Shown in pieces: positions 1 to 64,000 of a stretch of DNA of 64,000 nucleotides (position 1 is its first letter; each line of letters opens with the position of its first letter). The stretch spans positions 41,247 through 105,246 of the forward strand of contig CACAFZ010000002.1 of NCBI GenBank assembly GCA_902531885.1, written 5' to 3'. The position numbers were made by a program, and so were the translations under genes. Origin of the DNA: an uncultured Pelagibacteraceae bacterium. GTDB lineage: Bacteria > Pseudomonadota > Alphaproteobacteria > Pelagibacterales > Pelagibacteraceae. A model generated the notes under the pieces. The model saw only the letters and a program-made list of their open reading frames with translations. It was not told the origin of the DNA and searched no databases.

Positions 1-841
1 AAGTGTTGAAGATTTATTAAAAGGAATAATAATTGCATCTGGAAATGATGCTTGTATTGCTTTAGCTGAAGGTATTGCTGGAACAGAAGAAGAATTTGCA
101 ATTATGATGACTGCAAAAGCAAAAGAAATTGGAATGAACAATACAAATTTTAATAACTCGTCAGGTATGACTGATGCCTACAACTACTCTACTGTTAAAG
201 ATATTTTAATAATGTCAAATTATTTGATTAAAAAATATCCTGAATATTATGAATATTTTAAAGAAGAAGAGTTCACCTGGGATAGGACAGGTGGTGACCC
301 TATTAAGCAAGGCAATAGAAACCCTTTGCTTTATAAAAACATTGGAGCCGATGGTATTAAAACTGGATATCTTGGTACTGAAAAATATTCATTAGCTGCT
401 TCAATAAAAAGAAATGAAAGAAGATTAATTTCAGTTGCAAGTGGCTTTGAAACTAAAAAATCTAGATCTAGACAATCATTAAAATTATTAACATGGGGCA
501 TGACTAATTTTGATCTTGTTGAAATATACAATTCTAAAAAACACAAAATTGAGCTAGATGTTTGGCTCGGTAAAAAAAATAAGGTTACTTCATACATAAA
601 AAAAAATATTTATAAAACAATACCTAAGGCTAGAAAAAGATATTTAAAAGTAAAAGTTCATTATGACGGACCACTAAAAGCACCAATTAAAAAAGATCAA
701 AAGATTGGTAAATATAAAATCTATTACAAGGATGAACTAATTGAAGAACATGATTTGTATTCTACAGAAGTAATAGGAAGATTAAATATTATTTCAAGAT
801 TAATAAAATCCATTAATTTTTTAATATGGGGTGATGTCTAA
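1..841 (+). CDS. dacA: D-alanyl-D-alanine carboxypeptidase (PBP5/6 family), 5'-truncated by window edge
   Basis: Frame is open from position 2 (SVEDLLKGIIIASGNDAC, SxN motif); KTG motif (GIKTG); PBP5 C-terminal domain; sits before tmk-holB-metG. Confidence 0.9.
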   Translation, partial: SVEDLLKGIIIASGNDACIALAEGIAGTEEEFAIMMTAKAKEIGMNNTNFNNSSGMTDAYNYSTVKDILIMSNYLIKKYPEYYEYFKEEEFTWDRTGGDPIKQGNRNPLLYKNIGADGIKTGYLGTEKYSLAASIKRNERRLISVASGFETKKSRSRQSLKLLTWGMTNFDLVEIYNSKKHKIELDVWLGKKNKVTSYIKKNIYKTIPKARKRYLKVKVHYDGPLKAPIKKDQKIGKYKIYYKDELIEEHDLYSTEVIGRLNIISRLIKSINFLIWGDV

Positions 842-1445
842 TTATCCTATCATAGTTTTTGAAGGTATTGAGGGCTCTGGCAAAACAACCCTTGTTAACC
901 ATGTTTCAAAATACCTGAAAAAAATAAAAAGAGATTTTGTTAAATTTAGAGAGCCAGGTGGTAGTAAAAACTCTGAAAAAATTAGAAAAATAATACTAGA
1001 TAATAAATCAGATTTAAATTCTATAGCTGATTTATTTCTTTACTTTGCATCAAGATCAGAAAATTATCAGAAAATTATTAAAAAAAACTATAATAAAAAA
1101 ATTATTTTAATCGACAGATTTACGGATTCTACTATTGCATATCAACATTATGGTATGGGTATTAATAAAAATTTAATAATGAATATAAATAATTTTATAA
1201 TAAATAAACTTAAACCAAATATGACATTTATAAATTTGGTTAATAAGAAAAATTTAAAAAAAAGACTAAAAAAAAGACTAAAAAAAAATAGATATGATAA
1301 TTTTACTTTTGATTTTTATAAAAAAGTTCAAAGTGGTTTTATTAAAATATCAAAAAAAAAACGAGGTTATGTTATAATTGACTCAAATAAAGAATTAAAT
1401 GAAAATAAAAAATTAATTATAAAAAAAATAAAAAAAATTATATAA
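831..1445 (+). CDS. tmk: thymidylate kinase
   Basis: FEGIEGSGKTT P-loop, REPGG and DRF..ST.AYQ motifs; ATG at 834 is an alternative start. Confidence 0.95.
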   Translation: MMSNYPIIVFEGIEGSGKTTLVNHVSKYLKKIKRDFVKFREPGGSKNSEKIRKIILDNKSDLNSIADLFLYFASRSENYQKIIKKNYNKKIILIDRFTDSTIAYQHYGMGINKNLIMNINNFIINKLKPNMTFINLVNKKNLKKRLKKRLKKNRYDNFTFDFYKKVQSGFIKISKKKRGYVIIDSNKELNENKKLIIKKIKKII

Positions 1446-1446
1446 C

Positions 1447-2376
1447 ATGTTAAATAAACCTCTTTATCAAAATAAATTAATAGGATTTGAAAACGAATTT
1501 AATGAGCTTTTAAATATATACGAAGGTGAAAGAGCACCATCGGGAGTTATTCTATATGGTAAAAATGGAATTGGAAAAAAAACATTTATATTTCATCTAA
1601 TTAATTCTATTTTATCAAAAAATGAAAATGGTGAATATAATCGTAAAGAAAAAATTATAGATATTAATAACCCATCATATAAACTAGCTCTTAATGATGT
1701 TCATCCAAATTTATTTATTATTGATATAAAAGAAGATAAAAAATCAATTGATATATTGCAGATAAGAGAAATGTTTAGATTTGCAAGAAAATCTACATTT
1801 AATAATAAATTAAAATTTATTGTTATCAATAATGCTGATAAGCTTAATTTATTTTCTTCTAATGCACTTTTAAAAATACTAGAAGAACCAAACGAAAAAA
1901 TTTCTTTCATTTTTATTCATGATTCTAAAAAAAATATTATAGAAACAATTAGATCGAGATGCGTTGTTTACAAGATGAATATAAATGATTTTGATAAAAT
2001 CAAAATTATAAAAAATATATTACCAAAACTAAATATTCAAAATAACTTATTTAATTACTACAGTACACCCGGTGAAATATTTGAATTTTATAACTTCTGT
2101 AATGAAAACAATATTGATTATAACGATACGAGCTTAGAATTTTTATTTAAGACAATTTCAGATAATATTTCATTAATAAAATCAAAATATATTTCCAAAA
2201 ATTTTACATCGTTAATTGAAATATATTTTTACAATAAAATTAACTCGTCAAAAAATGATTTAAAATATGTAAAATTGTATGAATATTTCTTAAAAAAAAT
2301 TAATTCATTCAATAAATACAACCTTGATTTAGAATCATTGTTGATAGAATTTAATGGTAAAATTAGAAATGGATAA
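1447..2376 (+). CDS. holB: DNA polymerase III delta' subunit
   Basis: G..GIGK, HPN and SNALLKILEEP..TIRSRC motifs; tmk-holB-metG synteny. Confidence 0.9.
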   Translation: MLNKPLYQNKLIGFENEFNELLNIYEGERAPSGVILYGKNGIGKKTFIFHLINSILSKNENGEYNRKEKIIDINNPSYKLALNDVHPNLFIIDIKEDKKSIDILQIREMFRFARKSTFNNKLKFIVINNADKLNLFSSNALLKILEEPNEKISFIFIHDSKKNIIETIRSRCVVYKMNINDFDKIKIIKNILPKLNIQNNLFNYYSTPGEIFEFYNFCNENNIDYNDTSLEFLFKTISDNISLIKSKYISKNFTSLIEIYFYNKINSSKNDLKYVKLYEYFLKKINSFNKYNLDLESLLIEFNGKIRNG

Positions 2377-3907
2377 ATTTTTTTATATAACTACACCTAT
2401 ATATTATCCTTCAGCAAAGCCTCATATGGGACATGCTTATTCTAGTATTCTTGCTGATTTTTTTGCAAGGTTTAAAAGAATTCAGGGTTACAAAGTTTTT
2501 TTTTTAACCGGTACTGATGAACATGGTCAAAAAATACAAAAAGCAGCTAAAGAAAATGGCATGGATCCAAAAGATTTTTGTGACAAAATATCAAAAACAT
2601 TTTTTGATTTGTCTAAAACATTAAATTTATCCAATGATGATTTTATTAGAACTACTGAGTTACGTCATAAAAAATCTGTTGAAACTTTATGGAATATTTT
2701 AGAAAAGAAAAAAGAAATTTATTTATCGAAATATTCTGGATGGTATTCAATTTCAGACGAAGCATTTTATTCTGATGATGAAATTGAGGATAAGGATAAT
2801 AAAAAAATTTCAAAAATTTCAGGTTCTCAGGTCGATTGGGTAGAGGAAGAATCATTTTTTTTCAAATTATCTAAATGGCAAAAACCTTTATTAAAATATT
2901 ATGAAGAAAACCCAAATTTTATTTTACCAGAGTCACGTAAAAATGAAGTTGTTAGTTTTGTAAAATCTGGATTAAATGATTTATCAATTAGCAGAAAATC
3001 ATTTACATGGGGTATAAAAGTTCCATCTAATAAAGATCATGTTATATATGTGTGGCTTGATGCTCTTACTAACTATCTTAGTGCCTTAAATTATCCTGAT
3101 ACTTCCAATATTCATTACAAATCTTATTGGCCTGCTTCACTACATTTAATAGGAAAAGATATATTGAGATTTCATGCAGTGTATTGGCCTGCCTTTCTTT
3201 TAGCCGCAAATATAGAACCACCAAAAAGAGTTTATGGTCATGGATGGATACTTTCAGGTGAAGAAAAAATGTCAAAATCAAGAGGCAATATACTAGATCC
3301 AATTGAAATTATTCAAAATTATGGACTCGATCCACTAAGGTATTATTTAATTAAAGAAGTGTCTTTTGGTAACGATGGTAATATTTCCAAGGATAAATTA
3401 GAAAGCTGTATTAATAGCGATTTGGCAAATAATTATGGAAATTTATGTCAAAGAGTAATTTCTTTTATAGAAAAAAATTTAAAATTAAATGTTCCTGAAA
3501 ACTATAATTTCATAGCTCAAGACACTAAAATTTTAAAAATATATGAAGATGAGTTTAACAAATTAGTTGATTCAATTGACAGTCAAAACATAAATTATTA
3601 TGTTAATTTTGTCCAAAATCAATTATTTGTTGCAAATAAATATTTTAATGATCAAGAACCATGGAAAAAAAAAGGTGATAAGGATAGATTAAATACTATT
3701 TTATATGTCTCTTTAGAATTAATTAGAAAAATTTCAATAATGCTTTACCCTATAATGCCCAATAGTACATTAAAAGCTTTAAAAATATTTAATATAACAG
3801 AAAATATTATTGATTTTAATTCTATTAAAAATCACGAATATTTAAAAATTAACGAAAAAATTAACAAGATTTCTATATTATTTAAAAAGATAGAAAAAAA
3901 TGATTGA
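2369..3907 (+). CDS. metG: methionyl-tRNA synthetase
   Basis: YITTPIYY, HMGH (HIGH motif), GTDEHG, KMSKS; likely start ATG 2369. Confidence 0.97.
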   Translation: MDKFFYITTPIYYPSAKPHMGHAYSSILADFFARFKRIQGYKVFFLTGTDEHGQKIQKAAKENGMDPKDFCDKISKTFFDLSKTLNLSNDDFIRTTELRHKKSVETLWNILEKKKEIYLSKYSGWYSISDEAFYSDDEIEDKDNKKISKISGSQVDWVEEESFFFKLSKWQKPLLKYYEENPNFILPESRKNEVVSFVKSGLNDLSISRKSFTWGIKVPSNKDHVIYVWLDALTNYLSALNYPDTSNIHYKSYWPASLHLIGKDILRFHAVYWPAFLLAANIEPPKRVYGHGWILSGEEKMSKSRGNILDPIEIIQNYGLDPLRYYLIKEVSFGNDGNISKDKLESCINSDLANNYGNLCQRVISFIEKNLKLNVPENYNFIAQDTKILKIYEDEFNKLVDSIDSQNINYYVNFVQNQLFVANKYFNDQEPWKKKGDKDRLNTILYVSLELIRKISIMLYPIMPNSTLKALKIFNITENIIDFNSIKNHEYLKINEKINKISILFKKIEKND

Positions 3908-4658
3908 TTCTCATTGTCATTTAGATCAGCCACCTTTAGATAAAAATATTAAAGATATTTTAATAAGATCAAAAAATATTGGTATTGAAAAACTTTTAAC
4001 TATATCAACGACACTCTCATCTTATGATAAAATTCTTAATCTTATCGATTATGACCCAATAATATATGGTACTTTTGGTATTCATCCACATGAGGCTGAC
4101 AAAGAACTTCTTTCTGTGGATGATATTGTACAAAAATATCGAATAAATAAAAAAATTATTGGAATAGGTGAAACAGGTTTAGATTTTTATTATAATAATA
4201 GCGAGAAGAAACAACAGTTGACTAGCTTTAAAAATCATACTGAAGCCTCAATAAAACTGAAAGCTCCTTTAATAGTCCATTCTAGAAATGCTGAAGACGA
4301 AACTTTTAATTTAATCAATGATTATAAGAATAAAAATCCCAAGATACTAATGCATTGTTTTACTGGATCTAATAATTTTGCTCAAAAGCTACTTAATTTA
4401 AACACTTATTTTTCAGCAAGTGGTATTATTACTTTTCAAAATAGTACTGATCTTCAAAATACTTTTAAAAATATTCCATTAGATAAACTGTTAGTAGAAA
4501 CAGATAGTCCTTTTTTAGCTCCTATACCCATGAGGGGGAAAAAAAATGAACCTAGTTATCTCAAATTCACCTTAAAAAAACTAGCTGAAATAAAAAAAAT
4601 TGATGTAGATGAACTAGATAAAATTACCACAGATAATTTTAATAAACTGTTTTTTTAA
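3900..4658 (+). CDS. tatD: TatD family DNase
   Basis: DSHCH, GIHPH, GETGLD and ETDSPFLAP motifs. Confidence 0.95.
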   Translation: MIDSHCHLDQPPLDKNIKDILIRSKNIGIEKLLTISTTLSSYDKILNLIDYDPIIYGTFGIHPHEADKELLSVDDIVQKYRINKKIIGIGETGLDFYYNNSEKKQQLTSFKNHTEASIKLKAPLIVHSRNAEDETFNLINDYKNKNPKILMHCFTGSNNFAQKLLNLNTYFSASGIITFQNSTDLQNTFKNIPLDKLLVETDSPFLAPIPMRGKKNEPSYLKFTLKKLAEIKKIDVDELDKITTDNFNKLFF

Positions 4659-5432
4659 ATGTCAGTTAAATTTACTATATTAGGGTGCGGGTATTCAATG
4701 GGTGTTCCAAGGATAGATGGAAATTTTGGTAAATGTGACCCTAAAAATAAAAAAAACTATAGAACCAGATGTTCGGCTTTATTAACATTTTCAAATAAAA
4801 ATATTTTGATCGATACTTCACCTGATTTAAGGTCTCAATTAATTAATAATAATGTAAAAAATATCGACTCTATTTTTTATACTCATGCACATGCCGATCA
4901 AACTCATGGAATTAATGATTTAAGAGTTTTTTATTTAAAAAATAAAAAAAAACTTTCTGTTTATGCTGATATAAGTACTAAAAAGTATCTTTTGAGAACT
5001 TTTTCTTATTGTTTTAAACCAAAATCAGAATACCCGCCAATTTTAAAAATGAATGATTTAAAAAAAGTCCATGTATTTAGAAATAAAAACAAATTAATTA
5101 AATTATTACCTATTAAGGTACAACATGGAAATATTGATAGTATATCATATATAATTAATAATAAATGTGCCTATGTAAGTGATGTTAATAAAATATATAG
5201 CAATGATATTAAATATTTTATGAATTTAAAATATTTTATAGTTGATTGTTTAAGATTTAAGTCTCACTATTCACATTTTAATTTAAATGAAGTTTTAAAC
5301 TTAATTAATTTAATTAAGCCACAAAAAACAATACTTACAAATTTAAATAATGAGATGGACTATATAAAACTAAAAAAAAAACTTCCTAAAAACGTAGTAC
5401 CAGCATTTGACGGTATGACATTTTCATTTTAA
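4659..5432 (+). CDS. MBL-fold metallo-hydrolase (PhnP/YycJ-like)
   Basis: THAHADQTHG metal motif; ILIDTSPDLRSQ; follows tatD as usual in alphaproteobacteria. Confidence 0.88.
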   Translation: MSVKFTILGCGYSMGVPRIDGNFGKCDPKNKKNYRTRCSALLTFSNKNILIDTSPDLRSQLINNNVKNIDSIFYTHAHADQTHGINDLRVFYLKNKKKLSVYADISTKKYLLRTFSYCFKPKSEYPPILKMNDLKKVHVFRNKNKLIKLLPIKVQHGNIDSISYIINNKCAYVSDVNKIYSNDIKYFMNLKYFIVDCLRFKSHYSHFNLNEVLNLINLIKPQKTILTNLNNEMDYIKLKKKLPKNVVPAFDGMTFSF

Positions 5433-5981
5433 ATAATTTTCAATAGCATTTTTAACTTTGTTTGAAGTAGGTTTTGTAAAAGAAGAAAATGTATCTACAA
5501 TTTTTCCATCTTTATTAATTAAAATTTTATAAAAATTCCATTTAGGCACAGATTTATTTCCATAATTTCTTTTAGCCCATTTATATATATCGTGAGCATT
5601 ATCACCTTTTACTTCATATATTGAAGTTAATGGAAAAGTTATATTGAAATTAACTTTACAAAAATCTTTTACTTCTTTTTCATCATCTTTTTCTTGACCA
5701 AAAGATTTTGATGGGACTCCTAAAACGATAAAACCTCTTTGATTATAAGTTTCCCATAAATCTTGAAGACCTTGATATTGATTTGTAAAACCACAATAAC
5801 TTGCTACATTAACTAACAATACAACTTTATTTTTATAATTATTTAAGTCAATTAAGTTTCCATCAATTGACTTAATTTTATAATCAAAAAAAGATTTATC
5901 ATAACTTGCGGATAAAGGTTTTAATGAAAAAATCATAATAAAAAATATACCTACTATTTTTGCAAAAATTTTGTGTTTCAT
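5424..5981 (-). CDS. glutathione peroxidase with N-terminal signal/TM segment
   Basis: VNVASYCGFT, FGQE and PKWNF motifs. Confidence 0.93.
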   Translation of the reverse strand: MKHKIFAKIVGIFFIMIFSLKPLSASYDKSFFDYKIKSIDGNLIDLNNYKNKVVLLVNVASYCGFTNQYQGLQDLWETYNQRGFIVLGVPSKSFGQEKDDEKEVKDFCKVNFNITFPLTSIYEVKGDNAHDIYKWAKRNYGNKSVPKWNFYKILINKDGKIVDTFSSFTKPTSNKVKNAIENYLK

Positions 5982-7162
5982 TTATTGTTTTTATTATTTG
6001 AAAATAATAATAATAAAAAATATCCAAATACTGTTGACAATAGTGATCCACTTAAAACACCTATTTTTACTCCATCTATATATTGAGTATTTTCTACAAA
6101 TGCCAAATTACCTACAAAAAGACTCATTGTAAAACCTATCCCAGTCAAGATTCCTACGCCATATAAACTTATCCAATTAGAGTTATTTGGCATTTTTGCT
6201 AAACCTAGTTTAATTGAAACAAATGAAAAAACAAATACTCCAATTTGTTTTCCTATAAATAATCCTAATAATATTCCTAAAGGAACAGGGGCTAAAAGGG
6301 ATGAAAAGTTTAAACCTTCAAGTGATACCCCTGCGTTAGCAAATGCAAATAATGGCATTATACCAAAAGCAACATAAGGACTTATAGAATGTTCAATTTT
6401 TACAAGTAAAGAAAAATCGTTTTCTCTTTTTTTATGAGGAATAGTACAAGCTAGTAAAACACCTGCTATTGTAGCATGAACGCCCGACTTATATGTAAAA
6501 AACCATAAAAACAAACCAATAATTAAGTATGGGAAAAAATTTTTTAATCCAAATTTATTTAAAAATAAAAGACATATAAAAAAAACAAACATTAAGCCTA
6601 AATTTATAATATTTAAATCTCCAGAATAGAAAAATGCAATTATTACAATTGCGCCAAGATCATCAATTATTGCTAAAGCTGTTAAAAAAACTTTTAACGA
6701 CAATGGTACTCTTGATCCGAGTAATGATAATATGCCAATAGAAAAAGCAATATCTGTTGCAGAAGGAATAGCCCAACCATTAAGTGTTTCCGGAGTTTCA
6801 AAATTAATGATAATATAAATTATAGCAGGTACTAACATCCCCCCTACGGCTGCAATTATAGGAAGTAAAGCTTGTTTTATCGAAGATAATTCACCTTGTA
6901 TAAATTCTCTTTTTATTTCCAAAGTTACAAAAAAGAAAAAAACTGCCATTAAAGCATCATTAATCCAATGTAGATAACTTAACTTAAGGCCAAAATTATT
7001 TATCCCTAAAAATAAATATTTATTCAGTGTGTCAAAATATATTTCTGAATATGATGAGTTACTTATTATTAAAGCAATTATAGCACTTATTAATAATATT
7101 AAGCCACTGGAAGCCTCTAATTTAAAAAACCATTTAAATGGTGAAGAAATATACTTTAACAT
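5978..7162 (-). CDS. nhaA: Na+/H+ antiporter NhaA
   Basis: WINDALM, GWAIPSATDIAF, LAIIDDLGA and GIGFTMSLF motifs. Confidence 0.97.
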   Translation of the reverse strand: MLKYISSPFKWFFKLEASSGLILLISAIIALIISNSSYSEIYFDTLNKYLFLGINNFGLKLSYLHWINDALMAVFFFFVTLEIKREFIQGELSSIKQALLPIIAAVGGMLVPAIIYIIINFETPETLNGWAIPSATDIAFSIGILSLLGSRVPLSLKVFLTALAIIDDLGAIVIIAFFYSGDLNIINLGLMFVFFICLLFLNKFGLKNFFPYLIIGLFLWFFTYKSGVHATIAGVLLACTIPHKKRENDFSLLVKIEHSISPYVAFGIMPLFAFANAGVSLEGLNFSSLLAPVPLGILLGLFIGKQIGVFVFSFVSIKLGLAKMPNNSNWISLYGVGILTGIGFTMSLFVGNLAFVENTQYIDGVKIGVLSGSLLSTVFGYFLLLLFSNNKNNK

Positions 7163-7164
7163 TG

Positions 7165-7626
7165 TTATCTAAATAAGTCTTTAAAGAACAAATTGATATC
7201 TGTTAATGTTTCGTAAAGATTTTCAAGAATAATGTTTATACTAGGAAATATATATGAAATCTGCAACTTAAAAGTATCTAGTAAAATTATTAAAGCTATA
7301 AATGAAATTATTGTCAAAAAAAATAATTTAAAATAATTTATAGTTATTTTTTTTTCAGTTTTTATTTTACTTAATTTTTCATCTTTTTCATAACTTTTAT
7401 CTTTTTTTTCTAAAGTTATATTATTAGCTTTATTGGATATTTTACTTTCATTGCTAGGTATTTTTTCATTTATATTAATTTTAATAGGTTTGGTAACTTC
7501 TTCATTTTGTATTTTAAAAAACCACTTATGGCTGCAGCTACCACATTGCAATAATCGTCCATTAGAAGGAATTAAATTATCCTTAACACTAAATGATTTT
7601 GTACAATTTGGACATTTTATATACAT
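7165..7626 (-). CDS. MJ0042-type zinc-ribbon membrane protein
   Basis: CPNC...QCGSCSHKWF at the N-terminus; C-terminal TM helix. Confidence 0.8.
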   Translation of the reverse strand: MYIKCPNCTKSFSVKDNLIPSNGRLLQCGSCSHKWFFKIQNEEVTKPIKININEKIPSNESKISNKANNITLEKKDKSYEKDEKLSKIKTEKKITINYFKLFFLTIISFIALIILLDTFKLQISYIFPSINIILENLYETLTDINLFFKDLFR

Positions 7627-7683
7627 ATAATAATATATAGCAGATTCTTATCAAATTACTTTCATTTTGAGACTCAATAAACA

Positions 7684-7712
7684 TTGAAAATAATAGCAAC
7701 TACTGTATTAGT
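7684..7712 (+). promoter_or_regulatory. probable original host promoter of tRNA-Pro, now upstream of the attL half-tRNA
   Basis: TTGAAA at 7684-7689 and an AT-rich -10-like TATTAG(T) at about 7706-7712, just before 7721. Confidence 0.45.
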
Positions 7713-7720
7713 AAGCCGAA

Positions 7721-7760
7721 CGGGGCGTAGCGCAGTCTGGTAGCGCATCTGGTTTGGGAC
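7721..7760 (+). pseudogene. attL: 5' half of tRNA-Pro(TGG), a 40 bp direct repeat of 17317-17356
   Basis: CGGGGCGTAGCGCAGTCTGGTAGCGCATCTGGTTTGGGAC is 39/40 identical to the start of the intact tRNA and diverges right after the anticodon loop; no T-arm or 3' acceptor strand follows. Confidence 0.95.
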
Positions 7761-7859
7761 TAGATGTATTTATTGTCCCAGGCGTTTCAATTAAACTATA
7801 TCTTTCAACACTAATAGAGCATATCAAAGCCTATTACATACATCAATAAAATAAGTTAA

Positions 7860-7880
7860 AGCCCCCATATGTCCCCCAAA
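7860..7880 (+). repeat. integrase arm-type site pair (left arm)
   Basis: AGCCCCCATATGTCCCCCAAA matches the paired GCCCCCAA repeats at 17134-17153 and 17210-17228. Confidence 0.7.
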
Positions 7881-7926
7881 TTCCCAGGTGTCAGTCAGGA
7901 ACCAAGCAATTACTGATCTTTGAATA

Positions 7927-7958
7927 TACCACGAAAGCCTTATTTTACGTGGTAAATT
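7927..7958. promoter_or_regulatory. operator-like inverted repeat TACCACG-N14-CGTGGTA(AATT)
   Basis: Same half-sites, 14 bp spacer and AATT flank as 14984-15015. Confidence 0.65.
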
Positions 7959-7989
7959 GCACATAAAAGACTCGTATAAGTTGAATAAA

Positions 7990-8020
7990 CGAGGCTCAGC
8001 CTACGGCTTCGCCTCGCTTT
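7990..8020 (+). other. GC-rich hairpin (terminator-like or origin hairpin)
   Basis: CGAGGC-TC-AGCC-TAC-GGCT-TC-GCCTCG followed by CTTT. Confidence 0.5.
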
Positions 8021-8289
8021 AGGAGCCACGTATAGCACGGTCAATCTCAATCCCGTGGTATTTACAAAAAAGATCCTAAATGCGTTTTAAACGTCGTTTT
8101 TAAGCGTTTAACCGATACACCTGAGCTGGTTTAACCTTTAGATTATATCCAGTTAAACTATCAATGATCCATAGACTTAGAGTACCTGAAAACTTATCAA
8201 CATTAAAAAAGTTTAGGTTCACAAGGTCAAAAAAATTTTATAAATTTTCAATTCGAAAGGAAAAAATTTTTTAAAAATTTCAAATCAAA

Positions 8290-8487
8290 ATGGGTTGGTA
8301 TAAACAACATAGCTCTTTTTCAGATCCACTCGATACACCAGTTGTTGATCGCTGCATAAATTGTGGCAATCACAAAGAGGTTAAAACTACAATGACAATG
8401 GAATTCGGGGAGGGCAACTATAACACTGGTCCAATCTGCAAAGATTGTTATTCAGCTAATCGTGGACCGAGGATAATTCAAGTTTAA
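8290..8487 (+). CDS. small zinc-finger protein (element)
   Basis: CINC...CKDC pairs; ends directly at a hairpin; the only + strand gene of the element. Confidence 0.6.
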   Translation: MGWYKQHSSFSDPLDTPVVDRCINCGNHKEVKTTMTMEFGEGNYNTGPICKDCYSANRGPRIIQV

Positions 8488-8525
8488 TTTTGCTCCCCAA
8501 ACAGGGCAGTCCGAGGAGCAAAAAA
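8488..8525. terminator. hairpin between convergent genes, likely terminator of the minus-strand transcript
   Basis: TTTTGCTCC (8488-8496) pairs with GGAGCAAAA (8515-8523). Confidence 0.5.
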
Positions 8526-8578
8526 CGTATTACTATTCAGACAAGGTGTGTATGAATAAGATAAACGTAATATACAAA

Positions 8579-9340
8579 TTATTTTCTATTTTTCAAACGC
8601 CAAATTTCCTCTTCAATTTTATTTTTAAATTCTGGTGGATCATTATCAGGCGTAAAGTTATTTGGATCTATCTCAACACTTTCTCTTTCTTCACGTTCAC
8701 TTTGTCCAAAGTTTCCAAAAAATAAACTATTGGATCTCGTTCCATGTTCAGATCTGTAATTATATAAATATGATTTTCTTTTGTGGTAATCATCATCAAC
8801 TTTCTGCAATCCTTTAGCATTTAACATAGATCCATATTTCGGGTTCACTCGATCTATGCCTACTGGTATGCCAGGACCAGGATCAACGTTTTTCTTTAGA
8901 GTTTCTTCGGCTGCCTTTAAGTTCTTTTCATCTAAATTTTTCTTTGCAATTTTAATGACTTCAGGTGTTATCTCATCAACAATTTTATCGCCTTTGTCAT
9001 ATCTAATCTTAGCAAGGTGTTTAACTAAATTATGTTCCTCTAATTGCCAACCGTTTCTAGCGTTATGGTAATTTGTTTTTAGTCCCTTGATTAATGCTCC
9101 TCGACGTCTGTATCGAGAGGCACGAAACGAGGAACCTGGACCTGGATTTTGACGGCTATCGCTACGGCTATTCACTATGAAAGGACGGTCTTTGAGAGGT
9201 GTTTTCCACCAAAATTTTTTATCGATTTCTTTAAAATTTCCATTTTCTAATCCACGTCTGCGTCTTGATCTCAACGCTTCGGGTTGAATACCAAGGATTG
9301 CAGCGTATTCACGGGAAGTTAATCTAAATTCATTATCCAT
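8579..9340 (-). CDS. hypothetical protein with N-terminal MerR/Xis/Nu1-like HTH (element)
   Basis: LTSREYAAILGIQPEALRSRRRRG HTH-like pattern; the rest is unrecognised. Confidence 0.7.
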   Translation of the reverse strand: MDNEFRLTSREYAAILGIQPEALRSRRRRGLENGNFKEIDKKFWWKTPLKDRPFIVNSRSDSRQNPGPGSSFRASRYRRRGALIKGLKTNYHNARNGWQLEEHNLVKHLAKIRYDKGDKIVDEITPEVIKIAKKNLDEKNLKAAEETLKKNVDPGPGIPVGIDRVNPKYGSMLNAKGLQKVDDDYHKRKSYLYNYRSEHGTRSNSLFFGNFGQSEREERESVEIDPNNFTPDNDPPEFKNKIEEEIWRLKNRK

Positions 9341-9348
9341 AATTCCGA

Positions 9349-9377
9349 GTAATAGATTACAAGAAACTAACGGTCAA
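9349..9377 (-). promoter_or_regulatory. sigma70-type promoter for the 253 aa gene
   Basis: TTGACC-17 bp-TATTAC on the minus strand, 8 nt before the ATG (probably leaderless). Confidence 0.5.
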
Positions 9378-9399
9378 GTTCGTACGGCTAACGAGGACG

Positions 9400-9807
9400 C
9401 TAATTTAATTTTTTCTTCGGAGCTTTTATTCTCACAAGAGGCATACGTCCTGAACCTCTTTTTTGATATTCTAATAGTCCAACTTTAGGATCTGAAAGTT
9501 CTTTTAATAATTTCCATTTAGTAGGTTGATGTAATCCAAACCAATTATATAAATTTTTATTATCGATATAGATCCATTTGTGGGAGGTATCTTTACCTTT
9601 AAACTCGGCTCTCGAACCATAAACCAGGCCTTGTTTAGTTCTGATATATTGAAACAATCTCACGGCACACAAACCATGATCGGCAAAAGCATTGAATTGA
9701 TAAATTGATAACGGTCCCATTATAAAATGTACGTCGCCCTCAAAACTTCCTTTGTATTTTTCCTCTTCAGCAGCAACAGAAATATTTTTTATATTATATA
9801 TAGTCAT
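9400..9807 (-). CDS. putative winged-helix DNA-binding protein (element)
   Basis: FGLHQPTKWKLLKELSDPKVGLLEYQKRGSGRMPLVRI resembles a recognition helix plus wing; directly follows the polymerase. Confidence 0.6.
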   Translation of the reverse strand: MTIYNIKNISVAAEEEKYKGSFEGDVHFIMGPLSIYQFNAFADHGLCAVRLFQYIRTKQGLVYGSRAEFKGKDTSHKWIYIDNKNLYNWFGLHQPTKWKLLKELSDPKVGLLEYQKRGSGRMPLVRIKAPKKKLN

Positions 9808-9836
9808 AATTACATTATTAAATATATAACCAGGGG

Positions 9837-11714
9837 CTAACCAACTTGTAGTACCTGGGCTGCGTAATCGTTAGTAGGTTGTTGATTTTCGTATTTTGTT
9901 ATCTCATCAAAGATCTCGTCAAAAAGTTCCTGGTGTTTAGGTTCTTGTTTCCAGTTTGATGTAATCTTTTCACTATCAACTCTAATCAAACCTCCGACAA
10001 CATCTTTAGCTGCTATTTCCATTAAACTAATAGCCTGATCTTTTTGCCATGTATCGGGGATCGGGATTTCAATTATCAAAGCGTCGTGCAGCAAGGCAAT
10101 AACTTTTATATGGTTATCTAATAATTTCTGAATAGCTTTTCTTAAAATATCTGCGCCAGTAGTTTGAATAATAAAATTTTTTAATTGATTGTTAATACTT
10201 TGACGTTTTCCGTCTTTCCATTTTTTATTTCCTTTAATCCAACGCTGCCAACCAAGTGAAGATCTTAAATGGCCCGTGATAGCTGAACCATTAATCCAGG
10301 TTTCTCTTTTATCAAAATAAATTTTATAAAGTTCTTTAAATCTTTTTAAATATCCCTTTGCAGTAAATTTAGAACAATCTAATCTTCGAGCAACTTCTTT
10401 AACTCCCATACCATATGAATTCGCTAAAAATAATTCTTTAACCACATCACGTTGAGTTGCGTGAGTTTCTTTTGTTGCGTTTGGATCATTAATCATACCC
10501 AGTTGTTGGGCCGTTGTTATGTATAGATCGTGTGTGTTGTAAGCCTCTAATAATCTATGGTCCCCTGAAAGGTGTCCCATGATCGCTGGTTCCTGGGCTT
10601 TGTAATCTAAATAATATAATTCAGTTCCCCAACCTGGTTTAATAAAATTTCTAACCCACTTACTTGCGTTCAATGGATATTTGGAAGAGGAGGGCGTACA
10701 TCTTGACGTAATTGTTCCAAACATATTTAGATCAGCACGTACACGTCCGTCGTGTCCAACCTTATAAAAACTTAGTTTAGTAGTATTAATTAATTTATTT
10801 AATTGTCTGAATTCTTTAATGAGAGGGTGTCTATGTTCAAACTTTTTAACAACATCATCATTTGCCGTGTAATGTCCACTCTTTAAAAGGGGCCAGGTTC
10901 TTCCTAATCCACATTTAATTATTAGCTGCTTAAACTTATCTCGATTAAATTTAAGATCATCTGTAAAAATATTTAATCTTTTATTTCTTTTTGTGATTAT
11001 TTTATCTTTAACTTTTACCCAGTTCTCATTGAACCTATTGATTAGATCTACATCAACGGGAATTCCGTATCTTTGTATTTGAGCTATATTCCCCTGAGTG
11101 TAGCCTCTAAAAGTAATTTCCCAAAGAGTTCTTTCAAAATCTTCTTCAGTAGTTAATTTATTTTTATCTTCAATGTCCTGGCACTGAGCTACAAATAATC
11201 TTTCAAGTTCTTCTACATCTGTTTGACAATAATCTAAAATGCGCTTTTGATCTTGTTTAGAGTAATCGAAAGGTAATTCTGAGTATTCATTTCTTCTTAA
11301 AATAAAATCTAACTCCTTATCCTTTTGATCCTGGGGGATAGTTTCAATGTTATACCTGGCGCAAGTGTCTAGTAATCCAGTTTTATTCTTTTCTAAGAAC
11401 GGACCATACATACATTTATTTTCAACAAAGCAATCAAACATATAAGGAGGTTTGCCTTGTAGTAATTGTAAAAAGGATCCGTGTTCTGCTACTGCATTAA
11501 AAGAGATTAATAAACAATTTGAATAATCGAAAAAGGGTGGGTGTAATTCTTTATCATCAACCCAGTATCTAAATATTTCTTTAGTGAAGATATCTTTGAA
11601 AACTACACAAAGAATTCTTTGGGGGATTGTCCCAGTTAAATCGGATAGATACTCGGTGTCCATGGCTAGGACTCTGGAAAACCCATTTTTGATATATTCT
11701 AAAAGTTTCATCAA
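9837..11714 (-). CDS. family A DNA polymerase (3'-5' exonuclease + polymerase, no 5' nuclease), element-encoded
   Basis: ExoI MDTEY, ExoIII YCQTDV, GTITSRCT, motif A LDYKAQEP, motif B RDVVKELFLANSYG, NFIIQTTGADI, motif C LHDAL. Confidence 0.95.
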   Translation of the reverse strand: MMKLLEYIKNGFSRVLAMDTEYLSDLTGTIPQRILCVVFKDIFTKEIFRYWVDDKELHPPFFDYSNCLLISFNAVAEHGSFLQLLQGKPPYMFDCFVENKCMYGPFLEKNKTGLLDTCARYNIETIPQDQKDKELDFILRRNEYSELPFDYSKQDQKRILDYCQTDVEELERLFVAQCQDIEDKNKLTTEEDFERTLWEITFRGYTQGNIAQIQRYGIPVDVDLINRFNENWVKVKDKIITKRNKRLNIFTDDLKFNRDKFKQLIIKCGLGRTWPLLKSGHYTANDDVVKKFEHRHPLIKEFRQLNKLINTTKLSFYKVGHDGRVRADLNMFGTITSRCTPSSSKYPLNASKWVRNFIKPGWGTELYYLDYKAQEPAIMGHLSGDHRLLEAYNTHDLYITTAQQLGMINDPNATKETHATQRDVVKELFLANSYGMGVKEVARRLDCSKFTAKGYLKRFKELYKIYFDKRETWINGSAITGHLRSSLGWQRWIKGNKKWKDGKRQSINNQLKNFIIQTTGADILRKAIQKLLDNHIKVIALLHDALIIEIPIPDTWQKDQAISLMEIAAKDVVGGLIRVDSEKITSNWKQEPKHQELFDEIFDEITKYENQQPTNDYAAQVLQVG

Positions 11715-12082
11715 TGTTCAGTTCCTCTTTTATCTTTCTTGTTCTTACTTTTTTTCTTCTCAACATATTTTATTTTTTCCTTTCCTTTCTTTTCTTCTAA
11801 GTATTTGCGCCAGTGTTTTATTTCCCCATTGGCACGTTTTTTCTTCATATACTCTCGCATATAAATTTTTCTATCTCTTACATAAATTCCTGCTGCTATC
11901 CATTTTTGATTTAATTTTAAATAACAATATTTCCAGTTTCCGATTTCATCTCTTACATCTAAATATTTGTCATATAAGAGTTCATTAATTTTCATTTCTT
12001 TTTTAATATTGAAATCCTGGATCTTGATTATTTTTTCTTGGATCGAGATTATCTTTTCCAGGTCCTTTATTATCTTTTGCAT
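11711..12082 (-). CDS. hypothetical basic/coiled-coil protein (element)
   Basis: 123 aa ORF with start/stop overlaps on both sides. Confidence 0.65.
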   Translation of the reverse strand: MQKIIKDLEKIISIQEKIIKIQDFNIKKEMKINELLYDKYLDVRDEIGNWKYCYLKLNQKWIAAGIYVRDRKIYMREYMKKKRANGEIKHWRKYLEEKKGKEKIKYVEKKKSKNKKDKRGTEH

Positions 12083-12507
12083 TAGTGAACCGTCGGACCT
12101 TTTAATTTCTTTTTAATATTTTCTACTTCTTCTTTTTCAAATTCACAAAACCATTTATAGGCTTTCGGATTTTGTTCATCTTTAAGAATACGACCACAAC
12201 AATCGCAACAAGTAATTCCAAAAAATTTAAAACAACCCTCATAAAAACTATTTAAATAAAACTTCTCATCAAAGGCGTGTTCTTGATCTTCTTGGTAAGC
12301 TCTAAAATCCATATATGCTTTTAATCTATAAGCACTTGGTAAAAATAGTTCCCACAAATCCTCAAAGGTTGGTTTGCCATTTTCTATGTTTTTCTCTCGG
12401 GCGTGTTTATATCTTTTTGATTTATTTAATTTTTTAATCCAATTTTTGTATTGTTTTTCATGGCCGTCGGGAACCCAACATAATTTGTGATTAACTATTT
12501 TCTTCAT
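12082..12507 (-). CDS. hypothetical protein with Cys cluster (element)
   Basis: 141 aa, CCDCCGR motif, ATGA overlap with the upstream ORF, GGGAGG Shine-Dalgarno. Confidence 0.7.
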   Translation of the reverse strand: MKKIVNHKLCWVPDGHEKQYKNWIKKLNKSKRYKHAREKNIENGKPTFEDLWELFLPSAYRLKAYMDFRAYQEDQEHAFDEKFYLNSFYEGCFKFFGITCCDCCGRILKDEQNPKAYKWFCEFEKEEVENIKKKLKGPTVH

Positions 12508-12725
12508 AGGTCCTCCCTACGAAAACCCAGGCTTTTATAGTATTTCCGATCGTCTTTGTCTTTTGGCTCTACAATAAAATCTATGTAATCGTCGCCCTGG
12601 TTATGTATTTTAACGTCATCAGGGAGCTGCCTAATCAATCTTTCCATAGAAATTAAACAAGAAAGCAAATCAATTTTTGTTTTACTATCGCCAAATATAT
12701 TTTTTCCTCTAATTGTTAAAATCAT
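12504..12725 (-). CDS. hypothetical protein (element)
   Basis: 73 aa ORF tightly packed in the operon. Confidence 0.6.
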   Translation of the reverse strand: MILTIRGKNIFGDSKTKIDLLSCLISMERLIRQLPDDVKIHNQGDDYIDFIVEPKDKDDRKYYKSLGFRREDL

Positions 12726-12726
12726 A

Positions 12727-13347
12727 TTATCCCCAGTTATTTAAAACTGCCTCGTGTTTAGCGTCCGTGATAATTCTATCTTCGAAAACTAATTCAATTA
12801 TTTCCTCAGTAGTCATTGTTGAGAATTCAGGTTCGATACTCAATCCAACACCTGGGGGCCTCGTAACAAATCCACGTTTGCCCTCCCAATTAATTTTGAT
12901 CCACTCTTTTTGTCCAAGCTCAACTGCTTTTCTAATCGACAAACCTTTCTTTGCAGCTTTGCCTCCCCATTTATAATTAACAAACCAAATACGTTCGACG
13001 CCCGTATCTGAAACGTAAGGAGCTATTACATATTCTTTGATCTTAAAATCACACATCATATTTACTTTTGAAAATGTTGTTGGATCTTGGATCTGTACTA
13101 CGTATTTAATATCTTCGCCGTCGGGATCTAATAATTTAACTCCGTGAACCTTTATACAATCTTCCCAGTTGTCGCCTCTAAATCTTACAAATTTATGTTG
13201 TGTAGGACTTTCTTCATCTATTTCTTGTCCACTAGCAACGGCGTCCTCCATTTCAAGAGATTGTTGTGTTGTTGTTTTAGCTTGATCGAAATCAAACTTT
13301 ATTTTTGACGGTACTGTTTTGATTTTATTTTGTGTTTCGTTATCCAT
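12727..13347 (-). CDS. hypothetical protein, candidate PolA accessory/ssDNA-binding protein (element)
   Basis: 206 aa, beta-rich and aromatic (RIWFV, KEWIKINW, EPEF, VFEDRII); in an operon with PolA; function is inference. Confidence 0.65.
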   Translation of the reverse strand: MDNETQNKIKTVPSKIKFDFDQAKTTTQQSLEMEDAVASGQEIDEESPTQHKFVRFRGDNWEDCIKVHGVKLLDPDGEDIKYVVQIQDPTTFSKVNMMCDFKIKEYVIAPYVSDTGVERIWFVNYKWGGKAAKKGLSIRKAVELGQKEWIKINWEGKRGFVTRPPGVGLSIEPEFSTMTTEEIIELVFEDRIITDAKHEAVLNNWG

Positions 13348-13375
13348 ATTTTTACCTTGTCTTATGAGTTAGCTT

Positions 13376-13486
13376 TTAAATAACTTCCTCCTTGATTATC
13401 CAATCTCTATTTTTATTTTGGATTACGTCCAACAATAGGTAAGGCTGATTGATTTTCCTTTTCTGTTGTTTCGTTAAATCGGTCAT
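13376..13486 (-). CDS. small hypothetical protein, 36 aa, not in ORF track (element)
   Basis: MTDLTKQQKRKINQPYLLLDVIQNKNRDWIIKEEVI; ATGA overlap with the upstream stop; GAGG Shine-Dalgarno. Confidence 0.5.
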   Translation of the reverse strand: MTDLTKQQKRKINQPYLLLDVIQNKNRDWIIKEEVI

Positions 13487-14319
13487 ATAGGCCTCTTCAA
13501 ATCTGATATTCCACCACGGCCCCATTTACGATCCCAGTCGTCTTGCTCTCGGGCCAATCTTTTATCTGCCAGGTCTTTTATTTTCAGGTCCAAGGGGATC
13601 TCAGGTTCTTTAGGTTCTTCTTTGACGGTTAATATACTTGTATCAATAACTGGAACCGTAAATTTAGGATATTCAGGTTCCTTATACTTACCAATAAATT
13701 TAAGATCTGATTTATCTAAATATTTTGTTCCGTTTTTATAATATTCACGATTTAATATTTTTTTAATCTCATTACGTTCTTCAGGGGTGTCAGCAGCTTG
13801 TTTTAATAGTTGCCATGTATCAGGACCACCAGTCATCTGTCTGCTACGTTCTAATCTTTCAGCTAAAGCCCCAACTTGTTCAGGTGTAGCTCTTTCAGGA
13901 TATTTTGGTTTATTAATATTATTTTTTAGAATAGGGGCGTTAGAAACTTTAGGATATCCAGGCTCTTTCTTTTGTGAGTTTTCAATACCAAATTCTTTTA
14001 ATTTTTTTAGATAAGGATCATTGTTTCTTTGTAGAATATTTTTATTGCGTCCTAGTTTAGTAAGTTTTTTATCTTCTTCTGCTATGGCTTTATCATAGTC
14101 TTTTCCTAGATTAACTCCGTCGTATTTCTCAGTATAGTGTTTAATTCTTCTAAGAATATTTGGATCTTTGTTTGCGTCCTCATCACTTTTAAAATCAAAC
14201 TCTAATTGTTTCGGATTATAATTTTCAACAGTTTTATCGGTAAGTGTTTTCTTATTTTCATAACCAGGATTAGTTATTAAATCAGGGGTACCTCCGTTAT
14301 ATCTTAAACTATATTTCAT
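13483..14319 (-). CDS. hypothetical protein, charged/low complexity (element)
   Basis: 278 aa ORF coupled to the upstream gene. Confidence 0.7.
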   Translation of the reverse strand: MKYSLRYNGGTPDLITNPGYENKKTLTDKTVENYNPKQLEFDFKSDEDANKDPNILRRIKHYTEKYDGVNLGKDYDKAIAEEDKKLTKLGRNKNILQRNNDPYLKKLKEFGIENSQKKEPGYPKVSNAPILKNNINKPKYPERATPEQVGALAERLERSRQMTGGPDTWQLLKQAADTPEERNEIKKILNREYYKNGTKYLDKSDLKFIGKYKEPEYPKFTVPVIDTSILTVKEEPKEPEIPLDLKIKDLADKRLAREQDDWDRKWGRGGISDLKRPI

Positions 14320-14720
14320 TACTTTTTAGGATTTAAAGATTTGTTGAGGATCCATTTAAGCGTATCTCTTTCGCTTTGAGATAAATCTATTAATCTTCTA
14401 CCCAGGTCAAAGTAGTCGGAAAGATTAATTGTTTTAACTCCTTTAGGTTTTTTATAATCAGAAAATTTAATTACTTTTCCACCCGAGGATAATGTAATCC
14501 TAATTATTTCTTCTCTTGGTGTACGTTTAAACCAACTATCAAAAGTTTCGCCAGGTTCACGCTGCTTTAACCATGCGTCTTGCAGCAATTCTAATCTCTC
14601 ATTTAAAGCGTCGAATTCATATTTTTCTGCGTCTGCTATTTCAATAACTTCTTTTAAATCTATTCTTGGTGTATTAGCTCCACCACTTGTCATACGTTTT
14701 TCTACATTAGATATTTTCAT
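14319..14720 (-). CDS. hypothetical protein (element)
   Basis: 133 aa, ATGA overlap with the Xis-like gene. Confidence 0.7.
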   Translation of the reverse strand: MKISNVEKRMTSGGANTPRIDLKEVIEIADAEKYEFDALNERLELLQDAWLKQREPGETFDSWFKRTPREEIIRITLSSGGKVIKFSDYKKPKGVKTINLSDYFDLGRRLIDLSQSERDTLKWILNKSLNPKK

Positions 14721-14911
14721 TTGTTGCTAATCCTTTTATCTGTTTCCCAAAGATCGTATAAAATTTTTCCGTGATTTTTATGCCAAACTTCATTTGTATC
14801 TTTACCAAGTAGGGATCTTCTTCTTCGCAAAGTTGAGGGTTTAACTTTTAAATGTTCAGCAGCTTCTTTTTCATCTGCCCAACGTTCATTATTAAAATCT
14901 TTTTTATTCAT
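14717..14911 (-). CDS. excisionase/AlpA-like HTH protein (element)
   Basis: WADEKEAAEHLKVKPSTLRRRR...GKILYD fits HTH_17/Xis; the start is likely ATG 14911 rather than 14989. Confidence 0.75.
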   Translation of the reverse strand: MNKKDFNNERWADEKEAAEHLKVKPSTLRRRRSLLGKDTNEVWHKNHGKILYDLWETDKRISNK

Positions 14912-14954
14912 ATAAACTTTTTTATCTTTATTTAAATCGATTTCAAAGATTATC

Positions 14955-15015
14955 AATGACACGGAAAAAACGTGGTACAAAATTACCACGGAACCTATAT
15001 TTGGCGTGGTAAATT
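14955..15015. promoter_or_regulatory. cluster of operator-like boxes upstream of the xis-polA operon
   Basis: AATGACACGGA-N5-CGTGGTAC (14955-14978) followed by TACCACG-N14-CGTGGTAAATT (14984-15015). Confidence 0.7.
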
Positions 15016-15667
15016 ATTTTTTAAGGATTTTTTGACAGATAGCTTTAAATTCTTTTGCTTTGAACCTAAACTCTTCTTTTATCCATCTATTATATTCTGA
15101 TTTCTTTTCTTCTAATACTCTTCTACGTTTCTCAATTATTTGTTCGCAAATTTTATCGTGTTCGTGTTCATAAAAACTTTTTCTTTGTACTAACTTTTTA
15201 TTTATTTGAGTTTTACTTGGACTGACTTTCGTGAAATCAACTCCATGCAGCGAACAACAAATTTTAAAATTTTCATTTACAATGGTTCTCGGACCTTTAT
15301 CTTTATTATTTTTTATATTCATTTGGTCCTCGATAAATTTAACTAAATAAAATCTTTGTTTATCTTTTTCTTTGAAAGGTCTGTTTGTATTGGCAACCAA
15401 AACGTCCATAGCGTCCTGGGCTGTGTCATACATACTTTTCGCATAGTGTCCCAGGTTATTCCAAGTATAAATAATTCGATCTTGATAAAATAGATCAGCC
15501 AGTTCTTCTTGGACGTTCTTATAAAATTTTTTAGGATCACTGGTTCCCCATAAATCTAATCCACCAGTAATTTTTTCTGCTTCTTTCAGCGTCATCTTCT
15601 TTGACGCCTTTCTTCGTTTTTGACTGCCCATAGCCCAGGTATATCGGACCATGGACAGATTTACCAC
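15014..15667 (-). CDS. hypothetical protein downstream of integrase (element)
   Basis: 217 aa ORF; the true start may be a later Met. Confidence 0.7.
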   Translation of the reverse strand: MVNLSMVRYTWAMGSQKRRKASKKMTLKEAEKITGGLDLWGTSDPKKFYKNVQEELADLFYQDRIIYTWNNLGHYAKSMYDTAQDAMDVLVANTNRPFKEKDKQRFYLVKFIEDQMNIKNNKDKGPRTIVNENFKICCSLHGVDFTKVSPSKTQINKKLVQRKSFYEHEHDKICEQIIEKRRRVLEEKKSEYNRWIKEEFRFKAKEFKAICQKILKK

Positions 15668-15675
15668 GAAAACAT

Positions 15676-17058
15676 TTAGGCAACGTGTGATCTTCTTTTT
15701 GCAATTTGATTTATTCTTTGACGTTTAATCTCATCTGAAACTTTTATATATTTTTCAATGGATTTGTGATCTCGCCAACCTCCTAACTCCTGGATAGCTT
15801 TACTGTCCCCAGTTATTCCATATCCAATAGTTGCCCAGGTATGTCTAAGAAAATGAATACATTTAAAAGGCAACTTCGCTAATTTAATTATAGTAGCGTG
15901 AGTTTTACGTGGATCTCTAATATGCAAAGTTTTTATTTTGGTTATTTTATTTTTCTTTCTATTTTTTAGAACCTTGAAACGAGTAGGGAACACATACTTA
16001 AATCTTTTATCTCTATGATTTATTGTTCGTCTGTGTTTTGCCATTATTCTTAAAATAGCTCTAAATCTATAATCAAAAAACAATGTCATTGGTTCATCAT
16101 TTTTTGTGTCCTGGTAATAGATTTTATTACTATCGAAATTAATTTGGTCCCACATCAAACTAAATACCTGGTTCTTTGATCTTGCTCCAAGTAATCTAGC
16201 AGCACGTAACGAGAAACACGGAACAAGGTACTTTTCCCGATCTTGTCTAATTAACTTTAAACTAGCTTTTCTGTATCGTTTAAGTTCAGATTCAGTGTAA
16301 GGAGCCTCACGGTCCAATCTTCCTTTTTCCTTAAAGAGTTCTTTCTTTTTAAAATATGCAACTCTCTTTTTGAGTATTGCCGTTTCTTCAGCATATTCCT
16401 CAACGGATTGTATAACCTCAATAACTCTATTTGATTGATACTTACTCCATTTCATAATGGCTCTATGGAATTGTAAATAATCATCTTTTGTGAGATCAAT
16501 CATAGGCTTATTCACAATGTCCATAAAAGGCATTTTGTATAAAGACTTATGACCTGGGTTCTTGCTTTTCTGTTTAATATAAACATTAAACAAGCTCAGA
16601 TAATTCTCATAGGACTTTAAACTTTTAGCTCTATTCTCAATCCATATTTCAGCAACATCACAAAGACTTTTTCCTTTTGATCTTCTTGCAACAATCACAT
16701 TTGGATCTTCATTTCTTAGGATCTTAGCTTTCATTTCTTCAGCCATTTTACGTGCGACTGCTGGTGTTATTCCAACAAGATCTTTTTCTTTCGGATCGTT
16801 TTTGTCATACCAACGACCAAGAGTTTTATTTATTTTTTCAAAATAATTTCCTTTCTCATCTTTTCCTTTTGGTCTGTATCTGAAAATAAATGATCTTTGT
16901 CCTCCAGGACTAACTCTAGCTCTAAAGCCCATTAAATTTTTATCTTTAATGATCTTTTCCTTGTAGTAGTTTCCTTTCGGAATAGGTTTAAGCAGCGCCA
17001 TGATTTGATTATCAATTCGCACTCTTCCGTCATCATCAAGTTTTATTTCTTTTTTCAT
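15676..17058 (-). CDS. int: tyrosine integrase with N-terminal arm-binding domain (P4-like architecture)
   Basis: N-terminal GFRARVSPGGQRSFIFRYR..TLGRW; catalytic GARS (R), DTKND (K), HFLRH, LGGW and KYI (Y). Confidence 0.93.
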   Translation of the reverse strand: MKKEIKLDDDGRVRIDNQIMALLKPIPKGNYYKEKIIKDKNLMGFRARVSPGGQRSFIFRYRPKGKDEKGNYFEKINKTLGRWYDKNDPKEKDLVGITPAVARKMAEEMKAKILRNEDPNVIVARRSKGKSLCDVAEIWIENRAKSLKSYENYLSLFNVYIKQKSKNPGHKSLYKMPFMDIVNKPMIDLTKDDYLQFHRAIMKWSKYQSNRVIEVIQSVEEYAEETAILKKRVAYFKKKELFKEKGRLDREAPYTESELKRYRKASLKLIRQDREKYLVPCFSLRAARLLGARSKNQVFSLMWDQINFDSNKIYYQDTKNDEPMTLFFDYRFRAILRIMAKHRRTINHRDKRFKYVFPTRFKVLKNRKKNKITKIKTLHIRDPRKTHATIIKLAKLPFKCIHFLRHTWATIGYGITGDSKAIQELGGWRDHKSIEKYIKVSDEIKRQRINQIAKRRSHVA

Positions 17059-17104
17059 TTTCTTCTTTCTTCCTTTCTTATTTAGTTTTTGTTTTTAGAA
17101 AGTA

Positions 17105-17128
17105 AATGACACGGATCTTTCGTGGTAC
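17105..17128. promoter_or_regulatory. operator-like box upstream of integrase
   Basis: AATGACACGGA-TCTTT-CGTGGTAC, identical to 14955-14978 except for the 5 bp spacer. Confidence 0.7.
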
Positions 17129-17132
17129 GCAT

Positions 17133-17241
17133 AGCCCCCAACGTAGCCCCCAAACAAATCTACATAGTAAATTTAAGCGTGATTTATCAGGGTTATAAAA
17201 TTGATCGCAGCCCCCAATCTGCCCCCAAAGAGATCTACATA
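17133..17241 (+). repeat. integrase arm-type sites (two pairs) in attR
   Basis: GCCCCCAA at 17134, 17146, 17210 and 17221; both pairs are followed by ATCTACATA. Confidence 0.75.
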
Positions 17242-17279
17242 TGTTTATAAATTGTTTCATTTTCTTTCTCTTTCTTTAG

Positions 17280-17308
17280 TTGAAAAGATAAGTGTTTATG
17301 CGTATAAC
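17280..17308 (+). promoter_or_regulatory. element-supplied sigma70 promoter for the reconstituted tRNA-Pro
   Basis: TTGAAA (17280-17285), 17 bp spacer, TATAAC (17303-17308), 8 nt before the tRNA. Confidence 0.75.
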
Positions 17309-17316
17309 CAAGGCCT

Positions 17317-17393
<77 letters not shown>

Positions 17394-17400
17394 TTTAGAT

Positions 17401-17682
17401 ATGAAAAAAGCAAAAATTTATAAACCTTCAAAAACTGCAATGCAATCTGGAAATAAAAAATATAATAAATGGTTATTAGAATTTATTACTGAAGAGACCG
17501 GTATAAACCCTTTGATGGGATGGGAAAGTTCCAGTGATACTTTAAGTGAATTAAGACTTGAATTCTCAAGTAAAGATTTAGCTATTGAATATGCAAAAAA
17601 AAATAAAATTCATTATGAATTAATACAACCAAACGATAGAAAAATAGTAAAAAAATCATATGCTGATAATTTTACAAAATAA
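17401..17682 (+). CDS. ETC complex I accessory subunit (NDUFS4-like)
   Basis: [23 protein letters not shown] and KSYADNF motifs; real start ATG 17401. Confidence 0.92.
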
Positions 17683-17686
17683 TTAA

Positions 17687-18682
17687 ATGTTTAAGTTTTT
17701 TACTCAAAAAAAATGGTTTTTATGGAGTATATTTGGATCATTATTAATTCTTATTTCTACATGGTATCAGGTACAGTTAGATGTAAAAATTAATGAATGG
17801 TTTGGTGAATTTTACGACACTCTTCAAAAAGCTTTAACAACACCAAATTCAGTTTCAGAAAAAGAATTTATTGGTTACTTGTTTACATTTGCTAAAATTG
17901 CGGCTCTTTGGATTTTAATTGCTGTATTTACGGGTTTTTTTACTAGTCACTGGGTATTTAGATGGAGAACAGCAATGGCAAATTATTATCATGAACAGTG
18001 GTTAAAAGCTAGGCTTACCGAAGGTGCTTCTCAAAGAGTTCAGGAAGATACATTAAAATTTGCACGGATAATGGAAGGACTTGGAACAGGGTTGTTAGAC
18101 AGCATAATGACATTAATTGCATTTACTCCAATATTATGGGGATTATCAAAACAAATAGATGTATTACCATGGGTAGGTCAGGTGGATCATGCATTAGTTT
18201 GGGTAGCAATTCTCTCTGCTCTAGGAGGCACTATATTATTAGCAGCTGTCGGTATAAAATTACCAGGTATAGAATATGATATACAAAAGGAAGAAGCTGG
18301 ATATAGAAAAGAACTTGTTCATGGAGAAGATGATCCAATTAGAGCTGCACCACCAACCATAGGTCAATTATATAATAGAGTTAGAGGTATACATTATAAA
18401 TCTTATTTTCATTATTTATATTTTAACACTGTTAAATGGAGTTATTTTCAAGGAATGGTAATAATTCCCTATTTAGCATTAGCACCAACAATTGTAACGG
18501 GAGCTATTACACTTGGATTTGTTCAACAAATTACAAGAGCGTTTGGAAGAGTCGAGGGTTCTTTACAATATCTAGTAAAAAGTTGGTCAACTATTGTTGA
18601 ATTAATATCTGTATGGAAAAGATTAAGAGAATTTGAAATAAAATTGCACTCAACTGAAAACGACATTACTGTAAAAACTTAA
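17687..18682 (+). CDS. SbmA/BacA-like peptide transporter
   Basis: FRWRTAM, EGASQRVQEDT, EAGYRKELVHGED and WSTIVELISV.KRLR motifs. Confidence 0.9.
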   Translation: MFKFFTQKKWFLWSIFGSLLILISTWYQVQLDVKINEWFGEFYDTLQKALTTPNSVSEKEFIGYLFTFAKIAALWILIAVFTGFFTSHWVFRWRTAMANYYHEQWLKARLTEGASQRVQEDTLKFARIMEGLGTGLLDSIMTLIAFTPILWGLSKQIDVLPWVGQVDHALVWVAILSALGGTILLAAVGIKLPGIEYDIQKEEAGYRKELVHGEDDPIRAAPPTIGQLYNRVRGIHYKSYFHYLYFNTVKWSYFQGMVIIPYLALAPTIVTGAITLGFVQQITRAFGRVEGSLQYLVKSWSTIVELISVWKRLREFEIKLHSTENDITVKT

Positions 18683-18684
18683 TA

Positions 18685-19629
18685 GTGATTTTAGATAAAA
18701 AATTAATTGATAAATTTATAAATATTACATCTAATGCTGCAATTTCTTGTAAAAAATATATTGGTAAAAATGATAAAATAATTGCTGATAAAGCTGCTAC
18801 AGATTCAATTAGAAAAAATCTAAATATATTGGACATAGATGGAAAAGTTGTAATAGGAGAGGGGGAGCTAGATGAAGCACCTATGCTTTATATTGGAGAA
18901 AAATTAGGTACTGGCAAAGGACCGTCTATTGATATAGCTGTTGATCCATTAGAAGGCACAAATTTTGCAGCAAAAAATTTGCCAGGATCTTTATCTGTAA
19001 TCGCAATTGCCTCAAAAGGAAATTTATTTAACGCTCCTGAAACATATATGGACAAATTAGCAGTAGGTAAAGATGTGCCTAAAGATGCAACAGATTTAGA
19101 TTTTTCACTTGAAAAAAATATAAAAAACATAGCTGAAGCAAAAAATAAAGATATAAGTCAAATAAATGCATGTTTACTAGATCGACCTAGACATAAAGAA
19201 ATAATAAAAAAATTAAATGATTTAAAAGTTAATTTAAAACTAATTTCTGATGGTGATATTTCTGGAGCTTTATTAGTTACTGATGTTAAATATAATATTG
19301 ATATTTTTCTTGGTATAGGTGGAGGACCAGAGGGTGTTTTAGCAGCTTCAGCTTTAGATGCTTTTAATTGTAAATTTCAAGGAAGATTTTTATTTAAAAC
19401 TGATAAAGACAAAAATAGAGCAAAAAAAATGGGAATTAAAGATTTAAATAAAAAATATGAAATTAATGAAATAATTAAAGGAGATTCTATTTTTTGTGCT
19501 ACTGGTATCACTACTGGTGATCTCGTTAAAGGTGTTGAATTAAAAAATGAAAAATTTATTACTGAAACGCTTGTTACACATAAAAGCTCAACTATCAAAA
19601 TTGTAAAAAAAGAGGTACCTATTACTTGA
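18685..19629 (+). CDS. glpX: fructose-1,6-bisphosphatase class II
   Basis: VIGEGELDEAPMLYIGE, DPLEGT, DGD and GGPEGV motifs. Confidence 0.96.
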   Translation: MILDKKLIDKFINITSNAAISCKKYIGKNDKIIADKAATDSIRKNLNILDIDGKVVIGEGELDEAPMLYIGEKLGTGKGPSIDIAVDPLEGTNFAAKNLPGSLSVIAIASKGNLFNAPETYMDKLAVGKDVPKDATDLDFSLEKNIKNIAEAKNKDISQINACLLDRPRHKEIIKKLNDLKVNLKLISDGDISGALLVTDVKYNIDIFLGIGGGPEGVLAASALDAFNCKFQGRFLFKTDKDKNRAKKMGIKDLNKKYEINEIIKGDSIFCATGITTGDLVKGVELKNEKFITETLVTHKSSTIKIVKKEVPIT

Positions 19630-19664
19630 TAAACACGTTCTTTTACAATAAAAGATTGCTTTCT

Positions 19665-19739
19665 GGTCCCTTCGTCTATCGGTTAGGACACATGGTTTTC
19701 ATCCATGAAAGAGGGGTTCGATTCCCCTAGGGACCGCCA
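19665..19739 (+). tRNA. tRNA-Glu(TTC)
   Basis: GGTCCCT/AGGGACC acceptor stem, CATGG-TTTTCAT-CCATG anticodon arm, GGTTCGATTCC, CCA. Confidence 0.97.
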
Positions 19740-19741
19740 AT

Positions 19742-20008
19742 ATGACATTTTATGTGTATATGATTGGATCAAAAGTCAAAAATAAAACAATATCTTATGT
19801 AGGATATACAAATAATTTAAAAAAAAGAATAAATTTACACAATTGCTCAAAAGGTGCAAAATTTACTAAAGGAAAAAAATGGAAATTAATTTATTATAAA
19901 GAGTACAAGTCAAAAAATGAAGCTATGAAAAATGAATATAAATTAAAAAAAAATAATAATTTACGAAAAAAATTAAAAAATGAAAATTTCGATACTCCTA
20001 CCATTTAA
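19742..20008 (+). CDS. GIY-YIG nuclease family protein
   Basis: YVY...YVGYT..L.KR..HN..KGAKFT motif. Confidence 0.9.
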   Translation: MTFYVYMIGSKVKNKTISYVGYTNNLKKRINLHNCSKGAKFTKGKKWKLIYYKEYKSKNEAMKNEYKLKKNNNLRKKLKNENFDTPTI

Positions 20009-22112
20009 GGAAAATTTTTCTCCTAATTATGCGGGTGCTGTATCCCTATTTGTTAAAGATACTTCTAAAATAAGTAAATTTAAAAAAAATATAACTATTT
20101 TTGGAAATACTGAATATAAAAAAAAATTCAATTTAAAATACAAAAATATTCCAATAACAAAAAAAATTTTTCAAGGTCAAAATAAAGCTTATGTAAATGA
20201 ATTTATAAAATTTGAAGTTAAAAATAATTCTAATTTAATTGAATTACATAATAGGCCCTTTTATTTAAAACTATTAAAGAATAAGCTTAATAATAAAATT
20301 TATACCTTTTATTTTCACAATGATCCTTTAACTATGACTGGATCTAAATCTATTAAGGATAGAACTTATTTAATTAATAATTGTCATAAAGTAATTTTTA
20401 ATAGCAATTGGTCTAAGAAAAGATTTCTGCAAGGTATGCATTTTGACTATGTTAACAGTGAAAAACTTATTGTAATAAACCAATCTGCTAAAAAAATTAA
20501 ATTTAAATCTAAAGAAAAAAAGAACATAATTACTTTTGTTGGTAAATTAAATAGAGCTAAAGGATATGATATTTTTGGTCATGCCGTAATTAAAATTTTA
20601 AAAAAATATAAAAATTGGAAATCTATAGTCATCGGTGATGAGCCTAGGGATCAATTGGAATTTAACCATGATAGATTGTTAAATTTAGGTTTTGTTAATC
20701 ATGAAAAAGTATTAAATATTTATAAAAAAACCAGTATTGCTATTGTTTGCTCAAGGTGGGATGAGCCATTTGGAAGAACAAGTCTCGAAGCTTCTGCAAA
20801 CGGTTGTGCTGTAATAATAAGTAACAAAGGTGGACTTCCTGAAACAGTTACCGACGCTATCATTTTAAAAAAATTAAATTCTTTTACCCTTTTTAAAGAA
20901 GTAGAAAATTTAATTAAAAACCCCAAAGTTCGTTCTGATCTTCAAAGAAAATCCTATGAAAATTTCTATTTAACTCATTCTCATGTAACAAAGTTACTAG
21001 ATAGATTAAGAGCCGAAATTCTATTTTCTAAAAACATCTATCTAAAAAAACAACACAAACCGATAAGAATAATTCATGTTACTAATTTTAACGAGAGACA
21101 TAATGGTAGACTTTTTTTTAATACCGGCAGAAGATTAAATAATGGATTTATTAGGTCTGGACATACGGTGCTTGAATTTAGTGATAGAGATATACAAAAA
21201 CACTACAAATCCTATAAGGATCTAACTGGAGGAAAATCTCTTAACGAAAAATTATATAAAACATGTCATAATTTTAAACCGGACATGATTGTACTAGGTC
21301 ATGCCGATTTAATAGAAACTGATACTTTGGGAAATCTTAAAGATGAATATCCTCATTTAAAAATTTCTCAGTGGTTCTTGGATCCCCTTAATAAATATGG
21401 GCCCGATTATAATAAAAATAAAAATAGAATACTGGACAAAAGTAAATTTGTGGATTCTAACTTCATAACAACTAGTCCAGATGCTCTTAACTTTTTATCG
21501 AATAAAACTAAAAACTTTTTTATTCCAAATCCTACTGATCCATCATTTGAAACACTTGAAAACTACAAAAATGAATGCAGCGTTGATGTTTTTTTTGCTT
21601 TAAGTCATGGCGTCCACAGAGGAAAATTAAAATCTCGAAATTCCGATGATAGAGAACTTTTTATTAATAAGTTATTAGAAAATTCTAAAAGTGTTAAATT
21701 TGATTTATATGGCGTAAATCAAATACAACCAATTTGGGCAGATCAATTTTTTAAAGTAATATCTAATGCAAAAATGGGATTAAATTTGAGCAGGGGAGAA
21801 CCGATAAAATACTATAGCAGTGATAGAATAGCTCAAATAATTGGGAATGGTCTGGTCACCCTTATTGATGAAAAAACTTGCTACAATGATTTCTTTGATA
21901 AATCTGAAATGGTTTTTTATAAAAACCTTTCTGACTTATCTGAAAAAATAATGAAAATTAGCAAAGATGAAAAATTAAGAAAATTAATAGCAAAGAGAGG
22001 AAGAGACAAGTATCATAAATATTTTAACTCTAATTTAGTTTCGGAGTTTATAGTAAATAAAACACTTGATATTAATTATAATAAAAATAAATATTTATGG
22101 CATAGACCATAA
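19980..22112 (+). CDS. two-domain glycosyltransferase (GT4 + CgeB-like domain)
   Basis: DEPFGRTSLEA (GT4) in the N-half; GLNLSR..YSSDR in the C-half. Confidence 0.85.
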   Translation: MKISILLPFKENFSPNYAGAVSLFVKDTSKISKFKKNITIFGNTEYKKKFNLKYKNIPITKKIFQGQNKAYVNEFIKFEVKNNSNLIELHNRPFYLKLLKNKLNNKIYTFYFHNDPLTMTGSKSIKDRTYLINNCHKVIFNSNWSKKRFLQGMHFDYVNSEKLIVINQSAKKIKFKSKEKKNIITFVGKLNRAKGYDIFGHAVIKILKKYKNWKSIVIGDEPRDQLEFNHDRLLNLGFVNHEKVLNIYKKTSIAIVCSRWDEPFGRTSLEASANGCAVIISNKGGLPETVTDAIILKKLNSFTLFKEVENLIKNPKVRSDLQRKSYENFYLTHSHVTKLLDRLRAEILFSKNIYLKKQHKPIRIIHVTNFNERHNGRLFFNTGRRLNNGFIRSGHTVLEFSDRDIQKHYKSYKDLTGGKSLNEKLYKTCHNFKPDMIVLGHADLIETDTLGNLKDEYPHLKISQWFLDPLNKYGPDYNKNKNRILDKSKFVDSNFITTSPDALNFLSNKTKNFFIPNPTDPSFETLENYKNECSVDVFFALSHGVHRGKLKSRNSDDRELFINKLLENSKSVKFDLYGVNQIQPIWADQFFKVISNAKMGLNLSRGEPIKYYSSDRIAQIIGNGLVTLIDEKTCYNDFFDKSEMVFYKNLSDLSEKIMKISKDEKLRKLIAKRGRDKYHKYFNSNLVSEFIVNKTLDINYNKNKYLWHRP

Positions 22113-22960
22113 TGTTTTCTATAGTTATACCTACATTTAATAATTTCAAATATTTAAAACTTTGCTTAGAAAGTATTGATAAAAATTCTTCATTTAAACA
22201 TGAAATTATAATTCATTCAAACGACGGTTCTGATGGAACTAATGAATTTCTAAAAAATAATAAAATTAAATATTCGTGCTCGGAAAACAATTTAGGATTA
22301 TGCACTTCTATAAATGAAGCTGTAAAACTAAGTACTACAAAATATATATTATACAGTCATGATGATATGTATTTTTGTCCAGAGTGGGATAAAGTATTAT
22401 TAAATGAAATTAAAAAAATAAAACATGAAAAATTTTATTTGGGGGGTACCATGATTCAGCCGTCTGGTGCTCATATATCTTTAGATTGTGGAAATTCTAT
22501 AGATGCATTTGATGAAAAAAAATTACTAAGCAATTATCAAAATTATAATTTTTTTAATCATCAAGGAACTCATTTTGCACCCCATCTAGTTACAAAAAAT
22601 ATGTGGAATAAAGTTGGTGGATTTAGTGAAGAATTTAATCCTGGCATTGCCTCTGATCCTGACTTTAATATGAAACTTTGGAAAGAAGGAGTTAGAATAT
22701 TTAAAGGTTTGAATGATTTTAAAGTTTATCATTTTGGATCTCAAACAACTAGAAAAAATTTAGTTATTAAAAAAAATAGAGGTGACTTAACATTTATTAA
22801 AAAATGGGGAATTAGTGTAAAATTTTTTAAAAAATATTATTTAAAAACTAACTCAAAATATGAATCAGAATTAACTGACCCAATCAAAAATATATATTAT
22901 TATAAAGACTTAATAATAAATAAAATTTATTATTTTATAATTAAAATTTTAAATAAATGA
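22112..22960 (+). CDS. glycosyltransferase family 2
   Basis: SIVIPTFN, NDGSDGT, HDD, VGGFSEEF motifs. Confidence 0.9.
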   Translation: MFSIVIPTFNNFKYLKLCLESIDKNSSFKHEIIIHSNDGSDGTNEFLKNNKIKYSCSENNLGLCTSINEAVKLSTTKYILYSHDDMYFCPEWDKVLLNEIKKIKHEKFYLGGTMIQPSGAHISLDCGNSIDAFDEKKLLSNYQNYNFFNHQGTHFAPHLVTKNMWNKVGGFSEEFNPGIASDPDFNMKLWKEGVRIFKGLNDFKVYHFGSQTTRKNLVIKKNRGDLTFIKKWGISVKFFKKYYLKTNSKYESELTDPIKNIYYYKDLIINKIYYFIIKILNK

Positions 22961-23940
22961 AATTTTGTTTTCTAGATCAGACAAATTTTGAATACTCATA
23001 TATGGACAAACATTCATCTATTTTGAGAGGTGCTGAAACAATACTGATTAATCTTTCTGAAAATTTAAAAAAAATTGGACATGATGTAACTGTTTACAAT
23101 AATTGTACTGACAAAATACACAATAACAGTTCAAACTGGTACAATATAAAAAAGTTAAATAAATCAGAAAATTTATGTTTTGATGTCGCTATAGCTAATG
23201 CTGATATGAGGCTTTTGAACAAAGTAAATGCCAATAAAAAGTTAGTAATATCTTATTCTCTACAATCATTAGAAAAGTTTATTCGAAAAGGTCAGTTATT
23301 TTCATATTTCAAAAATAAACCTAAAGTTTATGTTATTGGAAATTATCACAAAAAAAAAAGATCTAAACTTTTATCACTTTTTGGAAAAAAAATATTAGAC
23401 GTTTCTATTGATGATTTGTTTATTAAAACTGAATTGACTAATAATATAGACCATAATCAAGCGATATTTACTTCTAGACCTGATCGAAATTTAAATAAAT
23501 TACTTGATATATGGAATGATAAAATATTTCCAAACTTAAAATCTGCAAAATTAATCACAACACCTGCTAAAAATGTAAGAGAGGGTAATAATGTAAAATT
23601 TAGAATTATGAGTTCTCAAAAAGAGTTAATTGATGATCTTTTAAAATCAAGGATTTTTCTTATACCAGGTCATAAAGCTGAATTATTTTGTTTAGCCGCT
23701 GAAGAAGCTAGAGAGCTATGTATACCTATAGTTACTCTAGGAATTGGCTCATTATTTGAAAGAGTAGAGCATGGAAAGACTGGTTTTATAGCAAAAAATG
23801 ATAGTGAATTTGCAGATTACACAATTGAACTTTTTAAAAATGATGACCTTTGGAATAGTATAAGATCTAATCTTGTTAATTTACGTGGTTCTAAAAGCTG
23901 GGAAATGTCTACTAAAAAATTTATAGAAAGTTTAAAATGA
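22957..23940 (+). CDS. glycosyltransferase family 4
   Basis: GAE at the N-terminus; ELFCLAAEEA; VEHGKTGF. Confidence 0.85.
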   Translation: MKFCFLDQTNFEYSYMDKHSSILRGAETILINLSENLKKIGHDVTVYNNCTDKIHNNSSNWYNIKKLNKSENLCFDVAIANADMRLLNKVNANKKLVISYSLQSLEKFIRKGQLFSYFKNKPKVYVIGNYHKKKRSKLLSLFGKKILDVSIDDLFIKTELTNNIDHNQAIFTSRPDRNLNKLLDIWNDKIFPNLKSAKLITTPAKNVREGNNVKFRIMSSQKELIDDLLKSRIFLIPGHKAELFCLAAEEARELCIPIVTLGIGSLFERVEHGKTGFIAKNDSEFADYTIELFKNDDLWNSIRSNLVNLRGSKSWEMSTKKFIESLK

Positions 23941-24689
23941 TTTATTTAAAATTTATATCTAGACTAATTAGGTTTCTTAAATCTTTATTAACAAAAACAC
24001 AACTATCTAATCATAAATTTCAAAATAAAAATCAAGTAACTAATGCCAATATTATACTTAACCTTTTAAAAAATAAAAATTTTTTACCTAATTATATTGT
24101 TGATGTTGGATGTGGTTATGGAGAATGGACTAAAAAATTATTAAATATATTTCCTATGTCTAATTTTTATCTTTACGATGCAGATAAAAATAATTTTGAA
24201 AAACTAGATCTTTTAAAAGAAAATAATAAAAATGTTCACTTTAAAATATGTTTATTATCAGATGATAATAGACCTTATAAGTTTTATAATATGGGATATG
24301 GTTCATCAATTTTTGAAGAACAAACTACACATAATAGAGATATTGAAGAAATATCATCTACTACATTAAACCAAGAACTTCCTGATGAATTAAAAAATCA
24401 AAATAATAATTTAATCAAATTAGATGTGCAAGGATCTGAATTAAAAGTGCTAGAAGGTTTAAAAGATACCATTAATTCTTTCGAAGTTATTATTTTAGAG
24501 GTTTCTATACATAACTATAATAAAGATTCACCACTATTTGATAAAGTAATGAATTATATGGTCGAAAAAAACTATAGATTGTATGATTTGTTTGATTTAA
24601 AACGTTTAGGTAACAATAATTCTTTTCTTGTTCAATTTGATTGTGTGTTTGTAAGAAATAATTCTGAACTTTTTAAAGTTAAATTTTAA
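23937..24689 (+). CDS. FkbM family methyltransferase
   Basis: VDVGCGYG and IKLDVQGSELKVLEG motifs. Confidence 0.9.
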   Translation: MIYLKFISRLIRFLKSLLTKTQLSNHKFQNKNQVTNANIILNLLKNKNFLPNYIVDVGCGYGEWTKKLLNIFPMSNFYLYDADKNNFEKLDLLKENNKNVHFKICLLSDDNRPYKFYNMGYGSSIFEEQTTHNRDIEEISSTTLNQELPDELKNQNNNLIKLDVQGSELKVLEGLKDTINSFEVIILEVSIHNYNKDSPLFDKVMNYMVEKNYRLYDLFDLKRLGNNNSFLVQFDCVFVRNNSELFKVKF

Positions 24690-25632
24690 TTTTATTTAAA
24701 GCATTATTTTTAAATATATTTGCTTCTCTTATATATCTTCTAACCATTTGTGTTGTTTTGTGACCTGTCATTGCCATAATACTTCTTTCATCAGCTCCTG
24801 ATTCCGCGGCAACTGTTGCAAAACCTGATCTTAAGCTATGTCCTGAATAATTTTTATTTTCTATACCTGCTAGATTCAAGTAATCTTTAATTATTAAAAC
24901 TACTGATTGATCTGTTAATCTATTGTTTGTTAATACTGAACCTTTTGCAAATCGTCTAAAAATTGGACCAGATTTTATATTTGATAACTCTATCCATTTT
25001 TTTAGGTTAATTACTGGACAATATTTTTCATTTGTGAAGTAGGGTAGGCCTTTTATCATTCCTTCACCAAATTGATCTGTTTTTGACTTTTTTATAGTTA
25101 TTTTAACACCCTCTGGAACGAATTCTAAGTCTTCATGATCAATTGATATTAATTCAGTTCTTCTAAATCCGCCTCCAAAACCAACTAATAAAATTGTTTT
25201 GTCTCTAATTTTTTTTATTTCTTCTACTTTTTGATCATCAATAACATTAATAATTGATTTTAAATGATTGATTAATATAGGTTTTTTTCCTTTTTGAATG
25301 CTTCCTTTAACCCTTTTTATACCCATTAAATTTTCTATAATTATTGGATGTTTAGTATCTAGATAATGACCTTTAAGTCTATGAATCATACTTATTGACA
25401 CTAATCTTCTTCTTAAAGTACTGATTTTTGAGTTTTTTGATAGATACGTGAGGTAAAGAGATACTATTTTAGGTTCAGTTGGTAGGGAATCAAAACCATG
25501 CTTTGCGCAAAAAGCCCCAAAATCTCTAAAATCTGACTTGTAAGCTCTTAAAGTGTTATTAGCCTTAGAACTTTTGAGGTTATTTAATGTTTCCTCATGA
25601 AGTGATTTTAGGTCTGTAACAAGTTCATTCAT
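24679..25632 (-). CDS. Cre-like tyrosine recombinase
   Basis: SAM-like N-domain (ANNTLRAYKSD); intact catalytic set GFRRTEL, SKTDQ, GHSLRSG, TGH and RRY; no arm-binding domain. Confidence 0.92.
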   Translation of the reverse strand: MNELVTDLKSLHEETLNNLKSSKANNTLRAYKSDFRDFGAFCAKHGFDSLPTEPKIVSLYLTYLSKNSKISTLRRRLVSISMIHRLKGHYLDTKHPIIIENLMGIKRVKGSIQKGKKPILINHLKSIINVIDDQKVEEIKKIRDKTILLVGFGGGFRRTELISIDHEDLEFVPEGVKITIKKSKTDQFGEGMIKGLPYFTNEKYCPVINLKKWIELSNIKSGPIFRRFAKGSVLTNNRLTDQSVVLIIKDYLNLAGIENKNYSGHSLRSGFATVAAESGADERSIMAMTGHKTTQMVRRYIREANIFKNNALNKIKI

Positions 25633-25635
25633 ATA

Positions 25636-25670
25636 ATTACTATTGATAACAATTAATTATCATTAGTAAT
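25636..25670. repeat. loxP/dif-like palindrome: 14 bp arms with a 7 bp spacer
   Basis: ATTACTATTGATAA-CAATTAA-TTATCATTAGTAAT; arms match 13/14; 3 bp upstream of the recombinase ATG. Confidence 0.75.
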
Positions 25671-25716
25671 ATAATAACGCATTTTTAAAGTCAAGGAAAT
25701 AATATAAAATAATTAA

Positions 25717-25881
25717 ATGCCAAAATATGCTTTAATTGGATTAATTGTAGTAATAACAACATTTGTAATAATAAATTATTGGTCAAAATTAAAAGAAAAA
25801 ACGAGAAACAAAATAATTGCATCAATATTTGGAATAATTGCAATAGGATTTGTAGTACTCATAGCATTATTAATATATTAA
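25717..25881 (+). CDS. small two-TM membrane protein, 54 aa, not in ORF track
   Basis: MPKYALIGLIVVITTFVIINYWSKLKEKTRNKIIASIFGIIAIGFVVLIALLIY. Confidence 0.65.
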   Translation: MPKYALIGLIVVITTFVIINYWSKLKEKTRNKIIASIFGIIAIGFVVLIALLIY

Positions 25882-25944
25882 GTTCTTTTCCCCACTATTA
25901 ACAGTTGTTAAAAAATCAGTAAATTCAACAATAAAGTGATACAT

Positions 25945-26160
25945 ACAACCAGATAGTTCTGATATTGTAAAAATGAATTAAGGGGCAACCCTTAACTGGC
26001 CGATTGGGGAAAAGCCGAGAGGTTCAAGCCCAGGGGGCAGAAAGCTCTACAAAGCAGCGCTAAACATGTAGAGCGGAAGGCATGGCGGTAGCGCATTAAA
26101 CGACGTGCCAAAACTACTGTTCTTTGTGCCGTAAAAAGCACAAGGAAACAGGGTTTTTCT
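25945..26160 (+). ncRNA. structured ncRNA of unassigned class; ends approximate
   Basis: GC-rich island with at least five hairpins, GCAA and GAGA tetraloops on the + strand, complementary loops GCGCTA/TAGCGC, and a final stem followed by a T-run. Confidence 0.8.
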
Positions 26161-26167
26161 TCATAAA

Positions 26168-26449
26168 ATGTTCAAAAAAGGTACTAAATTTCAAAAAAAA
26201 GTCTGGAAATATCTATTAAAAATTCCAAAAGGAAAAGTAAAAACCTATAAACAAGTTGCCATAGGTATAAATAGTCCTAAATCTGCTCGTGCTGTTGCTA
26301 ATGCATGTGGAAACAACCCTTATGCTCCCAAGGTACCTTGTCATAGAGTCATTAGGTCTGATGGTACTCTGGGTGGTTTCTCTGCTCCCGGAGGCACTAA
26401 TATGAAAAAAAAGCTTTTAAAAAAAGAAGGTTTTTGCTTTAAAAGCTAG
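26168..26449 (+). CDS. MGMT family methylated-DNA-protein-cysteine methyltransferase (C-terminal domain only)
   Basis: IPKGKVKTY, ARAVANAC and PCHRV active site. Confidence 0.92.
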   Translation: MFKKGTKFQKKVWKYLLKIPKGKVKTYKQVAIGINSPKSARAVANACGNNPYAPKVPCHRVIRSDGTLGGFSAPGGTNMKKKLLKKEGFCFKS

Positions 26450-26863
26450 CATTATCAATGATTTTAACCTATTTACCCCTCTTTATCTTAAATTAAGCAG
26501 TTTCCCCCTTCAGTTGTACTCTATATTAATATATCATAAAATACGCCACTTCTATGGCCGTTTAAACGCTATATTCAGTATATGCAACCCTCTAGAATCT
26601 TTTATTTCCAAAGTTATTTTTATTTGTAAATATCACTATTTTTAGCTTATTTTTATTACTTTTTTTCTTAAATTTTATGTCTATATTAGCAATCTTCTAG
26701 AATTCTTGATTTTGCTAACTTTTTAACTTCATTATTTATTTCTTATTTTCACATCTTTATTAATAATAAATTGTCTTTATATTTAATAATTTACTTTAAA
26801 TAATATAAATATATTAATAATTACAATGATTTATATTTAATAGTTAAAGTATTTAATTAAGTC

Positions 26864-27712
26864 TTAATTTAGTCGATTTAAAGCTTCTCTTCTAAAAATA
26901 TAAACACCGGATGAGATAATCACAAACAAACCAAGGAATGTCCAACTATCAGGAAAGTGATTAAAGAAATAATAGCCTATAATGATGTTAGTAATAATCT
27001 CAAAATAACCAAAGGGAGCTAATTTAGAAGCATCTGCATATCTTAACGATAGAATGAGTAGTAAATGACCTATAGAAGCAAAAAAACCTATAGCAAACAT
27101 CATGTACCAGTCAGTAATAGTAGGCTGAACCCATACAAATGGCACAATAGCAGATCCAATAATAGCCCCTACTACACCTGTTAATAAAAGAGTTAATAAT
27201 GGATGGTCAGCATTATGCAGCTTTCTAGTAACTATTAAATAAATTCCATATAAAAAACCTGTTCCTAATGCAGCAAAACTAGCAATATTTATCTCTACAA
27301 AACCTGGCCTTAAAACAATTAATGATCCAATAAAACCAATAATTACTGCAGCCCATCTTCTTAAACCCACTTTTTCACCTAATAAAATGGGTGATAAAAT
27401 GGTTACAATTAAAGGTGCTATAAAGGCGAGAGTAAGAGCTTTTGCTAAAGAAATTACTGATATCGAATAAAAAAATAAAATATTAGCACAAAATAATAAT
27501 AAACCTCTAATTAATTGAAGTTTTGGTTGTTCCGTCCATTTAAAATTTTTTCTAAAAAAAATAAGCATAATCGGAAGAACAAAAATGACAGTAAAGAAAT
27601 ATCTAGACCATGTTATTTGTAATATAGGTATTGTTGAACTTAGATATTTAGCAAACCCATCCATTATAGGTAACATTACCCATGCAGATAAATTTAATAT
27701 TATTGCCTTCAT
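26864..27712 (-). CDS. DMT/EamA family transporter
   Basis: About 10 TM helices; LLGEKVG.RRW and ADASKLAPF.Y motifs. Confidence 0.9.
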   Translation of the reverse strand: MKAIILNLSAWVMLPIMDGFAKYLSSTIPILQITWSRYFFTVIFVLPIMLIFFRKNFKWTEQPKLQLIRGLLLFCANILFFYSISVISLAKALTLAFIAPLIVTILSPILLGEKVGLRRWAAVIIGFIGSLIVLRPGFVEINIASFAALGTGFLYGIYLIVTRKLHNADHPLLTLLLTGVVGAIIGSAIVPFVWVQPTITDWYMMFAIGFFASIGHLLLILSLRYADASKLAPFGYFEIITNIIIGYYFFNHFPDSWTFLGLFVIISSGVYIFRREALNRLN

Positions 27713-28611
27713 TAAGAAAAGTATTTCAAGGCAATAAATACAATCATTGGTACAGTTATTAAAGACATTAAAGTAGACACAACTATCATGCTTGAAATGT
27801 TATCTACAATATTTTTAGGAGAATACATAGAAGCAATTAGATAAGTTAGTATAGCGCTAGGCATAGCAGATTGAATTAGCAAAACGCCTGCGGCATAACC
27901 AGATAAGTTAAATACTTTAATTAAAGCAAATCCTATAATTGGCCCAACTATTACTCTGCCTATTGATGATATTATAGAACTCTTAATAGAAAAAACTTTC
28001 ATTTGTGTTAACGAAACTCCTAATGACATTAGTATCAAAACAATCATCGTATAACCTAACAACATTACCGTGTTTGTGGCAAATTTTGGCATTTCAAGAT
28101 CAAAATATAGGAAAAGAACTGAGATAATTACTGCATATGATGAAGGACTTTTTAAAATAATTTTAACATCAAATTTTTTGCTAGCCAAAAAAATATTTAC
28201 TGTGAAATGCAAAAGAACAACTAGTGATGATATAGCGGCAGCAACACCCATTCCGAGAGAACCATAAGCAAATAAACATATGGGAATACCCATATTGCCT
28301 GTGTTCGGAAGAAAAAAAGGTGGTAATTCTCTTGATATGTCCTTTTTCATGAAGAATAAAAAAATTAATCCCGTAATGGCAAAACAAGTAAGAGCAATTA
28401 CAGAGTAAATGAAATATTCAGAAAATACACTATAAGTAACTCCAGATGATGTAATAGCAAAAACAAAAAGGGCTGGTGCACCAAAGTTAGCTGAATAATT
28501 TGTAATAAAAGCAGTATCTATATCTGACTTTTGCCTGCCTAAGAAATATCCTATTCCAACTATAAAAAATACTGGAAATAAAACTTCAAATAACTTTAAG
28601 TATATTTCCAT
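27712..28611 (-). CDS. AEC family transporter
   Basis: PNTGNMGIPI and QSAMPSA motifs; multi-TM. Confidence 0.88.
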   Translation of the reverse strand: MEIYLKLFEVLFPVFFIVGIGYFLGRQKSDIDTAFITNYSANFGAPALFVFAITSSGVTYSVFSEYFIYSVIALTCFAITGLIFLFFMKKDISRELPPFFLPNTGNMGIPICLFAYGSLGMGVAAAISSLVVLLHFTVNIFLASKKFDVKIILKSPSSYAVIISVLFLYFDLEMPKFATNTVMLLGYTMIVLILMSLGVSLTQMKVFSIKSSIISSIGRVIVGPIIGFALIKVFNLSGYAAGVLLIQSAMPSAILTYLIASMYSPKNIVDNISSMIVVSTLMSLITVPMIVFIALKYFS

Positions 28612-29904
28612 TTAACTAAATAAACGGATTAAAGTTGGTTTCTTCTTAATATTTCTATTTTTTTTAAAAATATTTAAACAATTCTTTGCATTTTTTTCTG
28701 AAGTTTTATGTGTAATAATTACAATAGTTGCTATTTTATTAATATTAGCAGGAGTTTGGATAATTCTTTTAACAGAAATTTTATTTTTTGCTAATTTACG
28801 AGTGAGTTCAGATAAAACTCCTGGTTTATCTTTAACTTCAAATCTTAGATAAAGTGAATTTGTATAATTATTTACATCATAACTATTTATTTTATTTCTA
28901 GCTTTACTTGGAATACCAAAAGGATATTTAATATTTCCTCTTAAAATTGATAATAAGTCTGACATTAATGCTGATGATGTTGGTCCAGGCCCTGCCCCTT
29001 CACCTTGCATAACTGTTTCTCCTACTGGTTTACTGTTAAGTATAACAGCATTCATTACACCATCAATGTTTCCAAGATATGTATCTTTTCCTACCAAACA
29101 TGGATGTACACGTTCAAATAATTTATTATTTATAATTTCCGTAATACCTAAAAGTTTAATTTTGAAGTTTAATTGTTTCGCTATTTGAATATCCTTTAAG
29201 TCAATATTTTCAATACCTTCCATTAAGCAATTTGAATTAGAAATTTTTTTATTAAATGCAAGGGATGATAGTATTCTAATTTTAGCTAAGGCATCATGGC
29301 CATTTAAATCTAATTTTGGATTAACAGGTTCGGCATATCCAAGTTTTTGCGCTTTTTTTAAAACAGCACTTAGAGTTTCTTTTGATCTTTCCATTTCTGT
29401 TAAGATGTAGTTTGATGTTCCATTCAATATACCTACAACTTTATTAAATTTATTAGTTGCTAATCCATCTTTTAAAGCTCTTAATATAGGTATGCCGCCA
29501 GCAACTGATGCTTCAAATTCTAAATTAACTTTATTTTTTTCAGCTAAATAAGATAAATAGTCACCGTGTTTTGCAATTAAAGCTTTATTTGGTGTAATAA
29601 CACTAATTTTTTTTTTAAGAGCGGCTATTACAATTTTTTTTGAAATGCCTCCAGATAAACCAACGGCTTCTATCAAGATATCAATTTTTAATTTTTTTAT
29701 TATTTCAAGGGGATTTTTGTAAAATATTTTTTTATTTATTTTATACTTTCTTTTTTTATTTATATTTTTTGCTGAAATTGCGTTTATTATTATTTTTTTT
29801 CCAGTTTTAATTTCAATGTTTTTTTTTTTTATATTAATTTCATTTAATAAATAGCCTCCTATTTGACCCAATCCTACAATAGCTATGTTAATTCGATTAT
29901 TCAT
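28612..29904 (-). CDS. hom: homoserine dehydrogenase
   Basis: GLGQIG, FEASVAGGIP, GILNGTSNYIL, GAGPGPT; C-terminal ACT domain. Confidence 0.96.
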   Translation of the reverse strand: MNNRINIAIVGLGQIGGYLLNEINIKKKNIEIKTGKKIIINAISAKNINKKRKYKINKKIFYKNPLEIIKKLKIDILIEAVGLSGGISKKIVIAALKKKISVITPNKALIAKHGDYLSYLAEKNKVNLEFEASVAGGIPILRALKDGLATNKFNKVVGILNGTSNYILTEMERSKETLSAVLKKAQKLGYAEPVNPKLDLNGHDALAKIRILSSLAFNKKISNSNCLMEGIENIDLKDIQIAKQLNFKIKLLGITEIINNKLFERVHPCLVGKDTYLGNIDGVMNAVILNSKPVGETVMQGEGAGPGPTSSALMSDLLSILRGNIKYPFGIPSKARNKINSYDVNNYTNSLYLRFEVKDKPGVLSELTRKLAKNKISVKRIIQTPANINKIATIVIITHKTSEKNAKNCLNIFKKNRNIKKKPTLIRLFS

Positions 29905-30064
29905 TTATATTTGGATAACTTGATGTTTTCCCATAAATCAGGATTTTTTTTTTAAAATCATTAAATGAAATATTTTTATCTATAACAATTTCATTTTTTT
30001 TTATTTTTTTACTATCATAGTATGAGCATGACGAAAGTATAATAAAAATTATCATTATTCGCAT
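29897..30064 (-). CDS. small putative lipoprotein, 55 aa, not in ORF track
   Basis: MRIMIIFIILSSCSYY... with an LSSC lipobox; overlaps the argC stop and hom start. Confidence 0.55.
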   Translation of the reverse strand: MRIMIIFIILSSCSYYDSKKIKKNEIVIDKNISFNDFKKKILIYGKTSSYPNINE

Positions 30065-31086
30065 TATTGTAAACCTATTTTTTCATCTAAACCAAACAAT
30101 AAATTAAAATTTTGAATAGCTTGGCCAGATCCACCTTTTATCAAATTATCAATTGCAGATAAAATTATTAATTTATCCTTACTTTTAGTTTCACATAAAG
30201 ATATATGACAGAAATTAGTGTTTATCACATCATTTGTACTGATAAGTTGATTGATTTTTAAAATTTTTACAAATTTACTTTTTTTATAAAATTTTAGTAA
30301 CTCGTTATGTATCTTTTTAATATTTTGATTATCTTTAATATCTACATATATAGTACTTAGTATTCCTCTAAACATAGGAGATAAATGAGGTGTAAATAAA
30401 AAATTTATTTTTTTTCCTGATATAGAATTCAGTTCTTGTTGAATTTCTGAGTTATGTCTATGAAAACCTACACCATAAGCACTAATAGATTCATATAAAT
30501 TTTGCTTTGAATATTTTTTATGCACTCCTCTTCCTGCACCTGAGTATCCTGATTTTGAGTCTATAATTATAGATTTAATATTTATTAGATTTTTTTTAAT
30601 CATAGGTGTTAAAGGCAAAAGTATTGATGTCGGGTAACATCCTGGGCAAGATATTATTTTATAATGATTTATTTTTTTTCCAACAAGTTCTGGTACTGAA
30701 TAAATGCTTTTTTTAATATTGTTTATTGCAGTATGTTTAATCTTATACCATTTGTAATAGTCATTTGCATTTTTAAGTCTAAAATCTGCTGACAAGTCTA
30801 TAAGATAGTTGTGAGATAATAATAATTTTGAAATTTTTTGTCCTTCTCCGTTAGGTAAGGCTGAAAATACAACATGAACTTTTTTTAGCAAATTCTTATT
30901 AAATTTTATGATTTTTGGAAGTTTTTTATTATTTAAAGTTTTATCATAATGATAAATTTTTTTGCCCACTGATTTACTTCCACATAAATATTTAATATTT
31001 ACATACTTATGTTTTATTAAAATTTTAATTAATTCAATTCCAATATATCCTGTAGAACCTGCGACAAGTACGTTAATCTTATGCAT
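30064..31086 (-). CDS. argC: N-acetyl-gamma-glutamyl-phosphate reductase
   Basis: GSTGYIG, DLSADFRL, PGCYPT, SGYSGAG and DNLIKGGSGQA motifs. Confidence 0.96.
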   Translation of the reverse strand: MHKINVLVAGSTGYIGIELIKILIKHKYVNIKYLCGSKSVGKKIYHYDKTLNNKKLPKIIKFNKNLLKKVHVVFSALPNGEGQKISKLLLSHNYLIDLSADFRLKNANDYYKWYKIKHTAINNIKKSIYSVPELVGKKINHYKIISCPGCYPTSILLPLTPMIKKNLINIKSIIIDSKSGYSGAGRGVHKKYSKQNLYESISAYGVGFHRHNSEIQQELNSISGKKINFLFTPHLSPMFRGILSTIYVDIKDNQNIKKIHNELLKFYKKSKFVKILKINQLISTNDVINTNFCHISLCETKSKDKLIILSAIDNLIKGGSGQAIQNFNLLFGLDEKIGLQ

Positions 31087-31119
31087 AATTTAATATAACA
31101 GTTGTGTGAAAAAAAGATA

Positions 31120-31551
31120 TTATCTTTTAGAAAACTGAAAGCTTCTTCTTGCTTTAGCACGACCAGGTTTTTTTCTTTCGACTGATCTAGAATCTCTAGT
31201 GGTTAATTTTTCTTTTCTTAATGTTGGTTTAAAATTTTCATCAAATTTAAGCAAGGCTCGTGCGATACCATGTACTAGTGCTCCAGCCTGACCTGTATGA
31301 CCCCCACCTATTACAGTAGATCTAACATCATAATCCGTTGCTTGATTAATAATTTCAAAAGGTCTTACAATTTGCATTTTATGTGTATCTCTGGTGAAAT
31401 ATTTATTAAAGTCTTTTCCATTTACATATATTTTACCAGTTCCTTTTTTTAACCAAACTTTAGCTATAGATCTTTTTCTACGTCCTGTAGCATATTTGCT
31501 ATCTTTAAAATCTAGTTTCATTTTTTTTTCTTGTTGTTGAGCTGATTCCAT
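31120..31551 (-). CDS. rpsI: 30S ribosomal protein S9
   Basis: ATGRRKRS, ERKKPG and QFSKR motifs. Confidence 0.98.
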   Translation of the reverse strand: MESAQQQEKKMKLDFKDSKYATGRRKRSIAKVWLKKGTGKIYVNGKDFNKYFTRDTHKMQIVRPFEIINQATDYDVRSTVIGGGHTGQAGALVHGIARALLKFDENFKPTLRKEKLTTRDSRSVERKKPGRAKARRSFQFSKR

Positions 31552-31552
31552 T

Positions 31553-32011
31553 TTAATTTCTTATTAAATTTTTGTTATTTAATTTCGTAAGATCTATAAT
31601 TTTAGGATTCTGTGATGTGTGTGGATGTTCCGAACCAGTGTATAATTTTAACTTTGTAAGCTGCTTTTTAGCCAATGGCCCACCTGGCAACATTCTTTTT
31701 ACTGCAAGTTTCAATATTTCTCCTGGTTTGTTTTTTGACATTTTTTCTGGTGTAGATTCTTTAATACCCCCAGGATGACCAGTGTGTCTAAAATATTTTT
31801 TATTCTGAAATTTGTTTCCAGTAAATTTAATTTTTTCGATATTTTTCACAATAACAAAATCTCCATTATCCATATGAGGTGTATAAGTAGATTTATTTTT
31901 TCCTCTAATAATTTTAGAAATAACTGTCGCTAATCTGCCAACAATTGCATTATTAGCATCAATTTCATACCAATTGTTTTCTAGATCATCTTTTTTAACA
32001 AATTTTGTCAT
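31553..32011 (-). CDS. rplM: 50S ribosomal protein L13
   Basis: GRLA, YTPHMDNGD and HTGHPGG motifs; likely start ATG 32011. Confidence 0.97.
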   Translation of the reverse strand: MTKFVKKDDLENNWYEIDANNAIVGRLATVISKIIRGKNKSTYTPHMDNGDFVIVKNIEKIKFTGNKFQNKKYFRHTGHPGGIKESTPEKMSKNKPGEILKLAVKRMLPGGPLAKKQLTKLKLYTGSEHPHTSQNPKIIDLTKLNNKNLIRN

Positions 32012-32152
32012 GACTGCGGGATTAATACTTATAAATATATATATTGTCAATTAATTGGTGTATTAAAATGTTATAAAAAACGCATAATATAAAGGTATTT
32101 TCCACTTGCTAATTAATCTAAATTCATAATAAAATTAGTTTGTTGAGATATA

Positions 32153-32210
32153 TTAAGGCATTGAACTATATTGAGTGCCATACATAAAGTTAAAACACTA
32201 AAAAAGGAGA
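32153..32210 (+). ncRNA. SAM-V riboswitch
   Basis: AGGCATTGAACTATATTGAGTGCCATACATAAAGTTAAAACACTAAAAAAGGAG fits the SAM-V pattern and ends in the RBS of a methionine-pathway gene. Confidence 0.85.
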
Positions 32211-32216
32211 AGATAA

Positions 32217-33536
32217 ATGAGTAAAAACCCAGAAACAATAGCGTTACACGGAGGTGAGTACAGAAGTGATCCGGCTACTACAGCGGTAGCAGTTCCAATT
32301 TATAGAACTACCTCATATCAGTTTAATAATACAGGACATGCAGCAAATTTATTTGCATTAAAAGAATTTGGAAACATCTATACAAGGATCATGAATCCAA
32401 CAAATGATGTTTTGGAAAAAAGAGTGGCCGCACTTGAGGGAGGATTGGCATGTGTTACCGTAGGATCGGGTCAAGCTGCCTCAACATTTGCAATTGTTAA
32501 TTGCTGCCAAGCTGGAGATAATTTTGTTAGTTCTACAGATTTGTATGGTGGAACAGTAAATTTATTTACACATACTCTAAAAAAACTTGGAATAGAAGTG
32601 AGATATGCTGATCCATCTGATCCAAAAAACTTCGAAAAAGCAATAGATGAAAAAACTAGATGTTTTTATGCTGAAACACTACCTAATCCCTATTTGAGAG
32701 TTTTTCCAATTAAAGAAGTTTCTGATATAGGAAGAAAACATAATATTCCTTTAATAATGGATAACACTGCATCTCCAATAATTTGTAAACCTATAGAACA
32801 TGGTGCTGCTGTAGTAGTACACTCTTTAACGAAATTTATTGGTGGTCATGGTACAGTCATTGGAGGTTGTTTAGTAGATGGTGGTAATTTTGATTGGACT
32901 GCAGATCCAAAAAGGCAACCTTTGTTTAATGAACCAGATATGAGTTATGGTGGAGCTAAGTGGGGAGAGGTTGTTCCTCAATTAACAGGTGCTAATGTAG
33001 CATTTGCTGTAAGAGCAAGAGTATGTTTATTAAGAGATCTTGGGGCACCTCTTGCACCAGATAATGCATGGGGTATTATCCAAGGTTTAGAGACAGCGCC
33101 TCTTAGAATGAAACAACACTGTTCAAATGCAGAAAAGGTAGTTGCTTATCTTCAAAAAAATAAAAATGTTGATAGAGTAATTTATCCTACTCTGCATCAA
33201 GGTGAAATTGCTGCTAGATCTAAAAAATATTTTAAAGGTGGTAATGGAGCATTAGTAGGTATTGAGGTTAAAGGAGGAGTTGAAGCTGGTAAAAAATTTA
33301 TTGAGGCATTAAAAATGTTTTACCATGTTGCAAATATAGGAGATGCTAGAAGTTTAGCAATTCATCCGGCTACTACTACTCATAGCCAACTTACAGAAGA
33401 GGAATTGCTAGCAGCAGGTGTTACACCTGGTTATGTGAGGCTATCTATTGGTATAGAGCATCCAGATGATATAATTGCTGATTTAGATCAAGCTTTGACG
33501 GCATCAGGAAAACCAAATCTTAAGGCTGTTGGTTAA
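32217..33536 (+). CDS. metY: O-acetylhomoserine aminocarboxypropyltransferase/sulfhydrylase
   Basis: IYTRIMNPT, HSLTKFIGGHG (PLP Lys), ANIGDARSLAIHPATTTHSQL. Confidence 0.95.
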   Translation: MSKNPETIALHGGEYRSDPATTAVAVPIYRTTSYQFNNTGHAANLFALKEFGNIYTRIMNPTNDVLEKRVAALEGGLACVTVGSGQAASTFAIVNCCQAGDNFVSSTDLYGGTVNLFTHTLKKLGIEVRYADPSDPKNFEKAIDEKTRCFYAETLPNPYLRVFPIKEVSDIGRKHNIPLIMDNTASPIICKPIEHGAAVVVHSLTKFIGGHGTVIGGCLVDGGNFDWTADPKRQPLFNEPDMSYGGAKWGEVVPQLTGANVAFAVRARVCLLRDLGAPLAPDNAWGIIQGLETAPLRMKQHCSNAEKVVAYLQKNKNVDRVIYPTLHQGEIAARSKKYFKGGNGALVGIEVKGGVEAGKKFIEALKMFYHVANIGDARSLAIHPATTTHSQLTEEELLAAGVTPGYVRLSIGIEHPDDIIADLDQALTASGKPNLKAVG

Positions 33537-34539
33537 AGTTTAAGTAAAAAAAATAAACACTTGAACTAACTAAAAAAATTGAACTTATTTGGTGCATAGA
33601 AGAAATCCATATCTCTGCACCAAGTAATAAAGTTAAAATCCCTAATAAAATTTGAGCAAATAATAAAACACCAATTAAAATAATTATTTTATAGAAGCTA
33701 TGTAATTTTTTTTTGAATATTTTGAATAGTATATAAATATAAAATAAAGAAATTATGTATGCCAAATTTCTATGCATAAATTGTACAAGTGATGGGTCAC
33801 TAAATGCAGATAAAGATAAAATATTTATAAATTTATTATCATCTGGAAAGTAACTTGATCCCATTAAGGGCCAAGTATTATATATTTTACCGGCATCCAT
33901 TCCTGCCACAAATGCTCCAATAATAATTTGAATAAAAACTAAAATTATAAAAGTTATTGGCAATAAGTTATTAATTTCATGTGTAGATTTATTAACTTCA
34001 CTGAATTTAAGATAATTCCATAATATTAATGATAATATTATAAAAGCTACTATCAGGTGAACAGAAAGTCTAAAATGGCTTACATCTACCCTATCAATTA
34101 AACCACTGGATACCATATACCAACCCATAAACCCTTGAAAACATATAAGAAAAAATATTAAAAAAAGATTCTTTGTTAAATTATATCCAATTTTAAAATA
34201 AAAAAAAATAAGAGGAAAGAAAAAAACTATTCCAATTATTCTGCCTAAAAATCTATGACCCCATTCCCACCAAAAGATTATTTTAAACTCATCAATTGTC
34301 ATAGAATAGTTTTGAAGCTTATATTCTGGAATTTCCTTATACAGATTAAAATAAATTTCCCAATCTATTTGGCTAAAAGGGGGAAAGATTCCAGAAAATA
34401 ATTCCCATTGTGTAATAGATAAACCTGAATCTGTTAATCTTGTCAAACCACCAATAACTATCATAATTGATAGTAGGAAATAATTAAATAACAACCATAC
34501 AGATATATTTTTTTGCATTTTAATATTTTCTATGTACAT
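33520..34539 (-). CDS. ctaA: heme A synthase COX15/CtaA
   Basis: GGLTRLTDSGLSITQW, WEWGHR and QGFMGWYMVSSGL motifs. Confidence 0.95.
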   Translation of the reverse strand: MYIENIKMQKNISVWLLFNYFLLSIMIVIGGLTRLTDSGLSITQWELFSGIFPPFSQIDWEIYFNLYKEIPEYKLQNYSMTIDEFKIIFWWEWGHRFLGRIIGIVFFFPLIFFYFKIGYNLTKNLFLIFFLICFQGFMGWYMVSSGLIDRVDVSHFRLSVHLIVAFIILSLILWNYLKFSEVNKSTHEINNLLPITFIILVFIQIIIGAFVAGMDAGKIYNTWPLMGSSYFPDDNKFINILSLSAFSDPSLVQFMHRNLAYIISLFYIYILFKIFKKKLHSFYKIIILIGVLLFAQILLGILTLLLGAEIWISSMHQISSIFLVSSSVYFFYLNFNQQP

Positions 34540-34582
34540 AAAGGAATAAATATAATAATTATAAATTTATCCAATTAAATAA

Positions 34583-34873
34583 ATGTCGCCTAAAGAAAAA
34601 AAAAAACTAAATATATTAAGAAAAAAATTAGATAAATTAGATAATTCACTAATTAAAATAGTTAAAAAAAGAAAACTTTTAGTAGATCAGGTATTAAAAT
34701 TGAAAAAATACAAAAATCAAATTGTAGACAATAAAAGAATAGAAATGATTCTTAAAAATATTAAAAAAAAATCTATAAAAAACAATATTGATCATAAACT
34801 AACAAAAATAATTTGGAAAAATATGATATCTGCTTTTATAGATTATGAAAAAAGAAATTTTAAAAGAAAATAG
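34583..34873 (+). CDS. chorismate mutase (AroQ type)
   Basis: LRKKLDKLD...KR...K...IVD.KR pattern. Confidence 0.85.
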   Translation: MSPKEKKKLNILRKKLDKLDNSLIKIVKKRKLLVDQVLKLKKYKNQIVDNKRIEMILKNIKKKSIKNNIDHKLTKIIWKNMISAFIDYEKRNFKRK

Positions 34874-35065
34874 CTACTTACTATGAGGTGGCAATTTTTT
34901 TTCAACAAAAATTTCATGTTTTCTAGTAATAGGATTATATTTTTTTGCTTTTAATTTAATTTTAGCTTTTTCACCACCAGCAGGTTTTTTTACATAATAA
35001 AAAAAAGCACTATTAGGTTTTGATTCAGGAACTAGTCTTACTTTTACGTGAGTTTTTTTTGCCAT
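34874..35065 (-). CDS. rpmG: 50S ribosomal protein L33
   Basis: KKYNPITRKHEIFVEKK motif. Confidence 0.92.
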   Translation of the reverse strand: MAKKTHVKVRLVPESKPNSAFFYYVKKPAGGEKAKIKLKAKKYNPITRKHEIFVEKKLPPHSK

Positions 35066-35066
35066 A

Positions 35067-35447
35067 TTAACTTAATTTTTTTATTTCTTTTATTAAATTT
35101 GAAATTTTACTTAGTTTTGATTTCAAATAATCGTTTTTCTTGTTTATAGAACTATTCTTTAATACGTCAAGATCAAAGTTATTTTTATTATACAAACATT
35201 TTTTAACACCACTTATCGTCATACCTTGCTCTTTTAGAAGAAATTTAATTTTTTTTAATATTTCAATAGTATTAGTATCGTAATATCTCCTTTTGCCAGC
35301 AAATATTTTTGGTTTTATTTGTTTAAAATGTTTTTCCCAAAAACGCAATGTGTGAGTATTTAATTTTCCTGTTTTCTGATTAACAAGATTTAAAATTTTT
35401 GCCACCTCTCCTATGGACTTATATGCAATTTCGCTCTTATCATTCAT
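35067..35447 (-). CDS. MerR family transcriptional regulator
   Basis: SIGEVA..HTLRFWEKHF..RRYY; follows ihfA as usual. Confidence 0.92.
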   Translation of the reverse strand: MNDKSEIAYKSIGEVAKILNLVNQKTGKLNTHTLRFWEKHFKQIKPKIFAGKRRYYDTNTIEILKKIKFLLKEQGMTISGVKKCLYNKNNFDLDVLKNSSINKKNDYLKSKLSKISNLIKEIKKLS

Positions 35448-35736
35448 CTTTTATATTAATGTAATTTTTTAATTCTTTAGAAGGTTTAAATGTAATTACA
35501 TTTCTTTCAGAAATTACTTTAGACTCTTTAGTTTTAGGATTCCTACCTAACCTTTTATTTTTTCTTTTTAAAAAAAAAGTACCAAAATTAGATATCTTAA
35601 CTTTTTCACTTTTAGAAATACCTGAAATTATTATATCTATAAAATCTTCCAAAATACTTTCAGAAATTTTTTTAGAAAAGCCTAATTGCATATATATAGA
35701 ATTTATTATATCTTTTTTTGTTAAATTATCTCTCAT
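35440..35736 (-). CDS. ihfA: integration host factor alpha / HU family
   Basis: VKISNFGTF and GRNPKT motifs; plsX-ihfA-merR synteny. Confidence 0.9.
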   Translation of the reverse strand: MRDNLTKKDIINSIYMQLGFSKKISESILEDFIDIIISGISKSEKVKISNFGTFFLKRKNKRLGRNPKTKESKVISERNVITFKPSKELKNYINIKDE

Positions 35737-36734
35737 CAATCAATATTTTCTTTAATCTTTTCAATTAATTTTCCTTTTAATATTTTTTCACAAACACTTA
35801 GCGAATTGCTGAATCCTATTGAGTCAGTTGATCCGTGACTTTTAACAACAGGAGATTTAAGTCCAATTAATATTGCGCCATTATATTTCCTTGGGTCAAG
35901 CTTATCTCTAAATAATTTAAAGTTTTGCATATTTATGAATGTAGATAGCTTTCCCATAAAATTACTAGTTAGAATTTTTTTTAACTCAGTGGTAATAAAA
36001 TTAGAAGTACCTTCTGCTGTCTTTAAAGCTATATTTCCTGTGAAACCATCTGTGACTATAACATTAACATCTCCTGACATTATGTTGTTACCTTCGACAT
36101 ATCCTTTAAAATTTATATTTTTACTTGATGAAGATAGTTTATTATATGTATTTTTAATAATTTCATTTCCCTTTGAGGCCTCAGATCCTATGTTTAGCAG
36201 AGCAACTTTTGGTTCTTCATTAGGGAATAAAGCTTTAAATAATGATGTACCCATTATGCTAAAATCAATTAGGTTTTTTTCACTACACTCTATGTTTGCA
36301 CCCAAATCAAGAACCACATTCATTCCATTTTTATTGGGCCATAAACCTGACAAAGCTGGTTTTTCAATTTTTTCAATCATTTCTAAATTTAATTTAGCAA
36401 TAACGAAAAGTGCACCGGTATTACCAGCAGAAATTATTATATCAGATTCTTTATTTTTCACACTTTCAACCGCTAACCACATACTAGTTTTTTTATTTTT
36501 GGCTCCCATGAGGGCACTATCTTCATCTTTGACAAAATCTTCTGTATGAATTATTTGAAAACTTTCCTTTTTTAAACTACTTGATAAGTTTTTTTCGATA
36601 ATTTTTTTATTTCCAAAAATTTTAAAAAAAATATCATTTTTATTTTTTGAAAAATTTATAATTCCATCTATTATTTTTTTTGGTGAATTTTCTCCACCCA
36701 TTGCATCAACTGCAATAATAAATTTGCTATTCAT
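35736..36734 (-). CDS. plsX: phosphate acyltransferase
   Basis: AVDAMGG, SAGNTGA, LDLGAN and DGFTGNIALKTAEG motifs. Confidence 0.96.
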   Translation of the reverse strand: MNSKFIIAVDAMGGENSPKKIIDGIINFSKNKNDIFFKIFGNKKIIEKNLSSSLKKESFQIIHTEDFVKDEDSALMGAKNKKTSMWLAVESVKNKESDIIISAGNTGALFVIAKLNLEMIEKIEKPALSGLWPNKNGMNVVLDLGANIECSEKNLIDFSIMGTSLFKALFPNEEPKVALLNIGSEASKGNEIIKNTYNKLSSSSKNINFKGYVEGNNIMSGDVNVIVTDGFTGNIALKTAEGTSNFITTELKKILTSNFMGKLSTFINMQNFKLFRDKLDPRKYNGAILIGLKSPVVKSHGSTDSIGFSNSLSVCEKILKGKLIEKIKENID

Positions 36735-36741
36735 TGAAAAA

Positions 36742-36921
36742 TTACTCTTTTGGGTCTAGTATTTGACGACCTTTATATGTACCTGATTTAAGATCCATGT
36801 GGTGAGATAATCTATATTCCCCTGTTTTTTTATCCTCAACAACATTTTTTACAGAAAATTTTATATGCGATCTTCTTTTTCCTGTTCTAGAACTACTTGT
36901 TTTTCTTTTAGGTACAGCCAT
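36742..36921 (-). CDS. rpmF: 50S ribosomal protein L32, 59 aa, not in ORF track
   Basis: [19 protein letters not shown]...GEYRLSHH...GTYKGRQI; upstream of plsX. Confidence 0.95.
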
Positions 36922-36923
36922 AG

Positions 36924-37397
36924 TTAAAATTTATGTTTTAATACACCTTTTAAAAATGAAATTAAAGAAGTTTTTTTAATATAATTACTATATCTATCAA
37001 AATATTCGATCAATTTAACACTACCTGATTTAGTTTCCAAAAGTTTAACGATGATTGATTCCTTTTTATCAAAATTTAGATCTTCCCAAGGTATAATATC
37101 ATTTAAAATATTAAAAAAATTATTTACATAAATTTTCATAAATTTATTAATCTTGGCATCCCCATGACCTATTTCACGTAAATTTAGCTCTAGTTGAACA
37201 AAAAAACTATCATGAATGGCTTGGGCTGTTTTTTTATCTTCGGTTTCTTTGATTTTTTTTAGTAGAAAAGCAAAGTGTAACAGTAATATAATAAGTCTAT
37301 CTGAAAATGTGTCCTTTATGGTAAATTCGCTATAAATATTTTTATTTCTAGAAAGGTGGACTAAATTATTATAAATATTTATGTAATTTTTATTCAT
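36924..37397 (-). CDS. ubiquinol-cytochrome c chaperone (Cbp3-like)
   Basis: DTFSDR..LH and LREIGHGD motifs; divergent from bamE. Confidence 0.85.
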
Positions 37398-37869
37398 GAA
37401 AAAAATATTATTTATAATTATATTAATTGTATTATCAAACTGTAATCTAAATAAAGTAAATAAAACTCATGGTAGTCTTAATCTTGAAAAAAAACAGTCT
37501 AAATTACAAATAAATATATCAAATAAAAATGATATTATTGAGTTGTTAGGTCCACCTTCAACTAAAAGTCAATTTGATAATAATAAATGGTACTATATTG
37601 AAAGAAAAGTTACTAATACATCCATTACAACACTTGGAAGAGAAAAGTTAATTAAAAATAATATACTAGTTTTAGAAATTAGTGAGTCTGGCCTGCTAGC
37701 AAAAAAAGAGTTTTTAAATATGGATAAAATGGAAGAATTACAATTTTCGGAAAACATGACTGAAGTAGATTATAAAAACAAAAATTTCTTATATAGTTTT
37801 TTTAATAGTATAAGACAAAAAATAAATGAACCTGTGAAAAAAGCTATAGCGAAAAATAAAAAAAACTAA
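37396..37869 (+). CDS. bamE: outer membrane assembly lipoprotein BamE
   Basis: LSNC lipobox; LLGPPST..WYYI. Confidence 0.9.
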
Positions 37870-39971
37870 CTTGATATAACCGCTAAAAGCAATAATGCTA
37901 CTATATTTGTAATTTTTATCATTGGATTGACAGCTGGACCTGCTGTGTCTTTATATGGATCTCCTACAGTATCTCCAGTTACTGCAGCTTTGTGAGCTTC
38001 TGAACCTTTGCCTCCAAAATTACCATCTTCAATATATTTTTTTGCATTATCCCATGCGCCGCCACCTGCGGTCATAGAAATAGCTACAAACAAACCTGTA
38101 ATTATCACTCCAAGAAGCATTGCTCCAACTGATGAAAGAGCTGCAACTTGTCCTCCTATAGGAAGTATTGCTAAATATAAAACAATTGGTGATAAAACTG
38201 GAAGCAAAGAAGGTATTATCATTTCTTTGATTGCAGCTTTTGTTAATAAATCAACTAATTTTCCATAATCAGGTTTTGCTTTTCTCTTCATAATACCAGG
38301 GATTTTTTTAAACTGTCTTCTAACTTCTATAACTACTGCTCCACCTGCTCTTCCTACAGCCTGCATACCCATTGAACCAAATAAATATGGAAGCATTCCA
38401 CCAACTAATAAACCAACTACTACAAATGGATTTGATAAATCAAAAGTTACAACTATACCTTCTAATTTTGATCCAGCAACTTTAGAAAAATGTTTAATAT
38501 CTTCAGTATAAGCAGCAAATAATACTAATGCTCCTAAGCCTGCAGAACCAATGGCATAACCTTTTGTAACAGCTTTAGTTGTATTACCAACAGCATCAAG
38601 TGCATCAGTAGTCTTTCTTACATTTTTTGGTAAATTGGACATTTCTGCAATTCCACCAGCATTATCTGTTACAGGACCATAAGCATCTAAAGCAACAACC
38701 ATTCCTGCAAGTGCAAGCATAGTTGTTACAGCAATTGCTATACCAAAAAGTCCAGCTATATGATTTGTTAACAGTATACCTCCTACAATAATTAAAGCTG
38801 GAATTGCTGTAGCCTCCATTGAAACAGCCAGACCTTGAATTACATTAGTTCCATGACCTGTAGTAGAAGATGAAGCAACACTTTTAACAGGTCTATAATT
38901 GGTTCCTGTATAATATTCTGTAACCCAAATTAACAATCCAGTTATAACTAAACCTATAATTCCACAAATATATAAACTCATTCCTGTAAATGACTTATTA
39001 GATATTGTGTATGTGTTCTCTAGACCTAAAACATAATCGGTAATTGGATATAAAATTATTAATGATGTGAAAGCTGTAACTACAAAACCTTTATATAAAG
39101 CTGCCATAATGTTTTTAGATTTTCCTAGTTTTACAAAGAATGTACCAATAATAGAAGTTAATATGCATGCTCCACCTATTGATAACGGGTAAACCATCAT
39201 ATTAAGATCTCCATGAAAAAATATTGAAGATAAAACCATAGTAGCGACTATTGTTACCGCATATGTTTCAAATAAATCGGCCGCCATGCCTGCACAATCA
39301 CCAACATTGTCTCCCACATTATCTGCTATTACCGCGGGATTTCTAGGATCATCTTCAGGAATTCCTGCTTCAACTTTTCCAACTAAATCAGCTCCTACAT
39401 CAGCGCCTTTAGTAAATATACCGCCACCAAGTCTTGCAAAAATTGAAATTAATGAAGCTCCAAAACCTAATGCAACTAATGCATTTACAATTTCTCTTTC
39501 TTCAACACCAAAAGATAAGAGTAAATAATAATAAACCGCAATAGCTAAAAGAGCTAAGCCGGCAACCAACATGCCTGTCACAGCTCCTGATTTAAAAGCT
39601 ATTGAAAGACCTGCAGATAAACCTTTTCTTGATGCCTCTGCTGTTCTCACATTTGCTTGTACTGATACAAGCATACCAACATATCCAGCAATTCCAGATA
39701 GTGTTGCTCCAATTAGATATCCTAATCCAACTAAAATACTAAATGCATAACTAATAATAATTAAAACAACTAATCCAACAATCGATATAGTTTTGTATTG
39801 TCTATTTAAATAAGCTTTGGCTCCAACTTGTATCGCAGAAGCTATCTCCTGCATTTTGCTGTTACCGGCACTAGAACTCAGTATATTTTTACCCGTGAAA
39901 AAACCATAAACTATTGATAATAAACCTGCTAAAATAATTAGTTGAAGTATATTTGATGCTGAAGCTTCCAT
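37866..39971 (-). CDS. hppA: membrane pyrophosphatase (H+-PPase, predicted K+-independent)
   Basis: [26 protein letters not shown] and DNVGDNVGD; GNTTK (Lys) signature. Confidence 0.95.
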
Positions 39972-40053
39972 AATCCCTTTAATTCTTAGTTATTTTGTAA
40001 ATATTAAAAATCGGACATTACAAAAAAAAGGATAAAAGGCAATATTTAACTTA

Positions 40054-41013
40054 TTAAAACCTATGTGAATAACCTTTAAAATTAGTTAAATTTTGAGGTT
40101 TATTGTCCAATTTTATCAGATTTTTTTTATAACCATTATTAATTTTACCAATTATTGTAATTTTTTGATTCATTTTTTTTGAAATTTTTTTTATCAAGGA
40201 TCTATTTTTTAAAGATGCTGTAAATAGTATTTGATAGTCATCACCGTGAAATAAGTGATTGTATTTATTTTTGTTATATTCTTTCAAATAAAGTTCCAAT
40301 TTTTTAGAGATAGGAATCTTATTAAGGTCAATTTCAAAAGATAATTTTTGTTTATTAACAAGCTTACTCATATCAGAAACTATACCATCAGAAACGTCTA
40401 TAGATGTGTTTGCAAAATTATGTAAATACTTGCAGATTTTGTATGGTAAATTTGGGCAATAAAATTGCTTAATAAAATATTTTTTTAATTTAGATGTAAT
40501 TTTTATATTTTTTTTAATTAATTTGAGTCCAAGATAGCTATCTCCAATGTTTCCTGTCACGTATATATCATCATTTAATCGAGCTTTGTTTCTTTCAACA
40601 ATATTATTTGAAAAACCAATGATAGATAAAGAAAATGATACAAGATTAGAATTTGTAGTATCACCGCCTGATAGTTTTAAATTGTATTTATTTTGTTCTT
40701 GTTTTAATGATTTCGATATAATTTTCAAATTTTTTTTTGTAAATTTATTTTTATCTCCACTTGCTGAAATAAAATAATACTTAGGTTTTACACCTTTGGC
40801 AATTAGATCAGAGATAGATGCTCTTAAAATTTTTTTAATTAATAAATCTGGTTGATTAAAATTAGGAAAATGAATGCCTTCATTGTATGTATCAATAGAA
40901 ACAACTAATTTATTTTTTTTATCGAAAAAAACATCATCATTTAAATTTTTTGCGCTTTGATTGTTATTAGATATTTTTTGGAAATAGTTTTTAATTAATT
41001 CAAACTCATCCAT
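40054..41013 (-). CDS. thiL: thiamine-monophosphate kinase
   Basis: MDEFELI, SDLIAKG, GGDT, DVSDG and GDDY motifs. Confidence 0.93.
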   Translation of the reverse strand: MDEFELIKNYFQKISNNNQSAKNLNDDVFFDKKNKLVVSIDTYNEGIHFPNFNQPDLLIKKILRASISDLIAKGVKPKYYFISASGDKNKFTKKNLKIISKSLKQEQNKYNLKLSGGDTTNSNLVSFSLSIIGFSNNIVERNKARLNDDIYVTGNIGDSYLGLKLIKKNIKITSKLKKYFIKQFYCPNLPYKICKYLHNFANTSIDVSDGIVSDMSKLVNKQKLSFEIDLNKIPISKKLELYLKEYNKNKYNHLFHGDDYQILFTASLKNRSLIKKISKKMNQKITIIGKINNGYKKNLIKLDNKPQNLTNFKGYSHRF

Positions 41014-41410
41014 TAGAATTTCTTATTTTCTTAGATATTTTATCTAGTAAAGCATTTAAGTATCTAGTCTGTCCTTCATTAATAAAAAAATTTGATGCTT
41101 TTAGGTATTCATTTATAATTATTTTTGAAGATATTTTTGGTTTATATAAAAATTCAAATATTGCACTTTTAACTATTATTTGAAAAACTTTATCTAGTTT
41201 TTTTAAATCAAGATCCAAATTAAGGTGATTGGATATTTCATCATTAATTACATCATCCCTTTCAATAGTTCCATTTACCACATCTTTAATAAATTTTTTA
41301 AACCTATGCTTTGGGAAAGTTAAATTTTCATCATAATTAAAATACTTTCCATAAAGTTTTTGTATTACTATAACTCTCGGGTTATTTTTTGGACTGTATT
41401 GTAGAGTCAT
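41006..41410 (-). CDS. nusB: transcription antitermination factor NusB
   Basis: IIINEY and NALLDK motifs; ribH-nusB-thiL synteny. Confidence 0.88.
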   Translation of the reverse strand: MTLQYSPKNNPRVIVIQKLYGKYFNYDENLTFPKHRFKKFIKDVVNGTIERDDVINDEISNHLNLDLDLKKLDKVFQIIVKSAIFEFLYKPKISSKIIINEYLKASNFFINEGQTRYLNALLDKISKKIRNSNG

Positions 41411-41411
41411 C

Positions 41412-41792
41412 TTATTGTGATAATACAGAAATTACAGCAAGTGCAGCTTCTTTACCTTTTTTGCTTCTAGCTTTGGCTTGTTTCATATTTAGACATGTTA
41501 TTATACCATTACCTATAGGTTTTTTACTATCCACAGATAATTTCATTATAGCCTGAGTTGATGAGATTGAAATAAAATCGAAATGAGGTGTTTCACCTTT
41601 TATTACACATCCTAAGGCTATAAATGCATCATAATTTTTTATATTTTTTGATATAGTTACTGGAATTTCAAAAACACCGGGAACTTTAATTACCTTTAAT
41701 TTAAAATTACTTAAATTATTCTTTGCGCTTTTTAGCAATGAAAAAGATATGTCTTCATAATAATTAGCTAATACTATTAATATTTTTTTCAT
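41412..41792 (-). CDS. ribH: 6,7-dimethyl-8-ribityllumazine synthase
   Basis: VPGVFEIP and LGCVIKGETPHF motifs. Confidence 0.96.
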   Translation of the reverse strand: MKKILIVLANYYEDISFSLLKSAKNNLSNFKLKVIKVPGVFEIPVTISKNIKNYDAFIALGCVIKGETPHFDFISISSTQAIMKLSVDSKKPIGNGIITCLNMKQAKARSKKGKEAALAVISVLSQ

Positions 41793-42892
41793 TTAATTAT
41801 TTCCTGTTTAATTATTTTAATACCATAACCATCTAAGCCTACTACCTTTTTTTTAGATCTAGTTACCAATATCATATTTTTTATATTTAAAGATTTAATA
41901 ATCTGCGCCCCTATTCCATAGTTCTTTATTAATTTATCCTTTCCTTTTCTATAAAATTCCTTACTTTTATAGTCTCTTAAAGTTTGAGTAACAGATTTAA
42001 GATTAGAATCTCTTATAAATATCAAAACACAATTATTATATTTTTTAAAATAATTTAGAGTTTTACCAAATGAATCTGGTAATTTTTGATTTATTAAATA
42101 ATTTTGAACTACATTCGAAGAAATAACTCTTACTCTAGGAACTATTCCTTTTTTAATATTACCTTTTATTAATGCAAAATGTTCAGAGCCATCCAATAAA
42201 TTTTCATATATTAGTATTTGATATTTCTTTCTTTTAACTTTTATAGTTGATTTCTTTTTAAGTTTAATTAATTTTTCTTTTTTTAACCTGTAAGCAATAA
42301 GATCATCAATTCTACCTATTTTTAAATTATGTTTTTTTGCAAAAATATGAAGGCTTTCTCCTCTAGCCATCGTTCCATCTTCATTCATAATTTCACATAT
42401 AACGGCTGAAGTATTTTTGTTAGCTAGTTTTGAAATGTCCACTGATGCTTCAGTATGACCAGCTCTTATTAAAACTCCTCCATCTTTAGAAATAATAGGA
42501 AAAACATGACCTGGGGAAACAATTTCTTTTTTTAGTACATTTTTATTAGTAGCGATTTTTATTGTACGTGATCTATCTTTAGCTGATATCCCTGTTGTAA
42601 CACCTTTTTTAGCTTCTATAGAAATTGTAAAAGCTGTTTGGTTTCTTGATTGATTCACTGGTGTCATATATGAAAGTCCTAATTTTTTTGCCTGTAATGA
42701 ATCTATGGTCAAACATATAAGTCCTCTTCCGTATTTCGCCATGAAATTTATTTTTTTTGGATTAACATCGGAAGAACAAAAAACTAAATCACCTTCATTT
42801 TCTCTATTTTCGTCATCAACTAAAATATACATCCCACCTTTTTTGGCTATTTTAATTATAGAATCAATAGAGGTAAATTTATTATTTTTCAT
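41789..42892 (-). CDS. ribB: 3,4-dihydroxy-2-butanone-4-phosphate synthase with degenerate GTP cyclohydrolase II domain
   Basis: DDENRENEGD, PGHVFP and RAGHTEA motifs; the C-domain keeps YGIGAQI but lacks the zinc Cys motif. Confidence 0.92.
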   Translation of the reverse strand: MKNNKFTSIDSIIKIAKKGGMYILVDDENRENEGDLVFCSSDVNPKKINFMAKYGRGLICLTIDSLQAKKLGLSYMTPVNQSRNQTAFTISIEAKKGVTTGISAKDRSRTIKIATNKNVLKKEIVSPGHVFPIISKDGGVLIRAGHTEASVDISKLANKNTSAVICEIMNEDGTMARGESLHIFAKKHNLKIGRIDDLIAYRLKKEKLIKLKKKSTIKVKRKKYQILIYENLLDGSEHFALIKGNIKKGIVPRVRVISSNVVQNYLINQKLPDSFGKTLNYFKKYNNCVLIFIRDSNLKSVTQTLRDYKSKEFYRKGKDKLIKNYGIGAQIIKSLNIKNMILVTRSKKKVVGLDGYGIKIIKQEIIK

Positions 42893-43472
42893 TTAAATGT
42901 TTATTTACATACTTTGATAAAATATCTATTTCAATATTTACCAAATCTTTTTTGTTTAGTTTAGATAGATTGGTTATTTTAATTGTATGAGGAATGACCC
43001 AAATTTCGAATGAATTTTTTTTAATTTTTGAAATAGTTAAGGATACACCATTTATACAAATTGAAGCCTTTTCTACTAAATGTTTAATATATTTTTTTGC
43101 AATATTAAATTCAAAAATGTACGATCTATCTACTTTTGAAATTTTTGAAACTTTTCCTACTGTATCAACATGTCCTTGGCAAATATGTCCTGAGATACTT
43201 TTTCCAAATTTAAGAGGCAACTCAAGATTAACTTCATCATATTTATTAATTTTTTTAAATTTAGATTTATTTAATGTTTCATTAGATAAATAAAATTCAA
43301 TTATATTATTTTTATAAGAAATTAAAGTTAAACATACTCCATCACACGAAATGGAAATACCAATATCTTTTTTTGTAACTTTAATTAATGACTTTACAAA
43401 TAAGTTAATGCCTTTTTTTCGCTTAACTATTTTAAAAATTTTTCCTGTATTATATATAATTCCATTAAACAT
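42882..43472 (-). CDS. ribE: riboflavin synthase alpha chain
   Basis: MFNGII, DGVCLT, GHICQGHVD and NGVSLT motifs. Confidence 0.95.
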   Translation of the reverse strand: MFNGIIYNTGKIFKIVKRKKGINLFVKSLIKVTKKDIGISISCDGVCLTLISYKNNIIEFYLSNETLNKSKFKKINKYDEVNLELPLKFGKSISGHICQGHVDTVGKVSKISKVDRSYIFEFNIAKKYIKHLVEKASICINGVSLTISKIKKNSFEIWVIPHTIKITNLSKLNKKDLVNIEIDILSKYVNKHLNEK

Positions 43473-43475
43473 TTA

Positions 43476-44576
43476 TTAGTAATAGTGCATTAATGTATCT
43501 TTATCTAGATATGTATTAATTAAATCTTTATTTTTAAACTTTTTGTTTAATTCATCAATTATATTTGAAACCTTTATTTTAGACCTGTTATTAAGTTTTT
43601 TATTACTTTTAAAAAGATAAAATTCATTAAATAAATTTTTAGATAATATTTGTTTAGTTAAAATTTTTCCAGACTCCACCAAAAGTGTGCTGATACCAAT
43701 ACTGTAAATTTTTTTTAACACTTTTTTCATATCAAAGAAATTTTTATTATTAAACTCAAAAGATACTAATTTTATACCTTTTTTTTTTAATGTATTTATT
43801 TTTGGAAAGTTATTAGAATTGTGAAAAATTATAGTTTTATGTTTAAAAAAATCCTTTAATATAAATGATTTAAGATTTATTTTTAAATTTCTATCAATAA
43901 TTATTCTAGTTGGGGAAAATTTTTCCAATCCATTAATTCTACAAGTTAACCTTGGATTGTCACTGTTTATTGTTTTATATGATGTTAATAGGCCAATATT
44001 TTGAAATCTTAATATATGAGAGGTTTCTTTTGAATATTCATTTGTAATAGATTTTTTATTTTTTAAAATATAAAAATTAGATGAACAGGCAAGTTTACCA
44101 ACAACGTATGGCTGATTTTTTTTTTTATTAAAGTTATAACTTTTGTATAGCTTGTTTGCTTGATTAACCAATAATCCGGACTGTGTTAAAATTTTTTTTG
44201 CTCTTAAAATTTTTTTTGCTTTATTAAAAGATCTTCTATCTGAATCTTTTATAGAGTAAATAACTTTTTTAACTTTTGATTTTATAAGAGCTTTTGTGCA
44301 TGGTGGTGTTTTTCCATAATGTGAGCACGGTTCAAGAGTTAAATATACTGTTGATCCAATAGTATTTTTATTGTTCTTATTTAAAGCAATAGTTTCAGCG
44401 TGAGGTCTTCCGTTAATATCCGTAACTCCATAAGAAATAATTTTATCATTTTTGACAATTACACATCCTACTGGTGGATTAATACCAGTTAATCCTTTTT
44501 GATTACTCGCTAGATTAATAGCAAGTTTCATATAGTATTTATCTTTTGAATTAAATTTATAATTTTTTAAAGACAT
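43476..44576 (-). CDS. ribD: riboflavin biosynthesis deaminase/reductase
   Basis: [12 protein letters not shown] and [14 protein letters not shown] motifs. Confidence 0.95.
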
Positions 44577-45015
44577 TTATTTTGTCGACAAACTGAACAA
44601 AGTCTTTTTCTTCTCTAAAATTTCTATAAACAGACGCAAACCTAATATATGCGACTGGATCCATTTCTTTTAATCCATCCATAACCATTGTTCCTATTGA
44701 ATTTGATGAAATCTCATTTTGACCCAATTCCTCAAGTGATCTTGAAATTTTAGAAATAAATTTTTCTACTGTTTCTGTGTCTATTGGACGTTTCTTTAAA
44801 GCAATATAAATTGATTTTGAAAGCTTTTCTCTATCAAAAGGAGTTTTTCTACCATTCTTTTTAACAACCATTAATTCTCTAAATTGAACCCTTTCGAAAG
44901 TTGTAAATCTTTCATTACATGAGCAAAGCCTTCTTCTTCTAATTGCAGTTCCGTCTTCTGTAGGTCTCGAATCAACTACCGATGTTTCACTTTTTTTACA
45001 AATTGGACAAATCAT
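44557..45015 (-). CDS. nrdR: transcriptional repressor NrdR
   Basis: CPIC..VVDSR..IRRRRLC..RFTTFE; AYIRFASVY. Confidence 0.97.
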
Positions 45016-46325
45016 TTTCTTAGGTTCTTATATATCGGAAATGAAGAACAAAGAGAAACCACTTCTTTTCTTACTTCATTTTCAACTTTACTATTATCAC
45101 TAGGGTTTTTAGATAGTCCATCAATAACTTTAGTTATTAATTCACCTACTTTTTCGAATTCTTTTAACCCAAAGCCCCTAGTAGTTGCGGCTTGAGAACC
45201 AAGTCGTATACCTGAAGTAATCATTGGACTTTCGGAATCAAAAGGGATGCCGTTTTTATTACATGTTATATTTGCTCGTGATAAACTTTCTGCTGCTAAA
45301 TTACCTTTAACTTTAAAAGGTCTTAAATCAACTAACATTAAGTGAGTATCAGTACCACCAGAATAAATTTTAAAACCATTATTTTTTAATGTTTCAGATA
45401 AAATTTTTGCATTAGCTAGTACTGACTTAATATAATCTTTAAATTCTGGTCTTAGTGCTTCATAAAAACCTGCTGCTTTTGCAGCTATAATATGCATTAA
45501 AGGACCACCTTGGTACCCAGGAAAAACTGCAGTATTAATTTTTTTTGATATATCTTCGTGATTTGTTAAAATAATACCACCTCTTGCACTTCTGAAAACT
45601 TTATGAGTTGTTGAAGTCACAACATGAGCATGTTCACATGGATTAGGATATCCTTTGCCAGCAACAAGACCTGAAAAATGAGCCATATCAACCATAAGAT
45701 AGGCTTTAACTTTGTCTGCTATCTCTCTAAATTTTTTAAAATCAATAACTCTAGAGTAAGCACTACCTCCAGCTATAATAAGTTTGGGTTTATGTTCTAA
45801 TGCAAGTTTTTCAACATTGTTATAATCAATTAGTTCAGAATCTTTATCAACATCATAACCTATTGGATTAAACCATTTTCCAGACATTGATATTTTTAAA
45901 CCATGTGTTATATGGCCACCAGAATTTAAACTCATTCCCATAAAAGTGTCGCCAGGTTTTAATAAAGCTAAAAATGTTGCACCATTGGCTTGCGCTCCTG
46001 AATGAGGTTGAGAATTTGCAAATTTACAGTTAAATAATTTTTTTAATCTTTCGTTAGCTAAGTTTTCAGCAACATCAACATGTTCGCATCCATTGTAGTA
46101 TCTTTTACCAGAATAACCTTCAGCATATTTGTTTGTTAATACAGATCCTTGTGCTTCTAATACGGCTTGAGAAACGATGTTTTCAGAAGCAATTAATTCA
46201 ATATGTTCTTGTTGTCTTTTTAATTCATCGTTAATAGCTTTATGTAGCTCAGGATCAGATTTGGATAAACTATCTTCGAAGAAACTTTTATATTGATCGT
46301 TTAAGTAATTGCTTTCACTTGACAT
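45012..46325 (-). CDS. glyA: serine hydroxymethyltransferase
   Basis: [18 protein letters not shown] and GGTDTHL motifs. Confidence 0.98.
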
Positions 46326-46327
46326 AA

Positions 46328-46750
46328 TTATATCTTTTTAACTCTTCTTAAGTGTCTACCACCTTCAAACTTTGTACCTAAGAAAATTTTAATTAGATTA
46401 ATTGCTTTATTTTTATTAATCAATCTTTCACCTAATGTAATGATGTTTGCATTATTATGCAATCGAGATAATTTGGTGTTTTTCTTACTGTAGCATAAAG
46501 CTGCTCTTATATTCCGAGTTTTATTTGCAGCTATTGCCATTCCCATTCCTGAGCCACATACAAGTATTCCAAAACTTCCACTGTTTGATGCAACTTTTTT
46601 AGATAATTTTTTAGCATAATCAGGATAGTCCACTGAGTCTTTTGAGTTTGGACCAAGATCAATTATTTTTTGTTTTTTTGAAAGTCCAATAATAATGCTA
46701 TTTTTTAGTCTGTAGCCTGCGTGATCAGATGCAATATAAATCTTTTTCAA
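46328..46750 (-). CDS. rpiB: ribose-5-phosphate isomerase B
   Basis: SDHAG, DYPD, CGSGMG, HNNAN and FEGGRH motifs. Confidence 0.96.
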
Positions 46751-46774
46751 ATCAAGTAAATTTATAGACTAAAA

Positions 46775-47398
46775 TTAATTAAATTTATAGTCTAAAACAC
46801 AAGCAACTAAATGCACTCTGTTTTCTTCGCCGCCATTAAAAGCATTATGATATTTTAAATTATTCGTAACCCAAACCGATCCATCTGCAGGCATGTGATG
46901 TGCGGATTTATCAATTACCATTATTGCTCCAGGATTGGTATATATTGGTATATGAAGCCTTGGCTCAGGATCTCTGTGCCAACTCAATGTGGATCTAGGT
47001 TCTTTTAATAAAAGTCTTACTCTTCCTAATTTATATCTTTTAGATAATTCGTCATAGACTTCTTTGAAGTAAGTATTTTCAAAATCTTTTACAAATTCTG
47101 TATATTTGCTCTCATCAATCTTTACATCTCTTGATACTTCAACACCAGTTGAGTCTGGTTTTGTCCAATAAACACCTCTTACTTTACTGCCTTTAATGGA
47201 GTCAGGGTCGCCTGGTATTTGATTTAGAGAAATTGCTGCAAAATGAGGAATTCCTAAACTTGTATCAAAGCCTTTTATTTTTAAAACTTCATTACATGCA
47301 TTTCTAAGCTTATCTATATCGAAATGAATATCTTGTTTTTGGAAATCAGTTGCTATTTTTGAAGATTTTATTTCTGTAAAAGATGTAACATTGTTCAT
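46775..47398 (-). CDS. Asp/Asn beta-hydroxylase-like 2OG-Fe(II) oxygenase domain protein
   Basis: WHRD (HxD), RLHIPI, HNAFN and RVHLV motifs. Confidence 0.75.
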   Translation of the reverse strand: MNNVTSFTEIKSSKIATDFQKQDIHFDIDKLRNACNEVLKIKGFDTSLGIPHFAAISLNQIPGDPDSIKGSKVRGVYWTKPDSTGVEVSRDVKIDESKYTEFVKDFENTYFKEVYDELSKRYKLGRVRLLLKEPRSTLSWHRDPEPRLHIPIYTNPGAIMVIDKSAHHMPADGSVWVTNNLKYHNAFNGGEENRVHLVACVLDYKFN

Positions 47399-47469
47399 GT
47401 GCTTAAATAAATACTTTATTTATAATTATAATACATATAACTTTTGTCGCATATAAAAAAATATTGATA

Positions 47470-48453
47470 ATGATTATCACTGGAAAATATCCCAATTTAA
47501 GGCTTAGAAGAAACAGGAAAAATGATTGGTCAAGAAGACTGGTTCAAGAAAATAGCTTATCTTATAATGATTTAATTTTACCTATTTTTGTAATCGAAGG
47601 TAAAAATAAAAAACAAGAGATAAGTAGTATGCCTGATGTTTACAGATATAGTGTGAATAGATTGTCAGAAATAATAGATAAGGCTTTGTTAAAAAAAATA
47701 CCAATGGTTGCAATATTTCCATACACGAATCATAAATACAAAGATAATTTAGGAACGGAAGCTTTAAATGAAGATAATTTAGTATGCAGATCAATTTTAT
47801 ATATTAAAAAAAAATACAAAGATAAAATTGGAATAATGTGTGATGTAGCTTTAGATCCTTACACAAATCATGGTCATGATGGTATTTTGAAAAAAGGAAA
47901 AATATTAAATGATGAAACAAACAAAATACTGGTAAAACAATCAATTTTACAAGCACAGATGGGTTGTGATGTAATTGCACCTTCAGATATGATGGATGGA
48001 AGAATAGGCGAAATCAGGAAAGGGCTAGACAAGAATAAATTTTACGAAGTTCAAATTCTTTCCTATGCTGTTAAATATGCTTCAAGTTTTTATGGTCCCT
48101 TTAGAGATGCTGTTGGATCTAAAAAAGCATTAAAAGGTGATAAAAAAACATATCAAATGGATTATAAAAATAGTATTGAGTCATTAAGAGAAGTTGCCCT
48201 AGATATAAAAGAAGGTGCAGACATTGTAATGGTCAAACCTGGAATGCCCTATTTGGATGTTATTAAATTAGTAAAAGATAATTTTAAAATTCCAGTTTTT
48301 GCATATCAAGTATCCGGTGAATATAGTTTAATTAAAAATGGAATAAAAAAAGGGCTTATAAATGAAGATTCAATCTTAGAGTCTCTAATATCCTTTAAAA
48401 GAGCTGGTGCTAATGCAATAGTATCTTATTTTGCTGACAAAATATCACTTTAA
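47470..48453 (+). CDS. hemB: porphobilinogen synthase
   Basis: DVALDPYT.HGHDG, PSDMMDGR, FYGPFRDA, MVKPG and YQVSGEY motifs. Confidence 0.97.
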   Translation: MIITGKYPNLRLRRNRKNDWSRRLVQENSLSYNDLILPIFVIEGKNKKQEISSMPDVYRYSVNRLSEIIDKALLKKIPMVAIFPYTNHKYKDNLGTEALNEDNLVCRSILYIKKKYKDKIGIMCDVALDPYTNHGHDGILKKGKILNDETNKILVKQSILQAQMGCDVIAPSDMMDGRIGEIRKGLDKNKFYEVQILSYAVKYASSFYGPFRDAVGSKKALKGDKKTYQMDYKNSIESLREVALDIKEGADIVMVKPGMPYLDVIKLVKDNFKIPVFAYQVSGEYSLIKNGIKKGLINEDSILESLISFKRAGANAIVSYFADKISL

Positions 48454-49125
48454 CAATTCTATAAATTCAGCTCTAGATTTAGGATAATTTATATTATTGG
48501 GTCTTAAAATAGATTTGTCTAGGTAATCACTAACTAATTGTAACCCACTAAGTAAATCTTCATTATTTTTTGGATTAATATTAAGGTCAACTAAAAAATT
48601 AGGAATAATTTTTTTCATATTTTTTGTTTTAACGTAATATATTTTTTGATTATTTTTACTTTCTTCGGAAATAAAATTTTTAAGTGAAAGATCGTATCCA
48701 ATTAATTTAAAAAATTCTAATTCCCAGAAAATATAATTTTTAATCCAAGTAGAATCTTTTAATAAATTAAAGAAATTATCTATAGAATTAAATATTTCAA
48801 AATTCTCCTGAGACTCAACAGTTAAAAGTTTAACCAAATTTAATGTAGATATAATACAAGCAAGTTTTTTTTGATCTTCAAAAAATAATGGGGTTAAAAT
48901 TTTATCAATTTCAATTTTAAAATAACCTATTTTTTCGGTATTTTTTCCATTATAATTAACATGAATTTTGTTTCCAATTTGTAAATAATTTTTATTTTTT
49001 TTCGATGTTGCACCAAAAATAATACCTGAAATTTTCCCGTGATTTTTGGTAAAAATTTCAGCTATAACTGAATTTTCATTGTATTTGTTTTTAGATAATA
49101 AATAACCTTGATCAATCCAATTCAT
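48445..49125 (-). CDS. recO: DNA repair protein RecO
   Basis: MNWIDQGYLL..ENSVI..FT..HG OB-fold start; follows rnc. Confidence 0.88.
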   Translation of the reverse strand: MNWIDQGYLLSKNKYNENSVIAEIFTKNHGKISGIIFGATSKKNKNYLQIGNKIHVNYNGKNTEKIGYFKIEIDKILTPLFFEDQKKLACIISTLNLVKLLTVESQENFEIFNSIDNFFNLLKDSTWIKNYIFWELEFFKLIGYDLSLKNFISEESKNNQKIYYVKTKNMKKIIPNFLVDLNINPKNNEDLLSGLQLVSDYLDKSILRPNNINYPKSRAEFIELLK

Positions 49126-49787
49126 TATAAATCAATATTTTTTAAAAACTTTTCTGCTGCTGCTTGTTGAGCTTTTTTTATTGAATTTCCATTTGCCTCA
49201 ATAAAATTTGAATCTTTAAGTTTTACAGCAACTTTAAAATTTGGTTTATGTTTAGGACCACTGTTAGAAATTAATTTATAAATTGGTAAAATTTTGAATT
49301 TTTTTAAAGAATATTCTTGAAGTTTAGTTTTAGAGTCAACTAATGTAACTTTAGCTGATTTTATTGATTCGTTCCAATTACTTAAAATAAATTTTTCTGC
49401 GATGTGCATGCCTTTTTCTATAAATATTGCACCTATTAGTGCTTCACAACAATCAGATATAATTTTATCTTCAATTTTAATTTTTTTTTTTGTTTTTCCA
49501 ACAATTATAAATTTTTCTAAATTTAATTTTTTTCCAATTTCGTAGCAAGTATTTTTATTAACTAGCGATGCAAGTTTTTTATCAAGGCTGCCCACTTCTT
49601 CATCAGAATATTCCTTAATTAATTTTTTAGAAATAGTTAAACCTAAAACTCTATCACCAAGAAATTCTAACTTTTCATAGTTATCTTTATTGTCAAAGCT
49701 TTTATGAGTTAATGATCTTTTTAATAAATCGACATCTTTAAATTTAATTTTAATTACTTTTTGTATATTGGATAAAGTATTTTTCAT
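49125..49787 (-). CDS. rnc: ribonuclease III
   Basis: EKLEFLGDRVL and DCCEALIGA motifs; C-terminal dsRBD. Confidence 0.97.
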   Translation of the reverse strand: MKNTLSNIQKVIKIKFKDVDLLKRSLTHKSFDNKDNYEKLEFLGDRVLGLTISKKLIKEYSDEEVGSLDKKLASLVNKNTCYEIGKKLNLEKFIIVGKTKKKIKIEDKIISDCCEALIGAIFIEKGMHIAEKFILSNWNESIKSAKVTLVDSKTKLQEYSLKKFKILPIYKLISNSGPKHKPNFKVAVKLKDSNFIEANGNSIKKAQQAAAEKFLKNIDL

Positions 49788-50521
49788 TAAATTATTTTTT
49801 TAAAAAATCGATCAAATCTTATAATTTTGTTCCAATTCCAGAATTTAAATATACTTCCTTTTTTTTTATCTGATGAAAAAAAAAGAAATTGGGCCTTACC
49901 AACGAGGTTATTTTTATGTACGTAGCCGACTTCGGAAATAAACCTGCTATCTTTAGAGCAATCTCTATTGTCTCCTAAAAAAAAATAGTGTTCTTCAGGA
50001 ACTTCGAATTTAACAGAGTTTAAGAATGTAATTTGATTACTGTAGGATGCTTTATATTTTTTTCCATTAGGTAGTTTTTCTAAGAACGTCGTAACAGATA
50101 GCTCATTATCACCACAAAAATTCTTCATTTTTTTTTTTACTATAGTTTTCAGTATTTGATTATTATTAAGATAAACATCACCATCAATAAATTGTATTGT
50201 GTCACCAGGTAATCCAATTAATCTTTTTATATAATCCGTCCTATTATCTGACGGTGTTTTAAATACAACAACATCACCTCTGTTTGGAGTGGAAAATAAA
50301 AATCTACCATTAAATATTGGTGGACTAAATGGAAAAGAATGTTTGCTATAACCGTATGTATACTTGGTAACAAACAGTCTATCACCAACTAGTAAATTTG
50401 GCTCCATTGAAGATGAAGGTATATAAAAAGGTTGAATAAAAATAGATCTAATAAAAATAGCAATTATTAATGCATAAAATATTGTTTTAATATTTTCGCT
50501 CATAAATTTTTTAGTGATCAT
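49787..50521 (-). CDS. lepB: signal peptidase I
   Basis: IPSSSMEP, YIKRLIGLPGD and GDNRD.S.DSR motifs. Confidence 0.97.
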   Translation of the reverse strand: MITKKFMSENIKTIFYALIIAIFIRSIFIQPFYIPSSSMEPNLLVGDRLFVTKYTYGYSKHSFPFSPPIFNGRFLFSTPNRGDVVVFKTPSDNRTDYIKRLIGLPGDTIQFIDGDVYLNNNQILKTIVKKKMKNFCGDNELSVTTFLEKLPNGKKYKASYSNQITFLNSVKFEVPEEHYFFLGDNRDCSKDSRFISEVGYVHKNNLVGKAQFLFFSSDKKKGSIFKFWNWNKIIRFDRFFKKII

Positions 50522-50907
50522 TAATTTTTATTTATTATTACAAAAGCAATTGAGTATTTTTTTTCATCTGATATTGACAAAAAGATTCTAATATTTTTAT
50601 GTTTCATTTTTTTTTCAATTATTTTTTTTATTTTTCTTGTCAAATGAATCTCGGGTTTACCATATATGTTATTTTTGATAGAAATGTCATTAAAATTCAT
50701 TCCGTTTCTAAAACCTGTTCCTAATGCTTTAGCAAAAGCTTCCTTTGCTGCAAATCTTTTTGCAAAAAAAACACCTTTGTTATAGGCTTTTTTGGAATCA
50801 GTAATTTCTGATTTAGAGTAAATTCTTTCTATAAATTTTCTATTTGAAATTAATTTAATTATTCTAGAATTTTCTACAATATCAATTCCATTACCTACTA
50901 TTTTCAT
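50521..50907 (-). CDS. acpS: holo-ACP synthase
   Basis: GIDIV and RFAAKEAFAKALGTG motifs. Confidence 0.96.
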   Translation of the reverse strand: MKIVGNGIDIVENSRIIKLISNRKFIERIYSKSEITDSKKAYNKGVFFAKRFAAKEAFAKALGTGFRNGMNFNDISIKNNIYGKPEIHLTRKIKKIIEKKMKHKNIRIFLSISDEKKYSIAFVIINKN

Positions 50908-51623
50908 TATTTTAAAATATTTTTAAATTTAGTTATAGTATTTTTAAATCCCCAGAATATGGACTCACCTACAATAAAATGCCCAATATTAAATTCATCT
51001 ATATTATCTAATTTAGAAAGTATTTTTGCAGTCTTAAAATCCATGCCGTGACCAGCATGGACTTCTAGATCTAATAACTTTGCAAGCTTAATTGATTTTT
51101 TTATTTTTATTAATTCACTACCATAATTAATGCCTTTTTTAATTTTATTAGAAATTTTTCCCGTATGTATTTCTATACATTTAGTACCTAGAGACTTGGC
51201 AATTTTAATATCAGATAAATTAGAGTTAATAAATAAACTTGTACGAATTTTGTTTTTGTTTAATATATTTAAATAATTTTTTAACTTTTGTTTATTTTTA
51301 TTTAAATTTAAACCACCTTCAGTAGTAATTTCTTTTCTTTTTTCGGGTACAATACATATAAAGTTTGGTTTATATTTTAAAGCAATCTTTAACATTTCAT
51401 TTGTACATGCAATTTCTAAATTAAGTGGTATTTTTTTATTTCTCGAAATATTTATCAAATCTTTATCATTTATATGTCTGCGATCTTCTCTTAAATGTAT
51501 TGTTATAGAATTTGCTCCATATTTAATCGCAAGATTTGCAGCTTGAAGTGGATTAGGATGAGTTTCTTTTCTTGCATTTCTTAATGTGGCAACATGATCA
51601 ATATTTACACCAAGTCTTATCAT
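50907..51623 (-). CDS. pdxJ: pyridoxine 5'-phosphate synthase
   Basis: LGVNIDHVATLRNAR, HLREDRRHI, TTEGGL and HAGHG motifs. Confidence 0.97.
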   Translation of the reverse strand: MIRLGVNIDHVATLRNARKETHPNPLQAANLAIKYGANSITIHLREDRRHINDKDLINISRNKKIPLNLEIACTNEMLKIALKYKPNFICIVPEKRKEITTEGGLNLNKNKQKLKNYLNILNKNKIRTSLFINSNLSDIKIAKSLGTKCIEIHTGKISNKIKKGINYGSELIKIKKSIKLAKLLDLEVHAGHGMDFKTAKILSKLDNIDEFNIGHFIVGESIFWGFKNTITKFKNILK

Positions 51624-52207
51624 GAAATATGTCTGCTACCAGGTTTGGTGATTTTAATAGATTTTAAATCATTTGGTAATTTATTTTTTTTATAGGTTGG
51701 TATTTTAATTTTAATTTGTGAAACTATTTTTTTTTTTATTTTTAAAGATTTTTTATTAGATCTATCTATAAGACATGCAAACCCAAGGGTTTTTCCTTTT
51801 GCTTTTTTGACAAGCTTTTCACATTCCAAACTAGATTTACCTGTTGTTATAACATCCTCTAAAATTAAAACTCGCGATTTATTTCTTATAGTAAATCCTC
51901 TTCTTAATTTAAATTTTTTTTTTACTCTTTCACAAAATATAGTTTCAATATTTAACAATCTTCCTATTTCATATCCAATAATTATACCGCCTATAGCGGG
52001 AGAAAGAATTACATCAATTTTTTTATAATTTTTTTTTATTTTTTTTGATAATGAAGTGCAGATTTTTTTAGCTGCATTAGGAAAACTTAGAAGTTTAGCG
52101 CATTGGACGTATTTAGATGAGTGAAGTCCAGATGATAAAACAAAATGTCCTTCAAGTAGAGCATTAGTTTTTTTTAAAACCGCTAAAGAGTCTTTTAATG
52201 AAAGCAT
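51620..52207 (-). CDS. pyrE: orotate phosphoribosyltransferase
   Basis: GHFVLSSGLHS and LEDVITTGKS PRPP motif. Confidence 0.95.
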   Translation of the reverse strand: MLSLKDSLAVLKKTNALLEGHFVLSSGLHSSKYVQCAKLLSFPNAAKKICTSLSKKIKKNYKKIDVILSPAIGGIIIGYEIGRLLNIETIFCERVKKKFKLRRGFTIRNKSRVLILEDVITTGKSSLECEKLVKKAKGKTLGFACLIDRSNKKSLKIKKKIVSQIKIKIPTYKKNKLPNDLKSIKITKPGSRHIS

Positions 52208-53909
52208 ATTTTTTGTTTTTATGTCTAATAATTTTGAAATTATATTCTTTTTGTTTTAGCTCACTGATAAGTTTTGTAAAGTTTTTCAAATCGTGAATAA
52301 TCAAATTAAATCTAAAATTAATAGTTTTTTGCGTTTTTTCTACCATTTCAACACTTGAGATATTAACATTATTAGAACCTATCATGGTTGTCACATCACC
52401 TAATCTTCCAGGTTGGTCGGGTAAAGAAATCCAAAGTGTAGTATTATACATTTTAGGTTTTGATGACTTTGAGTTATCTTTATATTGCCAATGACGTTTT
52501 ATTGCAGCTCTAGCCTTACCTGTTTTTGCTGAGGAAAGCCAGTGCAAAGATGGTGAAATTTTTTTTGAAGTAATTATTTTAACAACATCTCCATTTGTTA
52601 TAACAGATTGAAGAGGGCTGCCTTTACCATTTATTTCACAACCAATGGCAGTATCTCCAACTTGAGTATGAACAGCATATGCAAAATCTATTGGAGTTGC
52701 GTCCTTAGGCAATTTAATAACGGATCCTTTTGGTGTAAAACAAAAAGTATTTTCTTGGAACATTTGAAGCTTAGTATATTCATATGAATCTTCTGGATTT
52801 TCATTTTTATCTATTATTTCAACTAAATCAGCTAACCAATCATATTCTTTCCAAGTTAATGAATTAAATTTTTCAGAAGATTTATATTTCCAATGAGATG
52901 CAATCCCTCTTTCTGCAAATTCATGCATTTGCAATGTCCTTAACTGTATTTCTATAGGTCTCTTGTTAGGTCCAATTATAGCAGTATGAAGTGATTGGTA
53001 TTTATTTATTTTTGGAGATGAAATATAATCTTTAAATCTTCCAGGAATACAATTCCATTGACTATGAAAAATTCCTAATGATTTATAACAATATTCTATT
53101 TTATCTAAAATTATTCTAAAGCCTATAATATCTGTAATTTGTTCAAGAGAAGTTCTTTTTTTTTGAATTTTTCTCCAAATAGAAAAAGGTGTTTTTTCTC
53201 TTCCAATAATTTTGCATGATATTCCATTATCATTTAAAGCTTTTGAAAATTCATCAGAGATATTATTAAAATTTGCCAAATTGTTTTCTTTAATTTTTTC
53301 TAATCTATCTTTAATTAACTTTCTAGCTTCTGGATTAAGAACATCAAAAGATAAGTCTTCAAGTTCATCTCTTATTCTATGCATGCCCATTCTATCAGCA
53401 AGTGGTGCATAAATTTCCATTGTTTCTTTTGATTTTCTAATACGTTTATTTTCATCAGTTACAAACTTTATTGTTCTCATGTTGTGAAGTCTGTCAGCGA
53501 GTTTAACTAATAATACTCTTATATCTTTTGATGTAGCTAAAATAAGTTTTCTAAAGTTTTCAGCTTTAGAATTAGAAATTGCTTGGTTTTCAAACTCTGA
53601 TATTTTGGTAACTCCGTCTACTAAGTCTGCTACTTCTTTACCAAATTCACTTTCTATCTTTTGATAAGTTGCATGGGTATCTTCAATAGTATCATGCAAA
53701 AGACCAGTTGCAATTGTAGCACTATCAAGCTTTAATTCTGTGAGTATATCGGCAACAGCAACAGGATGAATAATATAAGGTGACCCTTCGTCTCTTTTTT
53801 GTTTTTCATGAGCCTTTAATGCAAAGTTATAGGCTTTCGATAAAGTTTCAGGGTTTAGAAACTTATTATATAATTTTACTTTACTAATCAAATCTTCAGA
53901 ATTAAGCAT
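52164..53909 (-). CDS. spoT: RelA/SpoT (p)ppGpp synthetase/hydrolase
   Basis: HD domain (LHDTIED), KLADRLHNMRT, YQSLHT; TGS and ACT domains. Confidence 0.96.
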   Translation of the reverse strand: MLNSEDLISKVKLYNKFLNPETLSKAYNFALKAHEKQKRDEGSPYIIHPVAVADILTELKLDSATIATGLLHDTIEDTHATYQKIESEFGKEVADLVDGVTKISEFENQAISNSKAENFRKLILATSKDIRVLLVKLADRLHNMRTIKFVTDENKRIRKSKETMEIYAPLADRMGMHRIRDELEDLSFDVLNPEARKLIKDRLEKIKENNLANFNNISDEFSKALNDNGISCKIIGREKTPFSIWRKIQKKRTSLEQITDIIGFRIILDKIEYCYKSLGIFHSQWNCIPGRFKDYISSPKINKYQSLHTAIIGPNKRPIEIQLRTLQMHEFAERGIASHWKYKSSEKFNSLTWKEYDWLADLVEIIDKNENPEDSYEYTKLQMFQENTFCFTPKGSVIKLPKDATPIDFAYAVHTQVGDTAIGCEINGKGSPLQSVITNGDVVKIITSKKISPSLHWLSSAKTGKARAAIKRHWQYKDNSKSSKPKMYNTTLWISLPDQPGRLGDVTTMIGSNNVNISSVEMVEKTQKTINFRFNLIIHDLKNFTKLISELKQKEYNFKIIRHKNKKYAFIKRLFSGFKKN

Positions 53910-53928
53910 ACTTACTTATATCACTTAT

Positions 53929-54456
53929 TTAAGTAATTTTAATAGTTCTTAAATCTTTATTATTAATATTAGATAATAATTGGCTTATTTTCAGTTTATT
54001 AATTGGATGTATCCAATTTTTTGAAATTTCATATAAGGGGAATAGGACAAAATTTCTTTTATGCAATCTTGGGTGTGGTATTAATAAACAATTATTATCA
54101 ATGTTTGTAGATACAATCTTTCTGTCATAATCTAAAATATCAATATCACATATCCTGGGATAATTTTTTTTTGTATTTTTTCTTCCTAGTTTTTTTTCTA
54201 CATATTTTATTACATTAAAAAGAATTTTAGGCTTCAAAAATGTTGTACACATAATTGCAATATTTAAATATTTCGGAAAATTTTTATTAGGCCAAGAGTC
54301 TGACTCGTAGTAGCTAGAAGCTTTGATTATTTTAATTCCTCTAAAATTTAGTAAAAACTTTGCTTTTTCTAAATTTTTTTTTCTATTTCCTATATTTGAC
54401 CCTAGGGCTAAAAAAATAACCTTAGCTTGATTTTCTGAAATATCTTGCTTTTTCAC
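53929..54456 (-). CDS. folK: 2-amino-4-hydroxy-6-hydroxymethyldihydropteridine diphosphokinase
   Basis: [17 protein letters not shown] and [13 protein letters not shown] motifs; start uncertain (GTG 54456 overlaps the smpB end). Confidence 0.92.
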
Positions 54457-54892
54457 GATTCCAATCTCTTGTTTTTTTAGTATGTCTTTTGTCATGTTGT
54501 TTTTTTCCTTTAGCAACAGCTATTTCAATTTTAGCTTTACCCTTTTTAAAATACATTTTAGTAGGTATTAATGTAAATCCTTCTTGATTTACTTTGCCTA
54601 TAAGTTTGTTAATTTCCTTTTTGTTAAATAAAAGTTTTCTTTCTTCGTATGGATTATGATTAGAGAAACTTGCTTCCTTATAAATAGGTATATGTGAATT
54701 TATCAAAAAAATTTCACCATTTTTTTCAACAGCATATGACTCACCAATATTTATTTTTCCAGATCTTACAGATTTTATCTCAGAACCTTTTAATACAATT
54801 CCAGCTTCAATAATGTCATTAAAAAAATAATTAAAACCTGCTTTTCGATTAAGGCAAATAATTTTTAAACCAGTGCCAGTTTTTTTTTTCAT
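54422..54892 (-). CDS. smpB: SsrA-binding protein
   Basis: [19 protein letters not shown] and KGKKQHDKR motifs. Confidence 0.97.
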
Positions 54893-55776
54893 TAACTAAT
54901 TAGTTTGGCAGATGATAAAGCTTTTTTAACTTTTTCTTGTGTTTCTTTTTTAATTTTTACTAGAGGAAGTCTTATTTCATCATCACATAAACCTAAAAGT
55001 TTTGCTGCGTATTTAACTGGTGCCGGATTACTTTCTATAAATAATGACTTGTGTACTGGTTGGAGAATTTGATCTATTTTCTCCGCTTCTTTTAAATCAT
55101 TATCAGATTTGGATTTTGAATACTTTTGCATATCAGAACAAAGTTTTGGAGCGATATTGGCAGTAACAGATATAACTCCAACTCCTCCTCTTTTATTAAA
55201 TTCAAATGCAAGCCCATCTTCACCGGTTAGCTGTATAAAATCTGGTCCTAATTTTTTTATGGTTTCATCAAGTCTATTAAGATCGCCAGTTGCATCTTTA
55301 ACACCAGAAATATTTTTTAGTTCAAATAATCTTGACATAGTATCAACTGACATATCGATTACACACCTGCTCGGAATGTTATAAATTATAATTGGTAGGC
55401 CTGTATTATCATTTATAGCTTTATAATGGTGGTACAAACCTTCTTGTGTAGGCTTATTATAATAAGGTGTAACAACTAACACTCCATCAGCACCAGCTTT
55501 TTCTGCATGCTTAGTTAAAGAAATAGCTTCATCTGTGGAATTGGATCCGGTACCTGCTATTACAGGTATCTTTCCACCTGATTCATTTATACAAAGTTCT
55601 ATAACTTTTTGATGTTCTTCGTGTGATAAAGTTGGTGACTCACCAGTAGTGCCAGCTGGAACTAATCCATTAGTGCCATTTTCAAGGTGAAAATTAATTA
55701 ATTTAATATAATTTTCTTCATCTAGTTTGTTGTTTTTAAATGGTGTAACTAAAGCTACATTTGAACCTTTAAACAT
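54892..55776 (-). CDS. dapA: 4-hydroxy-tetrahydrodipicolinate synthase
   Basis: GTTGES, PYYNKP, YNIPSR and KDATG motifs. Confidence 0.97.
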
Positions 55777-55816
55777 AAATACTTATAACATAGATTACTG
55801 AATTGTTTAAAAATAT

Positions 55817-58042
55817 ATGAAACTTATTTTAGCAAAAATATTAGCAATAAACTTACTTTTTTTATCTTGTGCTATTTTTTCATACTCGGAAGAAATTATT
55901 TTTCCAAAAAAAAAGCCTGCTCTATCTAGCGAAATTATCGAAAAGAAAGTTTCTAAAAATATACTACTACCTAAAAAAAAACCAATAAAACTTCCTATTA
56001 AAAAACCTAAGGAGAAAAAGAGTGTTTTAAAAGAAAAAGAAATAAAAAAAGTAAAAGGTACTATAATACCTAAATCAAAACCTCTAATTGTAAAAAAAAG
56101 TAGTTCAAAAATTGCTAAAAAATCTAAATATTTTAGAAAAAAAGATTTTTTATATGCAAAACAAGCTATTCAGTTAATGGAAAAAAGAAAATGGAAGTCA
56201 GCAGAAAAAATAGCAAAAAAAGCCCGTGATAAATCTATTTATAATTTTATACAATGGAGACATTTATTAACTACTGGTAATACAGCAAGTTTTTTTGAAT
56301 ATAAGGAATTTATCGAAAGAAACAAAAATTATCCACGAATGGGTAGAATTAAATATCTTGCTGAACACAAGATTTCTACAAAAATTTTATCTCCAAAAAA
56401 GATTATTAATATGTTTGAAAAATCTGAACCATTAAGTGGATATGGAAAAATAATTTTAGGTGAAAGTTTTATTAAAAGTGGAAATATTAATAAAGGAACC
56501 AAACTAATTAAAGATGGTTGGATTACAGCAGATTTATCAAGATCTGAACTTAAATCCTTTAGAAAAAAATATAAAAAATATCTTAATTCTAAAGATTATA
56601 TTAAAAGAGCTGATTATCTAGCTTGGGAAAATAAATATTGGGATTTAAAAAGAATGCTAAGATATTTACCAAAGGAGTATCAGTTACTTTATACTGCAAG
56701 GCAGCTTTTAATGAGCAAATCTTATGGGGTAGATAATGCTATAAGCAAGGTTCCTAAAAAATTTATCAATGATCCTGGTCTTAATTATGACAGACTTAAA
56801 TGGAGAAGAAAAAGAGGTAGATTAGAAAGTTCATTAGAAATTTTAGACAATATAAGAAATACAAAAGACTATATGGTAAGACCTGATAAATGGTGGATCG
56901 AAAGATCAATTATAGCTAGGTCATTGATATATAAAAAAAAATATCAAAAAGCATATAAAATAACAAGCATGCATGGATTAAGTGGTGGTCCTGAATTTGC
57001 TAATGCAGAATGGATGAGTGGATGGATAGCTTTAAGTTTTTTAAAAGATCCAATAAGAGCCATTGAACATTTCAGCAAATTTTATGAAAACGTTGGATAT
57101 CCTATAAGTTTATCTAGAGGTGCTTACTGGTTAGGAAGATCATACGAAAAAATTGGTGATAGTGAACTTTCTGCTAGGTGGTACAAAGAAGGTTCAAAAT
57201 ATTTAACTACATATTATGGACAATTATCTCATATGAAAATTTATCCTAATAAAAAATTTGAACTAAGCAAACTAATGAAGGTTGATGATAAATTAATGAA
57301 AAAATTTTACGAAAAAGATTTAATAAAATTAGTTTATTTGTTGCATGAATTAGATAAAGATAAATACACTAAACATATATTAAGATATTTAGCTAAGGAA
57401 AATGTGAATATGGGAAGTGAAATACTTGCTGCAAAATTAGCAACTGATATAAATAGATTTGATTTTGCAATACAAGTTGCTAAGCAAGCATCGTATGAAA
57501 AAAGATTTCATAACAAATACAATTATCCAATAATTAGTGTGCCTAAATATGTATCAAAAAGGAAAATACCTGAGCCAGCTTTTATATTGTCAATAATTAG
57601 ACAAGAAAGTGAATTTGACACTTCTGCTCATAGCCATGCTGGTGCAAAAGGTTTAATGCAATTAATGACTTATACCGCAAAAGTTGTAGCCAAACAGGCA
57701 AAACTAGCTTATTCAAAATCAAAACTAACAAAAGATCCTGAATATAATATTAAACTAGGTTCTCATTATATAGCGGGACTTATATTAGAATACGATGGTT
57801 CATATCCATTTGCCATTGCAGCATATAATGCTGGACCTAAAAGAGTAAAATATTGGAAAAAAATTAATAAAAATCCACAAAAAAAACAAATAGATTATGT
57901 GGACTGGATAGAGCTAATTAAATTTAAGGAAACTCGTAATTATGTTCAAAGAGTATTAGAAAATTATAATGTTTACAGATACATACTTGAACAAAAACCA
58001 ATAAAATTGAAAGATTTTTTCAAAAACGATCCACTTTATTAA
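55817..58042 (+). CDS. soluble lytic murein transglycosylase (Slt70-like)
   Basis: IRQESEF, GAKGLMQLM, AAYNAGP and ETRNYVQRV motifs. Confidence 0.93.
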   Translation: MKLILAKILAINLLFLSCAIFSYSEEIIFPKKKPALSSEIIEKKVSKNILLPKKKPIKLPIKKPKEKKSVLKEKEIKKVKGTIIPKSKPLIVKKSSSKIAKKSKYFRKKDFLYAKQAIQLMEKRKWKSAEKIAKKARDKSIYNFIQWRHLLTTGNTASFFEYKEFIERNKNYPRMGRIKYLAEHKISTKILSPKKIINMFEKSEPLSGYGKIILGESFIKSGNINKGTKLIKDGWITADLSRSELKSFRKKYKKYLNSKDYIKRADYLAWENKYWDLKRMLRYLPKEYQLLYTARQLLMSKSYGVDNAISKVPKKFINDPGLNYDRLKWRRKRGRLESSLEILDNIRNTKDYMVRPDKWWIERSIIARSLIYKKKYQKAYKITSMHGLSGGPEFANAEWMSGWIALSFLKDPIRAIEHFSKFYENVGYPISLSRGAYWLGRSYEKIGDSELSARWYKEGSKYLTTYYGQLSHMKIYPNKKFELSKLMKVDDKLMKKFYEKDLIKLVYLLHELDKDKYTKHILRYLAKENVNMGSEILAAKLATDINRFDFAIQVAKQASYEKRFHNKYNYPIISVPKYVSKRKIPEPAFILSIIRQESEFDTSAHSHAGAKGLMQLMTYTAKVVAKQAKLAYSKSKLTKDPEYNIKLGSHYIAGLILEYDGSYPFAIAAYNAGPKRVKYWKKINKNPQKKQIDYVDWIELIKFKETRNYVQRVLENYNVYRYILEQKPIKLKDFFKNDPLY

Positions 58043-58136
58043 TGGCGGTGAGGGAGGGATTCGAACCCTCGGTACGTCATTATAACGTACGGAAGTTTAG
58101 CAAACTCCTGGTTTAAACCAGCTCACCCACCTCACC
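58043..58136 (-). tRNA. tRNA-Ser(GCT)
   Basis: Reverse strand: GGTGAGG/CCTCACC acceptor stem, GCT anticodon, long variable arm, GGTTCGAATCC, CCA. Confidence 0.97.
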
Positions 58137-58204
58137 TTTTTAACATAGTGTGTAACTTGAAATCATTGAATATTCAATATTAATCAAGTAATTTTGTGCA
58201 AATT

Positions 58205-59458
58205 ATGAAAAACAAATACTCAATTTTTTCGTTAATTAAAAATGCATTTAGTTATCATGAAAACTGGCAACGTGCTTGGAGGGATCCTGAGCCTAAAAAA
58301 GAATATGAAGCTATAATTGTTGGTGGTGGTGGTCATGGTTTGGCAACAGCTTTCTATCTAGCTAAAAAACATAATATGAAAAATATAGCTGTTGTTGAAA
58401 AAGGCTGGATTGGCGGAGGTAATACTGGAAGAAATACTACAATTATACGTTCGAATTATTTGTGGGATGCAAGCGCTGGATTATACGATCATGCATTAAA
58501 AATTTGGGAAGGACTCTCACAAGAATTAAATTATAATGTTATGTTCAGTCAAAGAGGAGTTATGAATTTAGCTCATAACCTTCAGGATGTTAGAGATTTA
58601 AAAAGAAGAACTCATGCAAATAGATTAAATGGTATTGATGCAGTTTGGCTAAATACTGAACAAGTTAAAAAATTTTGTCCAATAATTAATACTTCTCCAG
58701 ATATCAGATATCCAGTTCTAGGAGGAACCTTACAAAGAAGAGCTGGTACAGCAAGACATGATGCTGTTGCATGGGGTTATGCTAGAGGTGCAGATGAAAT
58801 GGGGGTAGATATAATTCAAAATTGTGAGGTTAAAGGTATTAAAAGAAATGGCGATAGTGTTGAAGGTATTGAGACGACAAAAGGTTTCATAAAGTCAAAT
58901 AAGATAGGAGTAGTTGCAGCAGGTCATTCAAGCGTTATTGCAGGCATGGTTGATTTAAGATTACCACTTGAGAGTAAGCCTTTGCAAGCTTTAGTATCAG
59001 AACCAGTAAAGCCAATTATAGATACCGTGGTTATGTCCAATGCAGTACACGCTTATGTAAGTCAATCAGATAAAGGAGAATTAGTTATTGGTGCTGGAAC
59101 AGATGCTTACGTTTCATATACACAAAGAGGAAGTCATGACGTTGTTGAGGGAACTTTAAAAGCAATACTAGAGCTCTACCCCATTTTCAGTAGAATGAAA
59201 ATGTTAAGACAATGGGGTGGTATTGTTGATATCTGTCCTGATGCAAGCCCAATAATTAGTAAAACTCATATTAAAGGACTATATTTTAATTGTGGTTGGG
59301 GCACAGGTGGATTTAAGGCTACACCAGGATCAGGTGATTTATTTGCACACACCATTGCTAATAATGAACCTCATAAGTTAAATGCTGATTTTAATATAAA
59401 TAGGTTTGTAAGCGGTGATCTTGTTGATGAACATGGAGCTGCTGCAGTAGCACACTAA
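58205..59458 (+). CDS. soxB: sarcosine oxidase subunit beta
   Basis: [20 protein letters not shown] and [12 protein letters not shown] motifs; start likely ATG 58205. Confidence 0.95.
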
Positions 59459-59733
59459 TGTTTTTAATTAATTGTCCATATTGTGGTGAAAGAGACCAGA
59501 GTGAGTTTTCAGCTGGTGGCGAAGCTCATATTGTAAGACCAAAACAACCGACAGAATTAAGTGATGATAAATGGGCAGAGTTCTTATTTATGAGAAAAAA
59601 TATTAAGGGAGTTCAACTTGAAAGATGGAACCACACTCATGGCTGTAGAAAATGGTTTAACATGGCTAGAGACACATCTAACGATAAAATTCATGCTGTA
59701 TACAAAATGGGCGAAAAACCTCCTATAAAATAA
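59458..59733 (+). CDS. soxD: sarcosine oxidase subunit delta
   Basis: CPYCGER..EF and W.HTHGCRKWF motifs. Confidence 0.95.
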   Translation: MFLINCPYCGERDQSEFSAGGEAHIVRPKQPTELSDDKWAEFLFMRKNIKGVQLERWNHTHGCRKWFNMARDTSNDKIHAVYKMGEKPPIK

Positions 59734-62700
59734 TGATGAGTAAAAATTTAAGAATAGCAAATAGCAATTTTATTGATCAAACATCTAGAATATCTTTTAA
59801 GTTTGATGGTAAAATTTTATATGGATTTAAGGGTGATACTTTAGCGTCAGCTTTAATAGCAAATGATATTCACCTTGTCGGAAGAAGCTTTAAATATCAT
59901 CGTCCAAGAGGAATAATGACATGTGGTTCTGAAGAGCCTAATGCAATCGTACAAGTTGGAAATGATGCCTCAATGACAGAACCAAATACAAGAGCAACTG
60001 AAATAGAATTATATGAAGGTTTAGAAGCATCAAGCCAGAACTGTTGGCCAAGTGTTAATTTTGATATAGGTTCCATAAACAATTTTTTCTCCCCTCTTAT
60101 ACCGGCAGCTTTCTATTATAAAACATTCATGTGGCCTGCTAATTTTTGGAAATTATATGAATACTTTATAAGAAAATCTGCAGGTCTAGGCAAATCACCT
60201 ACTCAACCAGATAAAGATATTTATGATCATAGATATTTACACTGTGATGTTTTAGTTATTGGAGGAGGTATATCTGGAATAATTGCTGCTAAAACAGCAG
60301 CTAAGAATAATTTAAATACAGTATTAATAGATGATAAAAATAACTTAGGTGGAACTACTCTTTTCCAACAAAATGAATGCTTTAAAATAAATAACTCTTA
60401 TTCAAATGAGTGGTTAAAAAAAGAAATTGAAACTTTAGATTCAATTAAAAATCTAACTATAAAAACAAGAACAACTTTAGCTGCTTATCATAGTTACAAT
60501 TATCTTTTAGCTAGAGAAAATTTGACTGATCATTTAGATTTAAATGAAAAAAAAGATAAAATTCGTCAAAGACTTTGGAAAATCAGGGCAAAAAAAGTAA
60601 TAATAGCTACAGGAGCAATGGAAAGACCATTGATTTTTAACAATAATGATAGGCCTGGTATTATTCTTTCATCTTCAATCAAAAAGTACATAGATTACTA
60701 TGGGGTTAAATGTGGACAAAAAATATCTTTATTTACAAATAATGACTCAGCTTATGAAACTGCAATCTCTTTAAGTAACAGTGGTGTAAGTATTAATTCA
60801 GTAATAGACATAAGGGACAAAAGTAATTCATTGATTGTAAAACAGGCAGAAAAATTAGGTATTAAAATACATTGGAAACACACTGTTGTTAATACAAATG
60901 GTTACAAGAAAATTAATTCTATTGAAATTATGAAATTATCTGATGATGGTACTGCTGTTGTAGGAAAAAAAATAAAAGATGAATGTGACTGTTTGGGTAT
61001 TTCGGGTGGCTGGACACCAAGAGTACATTTGTTTACACAGTCTGGCGGTAAACTTAAATTCAGAGATGTAGATAATGTTTTTTTACCAGATAAATCAGAG
61101 TTGGATCAAATAAGTATTGGATCTTGTAATGGTGATTTAGAACTTGATGAAGTAATTAAAAATTCAGTTAATTCAATCAATAAATTTTTAAACGTTAATA
61201 ATAATGATTATAAAAATTTAGAAATTATTTCCTCAAAAGAAATTGATAAAAAAAATATTTGGCTACTTCCATCTGATAAACCTTTTGGAAAAACGAAACC
61301 ATTTTTAGATTTTCAAAACGATTCTACTGCAAATGATATAAAATTAGCATTAAGAGAAGGTTTTAAATCAATTGAACATGTAAAAAGATATACAACAACG
61401 GGTATGGCTACTGACCAAGGAAAATTGTCTAACATGCATGCTCTTGGAATTGTAGCTGAAACTGCCAACCTTAAAATGGGTGAATTGGGAACAACTACAT
61501 TTAGACCACCTTATACGCCATTAACTTTTGGTGCGATTGTTGGAAGAAATGTTGGTAAATTTTTTGATATCACAAGAAGAACTCCTATACATGATTGGCA
61601 CGTTAAGTGTAATGCAGAATTTGAAAATGTAGGACAATGGAAGAGAGCTTGGTACTATCCAATAGAAAACGAAAGTATGCATGAAGCTGTACAAAGAGAA
61701 AGTAAAGCAGCTAGAGATAGCGCTGGCATTCTAGATGCTTCTACTCTTGGAAAGATTGATATTCAAGGAAGTGATGCATCAGAGTTTTTAAATAGGATTT
61801 ATACAAATGCTTGGTCAAAATTAGAAATTGGTAAATGTAGATATGGTCTTATGCTTAATGAAGATGGAATGGTTTATGATGATGGTGTTACAACAAGATT
61901 AGGTGAAAATCATTATATAATGACTACTACAACAGGTGGTGCAGCAAATGTGCTTGGAAAATTAGAAGATTATTTGCAAACAGAATGGCCCGAATTAGAT
62001 GTTTATTTAACTTCTGTAACAGATCATTATGCAACTGTTAGCATCTGTGGACCAAATTCAAAAAAAATTCTTTCAAAAGTAATTCCTGATTTAAATTTAT
62101 CAGATAAAGAATTTCCTCATATGTCTTTTAAAAATGCATTAATAGATAATATAAAATGTAGAGTAATGAGAATTAGTTTCACCGGTGAACATAGTTATGA
62201 AATTAATATTCAATCGTCATATGGTAAATCTCTTTGGGAGAAATGCTTTGAGGCTGGAAAGGAATTTGATATTACACCTTATGGTACTGAAACTATGCAC
62301 CTACTTAGAGCTGAAAAAGGATTTATAATTGCTGGACAAGACACTGACGGCACGATGACACCTGTAGATTTACAAATGGACTGGATAATTAGTAAGAAAA
62401 AATATGATTTTATTGGAAAAAGATCATTATACAGAAGTGATACAATTAGAGATGATAGAAAACAACTTGTTGGGTTATTAACAGATGATCCAAATGAAGT
62501 TTTAGAGGAAGGTGCACAAATAGTTTTAGAAACAAAAAAACAACCAATAGTAATGCTAGGTCATGTCACTTCCAGTTATTTTAGTCCAAATTTAAATAAA
62601 TCAATCGCACTTGCAGTAGTAAAAAATGGTAAAAAATTAAAGGGACAAAAAATGTTTGTACCTATGAAAAACAAAACTATTAATGTTACCATAACAGACA

Positions 62701-62741
62701 CTGTTTTTTTTGACAAAGAAAATAAGAGGTTAAATGCTTAA
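59733..62741 (+). CDS. soxA: sarcosine oxidase subunit alpha
   Basis: GDTLASAL, RSFKYHRPRG and KRYTTTGMATDQGK; GcvT-like C-terminal half. Confidence 0.96.
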   Translation: MMSKNLRIANSNFIDQTSRISFKFDGKILYGFKGDTLASALIANDIHLVGRSFKYHRPRGIMTCGSEEPNAIVQVGNDASMTEPNTRATEIELYEGLEASSQNCWPSVNFDIGSINNFFSPLIPAAFYYKTFMWPANFWKLYEYFIRKSAGLGKSPTQPDKDIYDHRYLHCDVLVIGGGISGIIAAKTAAKNNLNTVLIDDKNNLGGTTLFQQNECFKINNSYSNEWLKKEIETLDSIKNLTIKTRTTLAAYHSYNYLLARENLTDHLDLNEKKDKIRQRLWKIRAKKVIIATGAMERPLIFNNNDRPGIILSSSIKKYIDYYGVKCGQKISLFTNNDSAYETAISLSNSGVSINSVIDIRDKSNSLIVKQAEKLGIKIHWKHTVVNTNGYKKINSIEIMKLSDDGTAVVGKKIKDECDCLGISGGWTPRVHLFTQSGGKLKFRDVDNVFLPDKSELDQISIGSCNGDLELDEVIKNSVNSINKFLNVNNNDYKNLEIISSKEIDKKNIWLLPSDKPFGKTKPFLDFQNDSTANDIKLALREGFKSIEHVKRYTTTGMATDQGKLSNMHALGIVAETANLKMGELGTTTFRPPYTPLTFGAIVGRNVGKFFDITRRTPIHDWHVKCNAEFENVGQWKRAWYYPIENESMHEAVQRESKAARDSAGILDASTLGKIDIQGSDASEFLNRIYTNAWSKLEIGKCRYGLMLNEDGMVYDDGVTTRLGENHYIMTTTTGGAANVLGKLEDYLQTEWPELDVYLTSVTDHYATVSICGPNSKKILSKVIPDLNLSDKEFPHMSFKNALIDNIKCRVMRISFTGEHSYEINIQSSYGKSLWEKCFEAGKEFDITPYGTETMHLLRAEKGFIIAGQDTDGTMTPVDLQMDWIISKKKYDFIGKRSLYRSDTIRDDRKQLVGLLTDDPNEVLEEGAQIVLETKKQPIVMLGHVTSSYFSPNLNKSIALAVVKNGKKLKGQKMFVPMKNKTINVTITDTVFFDKENKRLNA

Positions 62742-63294
62742 TTATAATTCTACAATTATTGAGGCAAAAGAATTCTCTGATATAAAAATTTCTGAGGTTG
62801 AACCTACTCTTAAAATAAATTTAAGGGGAAAAAATAGGGATTTTGTAACTAAGATAGGAAAGGAATTATCAATAATACTTCCCACAGATCCCAATACATC
62901 GTCGGGCAATAAAGAGTTAAATTTACTGTGGTTAAGTCCAGATGAATGGCTAATTTATTCAAATGATAAAAATAACTTGAAAACTATTAATTCTTTAGAA
63001 GATAAACTTTTTAACGATATATCTAAAACAAAACTTGGTTCGGTAACAAATGTAACAGATCATTGGATAATGATTAATTTGAAAGGTCCAAAAATTTTTG
63101 ACATGCTTTCTGCAGGATGTCCGTTTAATTTTAATAAATTTAAAGATTCCAAAGGTGCTGTTACGCAAACATTGCTAAACCATGTAGACGTAATCATTCA
63201 TAATAAAGATATAAATAATTTAAATTTATTTGTTAGAAGATCTTTTTCAAATCATCTATGGTTATGGATGAACGACAGCGCTAGATTTGTTTAA
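62734..63294 (+). CDS. soxG: sarcosine oxidase subunit gamma
   Basis: WLSPDEWL and VRRSF..LW.W motifs. Confidence 0.93.
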   Translation: MLNYNSTIIEAKEFSDIKISEVEPTLKINLRGKNRDFVTKIGKELSIILPTDPNTSSGNKELNLLWLSPDEWLIYSNDKNNLKTINSLEDKLFNDISKTKLGSVTNVTDHWIMINLKGPKIFDMLSAGCPFNFNKFKDSKGAVTQTLLNHVDVIIHNKDINNLNLFVRRSFSNHLWLWMNDSARFV

Positions 63295-64000
63295 TTTTTT
63301 GTTAAAATAATAAATCACAAATAGTAAATAAGATATCGAGAAAAACCAATTAATTATAACCCATATCCAGAAAAAAGTTTCAAAACTAGCACCATAATGT
63401 CTTGCTAAATAAAATACGATAATAGGATTTAATACATTTCTGAAAAAATTTGAAATCATAGCGTACTCAGATTTTTTTAAAGCCATAAACAAACCATTTG
63501 ATAGAAAAAAAACTGGATAAGCTGGCAATACAAAAGCTGATATTTTTAAATATCTTCCTCCATATTCTATAACATCTAGGTTGCTTGAAAAAATGCTTGT
63601 AATCATGCTTGCGGTGATAAAAACAAATATTCCCGAAATGATCATTATGATGAAAGCGTATTTTATAGCCGTAAAGTAAGTTTCCTTTATTCTATCTATA
63701 TATTTAGCACCGTAATTCTGAGCTATGATGGATATTATAGCAGTATTAATTCCTAAAATAGGAAGAAGAACCACCTGCTCTATTCTTGTTCCAGCTCCGT
63801 ACCCAGCTACAGCATATTCGCCTGACAGACCAACGTAAGTAAAAATAATTGCAGAAGCCAAAGCATAGCCACAAATCGATATAGTTATAGGCATAGATTG
63901 AAAAAAAATATTTTTCAAATAGAAAAGTTTTGGAACTAAATAATCTTTAGTTATATATTTAATTCTGCTATTTTTGAGAACTTTAAACAATATGATAATA
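63262..64000 (-). CDS. MATE family efflux transporter, 5'-truncated by window edge
   Basis: AVAGYG...RIEQ and AQNYGAK motifs; multi-TM. Confidence 0.85.
   Translation of the reverse strand, partial: IIILFKVLKNSRIKYITKDYLVPKLFYLKNIFFQSMPITISICGYALASAIIFTYVGLSGEYAVAGYGAGTRIEQVVLLPILGINTAIISIIAQNYGAKYIDRIKETYFTAIKYAFIIMIISGIFVFITASMITSIFSSNLDVIEYGGRYLKISAFVLPAYPVFFLSNGLFMALKKSEYAMISNFFRNVLNPIIVFYLARHYGASFETFFWIWVIINWFFSISYLLFVIYYFNKKLNKSSAVVHP

Follow-up and report, generated by a model that had tools for sequence, protein, structure and literature searches.

The recombinase gene and its adjacent palindrome

The locus lies in a window of 64,000 nucleotides (contig CACAFZ010000002.1 of an uncultured Pelagibacteraceae bacterium), which is the whole stretch of DNA that was analysed and to which the coordinates below refer. 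Its features are the following.

24679..25632, minus strand: recombinase ORF, encoding an intact tyrosine recombinase of 317 aa with a Cre-like predicted fold and without an arm domain; catalytic set R157, K184, H265, R268, H291 and Y300; allele of type A, with Q242 and a loop spanning residues 226–237
25636..25670, no strand: palindromic site, the proposed dif equivalent, with arms at 25636–25649 and 25657–25670 and a spacer at 25650–25656
25666..25694, minus strand: predicted recombinase promoter, with the −35 box TTGACT at 25689–25694 and a −10 candidate that shares bases with the site's outer end
25717..25881, plus strand: divergent ORF of 54 aa, hydrophobic, with no Pfam match
28990..28997, minus strand: KOPS-type octamer pointing toward the site
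8407..8414, plus strand: the contig's only other KOPS-type octamer, located inside the integrated element and also pointing toward the site
7721–7760 and 17317–17356: repeat (39/40 bp) of a 9.6-kb integrated element on the minus strand, which carries an arm-type integrase and a family A polymerase and sits in the 5' end of tRNA-Pro

Pfam places PF00589 and, weakly, a SAM-like N-terminal domain in the recombinase and finds no arm-binding domain, in agreement with the original prediction of an intact Cre-type enzyme that lacks this domain. Five catalytic residues (R157, K184, H265, R268 and Y300) are invariant across 49 aligned homologues, H291 is present in at least 90% of them, and the complete set aligns with the Cre residues listed in PMC10250229. 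The enzyme thus combines the R-K-H-R-H/W-Y set with a predicted Cre fold and no arm domain, which are the hallmarks of Cre-type tyrosine recombinases. Its AlphaFold model (mean pLDDT of 90.9) is most similar to Cre (TM 0.73–0.81), with XerH behind at 0.52–0.60. Curated models of XerS, XerC, XerD and XerA give the protein 42–75 bits against cut-offs of 220–335. Specifically, the XerC and XerD models give it 75 and 61 bits (cut-offs of ~330), and the XerS model gives 41.9 bits (cut-off 267), so it is not an orthologue of XerS. The sequence match to XerH (E 3.7e-4), taken together with the TM values above, does not make it an orthologue of XerH either.

The palindromic site is separated from the recombinase ATG by 3 bp. 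Its 14-bp arms are complementary at 13 of 14 positions and flank an asymmetric 7-bp spacer, exactly as had been predicted. The palindrome alone is within chance expectation because 17 palindromes of equal quality (14-bp arms, at most one mismatch, 6–8 bp spacer), some of them overlapping, are found in the same 875-kb assembly, which has 28% GC. Rarity was therefore dropped as evidence, and the significance of the palindrome rests on its conservation. The 14-7-14 layout is not that of the canonical 28-bp dif of XerCD, in which 11-bp arms enclose a 6-bp centre (PMC2731167). Nor is it that of Cre sites, in which 13-bp inverted repeats flank an 8-bp spacer (PMC10250229): the SAR11 site reads as 13+9+13 in the loxP register or as 14+7+14, and its predicted overlap region is 7 bp compared to 6 bp in loxP.

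A simple promoter scan does not call the predicted recombinase promoter on the minus strand, and this promoter thus rests on conservation. A TTGAC box is found 33 nt before the core of the site in 36 of 36 loci with type A arms and 32–34 nt before it in 14 of 14 loci with type B arms (the two types are described below).

The 54-aa divergent ORF is not TnpT and is probably outside the system. The gene ogt lies upstream of the recombinase in 30 of 50 loci, and glycosyltransferase-like genes lie downstream. Transcription had been predicted to converge on the site from both sides. On the right this is the case, as genes are mostly on the minus strand up to ~55.8 kb. On the left the claim is only partly correct: genes are on the plus strand at 0.1–5.4 and 17.3–24.7 kb, and on the minus strand at 5.4–17.1 kb, a stretch that takes in the integrated element, of which the original prediction makes no mention.

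Conservation of the module and its position at the inferred terminus

The recombinase gene is present in 153 of 200 Pelagibacteraceae genomes and in 66 of the 73 that are at least 90% complete (both counts include the unpublished genome G068). In line with the original prediction, it is a core gene of the family and not patchily distributed, and its product is 50–88% identical across marine and freshwater members. A search of 45 near-complete genomes for PF00589 found the gene in 39, and in 23 it is the sole match. Six of the seven good-quality genomes without the gene were checked; they are drafts that also lack the site and contain no intact PF00589 match. Taking into account that gene and site are missing together and that these drafts are in 20–70 contigs, the absence is likely to reflect assembly gaps, with true loss being possible.

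The XerD model at E≤1e-30 has no match in 230 Pelagibacteraceae genomes, which bears out the predicted absence of xerC and xerD. In the sister family f184, it has matches in 20 of 20 genomes, two per genome in 18 of them, all scoring just under the curated cut-off. These 20 genomes contain no orthologue of the SAR11 recombinase, the best match (E 1.9e-9) falling on f184 XerC/D-like loci. With XerD-like genes in f184 and none in Pelagibacteraceae, and the SAR11 gene in Pelagibacteraceae and no orthologue in f184, the two systems are mutually exclusive within the order. A search with the canonical dif pattern, for which the background is high, gives a clean dif-like best match in all three f184 genomes tested and no match with an intact core at one mismatch in the Pelagibacteraceae genome G023. 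According to a 2026 preprint, in its available part, XerC and XerD are the sole recombinases shared by 15 Arctic Pelagibacter genomes, as assigned by automatic annotation (10.64898/2026.10.07.757358). Two named Uisw records, one of them outside the 15-genome set of the preprint, each contain one full-length PF00589 gene, and in both it is the SAR11 recombinase.

The site precedes the recombinase gene in all 51 Pelagibacteraceae loci. Its GATAA-N7-TTATC core is invariant and its spacer nearly so (G170 carries a variant spacer). The core is matched in 53 of 60 genomes and is single in 52 of these, so the palindrome is conserved and single-copy, as predicted, beside a gene that is usually single; a reversed-core control gives no matches in the same 60 genomes. 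Over the whole chromosome of G023, there is no second site with these arms above 20 bits. In all 119 named genome loci whose flank is long enough, the recombinase comes after the type B site. Among the 80 named records listed for this type, 78 have Pelagibacter-group titles, and the remaining two, which likewise carry the recombinase, are contigs of low GC in MAGs with other labels.

The 51 loci are split into two types. Type A (37 loci, including the site at 25636..25670) has the 14-bp arms described above, Q242 and the loop at residues 226–237. Type B (14 loci) has TTCC...GGAA arms and a lysine at position 242, and the loop is absent. The arms vary together with the Q242/K residue of helix J and the 12-residue loop without a single exception in the 51 loci. 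Of 119 additional type B proteins, 60 could be parsed by pattern, and all 60 have K242 and no loop. Both arms of a site switch jointly, as would be expected if a single protein reads both. The two types are found side by side within several genera, and the recombinase gene tree rejects genera g1, g5 and g12 as monophyletic groups, so alleles are exchanged at one locus. Independent switches between A and B are few, which makes the covariation suggestive but not a statistical result.

Of 29 single-contig genomes whose length is known (a set that excludes G197 and G045), 28 have the recombinase gene at 0.454–0.538 of the circle from gidA, which we take to be an origin-linked marker in Alphaproteobacteria. 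The exception is G087, where the gene and gidA are 0.10 of the circle apart. The latter genome is block-rearranged compared to G023, and the jump adjoins other integrase genes; it represents either a misassembly or a real rearrangement.

GC skew and KOPS polarity had been predicted to switch near the site, which is true of complete relatives. On the window's own contig, the raw cumulative skew in GC reaches its maximum at position 3,686 of the window instead of 25.6 kb, and since the integrated element moves the peak, window-level skew was dropped as evidence for the terminus. In G023, the maximum reached by cumulative GC skew (673,575) and the switch in gene orientation (673,703) are close to the site (674,662, or 1.1 kb from the maximum), and the raw skew mostly follows gene orientation. 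Skews at fourfold sites of G023, corrected for gene strand, make a broad turn with extremes at 759 and 791 kb, 85–115 kb from the site; being weak and broad, this signal was rejected as an independent locator of the terminus. DnaA-box and shorter KOPS-like motifs show no useful polarity in G023.

The octamer that we take to be the KOPS motif is oriented toward the site in 141 of 160 instances in 10 genomes (reversed motif, 76 of 122) and in 54 of 57 instances no farther from the site than 15% of the chromosome (reversed motif, 20 of 30), although the sampled genomes are kin and pooled counts overstate their independence. Five additional genomes contribute 65 of 74 octamers pointing toward the site, and G023 has 10 of 12. 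The best KOPS switch interval includes the site in nine of ten genomes, in two of them as one of several tied intervals, and is narrowest in G037 (5 kb, 1,012,048–1,017,420). It misses the site in G173, and just 8 of 13 octamers fit the site polarity in G036. FtsK with a gamma domain is encoded in all four complete genomes tested, and FtsK was not found in the source assembly, which is 71% complete. A terminus site with converging KOPS and the FtsK gamma domain is a trait that the SAR11 module shares with XerCD/dif.

Relatives of the enzyme and comparison with known systems

The recombinase matches 1,505 plasmid records at E≤1e-20, the best of which ('site-specific integrases') are up to 43% identical to it. 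Matches to phage records number 16, and because each is at most 28% identical, a phage origin was dropped. The Cre-like label of the original prediction can therefore be refined: plasmid-borne Cre/TnpS-like resolvases (up to 43% identity) are closer to the SAR11 enzyme than P1 Cre (22%). Outside the family, 19 of 397 genomes of the class have a match at E≤1e-25, and the homologues retrieved by a general search were all near-identical SAR11-type proteins. In a quick tree, which contains no XerC/D outgroup, 35 SAR11 rows form one clade among plasmid-type relatives (SH-aLRT 99).

The relatives often carry a similar site. A GATAA-N-TTATC palindrome is found beside the gene in 14 of 26 loci outside the family, mostly with type B arms. 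The spacing between the GATAA cores is 6, 7 or 8, and ten of these palindromes have a 7-bp spacer, each a different one. In many plasmid relatives, TCCGATAA-N7-TTATCGG adjoins the gene. By eye, the arms of type B sites and of plasmid relatives share as many as 10 of 13 positions with the 13-bp repeat in the P1 record. Our literature search found no functional study of the plasmid relatives.

A 323-aa gene of pWW0, which we take to be TnpS, is 28% identical to the recombinase (E 4e-38); it is annotated only as 'site-specific integrase' and is divergent from a 332-aa gene. The TnpS/TnpT/rst system of Tn4651 (pWW0), described in PMC7157771 and PMC4337579, comprises a divergent tnpT with rst between the two genes, carried in a Tn3-family transposon. 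The SAR11 locus resembles it in having a related recombinase and differs in having neither a TnpT partner (no match at E≤0.01 in G023 or G000) nor a transposase among the ORFs neighbouring the recombinase. A GATAA-N5-9-TTATC core was not found in the tnpT–tnpS region of pWW0.

With a single core recombinase, a single-copy palindrome at the terminus and no pair of XerCD paralogues, the SAR11 module behaves as a single-recombinase Xer system, yet its enzyme is outside the XerC/D, XerS and XerH families. Similar to XerS/difSL of streptococci and lactococci, XerH/difH of Campylobacter and Helicobacter, and XerL/dif of Legionellales, it consists of one recombinase and a low-GC palindromic terminus site, and, as in XerS and XerH, the site adjoins the gene of its own recombinase (PMC2731167, PMC9765430). 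XerL, which was compared by description only, was likewise found in a group listed as having no dif/Xer, and its site is mimicked by a mobile element. Unlike these systems, the SAR11 module has loxP-like arms, a 7-bp core, a site that overlaps the predicted promoter of its own gene, and two specificity alleles. Compared to Cre/loxP of P1, the SAR11 enzyme has Cre as its best structural match, its catalytic residues align with those of Cre, and its site is likewise directly upstream of the gene. It differs in its low sequence identity (given above), in the presence of a histidine where Cre has W315, and in being encoded by a core chromosomal gene instead of a phage gene. The SAR11 enzyme is thus Cre-like by its predicted fold and non-canonical by its spacer.

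In 2009, P. ubique was listed as having no dif/Xer system, and SAR11 was cited as a free-living streamlined bacterium devoid of it (PMC2731167). A classification of tyrosine recombinases (10.1101/542381, available part) excludes Cre-like proteins by threshold. There is no Pelagibacter entry in two supplementary files of Kono 2011 (PMC3025954) or in the main text of PMC10250229, which tabulates about 500 recombinase–site pairs and whose 8-bp spacer filter would miss the SAR11 site. No published description of the SAR11 module was found in a literature search whose coverage leaves out most subscription papers.

Proposed role in dimer resolution and site copies in phages

The recombinase and the palindrome very probably constitute the chromosome-dimer resolution system of Pelagibacteraceae, in which a domesticated plasmid-type Cre-like resolvase would replace XerC/XerD–dif. 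Comparative genomics thus supports the original prediction of domesticated Cre-like dimer resolution in a streamlined lineage. In the proposed mechanism, each arm of the site would be bound by one recombinase monomer. After a crossover has fused sister chromosomes, FtsK would track KOPS at the septum and bring the sister sites into a simple synapse, in which a homotetramer would exchange strands over the 7-bp core in two steps, via a Holliday junction, to yield monomers. In E. coli, Cre acting on loxP in place of dif resolves dimers without activation by FtsK and requires KOPS-guided translocation (PMC2680272), which makes such a mechanism feasible for SAR11. By analogy with this engineered system, we lean toward FtsK chiefly positioning the sites rather than activating the recombinase. 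Bound recombinase would also mask the −10 box and transcription start of its own gene, and would thereby repress this gene and keep itself scarce. This autorepression is inferred from the overlap of the site with the −10 box and fits the spacing of the TTGAC box.

Copies of the site are also found in viral sequences. The 17-bp core is matched in 34 IMG/VR contigs compared to 16 for the reversed control, so about half of the matches are expected by chance and only the 20 contigs with extended arms are relied on. In all 34, the recombinase gene is absent within 1.5 kb of the core. The site occurs with the host spacer on viral contigs, and three contigs that were read contain portal- and terminase-like ORFs by inspection. 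The 63 metagenome loci with a type B site and the host spacer comprise 38 with the recombinase downstream, 23 phage-like ones, one that is host-like on one side and one that is unclassified; a host–phage junction is present in none of the 63. Hybrid-arm sites were absent from two scans of metagenome and genome contigs, and no genome out of 60 has two real copies of the site flanking an insert. Reads of four metagenomes at the site contain no phage-like loose end among the matches listed (24 of 336). In nine cultured pelagiphages, an arm pair is located just upstream of the terminase genes. It outscores the best of 15 shuffles in eight of the nine, including five of the six phages that were picked by their flanks and not by the site. 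The spacers of all nine are unlike that of the host.

Several other roles for the module can be weighed against these data. The palindrome could be an autoregulatory operator only, with the enzyme acting elsewhere or doing another job and the terminus position being inherited synteny. The site does lie over the predicted −10 box, next to the ATG and at a fixed distance from the TTGAC box, and the locus is syntenic (with ogt on one side and glycosyltransferase-like genes on the other), so its position could be inherited. However, a nearly invariant asymmetric spacer is needless for an operator, the G023 chromosome offers no other evident target, the KOPS switch is within a few kb of the site in several genomes (e.g. 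G037), and the gene and XerC/D exclude each other between two families, all of which makes this possibility very unlikely. Still less likely is an enzyme that captures or swaps DNA, with the locus being a phage or cassette integration hotspot beside a variable glycosyltransferase region instead of a dimer resolution site. Variable surface-glycan genes that flank the recombinase, the host-spacer site on viral contigs and the plasmid-borne nature of the closest relatives would all fit such a hotspot, but the 60 genomes contain no insert between two real copies, the 63 metagenome loci contain no junctions and no hybrid arms were found in metagenome or genome contigs. Furthermore, the cultured phages examined share the arms and have a different spacer, and a hotspot leaves both the terminus position and the exclusion of XerC/D unexplained.

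The least likely possibility is that a plasmid or transposon resolvase became fixed and persists as a self-regulating relic, without any present role for the chromosome. Its relatives are indeed resolvases of mobile elements, TnpS included, and the rejected monophyly of three genera points to exchange between lineages. Yet the gene is intact and conserved across a streamlined family, in its marine as well as its freshwater members, at the identities given above, TnpT is missing from G023 and G000, and the exchange swaps one allele for the other at the same locus. Dimer resolution is thus the reading that we prefer.

If dimer resolution is the role of the module, then this function was not lost in SAR11 but passed to a one-gene, self-limiting module derived from a plasmid-type resolvase, which would be a natural counterpart of the engineered experiment with Cre/loxP at dif. 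The site would mark the terminus precisely in a lineage whose skew is weak, and it might be a neutral integration site in a group for which there are no genetic tools. The enzyme and the site form a testable pair whose core is odd in length and whose specificity comes in two natural variants, and this could be of use in recombinase engineering.

P1 resolves its own genome with its own Cre. Pelagiphages may depend on the enzyme of their host instead. We tentatively suggest, as a doubtful but possible extension of dimer resolution, that SAR11 swapped XerCD for a domesticated plasmid resolvase and that its most abundant phages now exploit this enzyme via arm pairs with private spacers at their terminase genes, either circularising or resolving their own genomes or titrating the enzyme. 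The resulting pressure might keep the two alleles swapping between genera, with the phages answering by tandem sites. The phage copies would then point to an unnoticed host dependency of integrase-less HTVC010P-type pelagiphages, which are described as strictly lytic in the available part of PMC8477408, where Xer is not mentioned. Similar to IMEX elements (e.g. LME-1 of Legionella), pelagiphages carry copies of the host site and no recombinase. They differ from IMEX in that they are tailed, mostly belong to a group described as strictly lytic, have non-matching spacers in the cultured representatives and show no sign of integration. In four of the nine cultured pelagiphages, an A-like and a B-like site are arranged in tandem.

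Related genes and sites in other records

Plasmid pAACI01 of Alicyclobacillus (L139) carries at 1533-3382 a site related to that of the Cre-like recombinase; downstream of this site come first the two genes of an AbrB-PIN toxin-antitoxin pair and then a related recombinase gene. This arrangement is a compact plasmid-stability module. In the Ca. Fonsibacter record (L383, a freshwater genome), a stop codon or frameshift splits the recombinase, the result of either an assembly error or real decay, and the type B site (TTCC...GGAA arms) ahead of it is intact. Two low-GC contigs with the SAR11-type gene and site are found in MAGs labelled Actinomycetota (L369) and Methylobacillus (L377), probably owing to binning contamination.

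Possible rearrangement in G087

In G087, the exception genome with its recombinase gene at 0.10 of the circle from gidA, the terminus region is joined to the origin-linked region. The junction stretch (C1, ~525-610 kb) contains two other integrase genes, and the join, if real, would make the replichores very unequal.

An element integrated in tRNA-Pro

A 9.6-kb element bounded by a direct repeat of 39/40 bp is inserted into the 5' end of tRNA-Pro(TGG).

7721-17356, integrated element
9837-11714, family A DNA polymerase
15676-17058, arm-type tyrosine integrase

Several of its ORFs have no Pfam match (six tested) and no structural genes are evident in it. The element looks like a phage satellite or a small integrative element.

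RNA elements and other palindromes

25971-26111, IMES-2 RNA (Rfam RF02035, 159 bits)
32147-32212, SAM-V riboswitch
32217-33536, O-acetylhomoserine sulfhydrylase-like gene (named by inspection)

The IMES-2 RNA is located 300 bp from the recombinase site, upstream of an ogt-like gene, and the riboswitch precedes the sulfhydrylase-like gene. The very AT-rich intergenic stretch at 26720-26870 contains several imperfect inverted repeats, probably a compositional effect. In genome G000 (C1, 93692-93726), GATAA/TTATC units form a repeated palindrome that differs in structure from the recombinase site and resembles a Fur-type box.
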